Shown here: positions 1 through 64,000 of the stretch, piece after piece
Layout: the number at the start of each line of letters is the position of its first letter
Position numbering within the stretch: the stretch's first letter is position 1
IMG/VR virus record: IMGVR_UViG_3300014838_000020
Span: 1-64,000 of that record
Direction: 5' to 3' (one strand)
Source of the DNA: a virus
Length of the DNA: 64,000 bases
Made by a program: the position numbers and the translations under genes
The notes under the pieces: model-generated
Database searches by the model: none
Told to the model about the DNA's origin: nothing
Seen by the model: the letters and a program-made list of their open reading frames with translations, nothing else

Positions 1-11
1 CCACTACTTAT

Positions 12-1562
12 ATGATCCGTATAGCTAGTGTTGTTTGGGTTAATACTGTTCGTTTAGTGAAGCAGAAGAACTGGGTTCCTAAAGTTGTACAAATACAAAC
101 AATCAAAGTATCCAAACTTGTCTCAAAAATAGTTAAACCTGTGCGAATTAATACAATTCGATTGGGTAAGACTATAACCAAAAATGTACGAGCAGTGTTT
201 GTAGAAAAAGCCGGTGAAATTGGCAGAATATTCTACCGAATGATATCTGCAGCAATGGTCTACATTGCTAATACTGGTTCGGGTAACATACAACGAATTA
301 TTGTAATGGTGCAGGTTAATGCTGCTAGAATTAACAAGCAAAAGAATGCAATACTACGAACTGTACAAGTACGAACTGCTCGAATTAGCAAACTGAAGAT
401 TACTTCAATCAAGTTGTTACAAACCAATATTGCTCGAATTAATAAGATAAAGACTTCTACCTTTAGAGTTGTTAAAATTCAGTCAGTCAAATTAGTCAAG
501 TCAGCTAATAAGAATATCCATACTGTCCAAGTACAAGCACTCAAATTACGGAAATCTATTACTAAGAATGTTCATACTGTCTGGGTTAATACTGTTCGAA
601 ATAGCAAGACTGTAACCAAATTTAAGAAACTCGTTCAAATAAATATTGCTAGAATTAATAAACAAAAGAACTGGATTGCTAGATCGGTATTCGTACAAAG
701 CATTAAACAATCTAAGACAAAAAATGCTATTGTTCGTGGAGTAAAGATTTCTTCTGCATTTGCTAGAAAATCAGTTGCCAAATCTGTTAAATCAGTATAT
801 GTACAAAAATCGGGAGAACTCGGTCGAATTTTCTACCGAATTATTGCTACTACCTTTATTCAGAGTACTAAACTTTCTAAATCATTAGTTAAAAGCATTA
901 AAAGCAACTTAATTAGAAGTACCCGACTCAGTAAGACTAAATCTACTAATATTACAACTACTGAAGTTCAAAATGCTCGAATTAATAAGCAAAAACGATG
1001 GAATGCCAAGGTAGATCGAGTACAAAGTGTTAAATTCACCAAGACTAAATCTGCAATTCTCAAAGTTGTAGAAATTTTTGCTAATAGACTTTCAAAGCAA
1101 AAGAATACTACTATAAAATCCACTGCTGTTTCTTCAATGAGATTGAAGAAAAAAGCATCTAAGAGCACCCAAGCTGCACAGATTGTTTCGGCTACTGTTA
1201 CTAGGGCAACCAACAGAGATAGAAGAATTACCTCAGGTCTCACTTACACAATTGCATCAAGTAGATCAGTTACTAGATATCGTCAGTTTAAAGCCGTTAT
1301 GGTTAATGCTTTGAGAACCAACAAAGGTATTAAAAAAGATATTACAGTTTCTAGTACGAATATCTCATCTATTCTCAGAGCGAGTGTTCCTTGGAAATTC
1401 CTAATACAGTTTGTCACAAAGATTGTATCTTCCAAGAGTCAAACTATTGAAAAACCAGGTCATGCTAGACCTGATCCTGATTTCTGGGACCCAAACATGA
1501 TTGATTCATCTACCCCAGGAGTGGATGGTCTAGTTTACGGTAACCCTGACGACGATAGATAA
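12..1562 (+). CDS. Highly basic beta-rich 18-aa repeat protein (putative fibre/virion protein); may be 5'-truncated by the window edge
   Basis: Recurring 18-residue units (e.g. MVQVNAARINKQKNAILR, LVQINIARINKQKNWIAR), K/R/V/I/S/T-rich, acidic C-terminal tail. No in-frame stop between nt 3 and the ATG. Confidence 0.55.
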   Translation: MIRIASVVWVNTVRLVKQKNWVPKVVQIQTIKVSKLVSKIVKPVRINTIRLGKTITKNVRAVFVEKAGEIGRIFYRMISAAMVYIANTGSGNIQRIIVMVQVNAARINKQKNAILRTVQVRTARISKLKITSIKLLQTNIARINKIKTSTFRVVKIQSVKLVKSANKNIHTVQVQALKLRKSITKNVHTVWVNTVRNSKTVTKFKKLVQINIARINKQKNWIARSVFVQSIKQSKTKNAIVRGVKISSAFARKSVAKSVKSVYVQKSGELGRIFYRIIATTFIQSTKLSKSLVKSIKSNLIRSTRLSKTKSTNITTTEVQNARINKQKRWNAKVDRVQSVKFTKTKSAILKVVEIFANRLSKQKNTTIKSTAVSSMRLKKKASKSTQAAQIVSATVTRATNRDRRITSGLTYTIASSRSVTRYRQFKAVMVNALRTNKGIKKDITVSSTNISSILRASVPWKFLIQFVTKIVSSKSQTIEKPGHARPDPDFWDPNMIDSSTPGVDGLVYGNPDDDR

Positions 1563-1583
1563 CAATTTTATCGAGTCGGGAAC

Positions 1584-1602
1584 TCACACTAGAGAACGTA
1601 AA
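1584..1602 (+). promoter_or_regulatory. Candidate phage late-promoter motif, copy 1
   Basis: TCACACTAG-agaac-GTAAA, about 35 nt upstream of ATG 1627; matches the copies at 7454 and 38473. Confidence 0.45.
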
Positions 1603-1626
1603 GAGGATAAAAAAAAGGCAAAAAAA

Positions 1627-2238
1627 ATGACTTGGTACTCAATCTATAATCGAGAAAATGCAGGAGTAGAAGCCCTTAAGCATGGTGAAACTCAAGATGG
1701 TGTTCCTTATGTATGGGGTGGAGAGACTTCAGGTGTAGGTTTTGACTGCTCAGGTCTTACTCAATGGGCTTATACTTCTGTAGGCTTATCTATTCCTCGT
1801 ACAACTCAAGAACAATTTAAAGTATGCCAACTAGATCGTGGTACTCCACTTCTCCCTGGAGACCTTCTTTTCATTGCAGGAGCCGATGGAACTGATACTG
1901 AACCAGGCCATGTAATGATATATCACTCTCCTGGATTAGTATTACAGGCCCCATTTACTGGTGAAGATGTCAATGTCGGTCCTTATGATACTGAAGTATA
2001 TTCATTTTCTACTCGACCAGGTGATCTTTACGGAGCAACAATCCAAGGTCCAACGAGTAAAGACTTAAAAGATAATAAACTTGAACGACTAGCTAGCCCT
2101 GCAGCTGAAACTCTTGCTCTTAAAAATGGTTGGCAAGTTCGAGGGTGGAATGGAAAAAACTTCCCTATTCTTCCTTTACAGGGTATTCCTGCAGGAGTTT
2201 GCAAATATACTTCAGTTGACTTTCGCAAAAAGAAGTAG
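1627..2238 (+). CDS. NlpC/P60 cell-wall peptidase
   Basis: PYVWGG...GFDCSGLTQWAY...IPRTT...PGDLLF...GHV motifs with catalytic Cys and His. Confidence 0.92.
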   Translation: MTWYSIYNRENAGVEALKHGETQDGVPYVWGGETSGVGFDCSGLTQWAYTSVGLSIPRTTQEQFKVCQLDRGTPLLPGDLLFIAGADGTDTEPGHVMIYHSPGLVLQAPFTGEDVNVGPYDTEVYSFSTRPGDLYGATIQGPTSKDLKDNKLERLASPAAETLALKNGWQVRGWNGKNFPILPLQGIPAGVCKYTSVDFRKKK

Positions 2239-2247
2239 AAGAAATAA

Positions 2248-3336
2248 ATGGTTAATAGGTTACGTGCAGATTTTCTAACTGGTATCTGTAGTATTACAGC
2301 AGGTAATCCTGCTACTTTAACTACTACAACGGGAATTAATATCAGTATTGGAAGTAATCAATATCTTCCAATTGTTCTAAATCCTGCACCTTTCGATGGA
2401 ATTATAACTAATTCAGAAATTGTTTATACTACGGGAGCATATTCCCCAGGAACCACTAACTTTACTGTAAATAGAGCACAAGAAGGCACAACCAGTCTCG
2501 GATCTCAAACAAATATTCCTTGGATATCAGGGCCAACAGTTCAAGACTTCGGCATTCTTAATGGAATGATTAACGGGGATTTTCCTATACCTACGGCAAG
2601 TGGGCAAGTTTTAGGAGCTACTGCTAGTGGTATTGGAACAGTTGTTTGGATTCCTCCTTATGGAGTTACTGTTTCTGGATCACAAGTATATGGATATTTG
2701 TCTCATGCTACAATTAGTGGTAGTCAAGTAGTTGGTTTTTCGACTCTCGTTAGTGGTTATAATGTATATGGTAACCTCAGTAATGCTACAATCAGTGGAA
2801 GTGATATAGTTGGCCCTATAGCTTTAGTTAATGGATCTACTGCTACTACCCAATCAGCATTAAATGATAGTACCGATGTTTCTACGACTGCCTATACTGA
2901 TGCTGCTGTATTAGTTGAAACAAATAGAGCAGTAACTGAAGAAATAACACTTTCAAATGCTATTAATAGTTATGCCAATACAACATTAACTTTTACTAAT
3001 AAAAGAATTACTAAAAGAGTCTATGGTCCAACTAGTGATGTAACGAGCGCTATACTTACAGACAATTACGATGTATTTTATTTTACTAATGTAGGAGGAA
3101 CAGGACTTATCGAATGTTGGACTGCATCTCCTAATGAAGGAGATGAAATTGACATGTCCTTTACTACATCGGGTGGAACTCATAGTATTTCTTTTAGTAG
3201 CGCTGGTGGGGGAAGTCCAGGATTTGAATCCTCGGGCACGGTCGTACTTCCAACGACAATAAGCACTACACGATTAGATCTACATTTTATATTTAATTCA
3301 GCTACTAGTAACTTCCGTCTTGTCTACAAAGCATAA
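2248..3336 (+). CDS. Virion structural protein, tail-fibre-like
   Basis: T/S/G-rich; N-terminal EIVY..VNRAQEGTT fibre-type motif; internal repeat VSGSQVYGYLSHATISG / VSGYNVYGNLSNATISG. Confidence 0.6.
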   Translation: MVNRLRADFLTGICSITAGNPATLTTTTGINISIGSNQYLPIVLNPAPFDGIITNSEIVYTTGAYSPGTTNFTVNRAQEGTTSLGSQTNIPWISGPTVQDFGILNGMINGDFPIPTASGQVLGATASGIGTVVWIPPYGVTVSGSQVYGYLSHATISGSQVVGFSTLVSGYNVYGNLSNATISGSDIVGPIALVNGSTATTQSALNDSTDVSTTAYTDAAVLVETNRAVTEEITLSNAINSYANTTLTFTNKRITKRVYGPTSDVTSAILTDNYDVFYFTNVGGTGLIECWTASPNEGDEIDMSFTTSGGTHSISFSSAGGGSPGFESSGTVVLPTTISTTRLDLHFIFNSATSNFRLVYKA

Positions 3337-3342
3337 GGAAAA

Positions 3343-4218
3343 ATGGCTCGATTAAGACCAGTTCCGCTCTATGCAGACCAATATCCTATTGGTGTAGCTA
3401 TTTTTAATAATGGTGTATTAACTGACCCCGATAGTGAACAAGTATACTTAGAAGTTATTCAGCAAGAAAGTAATACAGTTATTATTCCTAGTGGAACTAT
3501 GGCAACCAGACAGGGTGTTGGTCTTTACAATTATCTATTAGGAAATAATGAAACAACTGTTCCTGGAGTTAACCAAGTAACTTGGACATGGACAGCTTCT
3601 GGTATGCCTATAACCTTTATTGACTATTACTATCAAGCTGATACTCCAATGTACTACTACAGTTCATTAACTGAAAATCAGAGAAATATAGTAGTTAGTA
3701 TAGGTCACAGAATAGATAGATCATTTGATAGTTCATATGGTGGACCATATCTACAGGACCTTCCACAAGCAGGTATGAACATTTATGAAGATATTGCCAT
3801 GGTCTGGACTAATGAAACAATGGACTATGTTAACTATGAATTTCAACCAATTTTTAATCCTGCATGGGGTGTTGGAGTAAACGCTATTGCTCAGATCCCT
3901 CAACAGTATGCAGGAATGGTTAATTCACAGGTTTATGCTCACTTCTTAAAGCACATTGCTCGAAACTACATTGAACAACCAATGCCAGAAAATATGACAG
4001 CAGTTTGGAATAATCGTAGAGATTATTATGAGCGTTGGTGGCGTTTATATGAATTTGATAAAGAAATAGCTGACAAGCAGTTACGTCAGGTTAAGCGTTG
4101 GTATTTGATTGGTTCCAAGAGAGCTATGTTGGTGGCTGGGGGGCTAATTCCAAGGACATTTATTAATCCAGCAAACGGTGGAGCTCACTATGGAACAGCC
4201 AATATAGGTGGGTGGTAG
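3343..4218 (+). CDS. Putative head-tail adaptor/neck protein
   Basis: Position in the virion module; N-terminal Ig-like region (GVGLYNY..VTWTW) followed by a helical region. Confidence 0.5.
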   Translation: MARLRPVPLYADQYPIGVAIFNNGVLTDPDSEQVYLEVIQQESNTVIIPSGTMATRQGVGLYNYLLGNNETTVPGVNQVTWTWTASGMPITFIDYYYQADTPMYYYSSLTENQRNIVVSIGHRIDRSFDSSYGGPYLQDLPQAGMNIYEDIAMVWTNETMDYVNYEFQPIFNPAWGVGVNAIAQIPQQYAGMVNSQVYAHFLKHIARNYIEQPMPENMTAVWNNRRDYYERWWRLYEFDKEIADKQLRQVKRWYLIGSKRAMLVAGGLIPRTFINPANGGAHYGTANIGGW

Positions 4219-5114
4219 AAAATATGGAAAAAGGAGTTTACAAACACACTTTAGAAACTAAAGAGAAATTATCAAAGTTAGCTAAGGGGAGGGTTAGTCC
4301 CCGCAAGGGTGTTCATCTCTCAGACGAGACAAAAGAGAAACTTCGTCAAGCTAATCTTGGTAAAGTTGGTTTAGTTGGTTCTAAAAATCCAATGTATGGT
4401 AAATCAATGTCCGAAGAATCTAAAGAAAAGGCTAGAAAAACTAATGCTTCTAAAGTACGCAATTTTACGTGCACTAGATGTAATGAAATTAAAACTTGTA
4501 ATAATTCTGGAAGACTCCGAAAAACTTGTGATACTTGTTTGAATAAACTTAATCCTTGCATATGTGGCTGCGGTGAATTCGTAAGAGCAGCACACAATAA
4601 TTCTCAACTTATTTCTGGTCATAATACTACTTTAATACCATCTGAAGAAATGAAGCGTCGTGGCCAAAAATCTATAGATTCACGAAGAAAAAATGGAACT
4701 TTATCTCCTTCGCCTGAAACTAGAAAAAAAATCTCAAAATCTGTTATTAAAGCTCATAAAGATGGCAAATTAAAAAATTCTCATGGCATTAGGCATTCTA
4801 AAGGTGAGCTTTCGCTAAAACCATATCTTGAATCATTAGGATATATTCATGAGGGAGACAAAAGTTTACGTATTTCTAATGGTTTCAGAACTAGATACCC
4901 TGATTACTACAATCCAGAAACCAAACAGATAGTTGAATATTTTGGTACCTATTGGCATCGTGATCGAAAATTGCCCAAAGGTAAAAAACACGCAACTGAG
5001 CAAGAAGTAATTAATTGGTACTATAAACAGGGTTGGGAATGTACTGTGGCCTGGGAAGATCAAACTCCTGAAATTATTGAACATCTTCAAGAAATCTCTG
5101 CCGGTAAACTCTAG
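4212..5114 (+). CDS. Free-standing homing endonuclease (NUMOD3 + CxCGCG + Vsr/EDxHD-like nuclease domain)
   Basis: HTLETKEKLS, HLSDETKEKLR and NPMYGK NUMOD3 motifs; CICGCG; PDYY..IVEYFGTYWH..WE nuclease core. Confidence 0.8.
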   Translation: MVENMEKGVYKHTLETKEKLSKLAKGRVSPRKGVHLSDETKEKLRQANLGKVGLVGSKNPMYGKSMSEESKEKARKTNASKVRNFTCTRCNEIKTCNNSGRLRKTCDTCLNKLNPCICGCGEFVRAAHNNSQLISGHNTTLIPSEEMKRRGQKSIDSRRKNGTLSPSPETRKKISKSVIKAHKDGKLKNSHGIRHSKGELSLKPYLESLGYIHEGDKSLRISNGFRTRYPDYYNPETKQIVEYFGTYWHRDRKLPKGKKHATEQEVINWYYKQGWECTVAWEDQTPEIIEHLQEISAGKL

Positions 5115-5449
5115 TGTCAAGATTTGCTGCATCAGAACCTTTAAAAGATCCATCACTTAATAAAGTCGACGATAAGACAACGGATAAGCCATTGAAGCTT
5201 TTTAGTATGTATCGTCGTGGTGACATTTCAGAAGATCATGATGAAAATCAAAGAACAGATCCTGATAAACCACAATTTGATGGTGTAATATTTAGAAGTG
5301 GTAAGTGTGTAATATCGTGGAATACAGAAGCAAAATCAGTAGCTGTCTTTGACAGTTTTGAAGAATTAATGAAAATTCACGGACATAATAAACCTGGAAT
5401 TGACGATAGATATCAATCTGAGATAAAATATTACGATATATCAGAATAA
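5114..5449 (+). CDS. Conserved phage hypothetical protein
   Basis: GTG start overlaps the upstream stop; GVIF.SGKCVISW...S.AVFDS..E..KIHGH pattern typical of a small phage family. Confidence 0.55.
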   Translation: MSRFAASEPLKDPSLNKVDDKTTDKPLKLFSMYRRGDISEDHDENQRTDPDKPQFDGVIFRSGKCVISWNTEAKSVAVFDSFEELMKIHGHNKPGIDDRYQSEIKYYDISE

Positions 5450-5454
5450 ATTAG

Positions 5455-6204
5455 ATGCCTAACAATCCTGTCTTTTATCCCCCCTATATAGCTGGTAAAC
5501 CCTCCTATCAACCTGTCACATCACTTACTACACTATCTGGACAAATTGAATCTAATATTTATGTCCAAAAGTACAGAGAACAAAACAGTGAAATCGATCT
5601 ACAGAGATTTCATGATGAGACACTACAAAATTTTGGAGAACAGTGTTTACTAAGATTGCTATGGCGTGCTGAAGACTTTACTGCAAATCTAGTTGGTCGT
5701 TGTATAGTTTGTCAGGATAGTGAAAGTCCCACTAATCCAGATGTTAGTGTTCAACAAAGAGTAGCGAGATCCTATGGACAGTCAGGCAATACCTATTGTC
5801 CTAACTGCTATGGGACTTCATTCAATGGTGGTTTCCAGAATGTCGTATACCAATTATTTATGCTAGCAGCAGATACTCCAGATAAACGTAATAATCAAAT
5901 AGTTGGTCAATTTTGGAATCAAAACCCAAGAGTTCAATTTAGCTGGTACCCACAAATACGACAAGGTGATCTGGTGGCTAGGGTTGAATCGTGGAGTGAA
6001 GACACCCCTACTCTGACTTCTCAGATATTCATTGTATCTAATGTAGAACCTGTTACTGTTCGTACAGGTCCAGGACCATCTGCTGAGTATCCTTATAGAA
6101 CCGGTTCTAATCCATTTCAGAATACTACTAAAATAGTTGCTCAAATTTGTACTTTAGAGAACTTACAGCCAGGACATCCATACTTCTCAGTGCCACTCTC
6201 CTAA
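5455..6204 (+). CDS. Putative head-closure/neck protein
   Basis: Neck position; CxxC...CPNCYGTSFNGG zinc motif typical of myophage neck proteins. Confidence 0.55.
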   Translation: MPNNPVFYPPYIAGKPSYQPVTSLTTLSGQIESNIYVQKYREQNSEIDLQRFHDETLQNFGEQCLLRLLWRAEDFTANLVGRCIVCQDSESPTNPDVSVQQRVARSYGQSGNTYCPNCYGTSFNGGFQNVVYQLFMLAADTPDKRNNQIVGQFWNQNPRVQFSWYPQIRQGDLVARVESWSEDTPTLTSQIFIVSNVEPVTVRTGPGPSAEYPYRTGSNPFQNTTKIVAQICTLENLQPGHPYFSVPLS

Positions 6205-6223
6205 CTTCGAAGGAGTAGATGAT

Positions 6224-6739
6224 ATGATTCAACCAATGCCTGATTACGTTACCAGCAAGATTGCTGCAAGAGCCGTTGCTTTAGCAGCTTATCGAGCTCC
6301 TAAAAAGAGTGGTAAAGGTGCATTAAGTTTTCGGCCAGTAAGTTCAAATGGTCAAATAGGAATTTCAGTGCCACCTGAATATGGATATATGATGGCTCTC
6401 GATAGAGGTTATGATCCATATGTAATGTATGGGCTAACTGGAAAAACTATTCCGATTAGAGATGCCAGTGGTCGTATTAACTTTAGAACAGCTTATGGTG
6501 CTAGTGCTCCTGGTAAACGGAAAATTATTAGCAGAAATGCTCAAGGTCACATAACTGAAACAAAAATAATGTGGAAAAATCCTGGTATGCAAGGTATGCA
6601 CTTTATTGAAGATGCTCTGAAACAAGCAGCTATGGAATGGAAAAATGCTGCTGGTCCAGAGGAAATATTAACTATGATTGAATCTACAGGTGCTGCTGGA
6701 GCAGCATTTGTTGAAACACTTAATCAGATGCGCTTTTAG
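6224..6739 (+). CDS. Neck/tail-completion protein (HK97 gp10-like)
   Basis: APKKSG...YMMALDRG...NPGMQGMHFIEDAL pattern. Confidence 0.55.
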   Translation: MIQPMPDYVTSKIAARAVALAAYRAPKKSGKGALSFRPVSSNGQIGISVPPEYGYMMALDRGYDPYVMYGLTGKTIPIRDASGRINFRTAYGASAPGKRKIISRNAQGHITETKIMWKNPGMQGMHFIEDALKQAAMEWKNAAGPEEILTMIESTGAAGAAFVETLNQMRF

Positions 6740-6752
6740 GTAGGTAACTAAA

Positions 6753-7406
6753 ATTTATCGAACTGCCGTGAAAACGTGTCTCATTGATGCTCTAACAGAG
6801 TATATTAATGTAATGAATCCTGGTTCAGCATTTCCTCAAGGGAATATACCTAGTAACACCACTAATGAATTAACTCCAACTAAGTTCAATATAGAATATC
6901 CATTGGTAGAGGCATCTTGGCCCAGTATATATGTACATTTTACTCCTATAACTACTCAATGGACTGGTTTAGATCCAGACTTCTTTTATGTAGTTAGTGG
7001 CACAGAAATAGTTTGTGACCGACAAATATATTTTGAAGGCTACATAGATTTTCAAATTCTAGCCATGGCTTCAGAGGAAAGAGATAAATTAGCTGACAGT
7101 ATTGAAAATCTCATACTGTTTGATGTACAGTCACCTGGCAGTACAGCTTTTTATAATACTATCTATGCAGACCCAATAGTTGGCATGACTATTCTTGGTT
7201 CTAAAACAAGACCTATTGGTGATACCATTGTTGCTGGAACTCCTTTTTCTGCAGAATTACTTTCATATGAAGCGACTATTAGAGCTCAAGTTGTAGGTCA
7301 GGCTTATGAACCAAAATATGACTATAATCCACCAATTTTAGAAAGCATTGTAGTCAGTGGTATAACAACATACAACACAAATCCATTTGTTTTCACTGTT
7401 CCCTAA
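6753..7406 (+). CDS. Tail terminator-like protein; probable ATT start at 6753 (ORF track starts at GTG 6768)
   Basis: Directly before the sheath gene; IEYP...WPSIYV motif; SD-like AGGTAGGT 7 nt upstream of the ATT. Confidence 0.6.
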   Translation: MYRTAVKTCLIDALTEYINVMNPGSAFPQGNIPSNTTNELTPTKFNIEYPLVEASWPSIYVHFTPITTQWTGLDPDFFYVVSGTEIVCDRQIYFEGYIDFQILAMASEERDKLADSIENLILFDVQSPGSTAFYNTIYADPIVGMTILGSKTRPIGDTIVAGTPFSAELLSYEATIRAQVVGQAYEPKYDYNPPILESIVVSGITTYNTNPFVFTVP

Positions 7407-7453
7407 AGAATCTACATTGTTTTCTTCTTTTAATTAGTAAACATTAATAACAA

Positions 7454-7472
7454 TCGCACTAGAAACTGAGAA
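7454..7472 (+). promoter_or_regulatory. Candidate phage late-promoter motif, copy 2 (upstream of sheath)
   Basis: TCGCACTAG-aaact-GAGAA, about 36 nt upstream of ATG 7498. Confidence 0.5.
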
Positions 7473-7497
7473 GGTGTAAGTCCTTTCAGGAGATTTT

Positions 7498-8949
7498 ATG
7501 AGCCCAATTCCAGGATACCAAAATCCGAATGTTTACGTAGAGCAGGCACCCTCACCTATCATAACGAATGCCGTTCTTAGTGCATCACCAAATATTCTAT
7601 TTTTGGCCTTTTCACCCAATTTACCGACTAGTAATCAAAACGATACCTTCCAATTTACTTCATCTTCTGGTATCCAGACCTTTACTCTAAGTCAGAGTGG
7701 AACAGTTTCTAACTTTGTGCTAACCAATAGTCTAACTGGAGCTCCACTAACTAGTGGAACTAACTACAGTGGGCCAACTACTACGAGTGGAATAACTACG
7801 TTTACCACAATTAGCGGTAGTTCTTTTGTACAGAATAGTACTTACTTGCAGGCTTCCTACACCTTCACTACTGTCGCTCCAGGTTCAGTGTACACATTTA
7901 CGGATTACAATAGTGCAGCCAATACTTTTGGTCAGCCATTCGTTTACAGTGGGTCTACACCAACTATTAACTCACCAGCTTCTTTGGCTGCTTTCCTTGC
8001 ATTCCAGAATGGTGCTCCTCAGGTAACTCTAATGAATATTGTTTCCCAGAGTGGAACAGCAGCTGACTTCCTAACGGCTATTCAATCTTTTACTGGTACA
8101 GATTACTTTGACCTGATCGTTCCACTTGTATTCGATACTGCTTATGATGCTTCATCTACTGGACCTCTATTCAAGGGATTATCACAATTCTTAACTGCTC
8201 AGGCCAATAATGGAATATTCCAAAGGTCATTTATTGGATTAGACAGTTCAGCTGCTGGCTCATCATTGCCAATAACTGTACCAATCAGTATTGCTAACGA
8301 CATGTTTAATCAGAGAGTTAGTGTTTGTAACCTACCGACTATTAACTATAATCCTGGATTTAATAGTTCAACTGGTACGACTACTGGAGTAGTTAGTCTT
8401 AATGGTTACTATGTAGCAGCTGCTTTAGCTGGTTTGTGGGCTTCACAAGCTCCTCAGACACCATTGACTCATCAAACATTACTTGGGTTCTCAAGTCTTT
8501 CTAACCAGTTGACTTCCTCACAGGAAACAACTCTACAGTCTTATGGAGTGTTGGTAGTTGCTCAAAAGCGTAATGGAACTATTTACGTTCGTCATGGTCT
8601 TACTACTAATACTAGTAACTGGCTAACTCAGGAAATTTCAATTAATGCAGTTGGTGACTATGTTGGCAAGAACTTTAAGGAAAACTTTACTAATAGTAAT
8701 CTAATTGGTCAGGCTCTAACTCCATCAGTTATGTCTGCAATTGGTAACTTAACAACCGGCGTTCTGAGTGATCTTAAGACCACTGGTGTCATTCAAGGTT
8801 ATACAGGTATCAACATTGTTCAAGACCCTAATAACCCAACTAGAGTTTTGGTGTCATTCCTGTACTCACCCACTATTCCATTGAATTACATCAATATCAC
8901 TATTGCGATTAACACTGCCAGTGGCGCATTCACGGTAACAGCGGCTTAA
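7498..8949 (+). CDS. Contractile tail sheath protein
   Basis: N-terminal YQNPNVYVE; AAALAG...PLTH; VRHGLTT; C-terminal SPTIPLNYINITI; strong AGGAG RBS. Confidence 0.9.
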   Translation: MSPIPGYQNPNVYVEQAPSPIITNAVLSASPNILFLAFSPNLPTSNQNDTFQFTSSSGIQTFTLSQSGTVSNFVLTNSLTGAPLTSGTNYSGPTTTSGITTFTTISGSSFVQNSTYLQASYTFTTVAPGSVYTFTDYNSAANTFGQPFVYSGSTPTINSPASLAAFLAFQNGAPQVTLMNIVSQSGTAADFLTAIQSFTGTDYFDLIVPLVFDTAYDASSTGPLFKGLSQFLTAQANNGIFQRSFIGLDSSAAGSSLPITVPISIANDMFNQRVSVCNLPTINYNPGFNSSTGTTTGVVSLNGYYVAAALAGLWASQAPQTPLTHQTLLGFSSLSNQLTSSQETTLQSYGVLVVAQKRNGTIYVRHGLTTNTSNWLTQEISINAVGDYVGKNFKENFTNSNLIGQALTPSVMSAIGNLTTGVLSDLKTTGVIQGYTGINIVQDPNNPTRVLVSFLYSPTIPLNYINITIAINTASGAFTVTAA

Positions 8950-8960
8950 GGATTAAATAA

Positions 8961-9602
8961 ATGACTACTACCAACATTCGCGTAGGTGGAGCTTATACTC
9001 GTTTAACCTGGAACCCAGGTGGGTCATCGACCTCATCAGTTAATTTGGCCTGGGTTGATGTTATTCAGGAATCAGCTCCTCAACCAGTTGCTCAGGCTCA
9101 ACCAATTCAACCAGTTGATAGCGAATACCCAATAGAAATTGCCTTCCCTGGTGCTCTAGAGGCTGGTTCACTTACAGTAACTATTCGTGAACAGTGGAAT
9201 ACTGAAGTATGGAATGCTTTTTATTCAACCTATAATGATATTCCTGCTAACTTTGCTACTAACTCAGATGGAAATAACAAAGTAATTTCTGACTTGCTAG
9301 GTGTCTTTAAAGCACAACTAGCTACTGGTAAAGTCGGTCTATCTAAGATTATTCTTGATCCTACTACTCGTGTTCCAATACGTCGCATTGATTACATTAA
9401 TCCAACAATTGTAAATGTTGCAATTGATGAGACTGTTAACATTGGAACGATGACTTTCCCTAAGTCAGTACAGTTTATGTACACACAGCGTATTGAAAAC
9501 TACGCATTCGCTCCTCCTGGTGCTCCTGCTGCATTGACTACTCTTAATGACCCAGGTTCGCTAATTCCTCCAACAGCTAACCAACCAGGTTCTGTTCTCT
9601 AA
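8961..9602 (+). CDS. Tail tube protein
   Basis: Directly follows the sheath gene; size and beta-rich composition fit a tube protein. Confidence 0.75.
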   Translation: MTTTNIRVGGAYTRLTWNPGGSSTSSVNLAWVDVIQESAPQPVAQAQPIQPVDSEYPIEIAFPGALEAGSLTVTIREQWNTEVWNAFYSTYNDIPANFATNSDGNNKVISDLLGVFKAQLATGKVGLSKIILDPTTRVPIRRIDYINPTIVNVAIDETVNIGTMTFPKSVQFMYTQRIENYAFAPPGAPAALTTLNDPGSLIPPTANQPGSVL

Positions 9603-9652
9603 AGATCTATCAACCAGTTACCTACCAAAGGTACTAAAAAAGGAAATATAAA

Positions 9653-10567
9653 ATGCCATCAAGATACATTCAAGTTTCACTCCAGCCAGGAGTTGGTCAG
9701 GCCATTTTACCTGATCATCGTAAACTTCTACCCGGACAGACTCTTACTATTGACTATGATACGTTCAAAAAGATCACATTACAGGCTCGTCAAAACTTAC
9801 TATCATTCACCCCAGTCAGTGACTCTGTAACAACTGCTAGCGGATTTGTCCCTGCACAGACAGGAACTGGAGTCAACGCTCAGCTAAACATCCAGTCTGC
9901 TCTATACACTGTTAGCGCAACTCCAATTAACTACAATGCTGCAGGATTCTCAGCTCAGGGTTTCACTGATCCTCTTACTAATACTGGTGTTGGTATCAAC
10001 CAGTCTAACTTTGGTTATGCTACTAATAATGACTTCACTGGCCCTGCTGGAGAACGCTATACCTATGTCTTTAATGCTGGTGTAAATATTTCAGGTACTC
10101 AGGTACTAGTCTGGTCTGACAAGAAAAACCGATTTGTTACCAATCAGCGTCCCTCTTATCAGGTAGCCAGGGATGGTCTAGGAACTCAGTACCCCGTTAC
10201 ATTTACTGACAGTACTACTAACCCTACTACAGTTGGTACAGAACAAGGTCAGTTTGCTGGTGTTGCTTTGGTTAACATTCCTAGTGGATACTTTGGTTTT
10301 ATTCAAATTGAGGGATTCTGCCCAGCTGTTACAGTTAGTGGTGCAGTAACCAATGGTGCAACTCTAGCTGTCGGTGGTATCGGTGTAGCTGTATATCAGC
10401 CTTCTGCTCTTACTACCACTACTACCAATGGTATTGTATCTGGATCGGCTCTTTCTAACAACGTATTTGGCACGGCTCTAGTTAGTGGAACTAACTCTAC
10501 AGTTGCTGCTGATATTCGTAGTACTAAGTCTAAGCCGATTTATCAGCGTTTTCTTAACAAGAACTAA
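9653..10567 (+). CDS. Virion structural protein (C-terminal half decoration/cement-like)
   Basis: T/G/V-rich; FAGVALVNIPSGYFGFIQIEG...AVTNGATL motif. Confidence 0.5.
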   Translation: MPSRYIQVSLQPGVGQAILPDHRKLLPGQTLTIDYDTFKKITLQARQNLLSFTPVSDSVTTASGFVPAQTGTGVNAQLNIQSALYTVSATPINYNAAGFSAQGFTDPLTNTGVGINQSNFGYATNNDFTGPAGERYTYVFNAGVNISGTQVLVWSDKKNRFVTNQRPSYQVARDGLGTQYPVTFTDSTTNPTTVGTEQGQFAGVALVNIPSGYFGFIQIEGFCPAVTVSGAVTNGATLAVGGIGVAVYQPSALTTTTTNGIVSGSALSNNVFGTALVSGTNSTVAADIRSTKSKPIYQRFLNKN

Positions 10568-10598
10568 TTAACTTTTAATCAATTAGTCTCTAATTCAT

Positions 10599-10627
10599 TC
10601 GACAATTTAACCAATTTGTGATATAAT
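10599..10627 (+). promoter_or_regulatory. sigma70-type promoter for the tail chaperone gene
   Basis: TCGACA-17 nt-TATAAT. Confidence 0.6.
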
Positions 10628-10664
10628 TTTAGTATAAATATAATTATAATACAAAGGAATAACA

Positions 10665-11129
10665 TTGTCTGATCTGACTTTTGATGATAGGTGGAAGCAA
10701 GACTTTGAGGGTTTACTTTTTTTAGGTAAACTCGAAAAGGAAGTTACTTCTATACCATCACATAAATTTTTAGTTCGTACTTTAACGGTTAACGAACAAC
10801 TAGAGGTTCTTCTCATAACTCAGCCATATGCTGATGGTATTGGCTATGCCAGAGCATATAAAGCAGCCGTAGTAGCTGCTGGACTTGTTAGCATTGATGG
10901 CAAAGAATTAATCCCAACGGATAAAAAAACTGCTGTTCTGCGACAAAAATGGGACTATGTTACCAATGGATGGTATGAACCAGTAATTGATGTTCTTTAC
11001 GAAGAAATTGACCAATTACACGCTCGTATGATTGAAGTATGCCAAGAAGTTGGTGTACTCCCCAAAGATGATGAAGATTTAGCACAAATCTTCGTAGAGA
11101 ACGGTGGTAGTGAAGACCCAAAAGAATAG
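10665..11129 (+). CDS. Tail assembly chaperone (gpG-like)
   Basis: Between tube and tape measure; VRTLTVNEQLE; ends at the slippery site; TTG start with AAGGA RBS. Confidence 0.8.
   Translation: MSDLTFDDRWKQDFEGLLFLGKLEKEVTSIPSHKFLVRTLTVNEQLEVLLITQPYADGIGYARAYKAAVVAAGLVSIDGKELIPTDKKTAVLRQKWDYVTNGWYEPVIDVLYEEIDQLHARMIEVCQEVGVLPKDDEDLAQIFVENGGSEDPKE
11117..11123 (+). other. Programmed -1 ribosomal frameshift heptamer C CCA AAA
   Basis: X XXY YYZ heptamer one codon before the TAG; the -1 frame (P K R I E V D P Y V M Y H) is open and in frame with ORF 11147. Confidence 0.8.
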
Positions 11130-11146
11130 AAGTAGACCCTTACGTT

Positions 11147-11530
11147 ATGTACCACGTTAAAGTGGCTCGTGAAAGGGGTCTACTAAATGATAAAAATGGG
11201 AACTTACTCCACGAAAGATTATTGATGCAAGAACTCTTCAATGATAAGGTAAAGGAAGCTAATTCTATTGATGAAGAATTAGAGTCACAACTCTTTCTCC
11301 ACCGTCCTGATATTTGGGAAGGTATTCAAAAAGAACGAGAAGAAGCTAATGCTATGGGTCTCGATAAAATTGTTTATCATCCTGCACCAGAAACAATGGA
11401 AGAATACCTTGAACTTGAAAAGATGTTCGATCAATTTGAAGATATCCAATTTGTTCCCGTTGATTCTGAACAACTACCAGAAGCTACATTCTTTAATGGC
11501 GTACCAATCGAAGAACTCGGTGACAATTAA
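11147..11530 (+). CDS. Tail assembly chaperone extension (gpT-like, reached by frameshift)
   Basis: Lies in the -1 frame of the upstream chaperone; no good RBS; directly precedes tape measure. Confidence 0.7.
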   Translation: MYHVKVARERGLLNDKNGNLLHERLLMQELFNDKVKEANSIDEELESQLFLHRPDIWEGIQKEREEANAMGLDKIVYHPAPETMEEYLELEKMFDQFEDIQFVPVDSEQLPEATFFNGVPIEELGDN

Positions 11531-11532
11531 AA

Positions 11533-14133
11533 ATGACTGACAACATTACTGGTTTCGGTAGTGGTGCAGACGAGATCAGTCTTGGGTTAAACCTTAATTC
11601 TAATGTTGGTAGTGTCAAAAATGATTTTGGTGCTGTTGATCAAATATTGCAACAAATGGTCAAAGATCAAGAAACCTTTAATGGCCTTCAAAATGACTCT
11701 TTTGATAAGATAAAAGCAACTGCTCAAGAAATTAGAAATTCTGCTGAACAAGCTCAACAGTTGGTCAGTATTTTTAGAACTCTACGTGGGGAACAAGAGG
11801 GGACTGTTCAAAGTGCCAAGCAATTGGTGACAATTTATCAACAAATGAACAACGAGCTTCAGAAGGCCCAACAGAACCAAGCTAGGCTAGGAATCACCTC
11901 TCCAGGAGCCTCTGTACCGGGCTCTATACCCCCTACAGGCGGTCCTGGACCGATTCCGGGGGTACCTGCCACCCAGACTGGTTCTGGGGGTTCTGGGGGC
12001 ATTAAACCCCCTAATACAAGTGGTGGTGCTGGGTATGCTGACGAACCTGATGACTTCTTTGGCAGAGAAGAGATTAAATCAGGCGGTCGGCGTTCTTCTG
12101 GTCGTAGACCTTCTGATATAGATATAGGAGGAGCGGACCCCTCAGAATATGACGACATAGACCTGACTCCAAGTGGTGTAGTCGGTGGTGGTGGAGGAGG
12201 GATGGCACGCAGAGCAACTGCAAGTGGTGAACATTACAAGCAAATTTCTGACATGTCTTTGGCTCTGTTTCCACAGCAAGGATATTATCGAAACCTTCGT
12301 AGGGCTAGGTGGCTAACTCGTAATGAGGGCAGTACCATTAATAAATTTACTAGTTCTAAAGCTGGCCAAAGAATGGGGATGGCCCTCAATAGACTTGGTG
12401 GTGGCCAAAAGTTAAGAACTAACGAAGGCTACCAATTATTCCCATTTTCTCAAGATGAAAATGGAAACTACGTTGACGATAGTAGTAGTACAGTTTATGG
12501 TCTAAAAAATTCCGAGGGACAATTTTTATCTCAAGGTGGTCCTGGTGTGGAACGACCAAAATGGGCATGGAGCGGTGAAGGAGAAATGCCTCCAATGCCT
12601 GGTCCAGAATCAACTCCTCAACCATTTGATCCTTGGCAACGTCCAAACTTGAATTCCACTGGTGAGGGTGCAGCAAAAATTGCTGGATCGATGTATGCAG
12701 CAAGGATGATTAAAGCTAAGGGTGGAGATCTTTTTAGAGAAGGACAACTCTATACTGGTATTACTGGTGGAACTGGTATTCGTGGTGCATTGGGTTATGA
12801 CGTTGGTGCTCAGGCAACTAGTTGGTTTGGACTTAATCCCTTAGAGTCATATGGACAAGCTAAGCAGATCACCATGCAAAATCTTTCATTAGGTTATCGT
12901 GGTAATTTACTAAATCAGGCTAACTCATTTGGTAACCAGGCTCTGCAAAAGTATGGAGTAGACCCTCAAACATCTATGCAGATGTTTGGACAGATGGTTA
13001 TGCAAGCCGGTGCGTCATTAAATGAACTCAATGCATCTCTAGACACATTAGCACACACTGCGAGTACAACCGACACCAGTTTTTCACAATTACAACAAAG
13101 TGTAATACAGTACTCGCAACTTGGTGCTAGTTTTGGTTTAACTGGTGGACAGAATGCAGCATTTGCTACAGCTGCAGCCCAATATGCTGCTGGACAACCT
13201 GGTTTAGCAGCAACTGGTGCCAACCCTGCAGATATTCTAGACAGTATGATCGGTCAAGCATTAGTTGCCCAACAGATGGGAACAAGTTTTCTTGGATTAC
13301 CTGGTGCTTCTCAAAGTCAAGGAGCCATGGGTGTATTAAGCGGTGAAATAAAAGCAAATCAATCTTTAATTAGTAGAATTGGAATTACCAAAGATAATTA
13401 TCAAAATAGTCAAGTTTTGGAAAATTCATTTCAAAAGTTTAAATTATTGATGTCATCTCTGGGATTAAAGAAGCAAGCAGACATGTCGTATAGTACTTAT
13501 GTTAAATATATACACGATTTGTATGATGGTAAACAAAAACGAGAACTCAACAAAACCTTAACATCTACCTTTGCTAGTGATATAGGTCAAAAACCAGGAG
13601 AAAGTGTAAAACAAGCTATTGCTGGTGCTGTCGCTGCTACTGATTGGTTGGATATAGATGGTAAAAAACTCACAATTTCTGCAATTTCTACTGAAATGCA
13701 GAATCTTGAAACTAAGAATAAGTGGAAAAATATCGGTGTTGATGTTAACGGAAAATTCATGAGTTTAAGTGATATAGAGCAATTACCTACTGGACGCCGT
13801 GAAGCTTTAGAAGCAAGGATTGCTACAGGCGATCAACCTCTTTCTCATATAAATCAGCATGGTAAAAAAATTAAAGGTACTTACGCTAGTGGTACTCTAC
13901 TTGATCTTCAACATGAATCGGCAGAACAGTTTAATAAATTTGGTAGAACACCTAATAGGGCAGCAATGCAAAAAGCTGAGAGAGGTGCTATGCAGATTGA
14001 ACTTGGCCCGAAGGCTCAAAAACTATTTATGCTATTAGAAGACCCTAGTAATCTTAACCGGGATCTTAATAAATGGGCGAAAAAGCACGGATTATCTACC
14101 ACTGAATGGGGCAACCAGAGAACTGGTAACTAA
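11533..14133 (+). CDS. Tape measure protein
   Basis: Follows the frameshifted chaperone pair; A/Q/G-rich helical segments, N-terminal coiled coil and a P/G-rich linker. Confidence 0.75.
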   Translation: MTDNITGFGSGADEISLGLNLNSNVGSVKNDFGAVDQILQQMVKDQETFNGLQNDSFDKIKATAQEIRNSAEQAQQLVSIFRTLRGEQEGTVQSAKQLVTIYQQMNNELQKAQQNQARLGITSPGASVPGSIPPTGGPGPIPGVPATQTGSGGSGGIKPPNTSGGAGYADEPDDFFGREEIKSGGRRSSGRRPSDIDIGGADPSEYDDIDLTPSGVVGGGGGGMARRATASGEHYKQISDMSLALFPQQGYYRNLRRARWLTRNEGSTINKFTSSKAGQRMGMALNRLGGGQKLRTNEGYQLFPFSQDENGNYVDDSSSTVYGLKNSEGQFLSQGGPGVERPKWAWSGEGEMPPMPGPESTPQPFDPWQRPNLNSTGEGAAKIAGSMYAARMIKAKGGDLFREGQLYTGITGGTGIRGALGYDVGAQATSWFGLNPLESYGQAKQITMQNLSLGYRGNLLNQANSFGNQALQKYGVDPQTSMQMFGQMVMQAGASLNELNASLDTLAHTASTTDTSFSQLQQSVIQYSQLGASFGLTGGQNAAFATAAAQYAAGQPGLAATGANPADILDSMIGQALVAQQMGTSFLGLPGASQSQGAMGVLSGEIKANQSLISRIGITKDNYQNSQVLENSFQKFKLLMSSLGLKKQADMSYSTYVKYIHDLYDGKQKRELNKTLTSTFASDIGQKPGESVKQAIAGAVAATDWLDIDGKKLTISAISTEMQNLETKNKWKNIGVDVNGKFMSLSDIEQLPTGRREALEARIATGDQPLSHINQHGKKIKGTYASGTLLDLQHESAEQFNKFGRTPNRAAMQKAERGAMQIELGPKAQKLFMLLEDPSNLNRDLNKWAKKHGLSTTEWGNQRTGN

Positions 14134-14816
14134 TGACTACCACTGGTTCAATCAACAAAAACTATCGGCATAAAACTGCGTATTTGGCTAATAATCAAAA
14201 AACAATACTTTTAACTTTGCCATTTTCTCCTAATTCACTTGAATGGAGTTATACCTTAAATAAAGTGAGTTATGACACTTATGGGGGTCGTGTAACCCAA
14301 CTTATCTCAGTAAAGATTGATCAAATGTCATTGCAGGCAGATGCTGGTAGTAGACAAAATCTAATGAATATATATACGATTATTAAACAATTGCAGGAAG
14401 ACCAAATTGTTAATCGACTACCTCTCGTTTTAACAGTTCCTGCTGATAGTACTGTAAAGCCAAGTACTCCTATTACTCTCTCTTTATGGTACAGTGACAT
14501 GCAAATCGGATTTGATCCAACAACTGTTACTTACCCTTATATAATAAATTTTAACGTAGCCGATGAAAGTTATCCTAATACTTCTTATAGTAGTTTGAGT
14601 AAGATTATAACTAATGCTGAAATAAAAGGTTTGTTCGCTAAGTCTCCTGGTAATAATGAAATTGACTTTGGTACTACTTCTTCTTTAACGTATGCAGGTC
14701 TACAAAATCTAACTAGTGCTCAGGCTGCTGCTAAGAAGACAGCCACCAAAGGGCTAACCTTCCCTAAAGAAGGCCAAATAATCCCCGATCTTGGTTCAGG
14801 AAGTGTGGTACAATAA
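14133..14816 (+). CDS. Baseplate/tube-initiator-like protein
   Basis: PFSPNSLEWSY...TYGGRVTQL motif; position after tape measure. Confidence 0.55.
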   Translation: MTTTGSINKNYRHKTAYLANNQKTILLTLPFSPNSLEWSYTLNKVSYDTYGGRVTQLISVKIDQMSLQADAGSRQNLMNIYTIIKQLQEDQIVNRLPLVLTVPADSTVKPSTPITLSLWYSDMQIGFDPTTVTYPYIINFNVADESYPNTSYSSLSKIITNAEIKGLFAKSPGNNEIDFGTTSSLTYAGLQNLTSAQAAAKKTATKGLTFPKEGQIIPDLGSGSVVQ

Positions 14817-14980
14817 TGGCTGTTAGCCCTAATGCATCATGTCCAGTTAGTGGACCAATTTATCAAGAAGATTTAGAAATAGCTAATTTAGGGTCTTTTT
14901 CATGGTCAAATTACAATGGTATTGTACATACCTCAACTACTTTAGACATTGAAGATGCTAATGAATGGATACCAGAGTAA
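14816..14980 (+). CDS. Small 54-aa protein not in the ORF track (MAVSPNASCPVSGP...EWIPE)
   Basis: Fills the gap exactly with TAATG stop/start overlaps at both ends. Confidence 0.75.
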   Translation: MAVSPNASCPVSGPIYQEDLEIANLGSFSWSNYNGIVHTSTTLDIEDANEWIPE

Positions 14981-15753
14981 TGGCTATCTTTAGTGGGAAT
15001 GGTGTAGGTACAGGTACTCTCAGGAGTAACCCTATCAAGGGTATTTTCAAACCTACAGCTAATGCTCATTTGGCATTAACTGATCGAAATGGTAATTCAC
15101 TGTTAGACACCGATATAGATATATTATCTTTTAGTACTGCTTCCTATACTCAGTATGACCAAGATCAGGTACAGCGTGGTTTAGCGTGGATGCCAATTCG
15201 TCGTTCAGAAATGTTCATAGATTTCAGTATTATTTGGCCATTTATGAGTAAACAACGACCAGATGCATTTGAAGAAATGCAGTCTTTTCAAAATGCTATT
15301 AGAGTGCATCAACAAGAATCTGTTCTTACTAGAGGTTCTCCTTACCCGGCAGTTCTGCATTACTACAACAATAGTAATAACCAGTCCCCAACGATTACTA
15401 ATAATCTTCCGCATCTTGGAAATAGTGCAAATTTAGTAACCGATGTAAAGAATTTAACGAATAATACAAATGCTAACCAATTGCAACCTTTGGTATATCA
15501 AGGATGGATTGATACCTCAAACAAAATATACCAGCGTTTTAAATCATATTTTGTGACATATTATCATATGAATATACTCAATAGTACAGATGATATTAGC
15601 TATGCCAGTACTCTATCTGCATTAGGTCTGGGTGCTACTGCGTCCATAACACCTCCTGCTATTAGCAGCTCATCATTTAATCCAACAGCTATTAATTCAA
15701 ACTATACAGTCGGTCCTGTAGATATTAATCAAATAACGGGAATCATTAATTAA
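14980..15753 (+). CDS. Baseplate/tail structural protein (likely start ATG 14980)
   Basis: TAATG coupling to the upstream small ORF; position in the baseplate cluster. Confidence 0.55.
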   Translation: MAIFSGNGVGTGTLRSNPIKGIFKPTANAHLALTDRNGNSLLDTDIDILSFSTASYTQYDQDQVQRGLAWMPIRRSEMFIDFSIIWPFMSKQRPDAFEEMQSFQNAIRVHQQESVLTRGSPYPAVLHYYNNSNNQSPTITNNLPHLGNSANLVTDVKNLTNNTNANQLQPLVYQGWIDTSNKIYQRFKSYFVTYYHMNILNSTDDISYASTLSALGLGATASITPPAISSSSFNPTAINSNYTVGPVDINQITGIIN

Positions 15754-15755
15754 CC

Positions 15756-18524
15756 ATGGCTCTCGGTCAGAACGAACAGTTTTTCTATTCCCCAGACGTT
15801 AGAATATTCATTAATAGTCTAACACAGGGTGGTATTATAGAAGTAAGCGATGACTTTATGTCCCTTACTATAGAGCGTAATATCAATGCAGTTAGTACCG
15901 CTAGTATATATTTAGCTAACAATGGTTTTAAATACACTCCAGCATCAAAGAATTTTACAGCAGCTAAGGTGCAGTCACCAGTAATTAATACAATGGATGA
16001 AATAATAATTTTTCTCAAAAAAGAAAGTTATTATCAGTACTTTACTGGATTCGTGATATATGCACCAATAGTTACTTTGATCCCTGAGCCAATCGTAATT
16101 AATTGTAGTTGTACGCTATATAAAGCTCAAAATAGCTATTGGGATGCTGGGGCAATTGAGTATGAAGGTATCATTCCTGGAATTTTACAGAATGCACAAA
16201 TATTCGGTGGTAGCGTACAAAATAATGATGGTGGAGTAGCAACTGGAATAATTAATCTGCTAACGAAAGTAGCTAATTGGACTGCAAAAGATATTCATAT
16301 TGGTGGTATTCCATCCCAATGGGTTAGTTTTGCTACTGATATCTATAAGCAAACTCAGATTACATTAAAAGATGAGAATGCTACAAGTTTCAAAGATATT
16401 ATAAATTATCTAGAAGTAACCGGTGGTGTTTCTAAGTCGGTGTCCTTGGCAACTACAAAAGGTAAAACTGGTATTGGTAATGGTACCGTTGCCTCTCTTG
16501 GGGTTAAGGGTGCTCCAGAAGGTACTGCTATTTTAGGAATTACTAGCGGTGAAACTATAACTGCCACATTTGATACCATATCTGATTTGTCTAATAACTC
16601 TGGTGCTGATGATATTGTAAAAAATCCTAGTGGCATATCGTATTGGGTAGCTGCACCGTTTACTTACTGGGCTAGTAATGTTGGAGATCCAACATCTGCT
16701 AAACAATGGCTACAAGGAGCCGCAAACCCTGATATATACCCTACTGCAGCACAAATTGGTAGAATACTTCTAATAAGTAATACTGTAACCCACAAACACG
16801 TTCAAGTCCATGTTGTGTACGCAACACAACAAAAACTTCTTAATGGTGCTGACATCATTTTATCGGAAGCTGCTTTTACCTATCTAGGTGGAGATCTTTC
16901 TCCTGGTGCTCCTAAGACAATAGATAATATCTCTGTTGATGCTTGGGTAAATGCCACTGATGAAACATTAAAAGGTGGACCAGTTGTTCAAACTGTAGCA
17001 CCTACAAAGTCAGAACAACCAACACCAGATGGTACTTATCCACAGTGGGAATACAATTTACTTAATCCTACATTGATAAATAGTAGTTTATCATCATCAG
17101 CACAGTTACCATCAACTACTAGTACCAAAAAGGGTACTAAAGGACAAGAAGCAGCTGCTTGGGCTGCAACACAGATTGGTGGTACCTACGTTTGGGGTGG
17201 AGGACATGATACAACTGGTGCATCACATGGAAAACCCGGAGATACACAAGATCCAGATTATGCAACTCAACTTGGTTTCGACTGTTCTGGACTCGTAGGT
17301 TGGGCTTGGAGTAAAGCCGGTGTTGATGGACTACTTGGAGATACTGGTGAACAACTTAATTCAAATGTAGGACAGAGAATAGCAGGTTATGGTACTATTG
17401 ATCCAAGTCTTCTAGAGCCTGGTGACCTAATCTTTTATGGTGGAACTGAAGTTCTCCCAGAACATGTTGTAATGTATTACAAGGATGGTTATGTTGTCGA
17501 TGCAGAAGATAGTCAAGATGGTATAGTAAAACAACAGTTCTATAATAGTTCCCAATCATTTCCTATACAGGGAGTTAGAAGACCTTCACCCAGTAAACAA
17601 ATTGTTAATTACTCAATTAATATAGGTGGTGGAGGTACCGCTAGCACTGCAACACCAGCAGGTCTAAGTAAGGCTGGTGGCAATTTTAACTATAACACTA
17701 CTCAAGGGGTAGTTGGCTTTGATGTTAATTCAACAGTCCTAGCTGGTAGTCCACGAGCATTTGTAACTGATGTCCCAGTTCTTTCAACCATTGGTACTTT
17801 ATCTACTATGGGTTTAAGAGAATTCCAGAGTGGACCAGATGGTAGCTTTTTGGCTTGGTATCCTGATTATTTTGGACTATATGGAACTGCTCCAGTACTC
17901 AGTATTTATGATATTGAAATAATTGACTTCAGTATTTATCATGATGACACCCAGTTATATACACATATTGGTGTTAGTGGTGACCCAACTGAAGTTGGTG
18001 ATGTTTCTTTGGTTGACTGGCTGATGACTAATGGGATTATAACAATTGAGAATAATGCTGTTTTAGGATTATTATTTGGTACCGATCCTGCAACCATGCT
18101 TACCTCTATGAATAGCTTGTCATCACAAGGAATTAATATTAATACATTTGCCAAGGAATTCCTAAAGAGATATGGTATGAGACCATATGTTGATTCTGAA
18201 CCAATGATCCGTTCAGAACTGATGGAATTCATGTATGCCTTACAGGAATTCTTATACTTGTGGTCACAGCAATACGCTACCAACGTTACATTCACTTTTA
18301 TGCCTGAACTGTATCCTGGAATGATAGCTAACATCGTTGAGCATGGACTCCAAGTCTATGTCCAATCAGTAAGTCAAAGTTGCTCACGAGATGGAGGGTT
18401 TACAACTAGTGCAGTAGTAACATGTCCAACTAGAATTATTGGTAAAAAGAAAGTTAATGGAAAACTTGTAAACAATGTAGTTCCACTTGACTTTGGATAT
18501 CCTATTCAATTACAAAATGGTTAA
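15756..18524 (+). CDS. Baseplate hub protein with internal NlpC/P60 peptidase and a possible RlpA/DPBB-like domain
   Basis: Hub-type N- and C-termini (FMPELYPGM..VQSVSQS..GGFTT); TYVWGG..GFDCSGLVGWAW..PGDLIFY..HVVMY at about 17140-17590. Confidence 0.8.
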   Translation: MALGQNEQFFYSPDVRIFINSLTQGGIIEVSDDFMSLTIERNINAVSTASIYLANNGFKYTPASKNFTAAKVQSPVINTMDEIIIFLKKESYYQYFTGFVIYAPIVTLIPEPIVINCSCTLYKAQNSYWDAGAIEYEGIIPGILQNAQIFGGSVQNNDGGVATGIINLLTKVANWTAKDIHIGGIPSQWVSFATDIYKQTQITLKDENATSFKDIINYLEVTGGVSKSVSLATTKGKTGIGNGTVASLGVKGAPEGTAILGITSGETITATFDTISDLSNNSGADDIVKNPSGISYWVAAPFTYWASNVGDPTSAKQWLQGAANPDIYPTAAQIGRILLISNTVTHKHVQVHVVYATQQKLLNGADIILSEAAFTYLGGDLSPGAPKTIDNISVDAWVNATDETLKGGPVVQTVAPTKSEQPTPDGTYPQWEYNLLNPTLINSSLSSSAQLPSTTSTKKGTKGQEAAAWAATQIGGTYVWGGGHDTTGASHGKPGDTQDPDYATQLGFDCSGLVGWAWSKAGVDGLLGDTGEQLNSNVGQRIAGYGTIDPSLLEPGDLIFYGGTEVLPEHVVMYYKDGYVVDAEDSQDGIVKQQFYNSSQSFPIQGVRRPSPSKQIVNYSINIGGGGTASTATPAGLSKAGGNFNYNTTQGVVGFDVNSTVLAGSPRAFVTDVPVLSTIGTLSTMGLREFQSGPDGSFLAWYPDYFGLYGTAPVLSIYDIEIIDFSIYHDDTQLYTHIGVSGDPTEVGDVSLVDWLMTNGIITIENNAVLGLLFGTDPATMLTSMNSLSSQGININTFAKEFLKRYGMRPYVDSEPMIRSELMEFMYALQEFLYLWSQQYATNVTFTFMPELYPGMIANIVEHGLQVYVQSVSQSCSRDGGFTTSAVVTCPTRIIGKKKVNGKLVNNVVPLDFGYPIQLQNG

Positions 18525-18525
18525 T

Positions 18526-18554
18526 TTGATTAATGTAATGAAATATGGTATAAT
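18526..18554 (+). promoter_or_regulatory. sigma70-type promoter with a very short leader
   Basis: TTGATT-17 nt-TATAAT with TG extended -10; ATG 9 nt downstream. Confidence 0.5.
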
Positions 18555-18563
18555 TGATAAATA

Positions 18564-19217
18564 ATGGTTTTAAGTCAAACCTCCCCTCTTGGCAAATTAG
18601 CTGGTGTAACTCGTAGAGTAACATTAATACATGAACCCACCTACTCTACTTCAACAGGTAGTTGGTTAGTTAATGGATTAGATGCTGATAAACAACAGTG
18701 GCAGATCGATCTAACAGTTCTTCCTCCTGGCATTACAAAAGATATGATTAAGGCTGGCCAACAATGGTTCATAGAACGCTCGACTACCTATAATCGTTTA
18801 TTTAAATATGTTGGAGAATTCGTTGTAGAAAATCAACTCAGAATGAGTACTACACTGCCTCTAAGTTCATGGAAATTTCCTTTAAATACATGGAATAATA
18901 TAACTTATAATACATATTTGGTAACTCAATCTGGATCAGCTGGTATTACTATTTATAGTGGTGGTACTTTTTATGTGCCATTCCCTGGATTATACTCCGT
19001 AACTTCATATTTAACGAACTCTGCTGGAACTATTCTTAATCGCGTATATTCTTCTGCATTAGATAGTAATTATCCCACTTCTAATTATACCAATACTGAG
19101 ATTCTCTGCCTAACGAGTGGCAATTTAAGTTTTATAATACAGGGTAATCCTACCGCCAGTGGTCAAATTACTGGTTATGCCTCAATTACCTATGCTGGAC
19201 CGATTATATCCAACTGA
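18564..19217 (+). CDS. Baseplate spike/structural protein with C1q-like C-terminal region
   Basis: Position after the hub; GTFYVPFPGLYSVT motif. Confidence 0.45.
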   Translation: MVLSQTSPLGKLAGVTRRVTLIHEPTYSTSTGSWLVNGLDADKQQWQIDLTVLPPGITKDMIKAGQQWFIERSTTYNRLFKYVGEFVVENQLRMSTTLPLSSWKFPLNTWNNITYNTYLVTQSGSAGITIYSGGTFYVPFPGLYSVTSYLTNSAGTILNRVYSSALDSNYPTSNYTNTEILCLTSGNLSFIIQGNPTASGQITGYASITYAGPIISN

Positions 19218-19244
19218 AACTTGAATTAGGTACTGAGAGATAAG

Positions 19245-19703
19245 ATGAAGACATTAACTGTGCAGAATGGGGATCTGCAACTCGATAGTTCAGGTAGATT
19301 AACCTTTCAGACGGGTTCCAATAAGTTAGTCCAAGACCTAACTTTATGGCTAGAGGAACCAATCGGTACTGGTTTTACTACGCCTAACTTTGGTAGTATT
19401 CTCCCCAATCTAATTGGACAGGTTTTTACTCCTTATTTATCTGCTCAAATACAAGCTGAAACTTTAAGGATATTTACTCTCTATCAACAGAATCAAATTT
19501 CTGCTCTTAAGAATGCCCAAAATTTGTCACAATTAGGTAATTGGAATAAATCTGAAATTATTAACTCAGTCGATAATATAAGTGTATACCCGGATTCTAA
19601 CCTACCAACAATGATAGATGTAACTGTAGATATTACTACATTGTCCAATACCAGTTTGACCATCAATCTATTTGTCACTTCTAATGGTATACAGGTAAGC
19701 TAA
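19245..19703 (+). CDS. Baseplate wedge protein, gp25/W-like
   Basis: MKTLTVQNGDL...KLVQDLTLWLEEPIG...PNFGSIL motif. Confidence 0.8.
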   Translation: MKTLTVQNGDLQLDSSGRLTFQTGSNKLVQDLTLWLEEPIGTGFTTPNFGSILPNLIGQVFTPYLSAQIQAETLRIFTLYQQNQISALKNAQNLSQLGNWNKSEIINSVDNISVYPDSNLPTMIDVTVDITTLSNTSLTINLFVTSNGIQVS

Positions 19704-19705
19704 AA

Positions 19706-22282
19706 ATGGCACAGGCAGTTACTATTCTCCAGAGGCTTCTTACAAGCCTCACTGCACAGGATCCTACCTGGGATGTTTCGGTTGGATCGCCTGTATATAA
19801 AATCTTTGAATCATTCGCCAATGAGTTGGCTACAGCAATTAATACAAATACTCTTACTTCATATAGTTTTGACGTAAATAGTAAATCTGGAATTGCTCTG
19901 GATTCCTTCGTTAATATATTTGGAATTAATCGTAGACTTGGTACTAGAGCAGTAGGTTCGGTATCATTCAGTATTAGCTCACCAGCTGCTCAGATTCTTA
20001 CAATTCCTATTGGTACTCAGATCTTTGTGCCTGGATCTCAGTCATTAACTGGAAATAACATCTTCTTTGCCACAGTAGCTACTGCATTTATCGGAATTGG
20101 TCAAACTGAAGTTCAAGTTCCAATCCAAGCTGTTTTACCAGGTAGCTTTAGCAATGTTCAATCACAAACTATTACTTCTGTAACAACTGCCATACTAGGG
20201 AGTCCATCGGTTACAAATTTCAGCCCCACTCAAGGTGGTGCAGATACTGAAACTGATGTACAGTTGCAGACCAGATTTATACAAACTGCTTTTGCTAACA
20301 TTTCTGGAATCGTCAACAAATATGTACAAATGGCTCTACAAGACCCTAATATTACACAGGTCAATGTCGTTGGTGCTCAACAAACTTATACCGAACAGGA
20401 TCAGGTTTGGACAACAATAATTGGTAATAGCACTTTCATTCCAGCATTAAATTTCCAAGCACAATTAATGGCAGTTAGTGGATCAAATAATGCAGTTCTA
20501 ACTAATGGTAGTTTCCCGTCTAATGTATTTGGTGCGACCCAAATAACTCCATCGCCAATTGGATGGTCTGGAACAATTGTTAACAATGGTTCTAATTATG
20601 TGTTAAGCACTACTGTTTCTGGTAATACAGTGTTTAGTGTAGACTATTTGTTTCTTAATCCTCCAACATTTAATGGATCGAGCAACGTATCTGCTGTTGC
20701 TGCCTGGGCAATTGATAGTCTAGCTACGTTAGGTGTTTCAACTACAGCTACTTACTCTGGAACTACCATTTCTGGTGGTGGTCACATCACCTTTAATCAG
20801 CCAACAGGTTTTAATCTAATTGTTTTTAGTGGTGCTGTTAGTGGATGGAACTCTATAACCTCTCAGATACCTGACTCAAAATATACGTATCCAGAAGGTG
20901 GGGAAAGTATAGGTCAGAATTTAGGCTCTATAAGTCAAATTCTACTAACTAATGGACAAGATTATAACTATCCTGCTTCTAGTGGAGTTCCTTTAATTGT
21001 CACTCTAAAACCGAATGTTTTAAATGCTCCTCTAACATATACTGGAGAACTTCTCCAGATGCAATCCGAGTATATACCTATTTCATCAAGAATAGTTAAT
21101 CCTACAATTAATTCAAACTTTGTTGAAGTATTCATTAATGGCAATAATGCAACATCCACTACTTCACAAGTATTAGTTAGTCCAAATGTAGTCTTTACTA
21201 GCGGTATAACTAATGGATTATATAATGCAAATAACTTTAGTTATGCTAATGGACTTAATTGTATATCTGGTTCTACGAATAGTATTGGAGATTACTATAT
21301 TGGATTTGCTAATAAACCAGCAATTAACTGGCCAGCTCAATTAATTTCTGGGAACCAACCTTCTTTTATAAGTTTTGTTAGCATTTCTGGGTTCGCTGGA
21401 GTGACTAATATACCAATTTGTACAGAATTTGTTAACCTAGATCCTCCAAATATAACAGGTATCTCGGGTGCAGTTGGAACAAATATGTTTACAACTAATT
21501 CCAATATTTCTGCGTTATACCTTGGTTTAGTGATATCTGGAACGGGTATAGCAACTACTACTACTTTAAGTGGAATCCCATTCAATACCTACATAACTAG
21601 TCTTGTACCTGGTCTTCCAAACACTATCTATTTGTCAGATTTATTAACATCCAACGTTACTTCTTGTACTGGTACTTTTGTAACAGCTGCATATCCAGTT
21701 TATGATGTTACTAACAATGCAGGCTCCGTATTAGATATGACCGGAATTGCAGTTGTTAGTCATGAACAAGTTGGATATGAATCACAGAGTTATTTCCCGT
21801 GGTCTATCAGTGGTATTAACACTGCTGTTGGAACGATTTTGTATAATTACAATTATGATGTTTCTCAAGTAAATGATATAATTCAGCAATCTAGAGTTGT
21901 TGGGACTAATGTTTTAGTTCGACAAGCTCAGTATTTGAATCTTATTATTAATCTTTCGGTCATATATGTACAAAATGCCAATGTACCTGTTGTGAATTCT
22001 GCTATACAAAATGCTTTAGTACAGTTCTTACAGTCAGTTTCTTATGATCAAGTCATTAGCTTTTCTAGTTTAGCATCAGTGGTTTACGGAGTTGGTGGTG
22101 TGGCTTCTGCTAGAGTTTCTACAATATCAGATAATCTCAATCAATATGGTATTATAAGTGTTCCATTGGATGGAGATTTAACTAATGCTGTACAATACAC
22201 ATCAGATATTTTATTGGCTAATAACCAATTGGCTCAATTATTTAGTGTGAATATAACTACTTTTGGCCTCAACAATTTCTAA
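19706..22282 (+). CDS. Baseplate J-like protein
   Basis: GIALD..FGINR..GTRAVGSV.F; IPIGTQ; GGADTETDVQLQTR; C-terminal V.GV.SA motifs. Confidence 0.88.
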   Translation: MAQAVTILQRLLTSLTAQDPTWDVSVGSPVYKIFESFANELATAINTNTLTSYSFDVNSKSGIALDSFVNIFGINRRLGTRAVGSVSFSISSPAAQILTIPIGTQIFVPGSQSLTGNNIFFATVATAFIGIGQTEVQVPIQAVLPGSFSNVQSQTITSVTTAILGSPSVTNFSPTQGGADTETDVQLQTRFIQTAFANISGIVNKYVQMALQDPNITQVNVVGAQQTYTEQDQVWTTIIGNSTFIPALNFQAQLMAVSGSNNAVLTNGSFPSNVFGATQITPSPIGWSGTIVNNGSNYVLSTTVSGNTVFSVDYLFLNPPTFNGSSNVSAVAAWAIDSLATLGVSTTATYSGTTISGGGHITFNQPTGFNLIVFSGAVSGWNSITSQIPDSKYTYPEGGESIGQNLGSISQILLTNGQDYNYPASSGVPLIVTLKPNVLNAPLTYTGELLQMQSEYIPISSRIVNPTINSNFVEVFINGNNATSTTSQVLVSPNVVFTSGITNGLYNANNFSYANGLNCISGSTNSIGDYYIGFANKPAINWPAQLISGNQPSFISFVSISGFAGVTNIPICTEFVNLDPPNITGISGAVGTNMFTTNSNISALYLGLVISGTGIATTTTLSGIPFNTYITSLVPGLPNTIYLSDLLTSNVTSCTGTFVTAAYPVYDVTNNAGSVLDMTGIAVVSHEQVGYESQSYFPWSISGINTAVGTILYNYNYDVSQVNDIIQQSRVVGTNVLVRQAQYLNLIINLSVIYVQNANVPVVNSAIQNALVQFLQSVSYDQVISFSSLASVVYGVGGVASARVSTISDNLNQYGIISVPLDGDLTNAVQYTSDILLANNQLAQLFSVNITTFGLNNF

Positions 22283-22299
22283 ATAAAAATTAAATAACT

Positions 22300-23295
22300 A
22301 TGTCAGTCGTCTATCCTCTAACTCTCCCCCAAACATTACCGTGGAAGGTTCGAAACTTTCCTGATGACGTATACAATTTTAATCCAACTGATAATTTAAC
22401 TCAATTAATGAGCATCGCTCTAGGTGCAGCAGGAACTGGGCAACTAGATCTAATCTACACAGCAGCCCGAATTAATCAAGAGAACCTAGAGTTCTCTGAC
22501 CTAGACAATATTTTGGGACTTCTTTTAAACACTCGAAGATTAGTAACAGAGATGTATAATACTGTTAATAATCCATTCACTGACCAGCTAAGTATTGACA
22601 ATTGGGAAGATGTCATATCAAAAGATTCAGCCTATAGAGAAAGATTAAATGGCGTTGGCAGTTCCTATCTACAAGGGGCTACTCCAACAGGTTTAAGAAA
22701 TATTGCCAATTCTACAAACTCCCTTGAAAATAAGATCATCGAAGTTTGGAATGTAACTACTTCTGGTTTAACAGTTTCTGGTACTAACTACAACACCAGA
22801 GGCTTTGGCGTTAACGAAACTCTTATTGTCCCGTTAGTACCTGATGATCTAACATTTGATAATGACCTAAAACGAGATACACTACAGAGTCTTTACAACT
22901 TAAAACCTGTTGGTAATATAGTTACAATTACCAGTGGTGTAAATCCATATAATGACTTAGATTACATAGTAACATCGGGGAATTCTGAATTTTTCTATCT
23001 AGATCGTCAAGTACTTGCTAATGGGGTTAACACACCATCTTCTGTCTTTAATGCAGGCAATACTGCTGTAAGTAGCAGATATTTTTTGAAAAATAATGTA
23101 AACGTCGAAGTACCACAATTTGCTCATATAGTGACGGAAGAATCAATAACTGATGTAACTCTAAACATTTCAACCGTTGCTGTTATTCCTTTAAGTTCAT
23201 TGTCAAGTACTGGAGAACTACCAGGGTATAGCACTACATTACCTATTGGTAATCCCAGTTTTTCTATAACAGCTACGGTATATGGCAACGCGTAG
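22300..23295 (+). CDS. Baseplate wedge protein (gpI-like)
   Basis: Follows the J-like gene; DSAYRERL...GATPTGLR...LKPVG motif. Confidence 0.65.
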   Translation: MSVVYPLTLPQTLPWKVRNFPDDVYNFNPTDNLTQLMSIALGAAGTGQLDLIYTAARINQENLEFSDLDNILGLLLNTRRLVTEMYNTVNNPFTDQLSIDNWEDVISKDSAYRERLNGVGSSYLQGATPTGLRNIANSTNSLENKIIEVWNVTTSGLTVSGTNYNTRGFGVNETLIVPLVPDDLTFDNDLKRDTLQSLYNLKPVGNIVTITSGVNPYNDLDYIVTSGNSEFFYLDRQVLANGVNTPSSVFNAGNTAVSSRYFLKNNVNVEVPQFAHIVTEESITDVTLNISTVAVIPLSSLSSTGELPGYSTTLPIGNPSFSITATVYGNA

Positions 23296-23884
23296 CATGA
23301 GATACGGCTCTAGAGTACCTAAAATCTATGGTCTATATGATCCTAGAAAGCCTGATGACATTAAATATGTTGGTGTTACAATACAAAATTTAACTGATCG
23401 GCTAAGTAACCATAGACGTAATATTTGGGAAACAAAAAACCCTACTAATAAAGAAAAATGGATTGATAGATTAAAAAGAGAAGGTGTGCAACCGGAAATT
23501 AAACTTCTCGAAGAGTGTGAAACAGTTGAGTTAATGTACGAGCAAGAAATTGTATGGATTCAAAATCTTCGTAAACAAGGTTATAAACTTGCTAATACGA
23601 GTAAGGGAGGAAGAGGGGGTTTTTCCTACCCTAAGAGTGATAAATGGAAACAGTTTATTAAAGAAGATAATATTAGACGTAATTTAGATCCAGAGTACCA
23701 TAAAAAATTATCACAAGCACAGGTAGAATCTTATAAAAATAATCCAGAGCAAAAAGAGAAACAAAGTAGTTCTCAAAAACTCCTGTGGCAAGATCCAGAA
23801 TGGAGGAGTAAAACGATTGCAACGATGAAGAAAAACCGTTCGATCAACCCCACTCTTCATCGTAATAAAAACGGAAACCAATAG
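23282..23884 (+). CDS. GIY-YIG homing endonuclease
   Basis: KIYGLYDP...KYVGVT..R..H...E..WI..L.N..GG catalytic signature, followed by a basic DNA-binding tail. Confidence 0.88.
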   Translation: MATRSMRYGSRVPKIYGLYDPRKPDDIKYVGVTIQNLTDRLSNHRRNIWETKNPTNKEKWIDRLKREGVQPEIKLLEECETVELMYEQEIVWIQNLRKQGYKLANTSKGGRGGFSYPKSDKWKQFIKEDNIRRNLDPEYHKKLSQAQVESYKNNPEQKEKQSSSQKLLWQDPEWRSKTIATMKKNRSINPTLHRNKNGNQ

Positions 23885-26037
23885 TGGCAATTACCCCTCC
23901 CCAACTCAACCCGCTTTTAACCTTTCCTGACAATTCACAGTTACCGGAAATGTCCGTAGATGGTATCATAATTGATCGTGTATATGGAGCAACTGGTGTA
24001 TTAGACACTATCCAGAGTAAAACAACATCACAGTATCAGGACCCAAATAGCAATCAGATTAATCCACCTGCTCAAATTTCATTACCTAATCAGGGCAACT
24101 CTACAGTTTGGTACAGTTCTTTAGTTGACGATGTTTATAATACTGGGTTTGCATTAGCCTTTCAATTTAGTAGAACTACGTATATAAATTATGTAACTTT
24201 TGATTTACTGAATGTGCCTTGTTCTTGGACACTATTACAAGTTAGTGGTACTTATAGTCCAATAATTGGCGGGAATGTGTTAGCTCAAGGTATAGTAAAT
24301 GGAACTAATAGTCAAGGCTGGATAAATTTTGAAGAGACATTACCAGAAACTTGCTATTTCGATAGCAGTATTAATTTGGTATTAGTTATAACTAAGTTAC
24401 CTACTGGTACTCAATATAATTTCGGTGTGCAAAATTTCTTAACTAAATTAGTAGTTCAGGAAATCTCTGATATCGAAATGAATATTGGTTCTTTTGCTTA
24501 TGACCAATATATTAGCTCTCTAGCCCCTTCTGCATGGTGGAAATTGTCTGATGCAGTTGAAAACTCTCCAACTGCTATTGACTCATCGGGTAATGGGTAT
24601 ATAGGCACCGTCATGAGTGGCGTAACATTCGGTAAGACTGGACCCACTGGTACAGGTGCTGACACAGCGGCGTTATTCAACGGCATTTCGGGTCACATCT
24701 CTACATCATTCCAACCTTCAGGCACTGCATTTAGTCTGACGGTCGCTCTTAACATGAAAAAACCAAGTGGTTCAGAGTTGCTGGTGTCATCATCAGATGA
24801 ACGCTATACTGGCATTGAGATTCTCATTGACGCAAATGGTAATTATCATGTGAAAGTTGGCAATGGAACAACAATGGTGAACTTTATGGGTGCTACGGTT
24901 GTTGCTGACTCAACATGGCACTTCATAACATTTACATACAATGGTTCTATCGTTCGTTCTTATGTTGACTATAATAGTACAGTGGATGGATCTGCAGTGT
25001 TAAGCGGTAGTATTCTGAGTAATCTTTTTAGTATTGTATTGGGCACATATGCACCAGCACCTGGAACTTTTAATTTTTCTGGTACAATGGCACAAGTTGC
25101 GATCTTTAACACTGTTCTTACTACTGCTCAACTCGCTGCATTGAAAAATGCAGTATCTGTAGTTGGACAATATACAATTCCTTCTATGACCACTCAAAAT
25201 AGTTTTGGGTTTATTGAAACCTTTACATCGGTAATATATAATTATGGTAATTTTCAAGTTCCAAATCAAGAAAGTATATACTGGAAGTGTAGTCCTCAAC
25301 CAGTAAAGGATGCAGTAGTTTGGTTTACATTAGATCTTGGACAAACTCAAGTAATCAATAGAATGTATGTCGACCCTTTATATACTGGCTGTTCATTTAA
25401 TTTATATTGGAGTATCGACAATATTAATTGGACTCCTGTTAACCAGGATCTAACATTGCACAAAGGTATGTATTGTTTGAACCCAATTTGCGCCAGGTAT
25501 CTTAAATTAGAATTCTCCCAATTAGTCCCCGAAGTGTATGATCTCCCATTTGATGCTGTTAATAGAGTCGTACAGGTATTCCCAGATTATGTTGATACAT
25601 ATTTCCTTGGATTAGAACAGGCTCTTCTAGATGCACCCGCACAAACTTATAATAACTTAGTTGGTAATAGCCCTAACATACTTTACAATACTTCTCCAAG
25701 CATCTCTAGTAACTATGGAGCCCTAGTTGGTCAATTAACTTCTGATCAATTTGGTGGTTCACCTACAAATCTTGGATTAGCTAATCTGGGGGATAATAGT
25801 TCAAGTTATAGTGTAGTAGATCCTACAGTTTCATATAAAAATCTGCAAGACGTTGCGAATGAAGGAAGTATTTTCTCTAATGTGGGTGATACCCCATTCA
25901 TGAATCGTAGATTCTATCAGTATGGACCTCATACATATAAAGAAGTCTTGATCAATCAAACTTGGCATGAAGCATATTTTGTTGGCATCAAATATCTAAG
26001 TTTTTATAACATAGAACAAATTGGATTCCCACAATAA
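23884..26037 (+). CDS. Baseplate/tail protein with inserted LamG (concanavalin-A-like) domain
   Basis: PSAWWKL..AIDSSGNG...WHFITFTYNG...FSGTMAQVAIFNTVLT at about 24500-25150; discoidin-like LDLG..INRMY..ARYLKL region after it. Confidence 0.75.
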   Translation: MAITPPQLNPLLTFPDNSQLPEMSVDGIIIDRVYGATGVLDTIQSKTTSQYQDPNSNQINPPAQISLPNQGNSTVWYSSLVDDVYNTGFALAFQFSRTTYINYVTFDLLNVPCSWTLLQVSGTYSPIIGGNVLAQGIVNGTNSQGWINFEETLPETCYFDSSINLVLVITKLPTGTQYNFGVQNFLTKLVVQEISDIEMNIGSFAYDQYISSLAPSAWWKLSDAVENSPTAIDSSGNGYIGTVMSGVTFGKTGPTGTGADTAALFNGISGHISTSFQPSGTAFSLTVALNMKKPSGSELLVSSSDERYTGIEILIDANGNYHVKVGNGTTMVNFMGATVVADSTWHFITFTYNGSIVRSYVDYNSTVDGSAVLSGSILSNLFSIVLGTYAPAPGTFNFSGTMAQVAIFNTVLTTAQLAALKNAVSVVGQYTIPSMTTQNSFGFIETFTSVIYNYGNFQVPNQESIYWKCSPQPVKDAVVWFTLDLGQTQVINRMYVDPLYTGCSFNLYWSIDNINWTPVNQDLTLHKGMYCLNPICARYLKLEFSQLVPEVYDLPFDAVNRVVQVFPDYVDTYFLGLEQALLDAPAQTYNNLVGNSPNILYNTSPSISSNYGALVGQLTSDQFGGSPTNLGLANLGDNSSSYSVVDPTVSYKNLQDVANEGSIFSNVGDTPFMNRRFYQYGPHTYKEVLINQTWHEAYFVGIKYLSFYNIEQIGFPQ

Positions 26038-27488
26038 TGGCAGTTTTTACTGACTACTTCTTCGCTGTTGGCCCAAATAATAACCAGGCAGTTTCTAATA
26101 CATTAATTAATCCAGCGTCAACGGCCACTTTGGTATCAGGATACGGTGGATATACAGGGAACGCTGGGGATATACTACAAACAAATCAATTGCGTACTAT
26201 ACAAAGTTTTCAAAGTTTTAATGTAGGTAGCATTGCTACTGATTGGCAGAGTTTTTTAAGTTCAACGGTCACTCTTTTGAGGAGCAACTCTCCTGCTCAA
26301 TTGGGACTTACTATTTCTGGTGTTTTCTATACTTCAAACCAGACTAACCCTAATTATGGTATCTATACATTTAGTGGATCGAGCGGGAATAGTTATGTTC
26401 AAACTACTTTAGGTGGTGGTAATAACTTGTTAACTTCTAGTGAGGCAAACTTCACTACGGGAGGATGGTCAGGCAGTAATGTAACTTCTGGCACTAGTGT
26501 TACAATATCTGGATTAACATCAGTCAATATTCCACTTCTTTCTGATGTATCTTATGGCGCATCATTCGGTGAGTTCCCATATGGTACATCAGCACTTGGT
26601 GGTTTGGCCATAGAAGGATTAAACATAAATCAGTATGACTATTTAGTAACTGCTTCTGGCACTGGGACAGTCACTATGACTATTAATTACTCTTCTACTA
26701 GTTATACACAGAAATTTACAATTTCTGGAATCGATAATCTTAATTTTTTAACAAATCAGCCAGATAACACTGATGTAATAAATATATCATTAACAACCAG
26801 TGGGCAAATTACATATTCACAAGCTGGTTTGTTTAATGGATATACTACTTCGTGGGTATCGTCTTTGCTAACGGATAGTATGAGAATTTCTACTGTGGCT
26901 AGGCTTTTTCTTCCTAATACCAGCACTGGCACATATACACTTTCTCTGTATAGTAATGCTGGTGTTTTATTAGCTGATAAGTTTTTCTCTGGGTTGCTAA
27001 CGCAAACATGGATCGACCTTACTGTTGATTATATATTACCTCCCCAAGTTACTAACCAATCGTTTTATGCTGTATTATCTCAAAGTTACTCTACGGAAGT
27101 ATACGAGCTCAGTATGTTTGGGATGTTCTATAATCCACTTTCTTATCAATTTAGTACTGATAACTCTACATGGTATCCGATTACCATCGGCATTAATGAT
27201 GCATTTACTGCAATTACTATTGAACAACCAACTCAAAGTTTTTACTTAAAGGTTACTTTCTTACAGGATTACACAACAATCAATGCAATACAAATTGTAC
27301 CTAAATTTACTCAAACTCCTTTTTATAATTCCACTAATATTAACTTTTTGAGTGACCCAAAAATTAATGAAATCGCTGATAGGATTCCGGTTCAACTACA
27401 ACCATTGTTCCAACCTATATCATTGGACTTTCCATTCATCTACTCACAACAAGAGTTAATGAATATAACATCACCGTTTTTGCTGTAG
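26037..27488 (+). CDS. Tail/baseplate structural protein
   Basis: T/S/G-rich beta protein; TAATG-coupled to the upstream gene. Confidence 0.55.
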   Translation: MAVFTDYFFAVGPNNNQAVSNTLINPASTATLVSGYGGYTGNAGDILQTNQLRTIQSFQSFNVGSIATDWQSFLSSTVTLLRSNSPAQLGLTISGVFYTSNQTNPNYGIYTFSGSSGNSYVQTTLGGGNNLLTSSEANFTTGGWSGSNVTSGTSVTISGLTSVNIPLLSDVSYGASFGEFPYGTSALGGLAIEGLNINQYDYLVTASGTGTVTMTINYSSTSYTQKFTISGIDNLNFLTNQPDNTDVINISLTTSGQITYSQAGLFNGYTTSWVSSLLTDSMRISTVARLFLPNTSTGTYTLSLYSNAGVLLADKFFSGLLTQTWIDLTVDYILPPQVTNQSFYAVLSQSYSTEVYELSMFGMFYNPLSYQFSTDNSTWYPITIGINDAFTAITIEQPTQSFYLKVTFLQDYTTINAIQIVPKFTQTPFYNSTNINFLSDPKINEIADRIPVQLQPLFQPISLDFPFIYSQQELMNITSPFLL

Positions 27489-27493
27489 TTAGT

Positions 27494-28312
27494 ATGATTA
27501 AACTCTGTGAATGTGGTCTTTGCAATCTAGAGGTTAAACCCAACAATAGGTTCATTAAAGGACATAATCGTAAAAAGTATTTAGTAAGTAAAAATGAATC
27601 CCTTAGTCAGCGTAGGGAAAAATTAAAGAATCTTGGATCTTTAGAAATAAAAGAAGGGATTAAACTTTGTGCTTGTGGCTGTAATGAAACAGTTAAACTA
27701 GGGAATAAATATATTAATCATCATTCTAATAGGGGAATAATACTATCTAAAAGAAGTAAGGTGATAACACCCAGAATTTGCGTTTGTGGTTGTAACGAAA
27801 CATTTATTTCTAAAAGAAGAGAGACTCAATATAAACGAGGGCATTCTAACAGAGGTTTAAAACACACTCCAGAACAAATTGAAAAAACCCGACAATCTAA
27901 TATAGGCCGTAAACATCCTCCACGCGCTGAAGAGTTTAAGGAAAGAATGTCAAAAACAACAAAACGAGCTTGGGCTGAAGACAGACTCAAAGTATCTGGT
28001 CTTAGATATTCTTCTTATGAAGTATCAGCTGCTCATTACCTTGAACCTCTTGGATTTATAGCTACTTATAAAGATCAAAGACGAGTTGTTTGTACAGATA
28101 GAACTAGAGTTCCTGATTTTATCAATTACGATACCATGCAAATAGTAGAATTATTTGGGGTTTGGTGGCATAGAGATCGTCCTTTGCCTAAAGGAAAATC
28201 TCATGAGACCCATGGATATATCATAAAGCGTTATAAAGAAGTGGGGTATGCTTGTCGAGTAATATGGATTGAAGAAGAATTCGATGATTTTATTAAAGAG
28301 CTAAATAAGTAA
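27494..28312 (+). CDS. Free-standing homing endonuclease (CxCGC repeats + NUMOD3 + Vsr/EDxHD-like), paralog of 4212..5114
   Basis: Three C-x-C-G-(L)C...GH repeats; HTPEQIEK; PDF..QIVELFGVWWHRDRPLPKGK. Confidence 0.8.
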   Translation: MIKLCECGLCNLEVKPNNRFIKGHNRKKYLVSKNESLSQRREKLKNLGSLEIKEGIKLCACGCNETVKLGNKYINHHSNRGIILSKRSKVITPRICVCGCNETFISKRRETQYKRGHSNRGLKHTPEQIEKTRQSNIGRKHPPRAEEFKERMSKTTKRAWAEDRLKVSGLRYSSYEVSAAHYLEPLGFIATYKDQRRVVCTDRTRVPDFINYDTMQIVELFGVWWHRDRPLPKGKSHETHGYIIKRYKEVGYACRVIWIEEEFDDFIKELNK

Positions 28313-28322
28313 ATATATCATC

Positions 28323-28970
28323 TTAGAGATCTAATACAAATTGCGAATTTCCATAATTTGCCTGGTATTTAGTAATATCTAAGTTTCTAAAGTAGCGTTC
28401 ATTTCTGTTGACGCCATCTTCCTTGTAAATGCTGGGAGGTCTTTCATTTAAATTTACTTCAAAGAGTTCTGGATGGTAAAGAGCATATCCTTTTTGTAGG
28501 GTATTTTCTGCTTTTGTTGCTATTCTCTTAGCACTGTCTAAGTCTTCATAGTCTGTATTTTTCAACTCTAAAATTTCTTCTTTCTTTGACAGCAAGTAAC
28601 TATATTTGTAGGCACAAATATTCATTGTTCCTGGATCAGAATTAAGCATACACACCACATCTGGTTCTCCTGCTGGAATATCATTTACCAGTTTACCAAA
28701 GTTAGGACCTGCTTTACATGTATCATGTAGTAAGAACCAGTAGTCAGATTCTATTTCATTTTCCACGATATCTATTAAAGCAGTATAGTCAAAAGAGTTA
28801 TGTGCTACTCGTGTATGAGTAATTCCTTTGCGAATTTCCCACCATCTTTCGGCGTACCCTCCCTCAAAGATAAAGATATCTTTAGTTTCTACACTTTGAA
28901 GTAGAGAGGGAATAATAACAGGTAAAGTATAAGAACTGAACTTACGTACAGAACTTATTGCTATCTTCAT
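28323..28970 (-). CDS. Putative glycosyltransferase (GT-A-like)
   Basis: IAISS...PSLL...IFIFEGG...YWFLLHDT (DxD-like); part of the sugar operon. Confidence 0.55.
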   Translation of the reverse strand: MKIAISSVRKFSSYTLPVIIPSLLQSVETKDIFIFEGGYAERWWEIRKGITHTRVAHNSFDYTALIDIVENEIESDYWFLLHDTCKAGPNFGKLVNDIPAGEPDVVCMLNSDPGTMNICAYKYSYLLSKKEEILELKNTDYEDLDSAKRIATKAENTLQKGYALYHPELFEVNLNERPPSIYKEDGVNRNERYFRNLDITKYQANYGNSQFVLDL

Positions 28971-29821
28971 TTTACTAAACTTGTTAGAATTTCTTTATAA
29001 GAGTCTAAAATATCTGTTGTTTGTAAATAGTCTCTCTGTGTATGGAAAGCATAATGAACGATTAACACATCCCCATAAATAATATTGGGACGATTTAAAC
29101 GTCGTGGAATATCGGAAGAAACTGCAATCTCTTCATTCCAATCTAGTTCAACACCTGCAAGATCTCGTCCAAACCAACAAAGAGAATTGATGGATATTCT
29201 TTCATACTCAGCAAGTACCCATTCAGGGAAACGATAATCGTCTAATGTATTATTAGATAGTTTATCTAGGAAGTTCTTGTGCTTTTTAACAGCCACTTCT
29301 CCATTTTCAACTCCATTAATATTTACACAGTCATATGCAATATTTTCTGCAATATTAAGTGCGCGAATTCTTTGGTGGATATGATCACAGATACTATTAT
29401 TAATAATATTTGGTAGAACAAATAAATATTCAAGATTTTTAATTCGAAAATTCACCATTTTTTCGATAAAGCCTTCTTCGATATAGATGACATCATCATC
29501 TAGTCGAACATAAATTGTACTATGGTCTTTGAATCCTTCCCAAAACTTATTCAGTAACAGAGGATTATGTGACTTGCCTTCGAATTCACGTTCCGGAAGA
29601 GGGAGATGAATTAATCGTTCATCTAGAGTAATTTTATCATACTTTTCCGCTTGTTCATAAAGCCATTTAAGATTTTCTTCATCAGTAGTATTGATACAAA
29701 ATCTAATTTCATCAACATAATCATATTCCCTTAAGATTTGAGGGAGCAGTAATTCCATATACTCTTTTCGACCAGCACCAATAGTGACTACAATCTTATA
29801 TTCCTGTTGCACAGTTATCAT
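28967..29821 (-). CDS. Putative glycosyltransferase (GT-A fold)
   Basis: AGRKEYMELL...IYVRLDDDVIYI (DxD)...PNIINN...HYAF. Confidence 0.7.
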   Translation of the reverse strand: MITVQQEYKIVVTIGAGRKEYMELLLPQILREYDYVDEIRFCINTTDEENLKWLYEQAEKYDKITLDERLIHLPLPEREFEGKSHNPLLLNKFWEGFKDHSTIYVRLDDDVIYIEEGFIEKMVNFRIKNLEYLFVLPNIINNSICDHIHQRIRALNIAENIAYDCVNINGVENGEVAVKKHKNFLDKLSNNTLDDYRFPEWVLAEYERISINSLCWFGRDLAGVELDWNEEIAVSSDIPRRLNRPNIIYGDVLIVHYAFHTQRDYLQTTDILDSYKEILTSLVK

Positions 29822-30780
29822 GAAAACAAATCAACCCAAATTAATGCAGCCTCTTTGAACTTCTTAGTGTAACCTTCCGGTTCGCCTTCGATGACATCAG
29901 GTAACTTAGTAATCAATTCTCTATATGTTTCTACTGGAGTTATTTCAGTTAGTTGTATCTTCTGGACTTCTTTCCAGAAATTTTCATTCATTTGAAGTCC
30001 TGGAGCCTGCTTCTTTAGATTGGTATACACATTAGATTGCTTGCGATGTTCAACTGAAGGATAACCTGAACGAACTGCATAGCCTAGATGATCACAAACT
30101 TTTTTCGAAAGTACTCCAGCCCAAATGTCATCATATTGATCAAATCCCCAGTCAGGTCCAAAGATCCCAAAGTACATAATTGGAGTAAGTTCTGCCAACC
30201 ATGCCAAGTTCATTCCACACATTGGGTAAAAGTTATCTTTGGGTATAGTTTGGGTTTCGTAGAATTGAGTTGGTGAAAACCTCAGACCAGGATTATGTAG
30301 ACTAGTAGCGGCATCTAAATCGGGGACGTTACTCCACAGTCCATGACTAATTCCTACTGGAGATTGTTCACGAATGTCATACGGAAATCCGCGAGTGAAC
30401 TCAAATTGATTATTCGAAGGGTACCATCCAAGAGTAGTCTTACTCTCTAGATTTTCAATGTGACCTCGTAAAAAATTGGAACCATCAGGATAGCAATCAT
30501 TATCAAGAGTGTAGATGTGTGTAGCTTGTATTTGCCATGCTTTATAATATCCATAAGACCTACAGGCAGAAGACTGAGTAGGAATAATCCATTCATTCTT
30601 GCCTAAGTCCTTCTTGATATCCTTGTGATCATAAATGTATCCATCGAATCCCTTAGGCATTGTCGGTTTATCACCTATATCTTGAATGATAATTAATTCA
30701 GTAGCCTTTAATTCATCCCACTCTTCTAAAAACTTAAGATGGGGTAAATGATTTGGTATTACAACGATTGGATTAACCAC
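29818..30780 (-). CDS. Reversibly glycosylated polypeptide / UDP-arabinopyranose mutase homolog (GT75)
   Basis: Colinear plant RGP motifs: IVVIP, IIIQD, SACRSYGY, TLDNDC, RGFPYDIRE, SHGLWSNVPDLDA, PMCGMNLA, MYFG, YDDIWAG, KKVCDHLG, SNVYTNLKK. Confidence 0.9.
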   Translation of the reverse strand: MVNPIVVIPNHLPHLKFLEEWDELKATELIIIQDIGDKPTMPKGFDGYIYDHKDIKKDLGKNEWIIPTQSSACRSYGYYKAWQIQATHIYTLDNDCYPDGSNFLRGHIENLESKTTLGWYPSNNQFEFTRGFPYDIREQSPVGISHGLWSNVPDLDAATSLHNPGLRFSPTQFYETQTIPKDNFYPMCGMNLAWLAELTPIMYFGIFGPDWGFDQYDDIWAGVLSKKVCDHLGYAVRSGYPSVEHRKQSNVYTNLKKQAPGLQMNENFWKEVQKIQLTEITPVETYRELITKLPDVIEGEPEGYTKKFKEAALIWVDLFS

Positions 30781-31616
30781 TCTTTTGTCCTCTCTAGTCC
30801 TTCTTGCCAGTTTATCTTAGGTTGCCAACCATTCACTTTACCTACTGCAATATTATCGTTAGCAAAATGTTGAACATCACCAGGAAGCTTTTTACCTTCA
30901 ATGATTCTATCATAATCTAGTGTTTCTAGTAATGTATTAAGAGATAAGATATTCTCTGGGCCACCACCAAAGTCATAATCACTATTCTTATATAACTCGA
31001 AATTTTGAACTTGATCCATTAATAAATCAATATGGTCATCTATGTAAAGAACATCTCTAGTCTGTGTTCCATCTCCAAAAAGAGTAATAGTCTTATTTTG
31101 CACAGAAGCTTTAATAAACCAAGTGAACCATCCCCCATCTTCTGAACCTTCTTGGTTGTGTCCATAAACACTAGAGGGGCGATTAATGATATACTCTAGT
31201 CCGTAAAGTTCGTGATACATCTTAATGTATTGCTCGCCAACTAGTTTAGACAATCCATAAGGAGGAATGATTCCATCCTCTCCAGGATAAACTTTCATGG
31301 AAGAATTAAAAATTACAGGGATATTGTATTGCCTCGCAACTTCACAAACATTAAAGGTTCCTATTGCATTATCAATAAAATCTAATTGGGGATCTCGAAG
31401 TGAAATTTGAGTGGAACAATTAGCTCCGAGATGAACAATCATACAAGGGTGATGTTTTTCTACCGCACTCCTCAGTAAGTAATAATCAGAAGTGGAAGCA
31501 CCATGCTTCTTATCCATGCCTACAACATTAGGTAGTTTGTTAAGAAGATGGCCACCAATAAATCCTGCACTGCCTGTAACCAGGATTTTCTTGTTATATA
31601 ATTTGTCCAAAGTCAT
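30759..31616 (-). CDS. NAD-dependent nucleotide-sugar epimerase (extended SDR, CDP-tyvelose 2-epimerase-like)
   Basis: TGSAGFIG, YGLSK, S.RDP..DF..N..GT.NV, SS.KVY, RPSSVYG.NQ...D.GW..WF, GDGTQTRDVL. Confidence 0.88.
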   Translation of the reverse strand: MTLDKLYNKKILVTGSAGFIGGHLLNKLPNVVGMDKKHGASTSDYYLLRSAVEKHHPCMIVHLGANCSTQISLRDPQLDFIDNAIGTFNVCEVARQYNIPVIFNSSMKVYPGEDGIIPPYGLSKLVGEQYIKMYHELYGLEYIINRPSSVYGHNQEGSEDGGWFTWFIKASVQNKTITLFGDGTQTRDVLYIDDHIDLLMDQVQNFELYKNSDYDFGGGPENILSLNTLLETLDYDRIIEGKKLPGDVQHFANDNIAVGKVNGWQPKINWQEGLERTKEWLIQSL

Positions 31617-31624
31617 AATACTAT

Positions 31625-31653
31625 ATTATACTACATGTAATATACATTGTCAA
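31625..31653 (-). promoter_or_regulatory. Perfect consensus sigma70 promoter driving the sugar cluster (near-leaderless mRNA)
   Basis: TTGACA-17 nt-TATAAT on the - strand; ATG 31616 is only 8 nt past the -10 box; no SD. Confidence 0.8.
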
Positions 31654-31734
31654 ATAGCTTATCTAGTTAATAGTATGATGGCTTGTCAAAAATGTAGAAT
31701 ATAATGATGAATATTAAAAGAATTACTAAAGTCA

Positions 31735-32478
31735 CTAGTCGCAGCAACTGTAATTTAAGGTCAGTTTGCCATCAACTTCTGTATATTTATTAAAAATTTT
31801 TAATTGTCTTTCTAATTCCTTAATTTCTGATTCTCTTACTATAATTATTTGGTATTTCTTATATTGATTTAAATATTGAACTTTATAAATATTTCCATTA
31901 CATTTACTATCATCATCACCTTTTACTTCTAAAAATACATTAAATTCTGGTAAATAAAAATCAGGTGTATATGTAGTATTTAATTCAGATATTTTAATGC
32001 TATTAGGTTCATATTGGTATAGAATCTGATAGCAGTCACAAAGTTGTGCACATCTAGCTTCAATTTTGCTTCTTGTTTGAATATTTTTATAAACGGTAGG
32101 TATTCCATAGAGTCTACTAACCTTATCCACTGGTCTATTACTAAAAACTCCGTTAGCCCATTCTTCTTTCTTTTTAAGACTTTGTCGTGAGATATATTCA
32201 GGGGTTCTAGATTTTCCAATATTAGCATTCAGTAATATTTTTTTATGCCAATTCGGTAGGATATCTCCTCTATGGTTATGACCATGTATATATTTTGTGG
32301 TAGTATATTGTGAAAATACACTTTCACCGCAACCACAAGCACACAGACCACGATATGGTCGTGTTATAATGCGCCCAGATCCACCTGGACATTGGTTATG
32401 GCCCATTATGTAAACAGTTCTTAAATTTTTAACCGTTAGTTCTTGGCCACATCCACATTTGCATAATCTTGTATTCAT
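31735..32478 (-). CDS. Free-standing endonuclease (CxCGCG repeats + PD-(D/E)xK domain)
   Basis: Two CxCGCG..GHN repeats; RSKIE...YEP...YTPDFYLPEFNVFLEVKG. Confidence 0.8.
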   Translation of the reverse strand: MNTRLCKCGCGQELTVKNLRTVYIMGHNQCPGGSGRIITRPYRGLCACGCGESVFSQYTTTKYIHGHNHRGDILPNWHKKILLNANIGKSRTPEYISRQSLKKKEEWANGVFSNRPVDKVSRLYGIPTVYKNIQTRSKIEARCAQLCDCYQILYQYEPNSIKISELNTTYTPDFYLPEFNVFLEVKGDDDSKCNGNIYKVQYLNQYKKYQIIIVRESEIKELERQLKIFNKYTEVDGKLTLNYSCCD

Positions 32479-32618
32479 TACATATCACAACAGCTATCAC
32501 GGTACCCGCAGGTAGGACATTTGTAATGAGCGTGCTCTTGTAGCATCTTTCTGTCGCAGTAAGGACATACTAAATTTGGGGCTAAAGGGTTATGAGTCTT
32601 TTTAGATTCCTCGTCCAC
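32478..32618 (-). CDS. Small CPxCG-type zinc-finger microprotein (46 aa), not in the ORF track
   Basis: GTG start; reads MDEESKKTHNPLAPNLVCPYCDRKMLQEHAHYKCPTCGYRDSCCDM; TAATG overlap with the endonuclease gene. Confidence 0.7.
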   Translation of the reverse strand: MDEESKKTHNPLAPNLVCPYCDRKMLQEHAHYKCPTCGYRDSCCDM

Positions 32619-35367
32619 GTCTGCCTCTAGCTGGATCGTGACCTTGATTATTGTAACTTCTCCAAGTGCTAGAGAATGACTTTAGTTTCTCCCTACCTGA
32701 CATTTGGCCAACACCCGCTAGTTCACTCGGAGTGTGACTATGGTATCCACCCATAGCTGCTACTCCAAGAGTGGTCTTTCCTAGTCTGTCTCGTAGTTCT
32801 AGCTTATGGAAATTATTCTCTAGAAGATTATCGACACAGTGCATTATGCAGTCAGCAAGATCTTCTGTACGGACTGGACCGAAACTCATCTTCTGAACTT
32901 TTCCATTCTTAAGTTGTAAAAATTTTAGTTCTTGCTCTAGAAGGCATGTTTGTTCATCCCCAAATTGATCTTTAAAAGAATGCACCCAATTCATACCAAT
33001 CGCAGATTTAAACCGCTCACATCTCTGCATATTACTTTGTAGCGAAGCCTTCTCTTCCAGAATCATAGCCCTGTGTGCTGGACGCATTGCCCTAATTCGT
33101 TTCTTTAGACTATCGACCGTAACGAAACTACCGTATTGGTCAAAGGTAAATTTACGTATTGACCTAAATCTATCGAGAACATCAATCAGATCATCTTCAA
33201 TCATGGCATAGTCGATTTGGTGTTCTGGAAAATCTTCGGGTTTATAACAATTAATATGGTCAATGATAACATGTGTCCAGGTTTCATTATTCTCTGGATC
33301 ATAAATTTCTTCAGCATGAGCTACCATTACAGCAAAGTTATTGTTGTTCTTGCTGGGGTCAGCATGGCCATAATATATATAACCAAGTTTGCCTTGGTCC
33401 TGTGGAGTTAGAACACGCTCTATACCAGTGCTATCTTTAAATGAACTAAATATTCTTTCAACAATTCTTGGGTTCAAGAATGCATCAGTTACTTTAGCCC
33501 ATTGACTTAAGTTCTCAACCCTGAATGTTTCTGGATCTCGCTGTTCCAGTGCTTTCATTTTAGCATCATATAACTGCGGAACCTGTCTTCTAGTGAAAGG
33601 CATTCCTTCACATGCCTCTACATTATCCCAGTCTTCATAAGGGTCCCAACTAGCTAGTTGAATTGTTAACATCGTGGGAAATTCTGGATTACCTGCTTTA
33701 TCAATTTTAATACTATTTTTGTATAGTTCGTGAGCTTTGCCTACTTCGGTGTTATGACTGAACATACCATCGGCGAGTAATGTTTTCGTAGATGTACCAA
33801 GTGCTACAACATCACGATTCCCGGAATCCACAATTGATTCAACAGTAACATACTTAGAAGTTTTATCATAAATTCTTGTACCGTATAATCGGCTAGTAAA
33901 TTTAGCTAATAAACGTCGTGGGCGAATTGATCCAAGTAATTTCATTTTTTCTGATGGACCACCATTAATGGTAATATCAATGCAGTCTCTACCTTTTTCT
34001 TTAATATGAGTACAAAGATCATATCCACGCTCAAGTAGTATTTTAATTAGATTATCTAGTACTGGACCGGGGTTCTGGGCAATACCCAGTTGTCCTTGCT
34101 TAGAATAGGAACCTTCGCCATCATACATACCTGATAAATAGCCTGCATCATATGATTTATCGGTTTCCCAGGTGTCAATGTAACGAATCCTATCACCTTG
34201 CTTGAGGTTTTTGGTCTTAACCCATTTTAGTTCAGGGGAACCAGAGGTTCTTGTTAACCAAAGATGATCCCCAGTGCAAACTACCTCTGGACCATTTGTT
34301 TTTAACTTAAGCGTTGGTGCATTGATGATTGATGTTTCTGTAACGACTGCTTGACGCCAACTTCTGCCGTTGCCCTTACCACCTGGAGCATACTCATCGA
34401 ATCCTACTAATTTATCTCCAACTTTAAGAGACCCTACTGGTGCCCATGTGAGATCTTCTAAAAGAACTGGTGTTTCTGGCACAAGGCAATATGGTGATGT
34501 AGGAATAAAAATTAAGGCATCTTCACCAAACTGCATTAGTGCTGGGTTGATAGCAGCATATACAGCATGTGATGTTCTTGGTCCATCAGTTCCATCAACC
34601 ATGTGGGCAAACTCATCGTATACAACACTGAATACAGTCTTACCACGAGAGGCAGGAGCATTGGAACTAGCTACGTTTCCTCTAATAGAAGCAATTAGTC
34701 TTTGATTTTCTATACCTCTAGCATTTAGAGAAGCAATTTGACGTTTATCGGCTGGTGTTGTTAAAGCAAAAGAATAATCTCTAAGGTCAGCAATGTATGG
34801 CGCAAAGCATTTAGAGTTACTTATGAGGTTAATAAGGTCAGCAAACTGTAGCTCTTTAGCCTGTTTTTCTGCGGTTGCAATACAGGTTATTACGATACTT
34901 TTACCTCTAGCGACACCATAATATTCCTGTGGATCATCAAGAAGAATTAGTTTCCACAATTGATAAGCTAGAAGAATTGCCCCTAGGTGGTTCTTTCCAC
35001 CTCGTCGTCCAATAATTGCAATGATTTCTCCAAAATGGTCATAACCATTGGCTTTTAGCCACTCAACTCTCTTCCAAATATCTGGGTTAATCCCTTTAAC
35101 TATTTCATCAGAGGGATTGAACATTTCAGCCCATTCATTGATGACCCTGAGATCATACTCAGTCATGTTCTCTGTTTCAAGACACATCAATCTTAGTAAA
35201 GTTTTTTGTCTAGGGTATAACCTATCAGCTCCCAAGAAAGAAGGATGTTCAGCAAATTCTACAATAGAGGGTAAACGAACGTCCTCAGAGAGAGCGCCCT
35301 TCATCATCTCTAAAGGGTTTGTAATATTAGCTAGAGATTTTTTGTTTCTCTGATCAAATGATGCCAT
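32602..35367 (-). CDS. terL: Terminase large subunit, intein-containing
   Basis: LYPRQ, Walker A GRRGGKN, Walker B VVYDEFAH, coupling motif PTSP, nuclease HADPS...FDQY...EDLAD. Confidence 0.9.
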   Translation of the reverse strand: MASFDQRNKKSLANITNPLEMMKGALSEDVRLPSIVEFAEHPSFLGADRLYPRQKTLLRLMCLETENMTEYDLRVINEWAEMFNPSDEIVKGINPDIWKRVEWLKANGYDHFGEIIAIIGRRGGKNHLGAILLAYQLWKLILLDDPQEYYGVARGKSIVITCIATAEKQAKELQFADLINLISNSKCFAPYIADLRDYSFALTTPADKRQIASLNARGIENQRLIASIRGNVASSNAPASRGKTVFSVVYDEFAHMVDGTDGPRTSHAVYAAINPALMQFGEDALIFIPTSPYCLVPETPVLLEDLTWAPVGSLKVGDKLVGFDEYAPGGKGNGRSWRQAVVTETSIINAPTLKLKTNGPEVVCTGDHLWLTRTSGSPELKWVKTKNLKQGDRIRYIDTWETDKSYDAGYLSGMYDGEGSYSKQGQLGIAQNPGPVLDNLIKILLERGYDLCTHIKEKGRDCIDITINGGPSEKMKLLGSIRPRRLLAKFTSRLYGTRIYDKTSKYVTVESIVDSGNRDVVALGTSTKTLLADGMFSHNTEVGKAHELYKNSIKIDKAGNPEFPTMLTIQLASWDPYEDWDNVEACEGMPFTRRQVPQLYDAKMKALEQRDPETFRVENLSQWAKVTDAFLNPRIVERIFSSFKDSTGIERVLTPQDQGKLGYIYYGHADPSKNNNNFAVMVAHAEEIYDPENNETWTHVIIDHINCYKPEDFPEHQIDYAMIEDDLIDVLDRFRSIRKFTFDQYGSFVTVDSLKKRIRAMRPAHRAMILEEKASLQSNMQRCERFKSAIGMNWVHSFKDQFGDEQTCLLEQELKFLQLKNGKVQKMSFGPVRTEDLADCIMHCVDNLLENNFHKLELRDRLGKTTLGVAAMGGYHSHTPSELAGVGQMSGREKLKSFSSTWRSYNNQGHDPARGRRGRGI
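33751..34488 (-). mobile_element. Intein (246 aa) with LAGLIDADG-type motif in TerL
   Basis: Begins CLVPETPVL (Cys1), block B CTGDHLW, YLSGMYDGEGS, ends SHN followed by Thr+1. Confidence 0.92.
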
Positions 35368-35376
35368 AGTATATAA

Positions 35377-35577
35377 CTAGAGATTTCTACCCTGTTTATG
35401 CAGTGCTAATACTCTTTTCAAATTTTCTGTAGTTTCTATATCTTCAAAAGGAATAGAACCAGTAACTGGTTTCTTCTTTAGTTCCTTTAAAGTCTCTGTT
35501 AAATATCTGCAATGTCCGCACGCCACCCCAGTACAGGGTCCTATTACCCTAGGTTTAGAACTAGCTTCAAATTCCAT
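35377..35577 (-). CDS. Hypothetical protein
   Basis: Tightly packed ORF; CxxxxCGHC. Confidence 0.5.
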   Translation of the reverse strand: MEFEASSKPRVIGPCTGVACGHCRYLTETLKELKKKPVTGSIPFEDIETTENLKRVLALHKQGRNL

Positions 35578-35900
35578 TAAGGCTTTGCTCCAGGTGTGAG
35601 AATTCTAATCGTCATAATACGGTCTGCTACGGGTGGATTGCTAAAGTAAACATGAGTAACTATATCTACAAAACTACCATTAACCAATGTATCTAATTGC
35701 AATATAGCGCCATAAATTTGAAAGTAGACTCCGTAATCTCCAACTTTTAGAGAATTATCAACTAACGTCTGGAGAGGGAGTGGGTCAGTCCAAGGTGTAG
35801 GATCATTTTTACCTGGTGTAATATTAGTCGGTAACTGTTCACAGTCCTGACTTTGATAGGTATAACCAGTTAGATCGAGGTCGTTAAATAATGCAATCAT
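35577..35900 (-). CDS. Hypothetical protein
   Basis: Start and stop overlap the neighbouring genes. Confidence 0.55.
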   Translation of the reverse strand: MIALFNDLDLTGYTYQSQDCEQLPTNITPGKNDPTPWTDPLPLQTLVDNSLKVGDYGVYFQIYGAILQLDTLVNGSFVDIVTHVYFSNPPVADRIMTIRILTPGAKP

Positions 35901-36253
35901 GTTCCAACTTTTTCACCACGTAAAGCCCATAGTTTCCACTCACCCAGGTTAGGAAATGGTGGTTCAGGCCTATCATCCCAAATAAACTCACCATATTCTC
36001 CTACTGGATAATGATCTTTACAATGGAAACAGTAAGTTGCTCCATAGAAGTGAATGTCCCTCGCGTAAGTTTCAGCAATATCTTGACCCATTTTAGTTAC
36101 TTTCCAACACCTAGTGTGAAAATAACTACGTCTAATGGGACGGACAAAACCCTTTGCTCTTTCTTCTTCACTTAAAATTAGATAACATGCCTGTTGACCG
36201 TCATCTTTGATGACATCTAAACAGGGATCATTTCTATCAGTAGTTAGTCCCAT
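35897..36253 (-). CDS. Conserved phage protein with probable metal-binding residues
   Basis: YLILSEEERAKGFVRP.R.SY.H..C...T.M...IAETYAR...FYGATYC..C motif. Confidence 0.65.
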   Translation of the reverse strand: MGLTTDRNDPCLDVIKDDGQQACYLILSEEERAKGFVRPIRRSYFHTRCWKVTKMGQDIAETYARDIHFYGATYCFHCKDHYPVGEYGEFIWDDRPEPPFPNLGEWKLWALRGEKVGT

Positions 36254-37107
36254 TAGCCGTGAAGGTGACTTTCCATAGCGCGGAAGGCTGACTCTGCTTC
36301 GGATTTACTAGCATGAGTACTAAGCGTTTTGCCAGTTTTTTTAGACCATATCTCCCATTTTCCAGTTTTTGCATTATGACGAATGTACTTAAACTTAGCA
36401 ACTTTTGGATCTAATGCAGAACCAATTCGATACTTACTAGCTAATACTGCTAATGATGCTGCCTCTCCAAGTTCAGAAGCTAAACCAGCACCACCTTCTA
36501 GTTCACCAGCAGCAGCTGGAGCCTTTGATGGACTAGGACCAGGGCCACCTGGTTCTTCATCTGGTGAATTATTACGATTTGATTGGGAACCATTATTACT
36601 GGATTCACCAGTTGTTGGAGTGGGATCTACATCACCATATAAAGTACTAACGGCAGTCTTATAGGAATGCTTATGACCTAGTGCACTTGGGAAATTAGAA
36701 TGTTCTTGGTTATGTAATTTAACATTTTCTTCATGATCACGTATTAAATCATTATCCATTGCATGCTCTGTCATTAGATGATCGGCAAGTTTAAATGGAC
36801 TATCTGTACTAGCAGCTTTACTAACTGCTGGGGTACTAGAACGTTCTTGTTGGGGTACTTTAGGAGCAATCAATTGGCCTTGTCCACTAACTCCACTACC
36901 ATTCATATCGCTCTCTCCATTTGAAGAATCATAATCAATAGTAGGGGCCTGACTAGATTGTGGAGGTAAACTAGATGTGGGGGATTGTCCTTGCTGCGAT
37001 ACATCAGTTGGAGGTAACTGAGTTACACCTAGTCTTTCATTCCACAAGTATTCATCAATAGTATTGAGAGGGGTTACCTCTGATTGGCGAGCAACTTTGC
37101 GAGTCAT
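36253..37107 (-). CDS. Low-complexity protein with a His-rich module and basic C-terminal domain (possible internal virion protein)
   Basis: S/P/G-rich linkers; HLMTEH..H..LH..EH..GHKH; KWEIWSKKTGKTLSTH domain. Confidence 0.45.
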   Translation of the reverse strand: MTRKVARQSEVTPLNTIDEYLWNERLGVTQLPPTDVSQQGQSPTSSLPPQSSQAPTIDYDSSNGESDMNGSGVSGQGQLIAPKVPQQERSSTPAVSKAASTDSPFKLADHLMTEHAMDNDLIRDHEENVKLHNQEHSNFPSALGHKHSYKTAVSTLYGDVDPTPTTGESSNNGSQSNRNNSPDEEPGGPGPSPSKAPAAAGELEGGAGLASELGEAASLAVLASKYRIGSALDPKVAKFKYIRHNAKTGKWEIWSKKTGKTLSTHASKSEAESAFRAMESHLHG

Positions 37108-37280
37108 TTTAATCCGTTCCGTATTGTATGGGTAGTTCTAGCAAAGCTGATTCAACTTCGCCACCTGTGATATATCGGTAAATTTCTCCACGTTTATGTC
37201 GATTTTCGAATGCTTCGTTATTTACTTTTCTCACAACTTCTATTGCTGATGCTAATGAAATCAATTGTTCTGTCATTTCA

Positions 37281-37778
37281 TTACGCTTTCAGTTTGGGAG
37301 GTGGAACATACTTACCGGCTTTTTTGAGGAGATCTTTTTGTTCCTCATAAATTTCATCAGCTATACCAGCACCAACCGCAAATCGAGCTAATTCAGGGTC
37401 CCATTCATTTAGTCTACGGACTACTGTAATTTCAGGAGGATTGGGCCTTTTACTCAGACCAGACTTAATCCAGTCTACCTGTACAACAAAACCCAATTCA
37501 CGGAATTTCTCTTCAGATTCTTTCTTCATTTCACTAAGGTTATGGAATGTAGCTTGTCTTGATCCATATTTAGTTTGTAGGTGTTCCAATAGTTTTTTAA
37601 TTGCGACGAGCTCGTATTCGTTAACTTCAACAGCCTCATTATCCTCATTCATCACCCTAGAGCGTTCAGCATTAAAGGCTTTGAGTTGAGCTTCCTGTGC
37701 AGGAGTTAACTTTGGAAGCTTAGAAGGGTCCATCCCTTCTTGCATAGTTGTAGGATCTTTTGGGTTAATCAGTGGCAT
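37281..37778 (-). CDS. Hypothetical protein
   Basis: 165-aa ORF in the operon orientation. Confidence 0.6.
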   Translation of the reverse strand: MPLINPKDPTTMQEGMDPSKLPKLTPAQEAQLKAFNAERSRVMNEDNEAVEVNEYELVAIKKLLEHLQTKYGSRQATFHNLSEMKKESEEKFRELGFVVQVDWIKSGLSKRPNPPEITVVRRLNEWDPELARFAVGAGIADEIYEEQKDLLKKAGKYVPPPKLKA

Positions 37779-37797
37779 TATCGCTTATAATCTTTCT

Positions 37798-38433
37798 TTA
37801 TTTATCGCTATCTTGTAATACATCTGCACAGTCACTGCAAACATTACCCCAATGAGGGTGCTTATTCTTAGCATTTACTTTCTTTATGTTTCCACCACAC
37901 CGGTTGCACTCTTCAGGTACTGGGTGAGGGTCACCTCTTCCTTTTTGGTATGTAGGAGTATTACTAGATTGAGAGTCAAAATAAGTAAATTTACCTGCAG
38001 GATTTCCATAAGAAGAGAAAATTTTATGAGAGTTTTTTTCAAGTTTTGAATGCTTATAAGCTTCACAAGTTGTAGAGTCTTTACACTTTCTAAACCAAGG
38101 TAGTTTGTCCAATGGCTCGTACCTACCGGTAATAAACTCTTCATATTCGTTGGGATTCATGTTACTAACGACTTCACTGCGTGTAGAATTGAGAGTCTTC
38201 TTGGGCATATCTTGACCTAAATCAAGGTCTCTTTTGTGCATTTCTCTACCACAATTTTTACAAATGCCACTCTTGCATTCCTTACAATAATGGTCAGGAT
38301 CATCAGTGACAAAGCTAACTACCTCTGTATCTCGTCCAGCACCATGAGGTTGTCTAAAAGTAGAACCAGTATCCAGGTTTAGGACATCGCCAACTAGACC
38401 TTTAAATGACTTGGTGGTGGGGATATCGACCAT
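37798..38433 (-). CDS. Hypothetical protein with several CxxC motifs
   Basis: CKEC..CKNC and CNRC..CSDC pairs. Confidence 0.55.
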   Translation of the reverse strand: MVDIPTTKSFKGLVGDVLNLDTGSTFRQPHGAGRDTEVVSFVTDDPDHYCKECKSGICKNCGREMHKRDLDLGQDMPKKTLNSTRSEVVSNMNPNEYEEFITGRYEPLDKLPWFRKCKDSTTCEAYKHSKLEKNSHKIFSSYGNPAGKFTYFDSQSSNTPTYQKGRGDPHPVPEECNRCGGNIKKVNAKNKHPHWGNVCSDCADVLQDSDK

Positions 38434-38454
38434 ATTTGCGTACTTTTCTAGGGA

Positions 38455-38473
38455 TTTACAATTACTAGTGCGA
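38455..38473 (-). promoter_or_regulatory. Candidate phage late-promoter motif, copy 3
   Basis: TCGCACTAG-taatt-GTAAA on the - strand, about 32 nt upstream of ATG 38433. Confidence 0.5.
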
Positions 38474-38475
38474 AT

Positions 38476-39156
38476 TTAATCTCGAACTAAGGAATAATTC
38501 TTTGAAATAGCAGGGTCAATAGCAATCATTACTTCTAGCTTTTCCCTAAAAATTGCTATGATTTCGTCTTCGTCATAGCCTCTAAGAGGTACTTCTTCCC
38601 TAGCAATGCCACGATATATTGTAATTGACGAAGGGCTCTGGGCTTCAATCCTTATAATATCCAGATCCGGTTGATCATCGTCATTCATTTTAATACTAAT
38701 TCCCAACCCTGAAAATGTAGTTAGATACAAGGTTTTCGTGTATTCTAAGGTATCAAAAAGTTCGTGGACAGTCTCAATGATCTTTCTCCAACTTACTAAA
38801 TCTGCCGACATAGAATTTACCGTTAAGATTTGACCTGTCTTTTTATCTACAACCAAATTAAGAGTAGATGAAAAATTCTTTAATATTTCATTAACTACTA
38901 CTACAAGCGTAGGATTACTTAGTGTTGTAATTAAGGTAGCGTTTAAAGATAATTTTTGTAAAAAATATATCATACTTATTTTAGAATCAAAGTAATATTT
39001 TGCATTTTCTAATTTTAGAAAAGAATCTTCACCTAAAAACCCGAATCTCAGTTTTTCATCCTTAACAGGAATAATATACTCTTCGGTTGTAAAACTATCT
39101 AGAACATTCTCAGTCGTGCACTCATACGCATAAGCATTTATATTTAACTTAACCAT
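38476..39156 (-). CDS. Hypothetical protein
   Basis: 226-aa ORF in the operon. Confidence 0.55.
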   Translation of the reverse strand: MVKLNINAYAYECTTENVLDSFTTEEYIIPVKDEKLRFGFLGEDSFLKLENAKYYFDSKISMIYFLQKLSLNATLITTLSNPTLVVVVNEILKNFSSTLNLVVDKKTGQILTVNSMSADLVSWRKIIETVHELFDTLEYTKTLYLTTFSGLGISIKMNDDDQPDLDIIRIEAQSPSSITIYRGIAREEVPLRGYDEDEIIAIFREKLEVMIAIDPAISKNYSLVRD

Positions 39157-39364
39157 TGTACTCTTCCTTCTCGTCGGTAATATTTAGGATATTGCATAGC
39201 TCTTGGCGGAATACTTCAAAGGCTTCATCGAGAAGAAACATTGCACTAACTGGAGCGTTTATTATGTCATAATCCGAAATAAAAAATGTACAGCTATATC
39301 CTCTATTTAGTAGATCTGGTTCAATCGTTATGGTGCTATTGCCTATACTTAGTTGTTTGTCCAT
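39149..39364 (-). CDS. Hypothetical protein
   Basis: Overlaps both neighbours; GAGG RBS. Confidence 0.5.
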   Translation of the reverse strand: MDKQLSIGNSTITIEPDLLNRGYSCTFFISDYDIINAPVSAMFLLDEAFEVFRQELCNILNITDEKEEYNG

Positions 39365-40074
39365 TTTTCCTCTTCTTCATCATATTCTGATCCATCACTC
39401 AATTCTATCACACTTTCGTTATCTCGTTGGTACTCTGCGATCTTATCATATAGTTTTCTTTGTAATTCCTGAGGGATGATCTCTCTAATTGCCTGAATAA
39501 TAAGATTAAGTTCATGGAAAACACTGTCCTGCGAAACGTCCTTCTTTTCTTGTTCCTCTAATTTTGTTAGCATCTCTTGAGCATAAATAATCTGAGCCAT
39601 GTTAGGAGCTATATCATTATTAACAATAGCAGCAAAACCTTTGTCACGTATTACCTGGAAGAACGCTTCGGCTGTCATGAAGTCTTCACCCTTTAGTAGG
39701 GTTTTGCCTTTCTTGATCGCCTTTTGCTCAATAATCTCTCTTACACGATTCTTATCTTGCGGAAGATGACTTCTGGCATGGTCACGAATATCATCTACAT
39801 TTATGAATTGTTCTTCTGTTCTGCCTAATTCAAGTTCAAGTAATCTAACATTCTTTTGTATTTCAACATACGTTTTTGGTGTTAATATTAGAGTATCTAT
39901 TAATGATCGAAATGATTCTATAGAATTACAGATTTTACATGCTTTACTAGGTTTATAGGAATATTTGATACCATCAATAGTTTCAGTTAATAGTTCTTCA
40001 GTAGAAACATTATATAACTTAGTTAGTTTATTATTCTCTTCTTTAAAAGCTGGTAAGTTATCTTTTTCTTCCAT
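39349..40074 (-). CDS. Hypothetical protein, candidate terminase small subunit
   Basis: CKIC...IDTLI...H...H zinc/HTH-like start, helical body, acidic tail; same operon orientation as terL. Confidence 0.35.
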   Translation of the reverse strand: MEEKDNLPAFKEENNKLTKLYNVSTEELLTETIDGIKYSYKPSKACKICNSIESFRSLIDTLILTPKTYVEIQKNVRLLELELGRTEEQFINVDDIRDHARSHLPQDKNRVREIIEQKAIKKGKTLLKGEDFMTAEAFFQVIRDKGFAAIVNNDIAPNMAQIIYAQEMLTKLEEQEKKDVSQDSVFHELNLIIQAIREIIPQELQRKLYDKIAEYQRDNESVIELSDGSEYDEEEEKWTNN

Positions 40075-40427
40075 TATTCAGTCCTCTTATGGGGCTTCTT
40101 ATCTAATTCATAGTTATAGTGACGCCAATATTCACCATGACGTATATCATCATCCCATCCACCATTTTTAGATTGAATTTCACGACGATATCTGCGTTCT
40201 AATTGCGTTGGTGATAAGAAATCCTTCAACTCAGAATGTTTAGTGATTCCTTTTCTAGAGTTTATGAGGATTCGATCACCTATAAATTCTAATTTGGAAT
40301 TAAAAGAAAAAATGTTCCATTTATCTGGTAGATCTTCCTTAGTTATCTCTAAGGAATCTAGAAGTTCCTGTATTTTAGGATGTTCTGGTTTCTCTACTGG
40401 TTTTCTAACTGGATTGTCTTCAGCCAT
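40074..40427 (-). CDS. Hypothetical protein
   Basis: TAATG coupling and GGAGG RBS. Confidence 0.55.
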   Translation of the reverse strand: MAEDNPVRKPVEKPEHPKIQELLDSLEITKEDLPDKWNIFSFNSKLEFIGDRILINSRKGITKHSELKDFLSPTQLERRYRREIQSKNGGWDDDIRHGEYWRHYNYELDKKPHKRTE

Positions 40428-40900
40428 TATAGATATTCCTCCCCGGTAGTATCAAACCCTAAAAGCTCATTGTAGTAATCTGCCAAAATCTTTAGTCCTT
40501 GGCGCTTTAGGAACCCAACCTGAGAAGAATACTTATTAAAACCCATGAGTTGAGCAGCTTCAATTTCTCTTCGATTCTCTAAACATATAAGAGTTATTGC
40601 TTCTTTTTGTGCATCAGATAAAAGTTGAAAACTAACTTTAAGATCAAAATCTAATAGATTAATAGTTATTTTATTAGGAAGTGCTAATTCAGGATTACCT
40701 TTTACCTCATAAACCCTCTGCCACTCCTTGAAGTTTCTTAAGATTTTTTCCATAAGGAACCAACTAATATAGCCAATAGGAAATCCCTGTCTCCTAGTTT
40801 TTCTTGGCGTAGGAACGCTGGTGCTTTCTGGATTGGTAATGTTATTTGGCTCGACGGTATGATCTAGAAGTAATGAGTTTCTCTGATTCTTTAATTCCAT
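40427..40900 (-). CDS. Sigma-70 region-4-like HTH protein
   Basis: LSDAQKEAITLICLENRREIEAAQLMG...V....QGLKIL pattern. Confidence 0.7.
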   Translation of the reverse strand: MELKNQRNSLLLDHTVEPNNITNPESTSVPTPRKTRRQGFPIGYISWFLMEKILRNFKEWQRVYEVKGNPELALPNKITINLLDFDLKVSFQLLSDAQKEAITLICLENRREIEAAQLMGFNKYSSQVGFLKRQGLKILADYYNELLGFDTTGEEYL

Positions 40901-41399
40901 CTAATTTAGAGCTAATCATCTTCCAAGCACTGAAAGAAACAAAGTATTCTAACCTCTGTTGACTAGTAGCAATCTTTGCTTTGGCTGTTCGGTCACCAGC
41001 AGTTCCAGATATTGCAGAGCGATATGATTCATAGAAGACCTTTTCATAGTTATAGTAACTAAATTGAGCCCGAAGATACCGCTTGGTAACTTCTGCGTCT
41101 AATGACATAATAACACTTCTAAGATTCAAGGATAGGCGATCAGCTTCTTGATCTGTTAACTCCTCTGAGTTGAACCTTGCTATAATGTTTTCAGCTGGCT
41201 GTAGATACTCATGCGAGAAGTTCTCGACAATTTCCTCAATTGATTTTAGGATTTCTAGCTCTTCTGGATGGGATTCCCAGGTAAATTCTCTCTTTACCCA
41301 ATCCTGTAACTCATTTTTACGGACTTCATCAACGGATTGGGGTTTCCCCATCCCTTCCAGTCCTTTAATGAACTCTAACTTTGTATCCCTTATGACCAT
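40842..41399 (-). CDS. Helical hypothetical protein (possibly UvsY-like recombination mediator)
   Basis: Coiled-coil character; GTAGDRTAKA segment; near recombination genes. Confidence 0.35.
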   Translation of the reverse strand: MVIRDTKLEFIKGLEGMGKPQSVDEVRKNELQDWVKREFTWESHPEELEILKSIEEIVENFSHEYLQPAENIIARFNSEELTDQEADRLSLNLRSVIMSLDAEVTKRYLRAQFSYYNYEKVFYESYRSAISGTAGDRTAKAKIATSQQRLEYFVSFSAWKMISSKLDGIKESEKLITSRSYRRAK

Positions 41400-41408
41400 A
41401 TTGTTATT

Positions 41409-41618
41409 TTACTTCTTACCTTTACCAGTTAGTTTATCTCTGTCAGCTTGACGACGCTCCCGTTGTGCTTCGTAGCGAGCATCTTCTGCATCATTATCAT
41501 ATTGAATTAATTCTCTACATTCTTGTACAAATTTAGAATAATCAACTGGATCTAAAAGGATACTATTGTCTTCCGTTTCAAATAGATAATCCTGATATTT
41601 ATAAGTCATTTTTGACAT
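41409..41618 (-). CDS. Hypothetical protein
   Basis: AAGGAG RBS downstream of a sigma70 promoter. Confidence 0.6.
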   Translation of the reverse strand: MSKMTYKYQDYLFETEDNSILLDPVDYSKFVQECRELIQYDNDAEDARYEAQRERRQADRDKLTGKGKK

Positions 41619-41647
41619 ATTATTTGCTCCTTTTATATAGTATTACT

Positions 41648-41676
41648 ATTGTAACATTTATTACACTAATTGTCAA
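41648..41676 (-). promoter_or_regulatory. sigma70-type promoter
   Basis: TTGACA-17 nt-TACAAT with TG extended -10. Confidence 0.7.
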
Positions 41677-41680
41677 GTTA

Positions 41681-42202
41681 TTAGGGGGTTTTCCAGTTGT
41701 TTACCTCATGGGCAACTATACCTATGGCTGCTGCGTCAAATGGATCTGGAGGTAAACCAACAAATTGTTCTAATTTTGGGTGTCTAATTAGAAGTTCTTC
41801 CTTAATCTCTTTTTTGCTAACACTCTTAGTTCTACCGAGTAGTTGGGAATGCCAATAGTTAGGCGTTAAACTATTATAGAGTAGTCCCTTTTGGAAAGTA
41901 ATAACCTTAAGAGTAATACATACTGCCTGTACTAACTCTCTTTGATTCATTCCCCCAAAACCAGGAGGTGTTTCCCATACTATATGAGTTACTTTATTCT
42001 TAGTAATAATGTCTTCAAACTGTGGTAATATCTCTTGAATTAAAGTATCCATATCTCCATTGAAAGAACCTTTATTTTCTTTAGTCCTAGAAGGAATTCC
42101 TTTTACAGTAAATAACTTTTTGGGCTCTCCATTGATGACAATAGCACCACCAATATTGACTGATCCAGGATCTAAAGCAAATATTACTTGACGTTTATTC
42201 AT
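41681..42202 (-). CDS. RuvC-like Holliday junction resolvase
   Basis: IFALDPGSVNIG, IVWE, TP..W....G....SKKEI, DPFDAAAIG. Confidence 0.85.
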   Translation of the reverse strand: MNKRQVIFALDPGSVNIGGAIVINGEPKKLFTVKGIPSRTKENKGSFNGDMDTLIQEILPQFEDIITKNKVTHIVWETPPGFGGMNQRELVQAVCITLKVITFQKGLLYNSLTPNYWHSQLLGRTKSVSKKEIKEELLIRHPKLEQFVGLPPDPFDAAAIGIVAHEVNNWKTP

Positions 42203-42456
42203 TGAGAGGCCAGCCTTTCAGATTTTGCTTTAGCCCATGTATACCGAGTTGCCCATGCTTCGCAATCCCAAGGTTCATGACCTCCGTGACAATCGTGAGG
42301 ACACCATGCAATGCCATCTTCTTCAATATCTGGTTCAGGACACGGAGTTTGACATATACAGTGACAGCAGCATCCACATTTGTAGCCACATGATGGGCAA
42401 TAAGGAGAGCCATAATATTTTGGCATTGGTACTGGAACGTCTGGTTCTTTACTCAT
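42199..42456 (-). CDS. Cys-rich small protein
   Basis: 12 Cys in 85 aa; overlaps both neighbours. Confidence 0.5.
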   Translation of the reverse strand: MSKEPDVPVPMPKYYGSPYCPSCGYKCGCCCHCICQTPCPEPDIEEDGIAWCPHDCHGGHEPWDCEAWATRYTWAKAKSERLASQ

Positions 42457-43198
42457 TATAAAACTTACAAATATGTCTAGCCGGACAAGTCATATATCTC
42501 TTCTCACTTCTGTCACCACAGCATCTCTTTAATTCTTTAGTATCGCCAGTACTAATAGCTACCTTCACTCTATCCCACCTGTCATATAGATCATTAAGTG
42601 CTTTATCATCTTTTTCTACGACAATCTCATAAAGATTATGAGGATAGGCTTTTTCAATGTATAAAAGAATCATCTTCTCTGGTGCGCCTGGGCATAGATC
42701 CTGATATAATCTTAGTTGCATCGAATAATTATATCTTTCCTCAGGTTTTCTACTAGTTGATTTGATATCGACTAAGTATTCTTCCCCATTTGGAAGACGC
42801 AATTTTAGAATATCAACTGTTCCAGAGATCATTCGTTTTTTGTCAATGAATTTTACTTCTACATCATCCATTTTGCAAAATCCAAGTTGGACTAATACAC
42901 TTTCTATTACAGCATGAAGTGCAGAACCAATTTGCATCGTTAGCTTTGACGTTGGAGATAATCTTTCATTCTCTAAAAGATCATGAAACTTCGGATGGAA
43001 CTTATAGTAAAGCTGGTATTCTCCTAGTTCAGTATCACTAGATGGGTGAAACATTCCGTCGAATATTCGCTCTTTGTTAATGACACGAATAGAGTATTCT
43101 TCCAAAAAAGAGTTATCTTTAATTAATGCCTCTTCCAGGAAAGGAATTATAACTTCCTTCTTAGCAAAGGAGGCTAGTGATCTGTCTAAGAAACTCAT
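42449..43198 (-). CDS. Cas4-like / PD-(D/E)xK exonuclease
   Basis: FHPSS, GSALH, ISGTVD, LVDIKS, QLRLY, C-terminal C..CPARHIC. Confidence 0.82.
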   Translation of the reverse strand: MSFLDRSLASFAKKEVIIPFLEEALIKDNSFLEEYSIRVINKERIFDGMFHPSSDTELGEYQLYYKFHPKFHDLLENERLSPTSKLTMQIGSALHAVIESVLVQLGFCKMDDVEVKFIDKKRMISGTVDILKLRLPNGEEYLVDIKSTSRKPEERYNYSMQLRLYQDLCPGAPEKMILLYIEKAYPHNLYEIVVEKDDKALNDLYDRWDRVKVAISTGDTKELKRCCGDRSEKRYMTCPARHICKFYNE

Positions 43199-43340
43199 TA
43201 GAAACCCTCAAATCCATGTGTCCACCTATAACTCTTGATTTTTGTTTTTCCACATCGTATACAGCGTTTTGTGATAGTAAACTTCTGGTTTACTGTCGGA
43301 GATGCTTCAACAAAACGCATTTTATGAAAACAGATACTCA

Positions 43341-43811
43341 TTATTTTGCCCTCTCGATTAAGTTAAGTAAGTCACTATTTCTAATTACTACTAAATCTTC
43401 TTCAATATCTAAATCACGAGGGTCTAGATTAACATAGCCTCCCCATTTTGTTTTGAACTCTGTTGGTCCATAAAACCTGATTGCCAGGGCCGGAATCATT
43501 TTGTGACTCCGAACCCCAGCAATCTGTTCAACCTCTCTCCATAACTTTTTTGTTATAGAGAAAGATTCTCTTTGAGTTGATTTACATTCAAACAAAAATA
43601 GTTGTTCTTCATGAGAAGATATAGGTTGTAAATCTCCTTTTTCATCCCTAGCTCCAGAAGCACTAGTCTTGCGGAGATTAGGGAAATAATTTGCTATATC
43701 GTTCTCATGACGATCAGACATCATTTGCTTTTTAGTTCTGCTCATCATTCTCATTAAAGTTGACATTGGATAGTGGACTAGACAATCTAGTAAATTGGCC
43801 TTCATCTTCAC
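43341..43811 (-). CDS. Hjc-like Holliday junction resolvase (true start probably near 43720)
   Basis: HENDIA...ASGA..EKGDL...LFECKST...SFSITKK.W. Confidence 0.75.
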   Translation of the reverse strand: MKMKANLLDCLVHYPMSTLMRMMSRTKKQMMSDRHENDIANYFPNLRKTSASGARDEKGDLQPISSHEEQLFLFECKSTQRESFSITKKLWREVEQIAGVRSHKMIPALAIRFYGPTEFKTKWGGYVNLDPRDLDIEEDLVVIRNSDLLNLIERAK

Positions 43812-43917
43812 TGAATGACTTCATCAAATCATCCACTAGTTCCTGAGGGAAAATAATATCCTTAGTTGCATTCTTCATTTTTGTTTATCCTTTATATATA
43901 TTGTTTGTTGTTACTAT

Positions 43918-45042
43918 TTAAAGATCGGGGTCATTAATATCTGGCCCATCGAAAAGCTTCTTACCAAATTCACTGTCTAATTCTTCTTCTATGTCCCTAT
44001 CTCTCTTCCTTCCTTGCTTGATAGCAGACCTTACATCTGCCAGTAACTCTTCCTTACGATTAGATTCTACCACAACCTTCAGTAGTTTGTCAGCACCTTG
44101 CTCCTTAAATTCTTTCCAAGAGAACCATGATCCGGCCTTCTTTACGACACCCAGTAAAATACTTATCCTATAGAGGTCGCCATCGAAGTCTATACCAACA
44201 TGGTCAAGGTACTGGCTTGTCTGGTTATAAAAATCTGTCCATCCTTGAATTAGGGGTGGACCATAAGAATTCTTGAGTGTCTTAATCATAATGGGAAATC
44301 CTACCTGCAAATCTTCACCATTCACCTTGTCAAAATATTTCTCTGTGCCTGGTCGAAGATACAAGACCACACTCATTTGATGCTTTACAGCGTGTCCTCC
44401 CGGTCTAACTAGTTGGTGGTAACCAGTTATGTCATCCCTCAACTGATTAATCATAAATATGGTCACATCAAATAGATCAGCCAATGGACCATTGGTTTGA
44501 ACACATCGTTTCATTACCGAGGCATTCCCACCAATTTTATCTTTTTTATCGGTTAGCTCTTGTTGAGAGTGAATAGTACCAGCAGCTCCAATGGAATCCC
44601 ACGCAATAGCACAGAACATATCGGACTTAATCATTCTAGTCATAATGTCCGTACCTGATTCAGCATCAGCTGGTTGGATAACTATCAGATTTTGGTCAAC
44701 AACAAACCCTAGTTTTTCAGCCCATTCCTTGTTGAAACGATGTTCGATATCAATGTAGCCTACTAACCTCTCTCCCTTGTAATAATCATAGCAGTCTTTA
44801 AGAGCAAGAACCGCCATAGTACTTTTACCACTATGTTCTTTACCAAAAATTTCGATTAGTTTACCCTCCGGCCAACCACCAATACCAAGAATATAGTCAA
44901 GGGTAGGAGAAAAGGTAGGAATAGCCTTTACATAATCGTAATCATCTCCCAATGATGCGACTGGCTTATGGGAACCTCTAGGAGTGAAATCCTTATTAAT
45001 TTCATCAATTAATTTAGTTAGTAGTTGTTTTTGATTTGCCAT
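43918..45042 (-). CDS. recA: RecA recombinase (start probably ATG 45042)
   Basis: LGIGGWPEGKLIEIFGKEHSGKST, YIDIEH, AWDSI, INQLR, PGGHAVKH, KAGSWF. Confidence 0.95.
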   Translation of the reverse strand: MANQKQLLTKLIDEINKDFTPRGSHKPVASLGDDYDYVKAIPTFSPTLDYILGIGGWPEGKLIEIFGKEHSGKSTMAVLALKDCYDYYKGERLVGYIDIEHRFNKEWAEKLGFVVDQNLIVIQPADAESGTDIMTRMIKSDMFCAIAWDSIGAAGTIHSQQELTDKKDKIGGNASVMKRCVQTNGPLADLFDVTIFMINQLRDDITGYHQLVRPGGHAVKHQMSVVLYLRPGTEKYFDKVNGEDLQVGFPIMIKTLKNSYGPPLIQGWTDFYNQTSQYLDHVGIDFDGDLYRISILLGVVKKAGSWFSWKEFKEQGADKLLKVVVESNRKEELLADVRSAIKQGRKRDRDIEEELDSEFGKKLFDGPDINDPDL

Positions 45043-45151
45043 TTTGTTTCTTTGTCTCTCCTTTAGAGATATGCTCTTGTCTATCTTTAATAAATGCACT
45101 GGGACTGCCAAAGGTTCTTTGACAAATCGCGCAAAAGTGACTGTTCTTCAT
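45014..45151 (-). CDS. 45-aa microprotein with C2H2-finger-like spacing, not in the ORF track
   Basis: MKNSHFCAICQRTFGSPSAFIKDRQEH...; AAGGA RBS; first ORF after the promoter at 45166-45195. Confidence 0.6.
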   Translation of the reverse strand: MKNSHFCAICQRTFGSPSAFIKDRQEHISKGETKKQNGKSKTTTN

Positions 45152-45165
45152 TTTTCCTTACTCCT

Positions 45166-45195
45166 AGTATACTATAGTTATACGGTACTTGGCAA
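45166..45195 (-). promoter_or_regulatory. sigma70-type promoter for the recA operon
   Basis: TTGCCA-18 nt-TATACT. Confidence 0.55.
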
Positions 45196-45197
45196 CC

Positions 45198-48100
45198 TTA
45201 TCCATTATTTTTCAACAGATCGAGTCTCCAAATATTTTGGAGAGATAAGCCACTACTTAATTTTTCCACTTTGATAAGAACCGGAGTTCCTTGTTCTAAT
45301 TTATCTTCAACCATTTTGAAGACAGATGGGAATACTACAATTTGTAGTGTGTTTACACTACTGATTTCTCCATCTTCATCTGTCTCTTCAATAAACAGAC
45401 TGTCATCCTCCGGTAGATCCAACACAATCTGTGCCATCTTTTGACCAGGGTTTTTGCCCTTCTTGGTAACTAATGGTTTTATACTAGATAATAGACCACC
45501 AACAATGACTTTCTCTCCGGTTATCATATAATCTTCACCAGCAAAGGTTGTCTCTTTTCTAATAAGATCTGTGTAACCCTGTAATGGATTAATACTTACT
45601 AGAGAACCCAAGTTTGCTAATTCATTAGATGCTCTATTATCAAGATTTAGTTCTACTTTTAGACACTTAATTTTTGAAAGTGATCCATGACATAGTTCAC
45701 ATTCAATTTTATGAGGCCTTTCATAATCAGATGCTGCTACAAGACCTTCCTTAGCTATAATGAAATCGAGTAGAGAATTAGCTGTGGTCCCACTTAACGA
45801 ATCGAATGTACCAACAGATATCATTGAATACACTGCTCGTTTATTAATTCTAGTTTTAGATTTTTCTATTTTATCTACAAAATCACCCATAGAACTAAAT
45901 GGCTGTAACTGTTCTATTTTTTCTGAAGTAACTCCAGAAATAAACTTAATTGATTCTAAACCATATCGAATTGAATTACTCTTAGTAAGAGTAAACTTTC
46001 CTCCAGACTCATTAATATCTGGACCCAATACTGAGATACCCAATCTCCTAGCTTCTTTTGTATATAGTGGAGCCATTTTTGGATTTGTCCTAAAAAGTGC
46101 TGTCATATACTCATGAGGATAGTGCGTCTTTAGATAGGCACTCCAATACGTAATCATTGAATAACCAAGGGCATGACTCAGGTTAAAAGCATATTGTCCA
46201 AACTTTTCCATCTCATCAAATATACTATTCGCTAGATCGGCGTTTGTTCCGTTCGCTACAGATTTAGTTACGAAATTCGTTCGTTCGTCTTTCATCTTAT
46301 CTGCTTGAGACTTACCAATGATCTTACGTAGTTTATCTGCTTCCTGTAGGGAGTAGCCAGCAATTTCTACCGCTATCTTCATGGCCTGTTCCTGATATAC
46401 CAGAGTACCTAAAGTGTCACCAAGTATTGCTTTTAATTTTGGATGTTTATAAGTTACAGGAACTTTTTTATCACGCTTCTGAAGATATAACTCAAGATAA
46501 TTCAATCCGGTTTTCTCATCAATAGTTCTAGAAATACCTGGACGACATACGGAAAGCAGAGCAGCCAGTTCATCAATACTTTGTGGCTTAAATCTCTTAG
46601 AAAGACGAGATAAGTTTGAGGTTTCCAATTGGAACACCCCTAGATTATTACCACTAGAGATATCATCCCAAACTTGTTGATCCTCATAATACTTTTCCCA
46701 ATTATTTGACCAATCATAGAAATGATCTAAAACATCACCATGACGTTCTTTGATAAGTCTCATTGTTTCAGTAAGAGTAGAGAGAGTTCTGATACCCAAT
46801 AGGTCAATCTTTACAAATCCAAGATCTTCCACACCATGCATATCAAACTGGGTACTGATTTCTTCTTCACCCTTTTCTGCCTTAAACCTCAATGGCAGTT
46901 TACCAATTAAACTATCCTTGCTGACAACCATACCTCCAGCATGAACACCATGATGTCTCAGATGTCCCACTGTTTTAGGCAACAGCTCAAATAGTTTTGG
47001 ATATTTAACAGTCCAAGGACCAAATTCCATAGAGTAATGATCTAGTACTTGTTGCCATTCTAGATCTTTTAATAGTACCCCATCAATGTTATTTTCATTT
47101 ATGACTTTTGACATCTTATTAGCATCAGCAATCGGGATATCTAATCCTCTACAAAGATCTTTAATAGCCTGCTTATGAGCCATAGTATTAAAACTTCCAA
47201 TACTCGCTACAGAATTTTTACCGTATTTCGTTTCAAGATATTCTTTAACGAGATACCTTTGATCTTTAGGGACATCAATGTCGATATCTGGTAATGATAC
47301 TCTTCCCACATCGAGGAACCTTTCAAAGTACAGACCATGCTTGATTGCATCTACTTCTACAATTCCTAATGCTTTAGCAACGATTGATCCAGCAACACTT
47401 CCTCGTGCAGGCCCAATTAGAATGTCATTATTTTTTGACCATTCAATAATATCTTGAACAATTAGAAAATAGCCTTGAAAACCATGATCAATAATTACAC
47501 CGGTCTCATACAGAATTCTGTTCCAATATAGTTCAACTTCATCTGATGGAATATAAGGTTTAATCTTAAGGTTGAAACCTACCTCTATATTTCTTCGAAG
47601 AACTTCAGCGTCCATTTCTTTGTCATTATAGAATAATGGCATACCATGTTGACGAGGGATATTAGCATTACACTTTTCAGCTATTAATCCAGTATTCTTA
47701 ATGGCCTCATCTACAACATCATCTGGTAGATAATTAAGGCGTTGACGACTTTCTTGTTCAGAAAGCATTCCGAGTTGATTTTCTCCATATTGAAACCTAG
47801 TACTGTCATTCATGGTTTTACCCATCTGCACAGCCGTCAGGCATTCGTGTAAATACCAGTCATCTGGATTTGTATAGTGAGAATCATTAACGACTATTAA
47901 TGGAATCGATAATCTCTTAGCTAATGCAACAGATTCTTTATTCCATCTTTCTTGAGTTTCATCCTGGTATGTATGCAGTTCTAGATAGAATCGATCACCA
48001 AAGATAGCCTGTAACCTCGATGCATTTAATAATGCCTCTTGTGGATTAGTTAGAATATCCTTACCGATCCAACCTCCCATACACCCGCCATCGACTATTA

Positions 48101-48491
48101 GTCCTTCATTATATTTTTCGAGAAGTTCCCAGTCAATTCTAGGATCATAATATTTACCTTCTAAATAAGCCAAACTACTTAGAGCCCATAGATTTTCTAG
48201 ACCTTTATCGTTCATGGCTACAATAACCATGTGACCAGTTGATTGTCCACGCTTTTTAGTTTTATCTCTATCAAAACGGTCTTCACACATATATGCTTCA
48301 ATACCATAGATTGGTTTGATGTCATATTGCTTTGCGTATTTTTCGAGTTCTAGATGACCACCAACTTCACCGTGGTCAGTTAAAGCTACTGCTGAATAGT
48401 TTAATTCTTTTGCTCTCTTGACGATATCTTCAACATAAGAAATGCCATCCAAGGGGCTGTATTCACTATGATTGTGCAGCGATGCCCACAT
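45198..48491 (-). CDS. dnaE: DNA polymerase III alpha subunit (PHP + Pol C family)
   Basis: LHNHSEYS.LDG, LTDHG, GPARGSVAGS, FERFL..R..LPDIDID, HAGG, KIDLLG, YAFNLSHA, GPDINES. Confidence 0.97.
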   Translation of the reverse strand: MWASLHNHSEYSPLDGISYVEDIVKRAKELNYSAVALTDHGEVGGHLELEKYAKQYDIKPIYGIEAYMCEDRFDRDKTKKRGQSTGHMVIVAMNDKGLENLWALSSLAYLEGKYYDPRIDWELLEKYNEGLIVDGGCMGGWIGKDILTNPQEALLNASRLQAIFGDRFYLELHTYQDETQERWNKESVALAKRLSIPLIVVNDSHYTNPDDWYLHECLTAVQMGKTMNDSTRFQYGENQLGMLSEQESRQRLNYLPDDVVDEAIKNTGLIAEKCNANIPRQHGMPLFYNDKEMDAEVLRRNIEVGFNLKIKPYIPSDEVELYWNRILYETGVIIDHGFQGYFLIVQDIIEWSKNNDILIGPARGSVAGSIVAKALGIVEVDAIKHGLYFERFLDVGRVSLPDIDIDVPKDQRYLVKEYLETKYGKNSVASIGSFNTMAHKQAIKDLCRGLDIPIADANKMSKVINENNIDGVLLKDLEWQQVLDHYSMEFGPWTVKYPKLFELLPKTVGHLRHHGVHAGGMVVSKDSLIGKLPLRFKAEKGEEEISTQFDMHGVEDLGFVKIDLLGIRTLSTLTETMRLIKERHGDVLDHFYDWSNNWEKYYEDQQVWDDISSGNNLGVFQLETSNLSRLSKRFKPQSIDELAALLSVCRPGISRTIDEKTGLNYLELYLQKRDKKVPVTYKHPKLKAILGDTLGTLVYQEQAMKIAVEIAGYSLQEADKLRKIIGKSQADKMKDERTNFVTKSVANGTNADLANSIFDEMEKFGQYAFNLSHALGYSMITYWSAYLKTHYPHEYMTALFRTNPKMAPLYTKEARRLGISVLGPDINESGGKFTLTKSNSIRYGLESIKFISGVTSEKIEQLQPFSSMGDFVDKIEKSKTRINKRAVYSMISVGTFDSLSGTTANSLLDFIIAKEGLVAASDYERPHKIECELCHGSLSKIKCLKVELNLDNRASNELANLGSLVSINPLQGYTDLIRKETTFAGEDYMITGEKVIVGGLLSSIKPLVTKKGKNPGQKMAQIVLDLPEDDSLFIEETDEDGEISSVNTLQIVVFPSVFKMVEDKLEQGTPVLIKVEKLSSGLSLQNIWRLDLLKNNG

Positions 48492-48627
48492 CTTCTACTC
48501 CTTTACCTTTATTAAACAAATCCTTCTCCAACATTATCGATTTCATAATGCTTATCTTCCCATTTGCGAAGATCTTCTCGAAGTTCTCCCCATCTAGTAT
48601 CTGTCATAATTCTCCTTATTGAGATAT

Positions 48628-48661
48628 GAGAACCCCAGGGATTTTACCCCCTGGGGAACTC
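48628..48661 (-). terminator. GC-rich hairpin downstream of ssb (probable terminator)
   Basis: CCCCAGGG-8 nt loop-CCCTGGGG perfect stem in an AT-rich intergenic region; no clear U-tract. Confidence 0.6.
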
Positions 48662-48678
48662 TCTCTTTGTATTTGTAT

Positions 48679-49572
48679 TTAAACGTTTAATTCAGACTTA
48701 AGTTTTTCTCCATAAGTATCTTCACCAATAGTTACATCATCCTCATACTCATCGTCATCTTCCCATGAGTTGGAAACAGAACTCGTAGAAGAAGTATTTG
48801 AAGTAGTATTTGAAGGCTTTTGTCCATCCTTTACAGGCTCAATCCCATGAAGGTAGCGGTCATAATATTCCTGACTGCCCATTCTCCTAAGAAGACCCTC
48901 AATGTCTGGAAGGTACTGATTGTACTTACCAAGATCATCAATGGCTTTTCCATAAGCTGGAATAACTGAGTAAGTAGTTTGAGTACCCTTACCCATACGA
49001 ATAATTTCAAAATCACGGTCAGGCAAACTAAGTCCCTGATCATCCATTCTACTGGAATGGGTAGCAATTTGTCCCCAGAAGCGAATACCCTGGTTAATAA
49101 TTGCTACGTATGGAGCCTTAGCATCTTTGCCGTCTAGTTCATACTCGACAATAGCATCTCGATGTTCTGGATATCTATTCTCATCAGAACCAGCCATGAC
49201 TCGAACATTACGTCCTGTCTCTTCATCCTTAGTGAACTTTGGTTCTCGCAGAACTACAACACCATAACCAACTTCTCGGCGCATAGTCTCTGGAGTTTGC
49301 TTTGAACCAAAAGGACGAGCACACAGTTCGCACTCTTGACCGAAGTTTTCTCGACAGACATAGCTTCGCTTTTTGCCATCGTGAGATTGGACAAATTCGT
49401 GGATATCTACAAAGATGATATCGTCTGCTGGAGTAAGGAACCTTACCACCTTTGCTTCGATATCTCCCCATGAGAGAAACTTGGTGGTTAATCCTTTTGA
49501 ATAATCTCTATTCTGGTTGTTCAACTTTGCCATAGCATCGTTTACTACACCCATGCCTCTTTTAAGTGACAT
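48679..49572 (-). CDS. Single-stranded DNA-binding protein (T4 gp32-like); start probably ATG 49572
   Basis: VVRFL...H....YVC....CELC zinc site, RDFEIIRMGKGTQTTY, acidic C-terminal tail; AAAGG RBS before 49572. Confidence 0.82.
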   Translation of the reverse strand: MSLKRGMGVVNDAMAKLNNQNRDYSKGLTTKFLSWGDIEAKVVRFLTPADDIIFVDIHEFVQSHDGKKRSYVCRENFGQECELCARPFGSKQTPETMRREVGYGVVVLREPKFTKDEETGRNVRVMAGSDENRYPEHRDAIVEYELDGKDAKAPYVAIINQGIRFWGQIATHSSRMDDQGLSLPDRDFEIIRMGKGTQTTYSVIPAYGKAIDDLGKYNQYLPDIEGLLRRMGSQEYYDRYLHGIEPVKDGQKPSNTTSNTSSTSSVSNSWEDDDEYEDDVTIGEDTYGEKLKSELNV

Positions 49573-49591
49573 TTTTGTTACCTTTCTTTTA

Positions 49592-49695
49592 ACTATCATA
49601 TTTGATAGTATCTTTATCTCCATTTGGAGAATTGTGTGATGAGCGGTTTGCTCACCATCTAGTTCAATAGTACCGTAGTATTACTAGTTTGTCAA
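49592..49695 (-). promoter_or_regulatory. sigma70 promoter plus structured 5' leader (three hairpins) of ssb
   Basis: TTGACA-17 nt-TACTAT (49695-49667); stems at 49638-49656, 49617-49630 and 49592-49609. Confidence 0.65.
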
Positions 49696-49712
49696 GTACC
49701 TTATTAGAAAAT

Positions 49713-49961
49713 CTAAACATCTGTATACATTGGATCGAGCATTGTAACTCGTTGTCCGGCATCGGTTTCCCAAATCATCGTATAGTTTTTACCATCACCT
49801 AAAGGTCGGGTAACAGAAGTTACTGTCCATATTTTGCGACACTTCTTGCATTCCCAAGTACTCCCTATATCAACTATTCTAGTTCTGCGAGAAACACCGG
49901 GAATTTTACAGTGATGAGGTTTCCTTTTTTTTGGCTTCAGACATCTTCTTTTTAGTCTCAT
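49713..49961 (-). CDS. Hypothetical protein
   Basis: HHC...WECKKC motif. Confidence 0.5.
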   Translation of the reverse strand: MRLKRRCLKPKKRKPHHCKIPGVSRRTRIVDIGSTWECKKCRKIWTVTSVTRPLGDGKNYTMIWETDAGQRVTMLDPMYTDV

Positions 49962-49984
49962 CGGAATGTTTTCTAACCACCTAT

Positions 49985-50989
49985 TTACCTCTTTTTATAG
50001 TAGCCAAAACTATACTCTAAATATCCCAATGATTCCGGAATAAAATCTAATGAAGCTGGGTCTTCTCCGTCAGGGGTAGTTATAGCTCTTACCCTCGTAT
50101 AATCCTTTAATCCGTCTAAAATGACATTACAACCATTTTGTCCTGCACTATCTCCATCGAAAAATACGCTAACATTATCAAATCTTCTTAAAAGGATTAA
50201 TTGTTCTTTTGAGACAGATGCACCGAACGAGGCTACTACATCGTTGATACCTCTGGACTTTAACACTAGAACACTCATTGGGCTTTCGACAACATAACAG
50301 TGATTATTATCAACAATATTATTAAGATTATACAACGAATACTTACGAGGGAAACCCCTCGTATTTCTATATTTTGCCACATTTTGGGTATCATCTAATC
50401 TCCTTGATACCCATCCTACTAGATCATTATCAATAAAATGGGGTAGTACATTACGTTGTACTTTTATGATTTCTTTAGATTTATCTCGTTCATATCCTGG
50501 ATCTAATATACCAGTTTTCATTTCTTTTTGAACCTCATATGAAACTCCACGCTCTAATAAATACTCAGATGGTTGAATCCATTCATCTAAGATTCTCTCT
50601 GAATATCGTGGAATTAATAGTTCTTTTGGTAAACCTTTATCTTTTAATAATTTATCTAATTTAACTATAAATTGTTCAACCGGAATTGGTTGTAATGCTT
50701 CCGAATAGTTTTTAATCTTGTTAATAGCATCATTTTTAGAAAGATCTAGAACATTTTGAACAAGCCATATAATTGTTCCACCACCGCAGGTAAAACAATT
50801 GAATAAAAGTGTATCTTTATTCAGACTTGCAGAAGGATTTTGATCACCATGAGCATGAAGCCCAAAATTTAGTGTACAAGAGTGTAAAATCTCATTATTA
50901 TTAATCTGTAGATTTTTGGCACCCAATAGATCTTCTAATAGATTTTCAACATCTAAACCTGGGAATACATCATTTAAATAATTATTCAT
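49985..50989 (-). CDS. DNA primase (CHC2 zinc finger + TOPRIM)
   Basis: C..H.D.NPSA...FNCFTCG; YVVES; FDGDSAG; GEDP. Confidence 0.92.
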   Translation of the reverse strand: MNNYLNDVFPGLDVENLLEDLLGAKNLQINNNEILHSCTLNFGLHAHGDQNPSASLNKDTLLFNCFTCGGGTIIWLVQNVLDLSKNDAINKIKNYSEALQPIPVEQFIVKLDKLLKDKGLPKELLIPRYSERILDEWIQPSEYLLERGVSYEVQKEMKTGILDPGYERDKSKEIIKVQRNVLPHFIDNDLVGWVSRRLDDTQNVAKYRNTRGFPRKYSLYNLNNIVDNNHCYVVESPMSVLVLKSRGINDVVASFGASVSKEQLILLRRFDNVSVFFDGDSAGQNGCNVILDGLKDYTRVRAITTPDGEDPASLDFIPESLGYLEYSFGYYKKR

Positions 50990-50994
50990 ATTTA

Positions 50995-52305
50995 TTAATC
51001 TCCCACCGTATCTCCAACTGTATCTGCATCCAGATCTAATTCTTTAATTACTTCAATAGATGATTTGTCGTCCATGACATACTCCATTAGATAAGATTTT
51101 AAACTACTTCGTCTAGATTTTAGAATTTCAAATACTTTAACTTCTTGTTTCATCATTTCTTGAGTGGCAGAAATACCTATAGCCATACTAACATTTTGTT
51201 CAATCTGTGAAGACAAAGCAATATGCTGCAGTCCACCACGTTGATTCTTCTTATTTTGTGAATCTCTGTTGAATTGAACGAGCCAAATACTTGCTAGATT
51301 CATTTCCTTATTAATTCTAGTGATATCAACGATGAGTTCACCCATCTGTGCTGTCTGGGCATTATTGTTGCCTCTATAACTACCCTCTGGGGTTAACCAA
51401 CTTAACTGGTCACCTATTACTAATTCTGCACCCCAAAGTTTTGCTCTACTATATAGATCTTGTACGGTTCGTTCAGATGCATGAGAAGGAGTATCGATAA
51501 GTAGGTTATCACCAAATGATTCAATCTCTGTCCGAGCACTTTTAAGTTGCTCTAACTCTAGAGAGTTTAGCTCTCCTCTTTCATATTTGGAAAAACTAAC
51601 ACCACTTACTAGACAGTCCAACCGCTTTAGTTCCAGCTCTTTATCGAGCTCAAGATTCAACAGATAAACTTTTGTACCACGGCGAGCAGCTTCTAGAGCT
51701 AACTTTGCACCAGTTAAGGATTTACCAATTCCAGTGTAACCAACAATTACTGCTAGTTCCCCTGGATGAATACCATATAGTTGGTCATTAATTAGATCCC
51801 AACCGAAATAAATGCCCTTACGTTTTTTTGATTTTTCTAAATCAATTGTAGAATCAATATACTCATCTACTCTATGTTGGAATCTATCTTTATATACTTC
51901 AATACGTTCTCTAGTTGAAGTATCTTCTTGAACTTTAGATAATCTTGATATAGCAATATTAATTGCTTTTTCTGGATCATCATCTAAAGCATCAGCTGAT
52001 TCCAAAAGAATTTTTTGTACGTTGGCTCTACGATATTTCTCTAACAGATCATTAGTAATAATATGAACCAGATATTCTTCATCAGGCCATCCAGTAGTAT
52101 TAAAATAACTTTCAAACTTTATTTTCAAAAGATTTTCAGTTGGTGCTGTTTTAAATTCTGATTTAATTAAGTAATCTAAAGCAAATTTGTATATTTCTCT
52201 AATAGAATTATCGAAAAAATGCTCAGATCTTACACCTTTATCCCACAGATACTGTAGGTCGTTAATATTGACAAAATTCCTAATTGCTGTATATTCTAAA
52301 TCCAT
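50995..52305 (-). CDS. DnaB-like replicative helicase
   Basis: GIHPGELAVIVGYTGIGKS, NLEL, VIGDQL, QFNR, IEQ, KSRR. Confidence 0.92.
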   Translation of the reverse strand: MDLEYTAIRNFVNINDLQYLWDKGVRSEHFFDNSIREIYKFALDYLIKSEFKTAPTENLLKIKFESYFNTTGWPDEEYLVHIITNDLLEKYRRANVQKILLESADALDDDPEKAINIAISRLSKVQEDTSTRERIEVYKDRFQHRVDEYIDSTIDLEKSKKRKGIYFGWDLINDQLYGIHPGELAVIVGYTGIGKSLTGAKLALEAARRGTKVYLLNLELDKELELKRLDCLVSGVSFSKYERGELNSLELEQLKSARTEIESFGDNLLIDTPSHASERTVQDLYSRAKLWGAELVIGDQLSWLTPEGSYRGNNNAQTAQMGELIVDITRINKEMNLASIWLVQFNRDSQNKKNQRGGLQHIALSSQIEQNVSMAIGISATQEMMKQEVKVFEILKSRRSSLKSYLMEYVMDDKSSIEVIKELDLDADTVGDTVGD

Positions 52306-52328
52306 TAAGTTTAAACTCCGTTTAACTG

Positions 52329-52529
52329 TTATAGATCATTGTGATCGACGACGGGAATTGCTTCTAGTATCATAATACAATCATTAATCGTATCTTTGTG
52401 TTCACCATCGAGAACTTCTAGAACTACCTTACCAAACGGTGAATCATCAAATTTCGAAGAAGGCATTTCCATCTTCTTAAATAGTTTTAGCGCTGCTATT
52501 GCAACACTTTTCTCAATTAACTCACTCAT
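52329..52529 (-). CDS. Hypothetical protein
   Basis: GGAAG RBS; in the operon. Confidence 0.5.
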   Translation of the reverse strand: MSELIEKSVAIAALKLFKKMEMPSSKFDDSPFGKVVLEVLDGEHKDTINDCIMILEAIPVVDHNDL

Positions 52530-52549
52530 GACTTCCTTCTTTCGTTTGT

Positions 52550-53344
52550 TTAATATATTTTTCTAATTTTTTGTTCTTTAATTTCAGCTAGAACTCTTGT
52601 TCTCGCCTGCTCTCGGTAGTCAACACCGATGGTCTCTTTCAGAATCATTCGTTCTTTCAATAGAGAGAATATAGCAGATCCGTAGCCTTCATTCAACTCA
52701 TCTTTGGTAAGATTTGTTGTCATAAACGTTGATCGACTGTCCAAAGCTCTTTGACGAAGAACATGGTCAAAAGTTGCCTCGGAAAGATTTGATTTGGCTA
52801 TAAATTCTTTCCCAACATCATCAAGAATGAATACATCTGCTTTAATGACGTTATCTTCAAATCTATCTCGATCGGTATTGTTACCCCAACCTCTAGTGAA
52901 CTCATCAATCATCTGAGTGAATGTAGCAAAGTATACAGAGTAACCTAATTTAACTAACTCTTTTGCCGTTAGAGCAGCCAATAGAGTCTTACCAGTTCCC
53001 CATGAACCATAATACAAAATACCAATACCATTTTTTACCATAGCCTTATGTTGATTCAAATAAGTCTCTGCTACTGCTAACGCTTTTGGGTCACCATGAT
53101 AGTCAGACCAGTCGAGTCTTTGATAGGTTTGACCTATACCAGCGTTTAGATAGTGTTTATAAAGTTGAAGTTGTTGTTTGCATTCTCCACAGCAGTTATC
53201 AGACTTTGGACCATCGCACGTAGGACAACCACGTTTAGCGAATTTAGATAAATTAGGATTCCTGTGTGATAGAAATTCTATTACATTATCTGATAAGAAC
53301 TCGTAAGTTAAATCCTTATAATCATTTTCCCATGAGATTAACAA
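52550..53344 (-). CDS. DnaC/IstB-like helicase loader ATPase
   Basis: GSWGTGKT, FILDDVGKE, R...TFMTTNL; N-terminal CxxC. Confidence 0.9.
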   Translation of the reverse strand: MLISWENDYKDLTYEFLSDNVIEFLSHRNPNLSKFAKRGCPTCDGPKSDNCCGECKQQLQLYKHYLNAGIGQTYQRLDWSDYHGDPKALAVAETYLNQHKAMVKNGIGILYYGSWGTGKTLLAALTAKELVKLGYSVYFATFTQMIDEFTRGWGNNTDRDRFEDNVIKADVFILDDVGKEFIAKSNLSEATFDHVLRQRALDSRSTFMTTNLTKDELNEGYGSAIFSLLKERMILKETIGVDYREQARTRVLAEIKEQKIRKIY

Positions 53345-53813
53345 AATCTTCTCCGTCTAAAGTTCCAGTAGCCGTTGATGGCTTATTCTTTTTATTGCGT
53401 TCTTCCCACAGTGCATTAAATAAAATGTCCTGTATCCACTTAGCTCCCTTTGAAAATCCAGTAGCTGTAATAATATTACCATTAATATTACCCTTGAACT
53501 TATCAAACAGGACATCAATTATTTCAGGTGCATCTACTCCATATCGAGCCATAAAACCTTTGATACAAGAAGTCTCTTTATCCCACTCGATAATGTAAGG
53601 GATATTATGTGTTTCTTCAAATCTCTTTGCAAAATATACTAAGAGATCTCTAGGTTTTGTTAAATCTAATTTACGTTCAGTAGAGGTTTCAACAATGGTA
53701 GGTTCGGCTTTTTCATTGTCACTATTATCGTTCTGTATCTCCCATGATTCTGGCATTCTTATTTTCCCTATCTTCTTTAAGTGACTTATTGAAAGCGTAA
53801 GAAACATTAGCAA
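53322..53813 (-). CDS. Hypothetical replication-associated protein (start probably near 53757)
   Basis: Directly upstream of the DnaC-like gene. Confidence 0.45.
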   Translation of the reverse strand: MLMFLTLSISHLKKIGKIRMPESWEIQNDNSDNEKAEPTIVETSTERKLDLTKPRDLLVYFAKRFEETHNIPYIIEWDKETSCIKGFMARYGVDAPEIIDVLFDKFKGNINGNIITATGFSKGAKWIQDILFNALWEERNKKNKPSTATGTLDGEDFVNLMGK

Positions 53814-54147
53814 AGTTTTTAACTTTGTTTTCTATTTCCTCTGCCTCATCCTTGTTCAAATCCTTGATTGATGTACCTGTTGGTGAAATTAATGTAATGC
53901 TCTCTTTAGAGATTAGATGAAAAGAATAATCATGTTCTACATCCCCATCATTTTCAGCTCCCCATACCTGTACCCAATATTCATCCAATCCAGCTAAAAA
54001 ACCTGAGATAGCATAACCATCTGCAATGATCTGAATTTTTTGTCGCTTCATAGCCCAAAGAGAAAGATTTCTTTCGAACATATCTTCCGATTCTTGAGCT
54101 AATCTTTGATGAATTCCCATTGTTGCTGTTGTTACTGTTTCTGACAT
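53725..54147 (-). CDS. Hypothetical protein (Sm/Hfq-like fold possible)
   Basis: IQII.DGY.ISGFLAGLDEY...HLISKESITLISP resembles an Sm1/Sm2 pattern. Confidence 0.4.
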   Translation of the reverse strand: MSETVTTATMGIHQRLAQESEDMFERNLSLWAMKRQKIQIIADGYAISGFLAGLDEYWVQVWGAENDGDVEHDYSFHLISKESITLISPTGTSIKDLNKDEAEEIENKVKNFANVSYAFNKSLKEDRENKNARIMGDTER

Positions 54148-54360
54148 ATTTTCCTTTACTTGTTAAAAACTAATCTTGACATTCAAGATCAATGTAATTT
54201 GTTAGAAAGAAATTAACTACTTCCATTGGATCTTTATCGGCCCAACTTTCTAGTTCACTTATATAGCCACATGCCATATGGAATAGCTTCTTGTAATCGT
54301 ATGTAGCTTCTGCTACGTCAGCACTCATTTAATACTTCTCCTCGTACTACTAATCTCTTA

Positions 54361-54777
54361 TTATTTAGTATACACTACTTCATCATCGGAGTCAAGTACC
54401 CCGGCCTCTCGAAAATCTATTTTTGCTTGGATTAAATGGCCTTTCATGTTCTTAGTTCCATACCCTCCAGGGAATAGTATAGCGTAATCAATTCCTGATT
54501 TGATCATTTCTTCATTACGTACATTGCCCCCAGCCTTACCGTACTTAGACCAGTTAGCCGGATGCGGTTCTACTGTAAAGTTATTATATGTAGCCCACAT
54601 TGCAGCTATTCGATCAACCCCACCGGCATCTCCATGAACAACAGTTATTCCTGCATCCGTTTCTTCCCAAGTTTCTTGTTCTTCACTCCACTCGTTAACG
54701 AACCATTCAGTTAATGTCTGTTCAATAAATCTATAAGCGTAAAAATCTCTTCCACCGGCAACTAATAATCTAAACAT
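54361..54777 (-). CDS. SLOG-family protein (DUF2493/YspA-like)
   Basis: LLVAGGRDF, VVHGDAGGVD, HPANWSKYGKAGG..RNEEM, FPGGYGT..M. Confidence 0.88.
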   Translation of the reverse strand: MFRLLVAGGRDFYAYRFIEQTLTEWFVNEWSEEQETWEETDAGITVVHGDAGGVDRIAAMWATYNNFTVEPHPANWSKYGKAGGNVRNEEMIKSGIDYAILFPGGYGTKNMKGHLIQAKIDFREAGVLDSDDEVVYTK

Positions 54778-54786
54778 TTTACTCCT

Positions 54787-55818
54787 TTACATATCATTAA
54801 AGATATCAAAATCCGATTGCTCATCTACAGAGTCCCAAAAATCTAGGGAATGCATTGAACCAATATTGCAAATTCTACTGGGCATGTTAAATTCTACCAT
54901 AGAAACTACCTCTTGATCACATGGATCTACAGCAATTGTCGAAGTGTCATTTCTTAACATGCTGATTAGTTCGTTAGCATCATTTATAGACTTTGCTATA
55001 TATATTCTTATATCTCCGTAAAGATTATTGATTTGAAAAGAGTTAACACCTTTTATAACATGAAGATAACGAGATATTTTTTCTTTAGTAATAAATCGTA
55101 TTAGATTTGCTTGCTGTACAAAATTTAGTTTTGATCGAAATTCTTCTATTTGTTCTCCATAGACTGAACTGTATATATCACTAATTTTAGTTAGAATTTC
55201 TTGATTTGGTTCCCCAATAAATATATAGAATTTAGGAGATAATGAACCAAGCCCATAAAAATTGAAGAAATCAAAACAAATGTTATCAATTAATGTATCT
55301 GTTATAGAGTTACTATTGACTACTCCAAAGGATAGTTTATCTTCATGAGTGTGAATTCTACGATGCTTAGTTGCTAATGTCTTATAATATTCTATAGTTT
55401 CATAATTACCAAAAACTATAATATCTGTTGCATTATCAATTGTATTTCTCCAACTAGAAGATAACTCTACTTCTTGATCAGTGCCTATGTGTACACTAGT
55501 TTTAATTTCATAAGTATTATGATTTTTAATAATATTTTCTATAATTAAAGCTTCATCCAATGATGATGGCTTTATGTCTATAGTATCTGCACCACTAAGT
55601 TGCAGTGCCAAAAATACACTTTTAGAAATTGTTAGTGGTGTACCATCTGATCCTATTAGTACTATTTTTCGTTTGGTTTTATTATTATGCTGATTAAAGT
55701 AAGGTGGTATAAAACTATTACTAATTAATCGTTCATAATCACTTTCTAAAAATTCACCAAATTGACTTAAAATTGATGAAAGATTATTATCATTATTAAT
55801 ATAATAATTATTATTCAT
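54787..55818 (-). CDS. LuxC-like acyl-CoA reductase homolog, catalytic residues substituted
   Basis: Colinear LuxC/ALDH-type motifs IKPSS, DIIVFGNYETI, KLSFGVV, D...FYGLGSLSP (family GC.SP), SRICNIGSM..FW. Confidence 0.72.
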   Translation of the reverse strand: MNNNYYINNDNNLSSILSQFGEFLESDYERLISNSFIPPYFNQHNNKTKRKIVLIGSDGTPLTISKSVFLALQLSGADTIDIKPSSLDEALIIENIIKNHNTYEIKTSVHIGTDQEVELSSSWRNTIDNATDIIVFGNYETIEYYKTLATKHRRIHTHEDKLSFGVVNSNSITDTLIDNICFDFFNFYGLGSLSPKFYIFIGEPNQEILTKISDIYSSVYGEQIEEFRSKLNFVQQANLIRFITKEKISRYLHVIKGVNSFQINNLYGDIRIYIAKSINDANELISMLRNDTSTIAVDPCDQEVVSMVEFNMPSRICNIGSMHSLDFWDSVDEQSDFDIFNDM

Positions 55819-55825
55819 ATTAATC

Positions 55826-56854
55826 TTACTTTGGCTTAATACCAGTTTTGATTATTTCATCAGATCGTCTGGTTATTTGTACTGTGCTATTACTATACTG
55901 AATGCCTAAATCATCACTAATTATGAATGGACAACTCCATACATTAGCTATATCAATAAAAGCTAAATTACCTTCAACTCCAGGTTCACATTCTTCTCCT
56001 GTAGTGGGATCTAGTACTCGTACAGAAATAGTAGGTGGCACATAATATGTGAGATTATCTCCCCATCTAAATAATTGACTTGATAGTTCAGTATTATAGT
56101 ATATCTGAATTACATCATTTGTAGGAGTATTGAAGTATTTTTTTAGCCAATCATTTAATTCAAAAAGAGTTAAATCCATCTTTGATAACTCATAGTAATC
56201 CCCAAATTGAAGAATCATTGATGTACCAGAAGTTATATCTATAATAGGATTAGAAGTTAAAGTATCTAGTGTTAACTTAAATTGATAAAATTGATTTGGT
56301 GTACCTACAATCATTAGTGGTTCATCTGATATTAAACTCTTAGAAGATGTAAATGCTTCTACCGCCTTAGGATCAGTTGGATTTACAGTCTCATAGATTC
56401 CACGAGAACCATATATTAAGAATAAATATTCCCAGATATATGATAAGAGAGAATTAGGTTTTTTATCATCGAGAAAAACAATTCTATTAGAATTACTAAT
56501 ACTTATTACACTAAAATTAAAATTACTAGTTATTGATGCTCTAAGAAATTCAGTATCTCTTAACACATGATGCTTTGGTTTATTACTCTGTGAAATGAAT
56601 TCAATTTCATTAGTAGGATCAAACCCATTAAAGTTATTTAACTGCAATTTTCTCTTAGAAAACTCATAAGAAGGTACTAATGGTATTTTACGCCAATCAT
56701 CTAATTTACCAATAGAATATTTTTTATAGTTCTTATTATGTAAACGATGTAAATCATAGAGATCTAAGGCTATATCACCAAAATTAAATTTGTCTGGATT
56801 TTTGATATACTCTTTTGTATTATTTAGTATACTATTTATTTTATCGATTTTCAT
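55826..56854 (-). CDS. LuxE-like acyl-protein synthetase homolog, catalytic motifs substituted
   Basis: F..IAL.LY....N..Y..Y...W..IPLVP...F; Y.NTELSSQ; PP...VRVLDP...G..G.LAFIDIANVWSCPFI..DDLG. Confidence 0.78.
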   Translation of the reverse strand: MKIDKINSILNNTKEYIKNPDKFNFGDIALDLYDLHRLHNKNYKKYSIGKLDDWRKIPLVPSYEFSKRKLQLNNFNGFDPTNEIEFISQSNKPKHHVLRDTEFLRASITSNFNFSVISISNSNRIVFLDDKKPNSLLSYIWEYLFLIYGSRGIYETVNPTDPKAVEAFTSSKSLISDEPLMIVGTPNQFYQFKLTLDTLTSNPIIDITSGTSMILQFGDYYELSKMDLTLFELNDWLKKYFNTPTNDVIQIYYNTELSSQLFRWGDNLTYYVPPTISVRVLDPTTGEECEPGVEGNLAFIDIANVWSCPFIISDDLGIQYSNSTVQITRRSDEIIKTGIKPK

Positions 56855-57804
56855 TGAAGTCTCTTACCAATATTAAATTTGTACCATAACAGCAAATTTT
56901 GCCAATCCTGTAATATTGTATGAAACTCTAATTGATTTAATAACTCTTTGAACTGGGGAGCCTTAAAGTCATCAGGCATAGTAGGATCAAACTTTAGATC
57001 TTCCATACTAACCGATGGGAACTCCTCTTGGTTATCTAGTTTGATTAGTTTATAAGCTAGCTCAACACTATTCTTTTGAGTTTTTATATACTCATCATTA
57101 GCTAATACATTATCAAGTGAACCATAGGTTTCCATTAAACCAGCAGCTTTAACTGGTCCAATATTTTTAGCACCAGCAATTCCGTCTGATTTATCGCCCA
57201 TTAAACTCCATAATTCTGGTAATTGTTCTGGAGTTAAATTATATTTACTAATAACAGCATCATAATCAATTATCTCTTCTTTAATATTTTTACTAAGACC
57301 CAAAGAAGGTTTCAAAACTGTAACATTGGGTCGTATAAGTTGTAACATATCATGATCCAAAGAAACTATTATTACTTCATCGAACTCATCTGCAAAATCA
57401 ATTGAGATTTTTGCAATTATATCATCTGCTTCTACACCACTGAACATCCTTTGGCATATATTTGCAGCATCCATCAAAGAATATACCATATCTCTTTGAG
57501 GAGAAAACTCATCTGGATAATCTGGATCGTTCTTTAAATTATCTTTTAATTTTTGTTGTCGTCTACGTTCACGATTAGCTTTATATTCTGGATATAAATC
57601 CCTTCGTTTTTGAGATCTACCTTTATCAAAGGCTACAATCATATGAGTTGGTTCTAAGCGTTTAGTTAAATAACTTATAGTATTTAGAAAACCATAAACA
57701 CCCCAAGTTGGTTCGTTTTTGGAGTTACGAAGATCATGTACACGTAATGACGTGTAGGCTCTCAGCAACAATGAAGTGCCATCTAGAATTAATAGCTTTT
57801 TAAT
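56851..57804 (-). CDS. 5'-3' exonuclease / flap endonuclease (PolA N-terminal, RNase H-like); probable ATT start at 57804
   Basis: (M)KKLLILDGTSLLLRAY, AFD, YPEYKANR, VEADDII, SLDHDMLQL, LMGDKSDGI.G.KNIGP..A. Confidence 0.92.
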   Translation of the reverse strand: MKKLLILDGTSLLLRAYTSLRVHDLRNSKNEPTWGVYGFLNTISYLTKRLEPTHMIVAFDKGRSQKRRDLYPEYKANRERRRQQKLKDNLKNDPDYPDEFSPQRDMVYSLMDAANICQRMFSGVEADDIIAKISIDFADEFDEVIIVSLDHDMLQLIRPNVTVLKPSLGLSKNIKEEIIDYDAVISKYNLTPEQLPELWSLMGDKSDGIAGAKNIGPVKAAGLMETYGSLDNVLANDEYIKTQKNSVELAYKLIKLDNQEEFPSVSMEDLKFDPTMPDDFKAPQFKELLNQLEFHTILQDWQNLLLWYKFNIGKRLQ

Positions 57805-57815
57805 AGTTAATATAT

Positions 57816-57844
57816 AGTATATAACATTTATGTTACTTTGTCAA
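57816..57844 (-). promoter_or_regulatory. sigma70 promoter for the exonuclease-luxE-luxC operon
   Basis: TTGACA-17 nt-TATACT; the spacer contains the inverted repeat TAACAT-nn-ATGTTA. Confidence 0.72.
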
Positions 57845-57856
57845 ATTAGCTAATAT

Positions 57857-58093
57857 TTACTGTTCTGCAGGTAACATTCCTTTGGCCCTTTTGCCTGGTA
57901 CTGGTGTCGCATGGCATTTATGTTCAACAGCAGATACGGGGATGGGAGATATGTAAACGAACTCACACTCTGCACATTTCCACTTTTTTGCGGTTTTTGA
58001 GACAACCTTCTTTTTTTCGGCATTATCCTTCACCTCTGGTAAGGGTTCCAATTTACTTTCTGTTTCTTCAATTACTGGTTTATCTGCGTTCAT
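57857..58093 (-). CDS. Small protein with CxxC...HxC motif
   Basis: WKCAEC...VEHKC. Confidence 0.55.
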   Translation of the reverse strand: MNADKPVIEETESKLEPLPEVKDNAEKKKVVSKTAKKWKCAECEFVYISPIPVSAVEHKCHATPVPGKRAKGMLPAEQ

Positions 58094-58467
58094 TATTTAT
58101 TCCTTTTCCCACTTTTAACATCCTCTTTATAGCGCCTTACTGCGGATTTTTGCATTAATTTCCTATACTTTAGATCATCTGAATGAAGTCCGTGTCCAGA
58201 AACCCAACCGCATACTTGACATCCATTGCCCTTCTCACCCTGATGTTTATGGGGAATATGCTGCGTTCCAGTTTTCATCCATTTATCACGTCCCTGACTG
58301 CCGTGACGTTGATAGTTCTTATCGTGTTCAGTGCAATAATCAGTCAAACAAGGGAATCCACAGAAATCGTAGTGGTCGTCCCCATAACCCGAAGTAAGAA
58401 CAAATGACAGTTCATTATTTGCGTTAAGAGTTTTATCGCAGGCATCACATTTTTTTTGTTCACTCAT
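58093..58467 (-). CDS. Small zinc-binding protein (TRASH-like CxxC...FCxxxC)
   Basis: CDAC...YDFCGFPCL; second H..C..C..H module. Confidence 0.55.
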   Translation of the reverse strand: MSEQKKCDACDKTLNANNELSFVLTSGYGDDHYDFCGFPCLTDYCTEHDKNYQRHGSQGRDKWMKTGTQHIPHKHQGEKGNGCQVCGWVSGHGLHSDDLKYRKLMQKSAVRRYKEDVKSGKRNK

Positions 58468-58655
58468 TATTCTGCCTCATCTTCTGGAGTGGCTACCGTT
58501 GTAAAACTATTATCACAATAGAGATTTTCATCTCTACCTTGCCAGCCCCAATGTATCCATTTCCCATATGACTTCATAATAGGAACATGACAGATTTGAC
58601 ATTCTTTAACTTCCAAGTTACTCACTCTCATTACTCTTCTCCTCGGTGGTCCCAA
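58467..58655 (-). CDS. Hypothetical protein
   Basis: CQIC...WIH...C...ATP motif. Confidence 0.45.
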   Translation of the reverse strand: MGPPRRRVMRVSNLEVKECQICHVPIMKSYGKWIHWGWQGRDENLYCDNSFTTVATPEDEAE

Positions 58656-59296
58656 TGGGGTCTGTATTTGCTAAATGGATCACTCTTCTTAACCTTCTTC
58701 TTAGTTGACTTTCTAGGCTTCACTAATGGTACTTCATGAGCCCACGGCTTCTTGCTATTGTCTATCCTAGCAGCTTTCTCTTTCTTATTCAAGACATACC
58801 ACGTCTTTTTATGGACTAGGGTAGAAAATGAATCAAACCTTAGAGTCAGTATAGCATGCTGAGAGTTGTCGATGATATTTTTTCTGTGAAGACTTGCAGC
58901 CATTTCTCGAAAATCAGCAATGCAGTACATTCTAGCGAATGATTTGCCTACTCTTAGTGGTTCAATAGAACTACCATCACTGTAGTTAAAATTCTTACGG
59001 TAATGGTGAGCCATAAATGCAGCATAAGATAAATCAAAGAACTGTGCAGCCATATATGCACTAAACCTAGGTAGATTCTCTAAGTCATCTTGACTATAGG
59101 GAGTTTTTTCTATTTCATCTAAGAATAGGACCCAATTATTGGGATACTTATTACAGTTAGGATTTAATGGATTAGTATTAGGATCATCAGAGTAGAGGCC
59201 ATCATATTTAGGGGCAGCAAGAAATCCTCCACCAGTAGTTGGTGGAGTATCCGTATCTTGATTACCATATATCTGACGATATTTTCTACTATTCAA
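58631..59296 (-). CDS. Putative MerR-like HTH DNA-binding protein
   Basis: FSAYMAAQFFDLS...P.R...RMY...D..EMA pattern. Confidence 0.45.
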   Translation of the reverse strand: MNSRKYRQIYGNQDTDTPPTTGGGFLAAPKYDGLYSDDPNTNPLNPNCNKYPNNWVLFLDEIEKTPYSQDDLENLPRFSAYMAAQFFDLSYAAFMAHHYRKNFNYSDGSSIEPLRVGKSFARMYCIADFREMAASLHRKNIIDNSQHAILTLRFDSFSTLVHKKTWYVLNKKEKAARIDNSKKPWAHEVPLVKPRKSTKKKVKKSDPFSKYRPHWDHRGEE

Positions 59297-59298
59297 AA

Positions 59299-59544
59299 CT
59301 AGTGTTTTTCTTCCAGTTTCAAAACTGCATTCAGTGTTTCAGCAAGTATCTTAGTATCTTCCTGAGTGCGACCATCAACTGATGAAATACACCAAGTACG
59401 GTCGTATTCATTATCGAAAAGATACAGCCGATGCTTATCTGCCATCCAGTGAAGGTCTTGCGGAACGTCAGCCCATGCGTATTCAGCAGTATCGCTTCCT
59501 CCCCAATAACTCTTTTCAATTTTCCATTTCAACGGTTCTATCAT
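59299..59544 (-). CDS. Hypothetical protein
   Basis: GGAG RBS; tightly packed. Confidence 0.5.
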   Translation of the reverse strand: MIEPLKWKIEKSYWGGSDTAEYAWADVPQDLHWMADKHRLYLFDNEYDRTWCISSVDGRTQEDTKILAETLNAVLKLEEKH

Positions 59545-60240
59545 TTAATTCTCCAAATCTCTAATATATATAGCACTTGTTCTCTTAGATTCAACAGAAC
59601 TTAGGAATACATCTTCACTAAGAATATTTCCCTTTACCATCTCTGCTTCGAGAAACTTCTCATTTACTTCATAGGTAGTAGTAATAACTTCATCCATTTT
59701 ACCATCAGGAGTTGTTGTTTCAACCGTAGTAGTAATAACATTAGTTACACTACTAAATTGATCGCCAGTTAATCTCTTCTTAAGACGATCTATATCGATG
59801 GTGAGTTTTCCACCCCTAATTTCTTTAGAAATCTTAAGTTTATGCTTCTGACTAACTAGTTCGCCGGAAGTTCTATCTGGTTCGATTTGATCTAGAGAGA
59901 TTATATCTTTGGCAAATGTTTTAAGAGTCTCTTCTCGTGATGATAAAATATCATTTACCTTACGAACTGCCAGTAACTCTTCAACTAGAGTGTCTATTTC
60001 AAATTGAGATAAATGTCTAATGTGTGTATCAGTAAATCCTAGTTGATCATCCAAATTATCGATTGCTTCTTGAACTTCAACCATAGTATCTATATCTAGA
60101 TTCACAAACTGTCTCTTAACAGAAGCTCTAGTTGGTAAAACTTCGATTTTTCCATCCCAATTTTCAATAGCTGATTCATAATCTTTTTGTAACTGTTCAA
60201 TCGCTGCAGCATCAAATACTTGATCGTTATTTTTACTCAT
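59545..60240 (-). CDS. Hypothetical protein
   Basis: 231-aa ORF with AAGGAG RBS. Confidence 0.6.
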   Translation of the reverse strand: MSKNNDQVFDAAAIEQLQKDYESAIENWDGKIEVLPTRASVKRQFVNLDIDTMVEVQEAIDNLDDQLGFTDTHIRHLSQFEIDTLVEELLAVRKVNDILSSREETLKTFAKDIISLDQIEPDRTSGELVSQKHKLKISKEIRGGKLTIDIDRLKKRLTGDQFSSVTNVITTTVETTTPDGKMDEVITTTYEVNEKFLEAEMVKGNILSEDVFLSSVESKRTSAIYIRDLEN

Positions 60241-60423
60241 TTGTATCTCCTTTATCTATCTGTATATTTTGTAAAATACAGTATACATCCACATATCCAC
60301 GTTATTCCTAGTGCAATATATTCTGCGACTAAATTAGGCTTTTTACTGTTTATTCCTTCAAGCAGGAACCCGAGACCACCACAGCTTATTAACCAAATAA
60401 AGTATCTTTGATAATGACTCATA

Positions 60424-60699
60424 TTAATTTATCTTCTTTCCAACTGGAGCCAAAGTTTTTGGCTCTCCTTCTAGATCTGTGTAATAGGTAGCTTTTGAAA
60501 TAGTATCACCTTTATATAATACCATAGCCCATGAAGGACGTAATTCAGTAACAACACCAAATTCTACTTCATCTAATTCTTTATTAGGAAAGTATGTAAC
60601 CCTTTGTCCAACTTTACAGTTATCTTTATTCATTCTCCTAAATACTTCCTTTCGTTCTTTTTTGGCATTAGAAATGCTCGACAAGTACAATATCCCCAA
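60424..60699 (-). CDS. Hypothetical SH3-like protein (start probably near 60633)
   Basis: KVGQRVTY...GVVTE...VLY pattern. Confidence 0.45.
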   Translation of the reverse strand: MGILYLSSISNAKKERKEVFRRMNKDNCKVGQRVTYFPNKELDEVEFGVVTELRPSWAMVLYKGDTISKATYYTDLEGEPKTLAPVGKKIN

Positions 60700-60848
60700 A
60701 GATCGGCTCGTTTAAATATTTTATTACTAAAGTTATAATAACCACACTTACCATGGGGATTATATGAAGGATGCTTATACTTAGCATGTCCACAATAATC
60801 ACAGAGTATTAACTGTCGTTTACGATACCACTGTCTAGGAGTTCTCAT
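60630..60848 (-). CDS. Small Cys/His protein
   Basis: CDYCGH...H...C...CTC..F motif. Confidence 0.5.
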   Translation of the reverse strand: MRTPRQWYRKRQLILCDYCGHAKYKHPSYNPHGKCGYYNFSNKIFKRADLWGYCTCRAFLMPKKNERKYLGE

Positions 60849-61038
60849 TATTTTCCTTTTTAATTACTTCTAATGTATTTATAAGTTTATCTATCATAAA
60901 ATTTTCAAGTACAATTTCATTACCAGGATCTCCCCAACAAGAAGAACATCGTGAATGAACCGGATCATCTGGTCGAATTATAACGCCATCTTTAAGGCGA
61001 GCATATTCATAAATATTATTCATTTTCTTTTCCTTCAT
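60835..61038 (-). CDS. Hypothetical protein
   Basis: Overlaps the neighbouring genes. Confidence 0.45.
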   Translation of the reverse strand: MKEKKMNNIYEYARLKDGVIIRPDDPVHSRCSSCWGDPGNEIVLENFMIDKLINTLEVIKKENNENS

Positions 61039-61453
61039 TAATTAGTTTACCATCTAAATGTCTAATTTCATGTAAAGCTACTCTTGCTTCAAAATCATGG
61101 AATATTTCATGATGTTCATTGCCTTCAATATCCTGATAGGATATAACTACTTCTTCAATAGAAGGGCGTATGTAGCCTTTCTTACCGTATTCGATAGAAA
61201 GACAGCCTTCTAATGCGTAGGTAATACTTCCTCGTTGATCAATAATAGTAGGATTAACTAAGAAATTATCTCCTACTAGACAGGCTCTAACGTTTTGGCC
61301 TAATTGATTAGCAGCAATACCTACTGCATTATATTCTTGCATCACTTCTGTTAGTGTTTGATGAACATGTGGTAAACCACCGAATTCGTCTATGTGTAAT
61401 TCTGGTACTGGAACATTAAGAGATGGATCTGGATATTGAACTATATCAGTCAT
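61016..61453 (-). CDS. def: Peptide deformylase (short, lacks C-terminal helix)
   Basis: YPDP.L, GIAANQLG, VNP.I, EGCLS, HEIRHLDG. Confidence 0.92.
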   Translation of the reverse strand: MTDIVQYPDPSLNVPVPELHIDEFGGLPHVHQTLTEVMQEYNAVGIAANQLGQNVRACLVGDNFLVNPTIIDQRGSITYALEGCLSIEYGKKGYIRPSIEEVVISYQDIEGNEHHEIFHDFEARVALHEIRHLDGKLINEGKENE

Positions 61454-62553
61454 GGATATCTCAATTCAGGTTTTAATAAAGTCCAAGCTTTATTATCTAT
61501 TGGTTTATTATCTAATAGAAAAAATACTAAAGCAGATGAAATTTCAGGATGACTCATAATATCAAGCGCAGCATCTTTTCGAGACTTACCTTCTTGTTTA
61601 GCAGCTAGATTTTTTGCAGCATCACAAATTTTTTGGTGTTTTTGTGTTAGTCCATTAACTATCTCTTTTATAAAATCATGTAGTTCATCAGGTAGATCTT
61701 GAATCAATTCATCTAATGACATACCGGCAGATAATGCCTCCCAAATAGTTACTGTAGATAATCCTGTTGCCAGTTTATGTAACCTCACATATTCAGAGAA
61801 TTTAGCTTTAACTCTAGTAGAGGGTTCAGTTAATACTTCAGGAATAAACCTAACTACATATCCTTCAAATTCAACTTCTCCATCTTTACTGATTACTTCA
61901 TTCAATTTTTCAAGATCATTGAGCCCTTCAAACTTTAAAGCTTTACGACCATTATATTGCACTTCAACATCTGCACCTGTTGCAATATCAATTGCTCCAA
62001 GATAAATAAGTTCTTCTTTGTCATATGGAATTACTATTCTATTCCATGGAGCAACATATTCAAATAAAACTGTTATTTCACCTATATTTTCTAAATCAAT
62101 AAGATCCATATAGTTATTATTTAATAACCATAGTTTTGCCATCTTTGCTTGCTCAGATTCAAATGAACCTCTTGTTGCAAATTGCACTCCCTCATTATCA
62201 AAGTACATAATTACTAATGAGCCATCTACTTTTTCGGTTATTTCTACATCTAATCCAATAGGTAGTGGCCCCATAGTTGAACCTTCTTGATGTTCAGACA
62301 TATTAGCAAATTTAGGAAATGGACGAGCTATAATATATGGATCATTATCAGGACTTTCTGAAATAATTAGTCCACGAGAGGCTTTAATTTCTTTATTCCA
62401 CACTTTAGAATACTGAGCTCTATCAGTATAATTAAGTAAGTGAAAATTATTATTAGAATTAACCTTAACTGCAATCAAACCTTCTTTAATAGCTTTAAGA
62501 ATAGTTGCTTTATTAAACTGTGAATATAAACGTGTTGGTATTCTTTTATTCAT
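61450..62553 (-). CDS. T4 Rnl1-like RNA ligase
   Basis: RGLI...ARPFPKF.N, EKVDGSL, ATRGSF.SEQA, FEY..P.NRIV..Y, EGYV, KAKF.EY. Confidence 0.92.
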   Translation of the reverse strand: MNKRIPTRLYSQFNKATILKAIKEGLIAVKVNSNNNFHLLNYTDRAQYSKVWNKEIKASRGLIISESPDNDPYIIARPFPKFANMSEHQEGSTMGPLPIGLDVEITEKVDGSLVIMYFDNEGVQFATRGSFESEQAKMAKLWLLNNNYMDLIDLENIGEITVLFEYVAPWNRIVIPYDKEELIYLGAIDIATGADVEVQYNGRKALKFEGLNDLEKLNEVISKDGEVEFEGYVVRFIPEVLTEPSTRVKAKFSEYVRLHKLATGLSTVTIWEALSAGMSLDELIQDLPDELHDFIKEIVNGLTQKHQKICDAAKNLAAKQEGKSRKDAALDIMSHPEISSALVFFLLDNKPIDNKAWTLLKPELRYP

Positions 62554-62744
62554 TATTTTATCTCCTCTATATATTTTATCTCCTCTATATATTTTATCTC
62601 CTCTCTATCAAGTGCTTTCAATAACTTTTCGCTCCATTTAGTTAATTCTTTTTTAAATTTACGAGAATGCCTATCACAAAGACAGTATTCTCTATTTAAA
62701 GTATGCAATTTCATTATTACTCCTTCCCTGTTATAAAACGCCAT
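62553..62744 (-). CDS. Hypothetical protein ending in EEIKYI repeats
   Basis: C-terminus is encoded by the 18-bp tandem repeat. Confidence 0.45.
   Translation of the reverse strand: MAFYNREGVIMKLHTLNREYCLCDRHSRKFKKELTKWSEKLLKALDREEIKYIEEIKYIEEIK
62554..62607. repeat. Three tandem copies of an 18-bp unit TATTTTATCTCCTCTATA
   Basis: Copies at 62554, 62572 and 62590 (third has one mismatch); the - strand unit contains the SD AGAGGAG. Confidence 0.9.
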
Positions 62745-62941
62745 ATTTCTAAAGCGTTCTCATCGGGTTCTTTTCCATTATTATGTTGTTTAAACCATTC
62801 AGGATAATCATTAGTAAAGAGTTCTTGTTCTTCATCAAGTTCTTTCTGGGATATCCAGTGTCCACTTTTACACGTTGAACAATCATAGTTTTTAACATGA
62901 TGTACTGAACAAATCGAAATCCAAACTTTATCTTCAGTCAT
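62717..62941 (-). CDS. Hypothetical protein
   Basis: ICS.H....CSTC..GHW motif. Confidence 0.5.
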   Translation of the reverse strand: MTEDKVWISICSVHHVKNYDCSTCKSGHWISQKELDEEQELFTNDYPEWFKQHNNGKEPDENALEIWRFITGKE

Positions 62942-63186
62942 TATTCTACTTCTTTACTCGGCAACTGATAGGATTTATCACCAACTACTTCGTAGGGGTT
63001 CTTACACATACTACAAATATAACTGGTAACTTTTCGTCCAAATTCATTTAGAGTTCGTATGATTTCAGGCTTCTCCATACTTTCACACCATGGACATCCG
63101 ACTCTTACACTCATATCACTTCCTTTATATATGGGGATCAAGAGGACCATCCCAGTCCACTCTATAGTTAAATCCGTAGTCTTCAT
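62941..63186 (-). CDS. Small zinc-ribbon protein (start probably near 63114)
   Basis: CPWC...CSMC; AAGGA RBS before MSVRVG. Confidence 0.45.
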   Translation of the reverse strand: MKTTDLTIEWTGMVLLIPIYKGSDMSVRVGCPWCESMEKPEIIRTLNEFGRKVTSYICSMCKNPYEVVGDKSYQLPSKEVE

Positions 63187-63349
63187 CTGGTCCTAGACGT
63201 TCTGACATAACAATACGAGCAAGTGTTTCTGGCGACAGATGGCCATTCTCGTCAAGTTCATATTCCCATGTTGAAACAATATCTTCATTATTTGGACGCA
63301 AAGCATCATCGGGTACATCTACTATTACTTTATAAGTAAATCTTTGCAT
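63125..63349 (-). CDS. Hypothetical protein
   Basis: GAGG RBS; tightly packed. Confidence 0.5.
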   Translation of the reverse strand: MQRFTYKVIVDVPDDALRPNNEDIVSTWEYELDENGHLSPETLARIVMSERLGPDEDYGFNYRVDWDGPLDPHI

Positions 63350-63553
63350 TTAATTTCCTCTCGAACTATTATTAAAACGATTATTTGCTTTTTTCTTCTG
63401 TATAATTATTTCATTCATAACTAAAAATAATGCAAATCCACATACTGCTATTACTAATTCACTACCAATGTGGAATAGAAAGTAGTATAATACTCCAAAA
63501 AACATTATTGATACTCCACAATTTCTCCAAAACTGCATTGTACGTAATTTCAT
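63350..63553 (-). CDS. Small membrane protein (two predicted TM segments)
   Basis: Two hydrophobic stretches and a basic C-terminus. Confidence 0.55.
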   Translation of the reverse strand: MKLRTMQFWRNCGVSIMFFGVLYYFLFHIGSELVIAVCGFALFLVMNEIIIQKKKANNRFNNSSRGN

Positions 63554-63789
63554 TCTTTCTCCTTTAGTTGTCGTTCTAACTCTTCAATTCTATCTGCTGC
63601 TTCATGAGCATCTTTATAACTACCAACTGCTAATGCCATATAACCATCACTAGCTAGGAATGGACCACAATCCCGTAGTCGTTCAACTAATGGTCTTGCT
63701 AATCGTTCTTTTTCTTCTTGTTGTTGCCTTTGTAACCACTTTTCGTTGTCTGCATCGCGTTTAGCTTGTCGTTCTTCGAGTGTACTCAT
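63550..63789 (-). CDS. Hypothetical protein
   Basis: LVERLR...EAADRIEELE motif common in phage small ORFs. Confidence 0.55.
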   Translation of the reverse strand: MSTLEERQAKRDADNEKWLQRQQQEEKERLARPLVERLRDCGPFLASDGYMALAVGSYKDAHEAADRIEELERQLKEKE

Positions 63790-64000
63790 AGTTTACTCAT
63801 TACATTATTAGTAATTTCACTTAATTCATCCATTATTACTTCATATGCTTCATCTTCAATATCTAATTTATGTTTAAGTATAGTTCCTGTCATTTGTCCT
63901 AATGCAAGAACTAAATGTTCAATCTTATTTTGCATTTCTGCACTAACACTAGGTTCTATGTTTATTGGTTTACTGTACTGGTGTCCATATTTTTTTGCAA

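Follow-up and report, generated by a model that had tools for sequence, protein, structure and literature searches.

An uncultured peat-soil phage (IMG/VR record IMGVR_UViG_3300014838_000020) carries on its minus strand a glycosylation operon of four translationally coupled genes (28323-31616), and we are highly confident that this cassette is a real glycosylation module. We put at about 0.5 the probability that it is a modular phage operon, which turns a host NDP-sugar into an NDP-furanose and delivers it, probably, to virion proteins. All positions refer to the window, the whole stretch of 64,000 nucleotides that was analysed, taken from a 75 kb record that is ~48% complete. The phage (36% GC), a large myovirus that encodes replication genes of its own, has about half of its genome in this record, and the top similarity of its terminase (38%) is to cluster C mycobacteriophages. 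The features of the operon, in the order of transcription, are these:

31625..31653, minus strand: sigma-70-type promoter, TTGACA-17-TATAAT, matching 12/12 and the only 12/12 match in the window
30759..31616, minus strand: shortened extended-SDR NDP-sugar epimerase, CDP-tyvelose-2-epimerase-like, 285 aa (PF01370, 1.7e-35)
29818..30780, minus strand: GT75/RGP protein, putative Mn-dependent NDP-pyranose/furanose mutase, 320 aa (PF03214)
28967..29821, minus strand: ORF3, predicted soluble GT-A glycosyltransferase, 284 aa (predicted structure, pLDDT 95.6)
28323..28970, minus strand: ORF4, small soluble protein with a predicted GT-A fold, 215 aa (predicted structure, pLDDT 91.0)

An earlier sequence-only reading had described four overlapping genes placed between terL and the tail module behind a perfect promoter. 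All four genes were found, the gene annotation of the window showed their position to be correct, and the promoter is indeed present. The SDR and RGP genes overlap by 22 nt, and the RGP/ORF3 and ORF3/ORF4 pairs by an ATGA of 4 nt each; the RGP gene starts with GTG, with a Shine-Dalgarno-like stretch, GAGAGGA, upstream. Promoter sites with at most one mismatch numbered six in the window, as against 1.16 expected, and 0/100 shuffles reached six. The -35 element, the spacing and the -10 element were kept in two related loci, L034 (12/12) and L033 (11/12), where the flanks have diverged. As the -10 element ends only 8 nt before the ATG of the SDR gene, a transcript from this promoter would have little or no leader. 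A search 3′ of ORF4 gave no intrinsic terminator. Homing-endonuclease-like genes lie at either end of the cassette, and both are missing from a close relative. We also considered foreign acquisition of the cassette, of which the composition shows no sign, its GC content (32-40%) being similar to that of the flanks. In four peat RNA libraries, short contigs of at least 99% identity covered parts of all four genes; these are not proof of expression, since the libraries may hold DNA and the contigs give neither strand nor transcript ends. For the tail-fibre gene (26334-27669) these libraries gave no RNA cover, which proves nothing.

The assignment of the second gene to the RGP/GT75 family was borne out by the HMM search, where PF03214 matched with an E-value of 3e-50 (171.8 bits against a cut-off of 23.8) over residues 6-316 of 320 and model positions 8-334 of 342, and the genome search agreed. 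The motifs read from the translation beforehand, RGFPYDIRE, SHGLW, PMCGMNLA, YDDIWAG and DND, are all there. With the plant UAM/RGP proteins (OsUAM1, AtRGP1-3; OsUAM2, 8cid) the protein has in common the full-length match to the RGP model and the motifs RG(F/Y)P...RE, GLW and YDD-W-G; PMCGMNLA, taken for a plant motif in the sequence-only reading, is present too. Its matches in the PDB include OsUAM2 (3e-20) and the bacterial mutase MtdL (7xpr), the latter alignable over residues 65-298 only (E 1.4e-12). The description of the protein as plant-type is misleading, however. In the tree it falls within a well-supported clade on phage contigs, whose nearest outgroups are not plant proteins but bacterial enzymes of surface-polysaccharide loci. 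The members of this clade, most of them from soil and peat, make up at least 120 protein clusters; for the whole family, metagenomes of prokaryotes and viruses gave 1338 representative clusters. Bacterial homologues (36-42% identity) are encoded among Bac_transf, WecG, Wzy_C, GT1, GT2 and DegT genes, and these neighbourhoods are glycan-building loci. Among GenBank phages, blastn with the cassette gave no match and tblastn with the RGP a single one (36% identity), in a huge uncultured phage; the gene there is surrounded by genes for sulfotransferases, a methyltransferase and a discoidin-domain protein, and has no SDR gene with it. Our literature search found no mention of the GT75/RGP family in any phage, nor did it turn up a paper that connects MtdL, A201A and an epimerase.

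To locate the catalytic residues we mapped the protein onto MtdL, with residue roles taken from PMC9937993. Its key residues are D93-N94-D95, R130, D154, Q215, D218 and H245-R246-K247. R74 corresponds to R90 of MtdL, D93 to D109, D95 to D111 (Mn ligand), R130 to R159 (the nucleophile, R158 in OsUAM1), D154 to D195, D218 to D260 (the base) and H245 to H287 (Mn ligand). R74, D93, D95, R130, D154, D218 and H245 are invariant in 35 clade members (55-88% identity), and so is the PMCGMN motif in the clade. The Mn ligands, the nucleophilic Arg, the catalytic Asp pair and the R90 equivalent are thus common to this protein and to the bacterial GT75 GDP-L-galactose/GDP-L-fucose pyranose-furanose mutases MtdL and Hyg20, which belong to the same Pfam and CAZy family; those mutases are found in an antibiotic cluster, whereas the window RGP is part of a phage operon. 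Relative to MtdL the protein has Ser for D87, Asn for D110, Gly/Met for S228/Q229, Gln for R257 and Ser for H292. The Ser at the D87 position is found also in active plant enzymes (PMC9937993), but these combine DDD with the R257-equivalent Arg, in contrast to the D(N/T)D and Gln of the phage clade. Outside the clade, 131/137 representatives carry Arg at the R257 position, where Q215 is invariant in the clade, and 121/137 combine it with DDD. The DND in place of DDD, which had been noticed from the sequence, is therefore present but not isolated: it belongs to a set of three coupled changes found across the clade, together with the Arg-to-Gln replacement at the substrate-binding position and a new, clade-specific Arg (R246) after the metal-binding His245.

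These changes bear on whether the protein is a mutase. In MtdL, Mn is bound by the third Asp only of the DXD motif, and R257 is essential, R257K abolishing both substrate binding and activity; inactive plant class-2 RGPs lose the equivalent Arg, and inactive AtRGP5 is without it (PMC9937993). With Gln at this position throughout the clade, mutase activity is likely, not assured. The invariant Q215 and the lost central Asp of DDD would also suit a protein that glycosylates itself on arginine, or else an ordinary glycosyltransferase, in which case the cassette would add an SDR-made pyranose, and GT75 members are bifunctional, certain sugars eliciting glycosyl transfer only. We consider this unlikely, as the Mn ligands, the nucleophilic Arg, both catalytic Asp residues and PMCGMN are all invariant; the loss of the Arg is coupled to the gain of R246, located on the diphosphate-binding loop of MtdL, and looks compensatory; the clade keeps the metal His, which inactive plant class-2 RGPs lose too; and the strict pairing with an NDP-sugar SDR and the variable, separate transferases fit an enzyme that makes a donor. 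The window RGP probably acts as a mutase, and flavin-independent chemistry, as in MtdL and Hyg20, would be expected of it. The flavin-independent mutase of the sequence-only reading thus holds to the extent that the protein is a genuine homologue within a Mn-dependent, flavin-independent family, and is qualified by the altered R257 Arg and DDD.

The first gene had been judged closest to CDP-tyvelose 2-epimerase, and its best solved relatives, 9rl0 (2.4e-38) and 1orr (8.6e-28), both within its top three PDB matches, agree with this. It matched phrog_540 (nucleotide-sugar epimerase, 8.6e-52) and has the NAD site GSAGFIGG, the catalytic Y120-G-L-S-K124, and S104/S105 aligned with the SST of TyvE. 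The protein is ~55 residues shorter than TyvE and scored below every NCBIfam equivalog cut-off, the best being the RmlB model (85.8 against 365 bits).

For the last two genes, structure models support the GT-A assignments made earlier. ORF3, described as a DDD-motif GT-A protein, has R106-x-D108-D109-D110 and H256 invariant in the alignment, and its predicted structure aligned by VIA-align with SpsA (Z 14.4, rmsd 3.6, 196 aligned), 9u7j (14.2) and ColGalT1 (13.7); 154 chains had Z>=8, and among those listed most were GT-A glycosyltransferases and related nucleotidyltransferases. It matched phrog_4447 (glycosyltransferase, 5.9e-07), and no CAZy family could be assigned to it. The high-confidence model of ORF4, described as GT-A-like, aligned with TarS (Z 11.2, rmsd 3.2, 162 aligned) and CHSY3 (Z 11.2, rmsd 3.7, 172 aligned); the protein is without a canonical DXD and has an invariant H82-D83-T84-C85 at that place in the alignment. 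Neither ORF matched Pfam or NCBIfam, nor did ORF4 match PHROG, and family profiles of ORF3, ORF4 and a DUF3431-like family gave chance matches only against PDB sequences. By hhalign ORF3 and ORF4 are unrelated, as are ORF4 and the DUF3431-like family, so that ORF4 is no divergent version of the protein usually encoded downstream of the RGP. The ESM Atlas returned only virus-dominated clusters named 'glycosyltransferase' or 'hypothetical', which are leads only. Inspection of the translations revealed no predicted membrane segments in the cassette proteins.

Comparison with other phages showed that the SDR-RGP pair is the invariant core of the cassette. Among loci with enough upstream flank, the SDR gene is directly upstream of the RGP gene in 13/13 from the viral collection and 21/21 from metagenomes, some contigs being in both collections. 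The slot downstream of the RGP gene is variable and is occupied by ORF3, ORF4, DUF3431-like, GT2, GT1-like or methyltransferase genes, a pattern that would be expected if a single donor pathway served different transferases. The full set of four genes, in unchanged order, was found between terL and tail genes in L034, which is of the window phage's lineage, and in L003/L036-38, whose flanks are otherwise unlike the window genome. As to the co-occurrence of the four genes in related phages, SDR-RGP was present in every related locus examined, but ORF3 is absent in L033. The pathway had been supposed to be self-contained, but it is not, since beyond this absence the cassette holds no nucleotidyltransferase, and further GT genes (GT17, GT4) lie elsewhere in the same genome, beyond the window. 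Unrelated lineages of phages, at least two in number, have the cassette immediately after the major capsid gene; they are represented by high-GC phages of the HK97 type (L004/5/7/8/9/13) and by those of the phrog_1357 type (L012, L015, L052). The window cassette itself is not adjacent to a capsid gene, and its structural neighbours are the tail genes and terL.

Based on these observations we propose that the conserved consensus sigma-70 promoter would drive the translationally coupled genes, that the TyvE-like SDR would epimerise an NDP-sugar supplied by the host, and that the phage-clade GT75 would then contract the pyranose ring to give an NDP-furanose, with Mn2+ held by D95 and H245, R130 as nucleophile and D218 as base. 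ORF3 and ORF4, as soluble GT-A proteins, would fill the variable transferase slot and move the sugar(s) onto an acceptor in the cytoplasm, most probably structural proteins of the virion that are yet to be assembled or are being assembled. The odds that a virion protein is the acceptor are about even. Virion glycosylation by phage GTs is described as established for mycobacteriophages in PMC12582341, which cites Freeman 2023, and in PMC11256854. The virion O-glycosylation in these accounts involves soluble phage GTs associated with structural genes, as are the putative GTs here. We know of no nucleotide-sugar mutase or epimerase described in the mycobacteriophage systems.

Two other acceptors were weighed against the virion. 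Araf or Galf groups are carried on 5-hydroxy- or 5-hydroxymethyl-cytosine in RB69, DLP3 and Rhizobium phage RL38J1, and a phage Glf-type mutase is tied to DNA glycosylation (PMC13326640; PMC6024577), so the cassette might likewise supply furanose for hypermodification of the phage's own DNA. A large, half-recovered myovirus with replication genes would be in line with this. The hydroxylated pyrimidine is made by a thymidylate-synthase-family enzyme, yet the 75 kb record has neither ThyA (PF00303) nor ThyX (PF02511), and PF00303 is missing also from three terminal-repeat-complete relatives carrying the SDR-RGP core; as the record is ~48% complete, DNA-modification genes could sit elsewhere. The cassettes of other phages lie within the block of head genes and not with genes of nucleotide metabolism. 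This synteny with the major capsid gene, and the lack of a ThyA-family gene in these sequences, make virion proteins a likelier target than DNA, which we regard as an improbable one. The Glf-type UDP-galactopyranose mutase of Pootjesviridae phage DNA-glycosylation clusters (PMC13326640) and the FADH2-dependent Araf/Fucf mutases of Campylobacter jejuni capsule loci (PMC10615251, PMC12369002) also serve a pathway from NDP-pyranose to NDP-furanose and, like the window cassette, are linked to epimerases or dehydratases and glycosyltransferases. Unlike GT75, these mutases are flavoenzymes of an unrelated fold, and the Pootjesviridae mutase stands beside ThyA-like and kinase genes for DNA modification, which the window record lacks.

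The products could instead act on a glycan of the host envelope (LPS, teichoic acid, capsule or S-layer), in the course of infection or in lysogeny. The cellular RGP homologues in surface-polysaccharide loci point this way, as do the operon's own host-type consensus promoter, the integrase of two complete relatives, which are temperate, and the model of ORF4, whose best fold matches include the wall-teichoic-acid glycosyltransferases TarS, TarP and RmlT. Both an envelope target and its supposed purpose, superinfection exclusion or receptor masking, nevertheless have a low probability in our estimate: the cassette has no flippase, Gtr-type or polyprenyl-phosphate transferase gene and no membrane segments, the 75 kb record has no integrase, and conversion morons are not typically located within blocks of structural genes, as the cassette is in several lineages.

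The GT75 mutases characterised so far comprise, to our knowledge, only two bacterial enzymes (MtdL, Hyg20) and the plant UAMs. What is new here is a large phage-contig GT75 clade with a coherent remodelling of three active-site residues, a natural experiment on the roles of R257 and DDD in a family whose mechanism is still unsettled. A tentative reading, which we hold to be possible rather than probable, is that soil and peat phages carry a GT75 lineage of their own in which the diphosphate-binding Arg has moved (R215 to Q, residue 246 to R) and the ribose-contacting Asp of DDD has been neutralised. The mutase would then suit a different nucleotide handle, for example that of dTDP- or CDP-6-deoxyhexoses, which would match the likeness of the partner SDRs to RmlB, RmlD and TyvE, and interchangeable transferases would place a rare furanose on capsids and tails. 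The strict SDR-mutase pairing, with a swappable transferase slot by capsid genes, predicts furanose glycans on the virions of soil and peat phages that are abundant but uncultured. If this is true, virion furanosylation would be a widespread, undescribed trait of environmental phages, extending virion glycosylation past actinobacteriophages and chloroviruses. Furanoses are, as far as we know, absent from mammals, so that such glycans would bear on phage immunogenicity, and the cassette enzymes would be useful for NDP-furanose production.

The four co-oriented minus-strand ORFs proposed in the sequence-only reading are present exactly as described, and the features that bear on them are the following:

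23282-23884, plus strand, homing-endonuclease-like gene (phrog_314, 6.3e-11) inside the tail/baseplate module
27494-28312, plus strand, homing-endonuclease-like gene, one bracket of the cassette
28323-28970, minus strand, ORF4
28967-29821, minus strand, ORF3
29818-30780, minus strand, RGP homologue
30759-31616, minus strand, SDR
31653..31625, minus strand, promoter TTGACA-17-TATAAT, 12/12 match
31735-32478, minus strand, homing-endonuclease-like gene, the other bracket, with an endonuclease-like C-terminal domain (PHROG and weak Pfam matches)
32602-35367, minus strand, large terminase of 921 aa, with a Hint-like intein insert at about residues 273-539

The SDR and RGP genes overlap by 22 nt and the RGP/ORF3 and ORF3/ORF4 junctions are ATGA overlaps, so the four genes are translationally coupled. 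The cassette promoter is the sole 12/12 site in the 64 kb. Its -35, spacer length and -10 are kept in L034 and L033, two contigs of the same phage lineage, within otherwise divergent sequence, and this phylogenetic footprint favours a real promoter. Only 8 nt separate the end of the -10 from the SDR ATG (about 15 nt in L034), so the cassette mRNA is predicted to have little or no leader, with its 5' end about 1-3 nt ahead of the ATG at 31616. In the window six sites had one mismatch or none, versus 1.16 expected, and none of the shuffles attained six; near-consensus sigma-70 promoters were thus about five times commoner than in shuffles, an excess which suggests that the phage relies for several units on unmodified host sigma-70-type polymerase. 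Promoter-like sites of this kind (at most one mismatch, 17-nt spacer) were also seen at 10599, 25214, 41648, 48108 and 57816. Short contigs from four peat metatranscriptome libraries, at least 99% identical in sequence, together cover each of the four cassette genes in part, and likewise terL; this is compatible with expression in situ and is no proof of it.

The parent IMG/VR record spans 75,389 bp and is about 48% complete (CheckV). It belongs to a myovirus: the plus strand, as far as 27488, encodes a tail sheath (7498-8949), a tape measure protein, and baseplate and minor tail proteins. A capsid candidate lies at 2248-3336, and tail proteins occupy 19706-27488. Near-identical DNA is present in many peat and permafrost metagenomes. 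The large terminase has its closest counterparts (38%) in cluster C mycobacteriophages and is followed by the replication genes. The unrelated contigs L002 and L003 have a metallophosphoesterase gene with an intein 34-36% identical to that of the terminase (622-2250 in L003). The GC content of the cassette, 32-40%, is the same as that of its flanks. The two bracketing homing-endonuclease-like genes are paralogous (29% identity, E 2e-10) and have in common repeated CxCGC...H(N/S) zinc-ribbon modules. Both are missing from L034, where the order is terL-SDR-RGP-ORF3-ORF4-tail genes, and we therefore regard them as recent, lineage-specific insertions outside the system. Selfish elements are unusually abundant in this genome. 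A second glycosyltransferase locus lies just outside the window (2380-5376 of contig L014, 66380-69376 of the genome); it encodes a GT17 protein (PF04724, 2e-18), a NUMOD3 homing endonuclease and a 470-aa GT4/GT1 protein, close to AAA ATPases and a DUF2201 metallopeptidase-like gene.

The SDR matched PF01370 (1.7e-35) and the PHROG 'nucleotide-sugar epimerase' (8.6e-52). Its suggested resemblance to CDP-tyvelose 2-epimerase was right: 9rl0 (2.4e-38) and 1orr (8.6e-28) are among its best solved relatives, beside Thermotoga GalE (5.4e-29). The protein retains GxxGxxG, Ser and YxxxK, falls some 55 residues short of the length of TyvE, and reached the threshold of no NCBIfam equivalog model.

The RGP homologue aligned over its full length with PF03214 (171.8 bits) and matched both rice UAM2 (8cid, 3e-20) and the bacterial mutase MtdL (1.4e-12). 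To map its active site we used the MtdL structures and mutants (PMC9937993) and a phmmer alignment. Both Mn ligands are kept (D95 and H245, equivalent to D111 and H287 of MtdL), and the nucleophilic, self-glycosylated Arg is retained as R130 (MtdL R159), as are its two Asp partners, D154 and D218 (D195 and D260); R74 (R90) and D93 (D109) are kept too. All of these residues are invariant across 35 clade members of 55-88% identity. Gene 2 belongs to GT75 by family match and by its core catalytic residues.

Three differences occur together in the clade: the middle Asp of the DDD motif, which in MtdL touches the ribose 2'-OH, is Asn or Thr; the position of MtdL R257, which binds the beta-phosphate and the ring oxygen and whose R257K mutant is dead (PMC9937993), is occupied by Gln; and an Arg directly follows the metal His. 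In a FastTree phylogeny of 170 sequences all phage-assigned loci fell into one clade (25 tips, support 0.999). Q215 and H-R-(K/R) after the metal His were found in 25/25 of these tips, and all of them have Asn or Thr in the middle of the DXD, L012 being the one locus with Glu for the first Asp. DDD plus Arg was seen in 121 of the 137 other family representatives, and the chromosomal homologues, which carry DDD, Arg and H-x-R, lie outside the phage clade. The conservation of the three-residue pattern argues that it is under selection. We infer that the phosphate-binding Arg has moved to the loop covering the diphosphate, a shift which may go with the use of another nucleotide handle. Unlike the characterised active GT75 members, the phage protein has neither DDD nor the R257-equivalent Arg, and there is real room for the clade not being a mutase.

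ORF3 and ORF4 matched no Pfam or NCBIfam family; PHROG gave one weak glycosyltransferase match for ORF3 and none for ORF4. Each has about 50 metagenomic homologues. Their AlphaFold models are confident (pLDDT 95.6 and 91.0), with GT-A glycosyltransferases and fold-related nucleotidyltransferases as structural neighbours: SpsA (Z 14.4), 9u7j (14.2) and ColGalT1 (13.7) for ORF3, TarS and CHSY3 (both 11.2) for ORF4. ORF3 has an invariant R-x-D-D-D and C-terminal His, ORF4 an invariant H-D-T-C in the place of the DXD, and membrane segments are not evident in either.

The family comprises 1338 clusters at 50% identity (E ≤ 1e-3), and the window's clade at least 120 clusters at 90% identity, the top 120 all being at least 54% identical to the query. 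Loci were assigned to phages by origin in a viral collection, by portal, protease and capsid genes on the contig, or by a major head gene on 'MAG' contigs of ~40 kb (L015). In 13/13 viral-collection and 21/21 metagenome loci with enough upstream flank, some contigs being in both sets, RGP is immediately preceded by an SDR gene, which is TyvE-like, RmlB-like or short RmlD-like. The commonest downstream partner, a DUF3431-like protein, occurs in 12/13 of those viral-collection and genome-contig loci whose downstream sequence is long enough. It has about 185 residues, matches DUF3431 weakly and contains the strongly conserved motifs PNxGREP, FxQGxPFxH and AERLW. Its gene is absent from the window's genome; in L002, L004-L011, L013, L015 and L016 the gene comes immediately after RGP or else follows a methyltransferase gene, and we consider its product a candidate furanosyltransferase. 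Other downstream genes encode a methyltransferase, GT2 or GT1-like proteins, or ORF4 with or without ORF3, and in L033 ORF3 is cleanly missing. The complete four-gene order recurs in L003 and L036-L038, in 13-kb surroundings that have just an intein in common with the window's genome; the four genes are therefore transferred, or retained, together as a module. The cassette stands directly after the major capsid gene both in HK97-type high-GC phages and in phrog_1357-type phages.

Bacterial homologues (36-42% identity) are found in surface-polysaccharide loci with Bac_transf, WecG, Wzy_C, GT1, GT2 and DegT. The literature searched gave no description of GT75 in phages, and GenBank phages contained one distant RGP copy in another context. 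This copy (PF03214 1.7e-42) is encoded at locus L031 (LR756511.1 200987-211910) of a 595-kb uncultured phage, where its neighbours are two sulfotransferases, a methyltransferase and a discoidin-domain protein; here viruses may have put GT75 to a separate use, perhaps in making sulfated glycans.

In its proposed working the cassette would resemble the donor pathways of polysaccharide and antibiotic clusters, in which an SDR is paired with a mutase. It is not 'plant-type', as it was earlier described, nor is it 'self-contained', since it has no nucleotidyltransferase and further glycosyltransferases are encoded elsewhere in the genome.

As to the acceptor, known routes to glycosylated phage DNA begin with a ThyA-family hydroxymethylase or hydroxylase, and include furanose sugars, with a Glf-type mutase in one family (PMC13326640). 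Neither ThyA nor ThyX was found in the 75 kb of this ~48% complete record, nor PF00303 (ThyA family) in three relatives with direct terminal repeats. Modification of the host surface is possible: two complete relatives carry an integrase, and the modelled fold of ORF4 resembles teichoic-acid glycosyltransferases. Within this genome, Ser-Gly dipeptides occur at 1.62 times compositional expectation (104 vs 64.3) in the structural proteins (window 12-27488, plus strand) and at 0.78 times (25 vs 32.1) in the non-structural ones (32602-62553, minus strand), an excess which, in a comparison confined to one genome, may reflect a glycosylation sequon or just a trait of beta-rich virion proteins. The multiple transferases, of the cassette and of the GT17 and GT4 genes outside the window, would suit an oligosaccharide. 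Mycobacteriophages offer a precedent for virion-protein glycosylation (PMC12582341, PMC11256854). Given the several transferases, the synteny with capsid genes and the lack of ThyA-type genes in the sequences searched, virion proteins are the most likely acceptor.

What the first reader, a model, noticed from the sequence alone, without database searches (positions are those of the whole stretch)
54787..56854. Phage-borne luxE-luxC-like pair, intact but with catalytic signatures replaced (candidate repurposed pseudo-enzyme system)
Seen: two adjacent uninterrupted ORFs (342 and 343 aa). luxE overlaps the exonuclease stop (ATGA) downstream of a consensus promoter, and the pair is followed by a SLOG gene and the replication genes. 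The region is visibly more AT-rich than its flanks. Known: LuxE acyl-protein synthetases need the (T/S)SGT(T/S)G loop, a TGG motif, YGxTE and a C-terminal GC acyl-acceptor Cys. LuxC/ALDH-fold reductases need the GN oxyanion Asn and the Cys of GC(L/F)S. In my alignment by eye, LuxE has FISQSNKPK, QFGDY, YYNTE and a terminal KTGIKPK (no Cys). LuxC has SDGTPL instead of AGNxPL, and GSLSP; its Ser codon TCA (55243-55245) is two changes from a Cys codon, so a single read error is unlikely. Structural motifs (IDIANVWSCPFI..DDLG, KPSS, FGN.ETI, KLSF) are kept. Inference: both partners lost chemistry in parallel but kept their frames, suggesting a non-catalytic complex. It could be a decoy or dominant-negative inhibitor of a host LuxCE-type acyl-reductase, or a ligand sink working with the SLOG protein. 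No luxAB or luxD is present.
Basis: partly seen in the sequence, partly recalled or inferred. Interest (0 to 1): 0.85.

Follow-up and report, generated by a model that had tools for sequence, protein, structure and literature searches.

The report
Orphaned, half-dead LuxE/LuxC pair in phage
A peat-soil phage keeps two genes related to the LuxE/LuxC acid-reducing enzymes; related phages use the intact pair beside genes for the DNA base 7-deazaguanine, but this lineage lacks those genes here and LuxE has lost its ATP-using site, yet selection still preserves both genes.

Summary
Two intact ORFs (342 and 343 aa, minus strand) are real but distant LuxE and LuxC relatives. The LuxE-like match is by Pfam and a full-length profile hit to PDB 7XC6 chain E. 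The LuxC-like match is by fold, with 7XC6 chain A as best hit.

In about 20 close relatives the LuxE-like protein has lost three things:
- the phosphate loop (3-residue deletion);
- the GGWK lysine;
- the C-terminal acyl-cysteine.

Sister phages (35-40% identity) keep all three.

The key new result is context. All sister loci carry DpdA-like, exonuclease, LuxE, LuxC, class-III aminotransferase, QueD, QueE, FolE, Dcd, and no QueC, QueF or TGT. That fits a carboxylate-to-aldehyde-to-amine branch from 7-carboxy-7-deazaguanine. The window's clade keeps only exonuclease, LuxE* and LuxC*.

The "parallel loss" reading is only half right. The LuxC-like Cys and Asn are also missing in most sister phages whose LuxE is intact.

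Both genes remain under purifying selection (dN/dS 0.11-0.26), as strong as in the sister clade. The residues LuxE* retains lie in segments that align to LuxE's LuxC-contact regions.

Best reading: an orphaned pathway remnant kept as a non-adenylating LuxE*-LuxC* complex of unknown role.

This scan earlier noted the intact aminotransferase/LuxE/LuxC/que module in at least 8 bacterial genomes, but not this degenerate phage form.

The parts
57816..57844 (-). Promoter-like site TTGACA-17-TATACT upstream of the exonuclease-LuxE*-LuxC* operon
   Evidence: Best match (11 of 12) in the scan of 54000-58800. This is a consensus match only.
56851..57771 (-). 5'-3' exonuclease (FEN/RNase H-like). Its stop overlaps the LuxE* start.
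   Evidence: Pfam 5_3_exonuc_N E=1.8e-35 and 5_3_exonuc E=3.5e-15. ATGA overlap. It lies directly upstream of the LuxE-like gene in both phage clades.
55826..56854 (-). LuxE* : LuxE-like protein of 342 aa, a PaaK/LuxE-type adenylase fold with a degenerate active site
   Evidence: Pfam LuxE 39.5 bits against a cut-off of 24.9. The family profile hits 7xc6_E at E=5e-22 over residues 26-343. AF2 model pLDDT 81.7, with top fold hits ClxA, PaaK1 and 3hgu. dN/dS 0.11-0.26.
56567..56593 (-). Relic of the phosphate loop (SQSNKPKHH) with a 3-residue deletion
   Evidence: Sister phages read SSGTTQGDKSKH and Photobacterium LuxE reads SSGTSGVKSH at this place. Positions 89-91 are variable inside the window's clade.
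56183..56209 (-). Relic of the GGWK motif (QFGDYYELS); the catalytic Lys is lost
   Evidence: Sister phages read ETGGWKGR and LuxE reads GGGWK. K238A abolishes Photobacterium LuxE activity (PMC9157457).
55829..55849 (-). C-terminal tail KTGIKPK without the acyl-accepting Cys
   Evidence: Sister phages read EKGCSL and LuxE reads KGC364xLS. In the window's clade the Cys position is I or V.
54787..55818 (-). LuxC* : short LuxC-like / ALDH-fold protein of 343 aa
   Evidence: Pfam LuxC only E=0.09 for this protein, but 28.3 bits against a cut-off of 21 for its sister-clade homologue. AF2 model pLDDT 74.7, with best Foldseek hit 7xc6_A LuxC at E=2.8e-10, followed by ALDHs. dN/dS 0.17-0.25.
55243..55245 (-). 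Ser192 codon TCA at the position of the LuxC/ALDH catalytic Cys
   Evidence: Aligns to the Cys of the GCLSP motif in 30-odd LuxC-family proteins, and to the active-site position of ALDH 6k0z.
55642..55644 (-). Gly59 at the position of the LuxC/ALDH 'AGN' Asn
   Evidence: MAFFT alignment with LuxC-family representatives; coordinates checked.
54361..54777 (-). YAcAr/SLOG gene, a neighbour that is not a conserved partner
   Evidence: Pfam YAcAr E=1.4e-12 and phrog_289. Absent from L013 and from all sister loci. It is the least constrained of the seven genes compared, with dN/dS up to 0.37.

Best explanation
The pair is the orphaned remnant of a two-protein carboxylate reductase that, in sister phages, belongs to a 7-deazaguanine DNA-modification cluster.

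In the sister phages, the inferred pathway runs as follows:
- The intact LuxE-like enzyme activates the carboxyl group of 7-carboxy-7-deazaguanine (the QueE product) with ATP and loads it on its own C-terminal Cys.
- The LuxC-like partner reduces it to the aldehyde with NAD(P)H.
- The adjacent class-III aminotransferase makes the aminomethyl base (preQ1).
- A DpdA-like transglycosylase puts that base into DNA.

In the window's clade:
- The DpdA-like gene and the aminotransferase-QueD-QueE-FolE-Dcd block are absent from this locus (shown).
- LuxE has lost its phosphate loop, catalytic Lys and acyl-Cys (shown).
- It therefore can no longer adenylate or carry an acyl group (inferred).
- The regions LuxE* keeps align to LuxE's LuxC-contact segments, and LuxC* is nearly unchanged, including its cofactor-type motifs (shown by alignment).
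- Both genes are still co-transcribed and coupled with the replication exonuclease and are under purifying selection.

The pair is therefore most likely kept as a LuxE*-LuxC* complex. In it, LuxE* would be a non-catalytic partner of a nucleotide-cofactor-binding LuxC*, serving a role that needs no adenylation. That role could be ligand binding, scaffolding or regulation in the early/replication programme. It is not known.
For: Homology:
- Pfam LuxE above threshold.
- Family profile to 7xc6_E at E=5e-22.
- The LuxC-like model's best fold match is 7xc6_A.

Loss confined to one clade:
- Twenty window-clade sequences lack the phosphate loop, the GGWK Lys and the GC Cys. All 11 sister LuxE-like sequences aligned (6 database clusters plus 5 loci) keep them.
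- K238A kills Photobacterium LuxE, and Cys364 is its acyl site (PMC9157457).

Context:
- Every sister locus (about 7 distinct lineages) has DpdA-like, exo, LuxE, LuxC, aminotransferase, QueD, QueE, FolE, Dcd.
- Every window-clade locus examined (the window plus 5 others, one cut off inside the LuxE-like gene) has only exo, LuxE*, LuxC* and sometimes SLOG.
- The 287-aa upstream protein matches an annotated DpdA of Flavobacterium phage immuto at E=6e-7, and a cluster carrying Pfam DpdA.
- Sister records lack QueC, TGT and QueF.
- FolE is present in 4 of 4 sister records searched and absent from the window's 75-kb record.
- The aminotransferase falls among semialdehyde/omega-transaminases.

Selection:
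- dN/dS is 0.11-0.26 for LuxE* and 0.17-0.25 for LuxC*. The sister clade gives 0.14-0.31 and 0.09-0.29.
- More than 20 full-length homologues exist for each protein.

Retention map:
- 54 of 111 sister-invariant LuxE positions are kept. They concentrate at residues 25-61 and 279-317, which align to LuxE segments 33-91 and 290-338, the parts seen at the LuxC interface.
- LuxC* keeps 40 of 58 invariant positions, plus IKPSS and FGNYETI.
Against: - The window's record is only about 48% of the genome, so que genes could lie in the unsampled half.
- The link between motif loss and gene loss is phylogenetically a single event.
- No chemistry of the sister-clade enzymes has been measured. Their LuxC-like partner mostly lacks the canonical Cys and always lacks the Asn, so even the ancestral reduction step is inferred.
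- LuxE* keeps the ribose-binding Asp (DDLG), the motif Glu (YYNTE) and the Arg pair (TRRS), so some nucleotide binding cannot be excluded.
- Binding between LuxE* and LuxC* is inferred from conservation only.
Confidence: 0.55

Rival explanations
1. This is an enzyme-pseudoenzyme pair with a new substrate. LuxC* is still an NAD(P)H-dependent oxidoreductase that works without the ALDH Cys, as in most sister phages. Dead LuxE* survives only as its stabilising or activating subunit.
For: - LuxC* keeps 69% of sister-invariant positions and the cofactor-type motifs IKPSS and FGNYETI.
- The Cys is dispensable across the sister clade.
- dN/dS for LuxC* equals that of the sister clade.
Against: - No acyl donor is left once LuxE* has lost adenylation and its Cys.
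- No new partner gene is conserved next to the pair.
- Both the ALDH oxyanion Asn and the Cys are missing.
Confidence: 0.2
2. The pair is still a working carboxylate reductase that uses non-canonical residues. It acts with deazaguanine genes located in the half of the genome that the record does not cover.
For: - The record is 48% complete.
- Selection is as strong as in the sister clade.
- The ribose-binding Asp, the motif Glu and the Arg pair are retained.
Against: - Three-residue deletion and variable sequence in the phosphate loop, a lost Lys238 equivalent and a lost acyl-Cys.
- Both flanks of the cluster are deleted in all window-clade loci that reach them.
- None of the best 120 QueE relatives sits on a contig with the length of a window-clade contig. 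This is a weak test.
Confidence: 0.12
3. This is a decoy or dominant-negative. LuxE* and LuxC* bind and poison a host LuxE/LuxC-type preQ1 module, or soak up a deazaguanine base, to disturb host queuosine or deazaguanine-based defence.
For: - The LuxC-contact regions of LuxE* are the best conserved parts.
- Earlier notes of this scan report LuxE/LuxC/aminotransferase modules next to que genes in several bacterial phyla (unchecked AI notes).
Against: - The phage encodes both partners, which would occupy each other.
- The host is unknown.
- No match to known defence families was found.
- No direct evidence of any kind exists.
Confidence: 0.08
4. These are decaying pseudogenes or function-less leftovers.
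For: - The pair is the most AT-rich stretch of the region, with the lowest GC3. This dip is absent in sister phages.
- LuxE* has changed at half of the formerly invariant positions.
Against: - Open frames in more than 20 homologues down to 61-65% identity.
- dN/dS 0.11-0.26 with synonymous divergence of about 0.4 to above 2, saturated in the most distant pairs.
- 28 formerly invariant LuxE positions are re-fixed to a new residue.
Confidence: 0.03

Closest known systems
Photobacterium phosphoreum LuxC-LuxE fatty acid reductase (PDB 7XC6; PMC9157457)
   Same: - Two adjacent genes, one an adenylase lacking the ANL C-terminal subdomain and one an ALDH-fold reductase.
- Profile match to chain E (E=5e-22) and best fold match to chain A.
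- The segments that align to the LuxC-contact parts of LuxE are conserved.
   Different: - No phosphate loop, no Lys238 equivalent and no Cys364 in LuxE*.
- No Cys296 and no AGN Asn in LuxC*, which is also about 135 residues shorter.
- No luxA, luxB or luxD.
- The score is far below the NCBIfam LuxE equivalog cut-off (31 against 550 bits).
- The pair sits in a phage replication operon.
Sister-clade phage cluster: DpdA-like, exo, LuxE, LuxC, class-III aminotransferase, QueD, QueE, FolE, Dcd (IMG/VR and peat/lake metagenome loci L001-L011, L018-L020)
   Same: The exo, LuxE-like, LuxC-like and Hfq-like genes are orthologous at 35-46% identity, in the same order and with the same coupling to the exonuclease.
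   Different: The sister clade keeps the LuxE catalytic motifs and the flanking deazaguanine genes. The window's clade has neither, and it carries a SLOG gene at the place of the que block.
Known phage 7-deazaguanine DNA-modification pathways (Hutinet 2019, PMC6884629; Cui 2023, PMC10516641), for example Flavobacterium phage immuto (MW353176)
   Same: The sister clade shares FolE, QueD, QueE, a DpdA-type gene and a nucleotide kinase with these clusters.
   Different: - Known routes go from CDG through QueC (nitrile) and QueF.
- Neither paper names LuxE, LuxC or an omega-aminotransferase.
- The sister clade lacks QueC and QueF.
- The window's clade lacks the pathway genes altogether in the sequence held.
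PaaK / ClxA / 3hgu-type aryl-acid adenylases
   Same: These are the best structural matches of the LuxE* model, with TM 0.60-0.65. They activate aromatic or heteroaromatic carboxylic acids, the class to which CDG belongs.
   Different: Those enzymes have intact ATP-binding loops, and LuxE* does not. Sequence identity is 12-16%.
Aminotransferase + LuxE-like + LuxC-like modules beside queD/queE in bacteria, noted earlier by this scan
   Same: The same three-enzyme logic and the same proposed substrate as the sister-clade phage cluster.
   Different: - Those are bacterial, presumably for tRNA queuosine, and catalytically intact.
- They are unchecked AI notes.
- I tested the idea only on the phage sister clade.

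Membership tests
LuxE acyl-protein synthetase (PF04443) | Pfam model above the gathering score | tested here: met
   39.5 bits against a cut-off of 24.9, though only residues 170-321 are matched. The sister homologue matches full length at 49.9 bits.
LuxE acyl-protein synthetase (PF04443) | Full-length similarity to a solved LuxE | tested here: met
   The profile of 26 family members hits 7xc6_E at E=5.1e-22, positions 26-343 against 40-366.
LuxE acyl-protein synthetase (PF04443) | ANL phosphate loop (S/T)SGT(S/T)G | tested here: not met
   SQSNKP with a 3-residue deletion, variable within the clade.
LuxE acyl-protein synthetase (PF04443) | Catalytic Lys of GGGWK (Lys238 in P. phosphoreum) | tested here: not met
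   QFGDYYE in the window. The Lys is absent in all 20 clade members.
LuxE acyl-protein synthetase (PF04443) | C-terminal acyl-accepting Cys (KGC364) | tested here: not met
   The protein ends KTGIKPK. The Cys position is I or V in the clade.
LuxE acyl-protein synthetase (PF04443) | Orthology to lux-operon LuxE (NCBIfam equivalog NF052244) | tested here: not met
   31.2 bits against a cut-off of 550.
LuxC acyl-CoA reductase (PF05893) | Pfam model above the gathering score | tested here: not met
   12.1 bits against a cut-off of 21, E=0.09. The sister homologue passes at 28.3 bits.
LuxC acyl-CoA reductase (PF05893) | LuxC/ALDH fold | tested here: met
   The AF2 model's best Foldseek hit is 7xc6_A (E=2.8e-10, 17% identity), followed by many ALDHs.
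LuxC acyl-CoA reductase (PF05893) | Catalytic Cys of GCLSP (Cys296) | tested here: not met
   Ser192, codon TCA. Also absent in 20 of the 28 sister-clade proteins tabulated.
LuxC acyl-CoA reductase (PF05893) | AGN Asn (ALDH oxyanion Asn) | tested here: not met
   Gly59 in the window. The Asn is absent in the entire short-form family.
LuxC acyl-CoA reductase (PF05893) | Cofactor-domain motifs (KxSS; G-x-x-ET-I/V) | tested here: met
   IKPSS and FGNYETI align to VKxSS and YGxDETI of LuxC-family proteins. Actual NADPH binding was not tested.
Phage 7-deazaguanine DNA-modification cluster | FolE, QueD, QueE and a DpdA-type transglycosylase in the genome | tested here: not met
   None occur in the 75-kb record. 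All are present in sister loci. Caveat: the record is about 48% complete.
Pseudoenzyme (dead member of an enzyme family kept by selection) | Homology to an enzyme family, loss of essential catalytic residues, and purifying selection | tested here: met
   Met for LuxE*. For LuxC* the losses predate the clade, so its status is open.
Pseudoenzyme (dead member of an enzyme family kept by selection) | Measured absence of catalytic activity | not testable with these tools
   Needs enzyme assays.

The most novel reading that the evidence does not exclude
The dead LuxE* and its LuxC* partner have been re-used as a binding device for a 7-deazaguanine base or for a host LuxE/LuxC-type preQ1 module. A phage that gave up modifying its own DNA would then still interfere with host queuosine synthesis or with deazaguanine-dependent defence, by sequestration or subunit poisoning. 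By implication, the intact pair in sister phages would be the core of an undescribed QueC/QueF-free, carboxylic-acid-reductase-plus-transaminase route to preQ1 in phage DNA.
Probability: 0.1. Interest if true: 0.85.

Novelty: new variant of a known kind. Interest (0 to 1): 0.62.

Why it matters
- It is a clean natural case of an enzyme pair left behind when its pathway is absent. One partner is visibly stripped of its ATP chemistry, yet it stays as constrained as its active relatives, which points to a second, unknown role worth finding.
- The comparison that explains it also exposes something larger. A whole group of roughly 130-160-kb environmental phages places an intact LuxE/LuxC pair and an omega-aminotransferase inside a FolE-QueD-QueE-DpdA cluster that has no QueC or QueF.
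- If that cluster makes preQ1 from 7-carboxy-7-deazaguanine through an aldehyde, it is a new biosynthetic route to a DNA and tRNA base. No paper found in the held library mentions it.
- The route is directly testable with purified proteins or by complementing E. coli queC or queF mutants.

Tried and rejected
- Complex prediction of LuxC* with LuxE* gave no verdict (score 0.00). It is not used as evidence either way.
- Metagenome contigs of the window's clade (131 kb, 98 kb) could not be searched whole.
- GenBank phages gave no DNA or protein match to the pair or to the sister LuxE. PHROGs and PADLOC gave no family for either protein.
- A fingerprint test used a QueE profile search and looked for hits on contigs whose lengths match window-clade contigs. 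None was found among the best 120 of 7011 hits. This is only a weak negative.
- Contexts of the intermediate short LuxC-like families (P0083-P0096) were not found in IMG/VR or species genomes.
- One bacterial LuxE-like locus (Alistipes MAG, L029) has no que genes nearby and was not pursued.
- The DpdA-like protein has no Pfam or PDB sequence match. Its assignment rests.
- RNA libraries: short near-identical contigs from two studies lie on LuxE*, LuxC*, the exonuclease and SLOG. Shares are small and DNA carry-over cannot be excluded, so this is at most a hint of transcription.
- The LuxC tree (quick search only) shows a long stem for the window's clade. A three-taxon distance estimate from the BLAST identities suggests only a modest excess over the exonuclease (about 1.4-fold for LuxE, 1.2-fold for LuxC), so I do not claim a burst.
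- The thymidylate-synthase family (a different base modification) is absent in both clades.
Full report
**1. Observation**

The two ORFs exist as described. The LuxE-like gene is at 55826-56854 (minus strand, 342 aa). The LuxC-like gene is at 54787-55818 (minus strand, 343 aa).

- The LuxE-like start overlaps the stop of a 5'-3' exonuclease gene (56851-57771) as ATGA.
- The strongest promoter-like site of the region, TTGACA-17-TATACT at 57844-57816, lies just upstream of the exonuclease.
- Downstream lie a YAcAr/SLOG gene, an Hfq-like gene, and DnaC-like and DnaB-like genes.
- The pair is the most AT-rich part of the region. GC is 0.28 and GC3 is 0.15-0.16, against GC3 of 0.20-0.32 in neighbouring genes.
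- All quoted motifs and the TCA codon at 55243-55245 are present.
- The record behind the window is a 75,389-base virus contig, estimated to be 48% complete.

**2. Identity of the two proteins**

The LuxE-like protein:
- It passes the Pfam LuxE threshold (39.5 against 24.9 bits), over its C-terminal half only.
- A profile of 26 family members matches Photobacterium LuxE (7xc6_E) at E=5e-22 over nearly its whole length.
- Its AF2 model (pLDDT 81.7) is closest to PaaK-type aryl-acid adenylases: ClxA, PaaK1 and 3hgu.

The LuxC-like protein:
- It misses the Pfam LuxC threshold (E=0.09).
- Its AF2 model (pLDDT 74.7) has LuxC (7xc6_A) as best structural match at E=2.8e-10, followed by aldehyde dehydrogenases.
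- Its sister-clade homologues pass the Pfam LuxC threshold.

Neither protein matches any PHROG, any GenBank phage or any PADLOC family.

**3. What is lost, and in whom**

Database searches give two groups. A close clade has about 20 sequences at 61-85% identity. A sister clade lies at 30-40% identity.

In the LuxE alignment:
- The sister clade reads SSGTTQGDKSKH, ETGGWKGR and EKGCSL. These are the same elements as SSGTSGVKSH, GGGWK and KGC364 of Photobacterium LuxE.
- The window's clade reads S-x-x-x-KP-KHH with a three-residue deletion, QFGDY-x-E, and a Cys-free tail.
- In Photobacterium LuxE, K238A abolishes activity and Cys364 is the acyl site (PMC9157457).
- 'YYNTE' is not a loss, because true LuxE has FNQVE there and the Glu is kept.

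For LuxC-like I aligned both clades with intermediate short forms and with about 30 LuxC-family representatives from the exhaustive profile search:
- True LuxC proteins have AGN and DQQGCLSP.
- All short forms of about 350 aa lack the Asn.
- Intermediate families keep the Cys.
- In the sister clade only 8 of the 28 proteins tabulated keep the Cys. The others have S, I, A, L, F, T or R.
- The window's clade has S or T.
- The RIC motif is family-wide, so it is not a substitute nucleophile.

LuxC-like therefore lost the canonical residues before the two phage clades split, and independently of LuxE's state. The losses were not parallel.

**4. Context, the main new result**

In every sister locus (about seven distinct lineages, with LuxE 42-100% identical among them) the gene order is the same:
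- a 287-aa protein;
- the exonuclease;
- LuxE;
- LuxC;
- a class-III aminotransferase of the semialdehyde/omega type;
- QueD;
- a QueE-like radical-SAM protein;
- FolE;
- a dCTP-deaminase-like protein;
- Hfq-like.

UvdE, an Amidoligase_2 protein and a thymidylate-kinase-like protein often lie upstream.

The 287-aa protein has no Pfam hit. It matches the annotated DpdA (DNA guanine transglycosylase) of Flavobacterium phage immuto at E=6e-7. By language-model features and predicted structure it also resembles a cluster in which 17% of members carry Pfam DpdA.

Five sister records, 61-84% complete, contain no QueC, no TGT-family match and no QueF.

Known phage pathways go from CDG through QueC and QueF (PMC6884629, PMC10516641). 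An adenylase, a reductase and an omega-aminotransferase are what is needed to turn the carboxyl group of CDG into the aminomethyl group of preQ1. This route is an inference from gene content. I found no paper describing it in the held library.

Earlier notes of this scan proposed the same route for bacterial aminotransferase/LuxE/LuxC modules beside queD and queE in at least 8 genomes. I read those notes after reaching this reading, and they are unchecked.

**5. The window's clade**

- All window-clade loci examined (the window plus L012, L013, L014, L016 and L017, the last cut off inside the LuxE-like gene) have only exonuclease, LuxE*, LuxC*, an optional SLOG gene and Hfq-like. Both flanks of the sister cluster are missing wherever the locus reaches them.
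- The 75-kb record has no homologue of the aminotransferase, QueD, QueE, FolE, Dcd or the DpdA-like protein.
- SLOG occupies the place of the que block. It is absent from L013 and is the least constrained gene of the set, so it is not a conserved partner.

**6. Selection**

Nei-Gojobori estimates over six loci per gene:

| Gene | dN/dS |
|---|---|
| LuxE* | 0.11-0.26 |
| LuxC* | 0.17-0.25 |
| exonuclease | 0.05-0.15 |
| Hfq-like | 0.10-0.32 |
| SLOG | 0.10-0.37 |
| DnaB/DnaC-like | 0.03-0.09 |

The sister clade gives 0.14-0.31 for LuxE and 0.09-0.29 for LuxC. Synonymous sites are near saturation in many pairs, so these values are rough. Decay is nevertheless excluded, and there is no clear relaxation relative to the active relatives.

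The GC3 dip is specific to the window's clade.

**7. What is kept**

- Of 111 positions invariant in 11 sister LuxE sequences, 54 are unchanged in the window's clade, 28 are fixed to a new residue and 29 have become variable.
- The changed positions cluster at 89-94, 132-141, 183-191, 212-224, 250-255 and 336-342. These include the phosphate loop, the GGWK region and the tail.
- The unchanged positions concentrate at 25-61 and 279-317. These align to LuxE residues 33-91 and 290-338, the segments resolved at the LuxC interface in 7XC6.
- The Arg pair (TRRS) that aligns with R354/R355, of which R354 salt-bridges to LuxC, is also kept.
- LuxC* keeps 40 of 58 sister-invariant positions and the cofactor-type motifs IKPSS and FGNYETI.

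This pattern fits a LuxE* that still docks on LuxC* but no longer adenylates.

**8. Explanation and rivals**

Best reading (0.55): the pair is an orphaned remnant of a deazaguanine-pathway carboxylate reductase, kept as a non-adenylating LuxE*-LuxC* complex with an unknown role in the early/replication operon.

Rivals:
- LuxC* is still a redox enzyme with LuxE* as a dead subunit (0.20).
- The pair is still active, with que genes elsewhere in the unsampled half of the genome (0.12).
- The pair is a decoy or a sink for host LuxE/LuxC-type modules or deazaguanine bases (0.08).
- The genes are junk (0.03).

Shown: homology, motif states, gene orders and selection. Inferred: the CDG-to-preQ1 chemistry of the sister clade, the loss of activity in LuxE*, and complex formation.

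**9. Occurrence and expression**

- Near-identical DNA occurs in peat and permafrost metagenomes from ten or more studies.
- Short near-identical contigs in metatranscriptome libraries of two studies lie on LuxE*, LuxC*, the exonuclease and SLOG. This is only a hint of transcription.

**10. Verdict**

The object is a new, degenerate variant of the LuxE/LuxC kind. The more important lead is the intact cluster in sister phages.

Noticed in passing
L018:4180-12178 (also L001, L003-L011, L020): Sister phages carry a conserved nine-gene cluster: DpdA-like, exonuclease, LuxE, LuxC, class-III aminotransferase, QueD, QueE, FolE, Dcd. Their 61-84% complete records hold no QueC, QueF or TGT. This is a candidate nitrile-free route from 7-carboxy-7-deazaguanine to preQ1 for DNA modification.
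   Followed up: partly
sister-clade LuxC-like proteins P0054-P0081: The residue at the LuxC/ALDH catalytic Cys position is polymorphic. It is Cys in 8 of 28 proteins and S, I, A, L, F, T or R in the rest. Their LuxE partners keep all catalytic motifs wherever sampled, so covalent catalysis by LuxC may be dispensable in this family.
   Followed up: partly
L018:876-4150: Upstream of the sister cluster lie a thymidylate-kinase-like protein, UvdE (UV endonuclease) and an Amidoligase_2 protein. All are absent from the window's clade at this position.
   Followed up: no
window 53725-54147 (-): A phage Hfq-like protein (Pfam Phage_Hfq, E=5e-9) is conserved in both phage clades immediately after the variable block.
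   Followed up: no
window 54750-57000: The GC3 dip (0.15-0.16) over the LuxE*/LuxC* genes is seen in the window's clade (strong in the window and L012, weaker in L016). It is not seen in sister phages, where the pair has the same composition as its neighbours.
   Followed up: partly
window 57857-58655 (-): Three small Cys-rich (zinc-ribbon-like) ORFs lie between the operon's promoter region and the next conserved gene. In sister phages about 4 kb of other genes sit here instead.
   Followed up: no
L029:6800-8933: An Alistipes MAG carries a LuxE-like gene (27-29% identical to the sister phage LuxE) next to a 380-aa ORF, without que genes nearby. It probably has a different substrate.
   Followed up: no
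L022 (MW353176.1 25189-43494): Flavobacterium phage immuto has QueD, QueE, FolE, DpdA, a formyltransferase, thymidylate kinase and QueF in one block. Its DpdA is the nearest annotated relative of the sister clade's 287-aa protein.
   Followed up: partly
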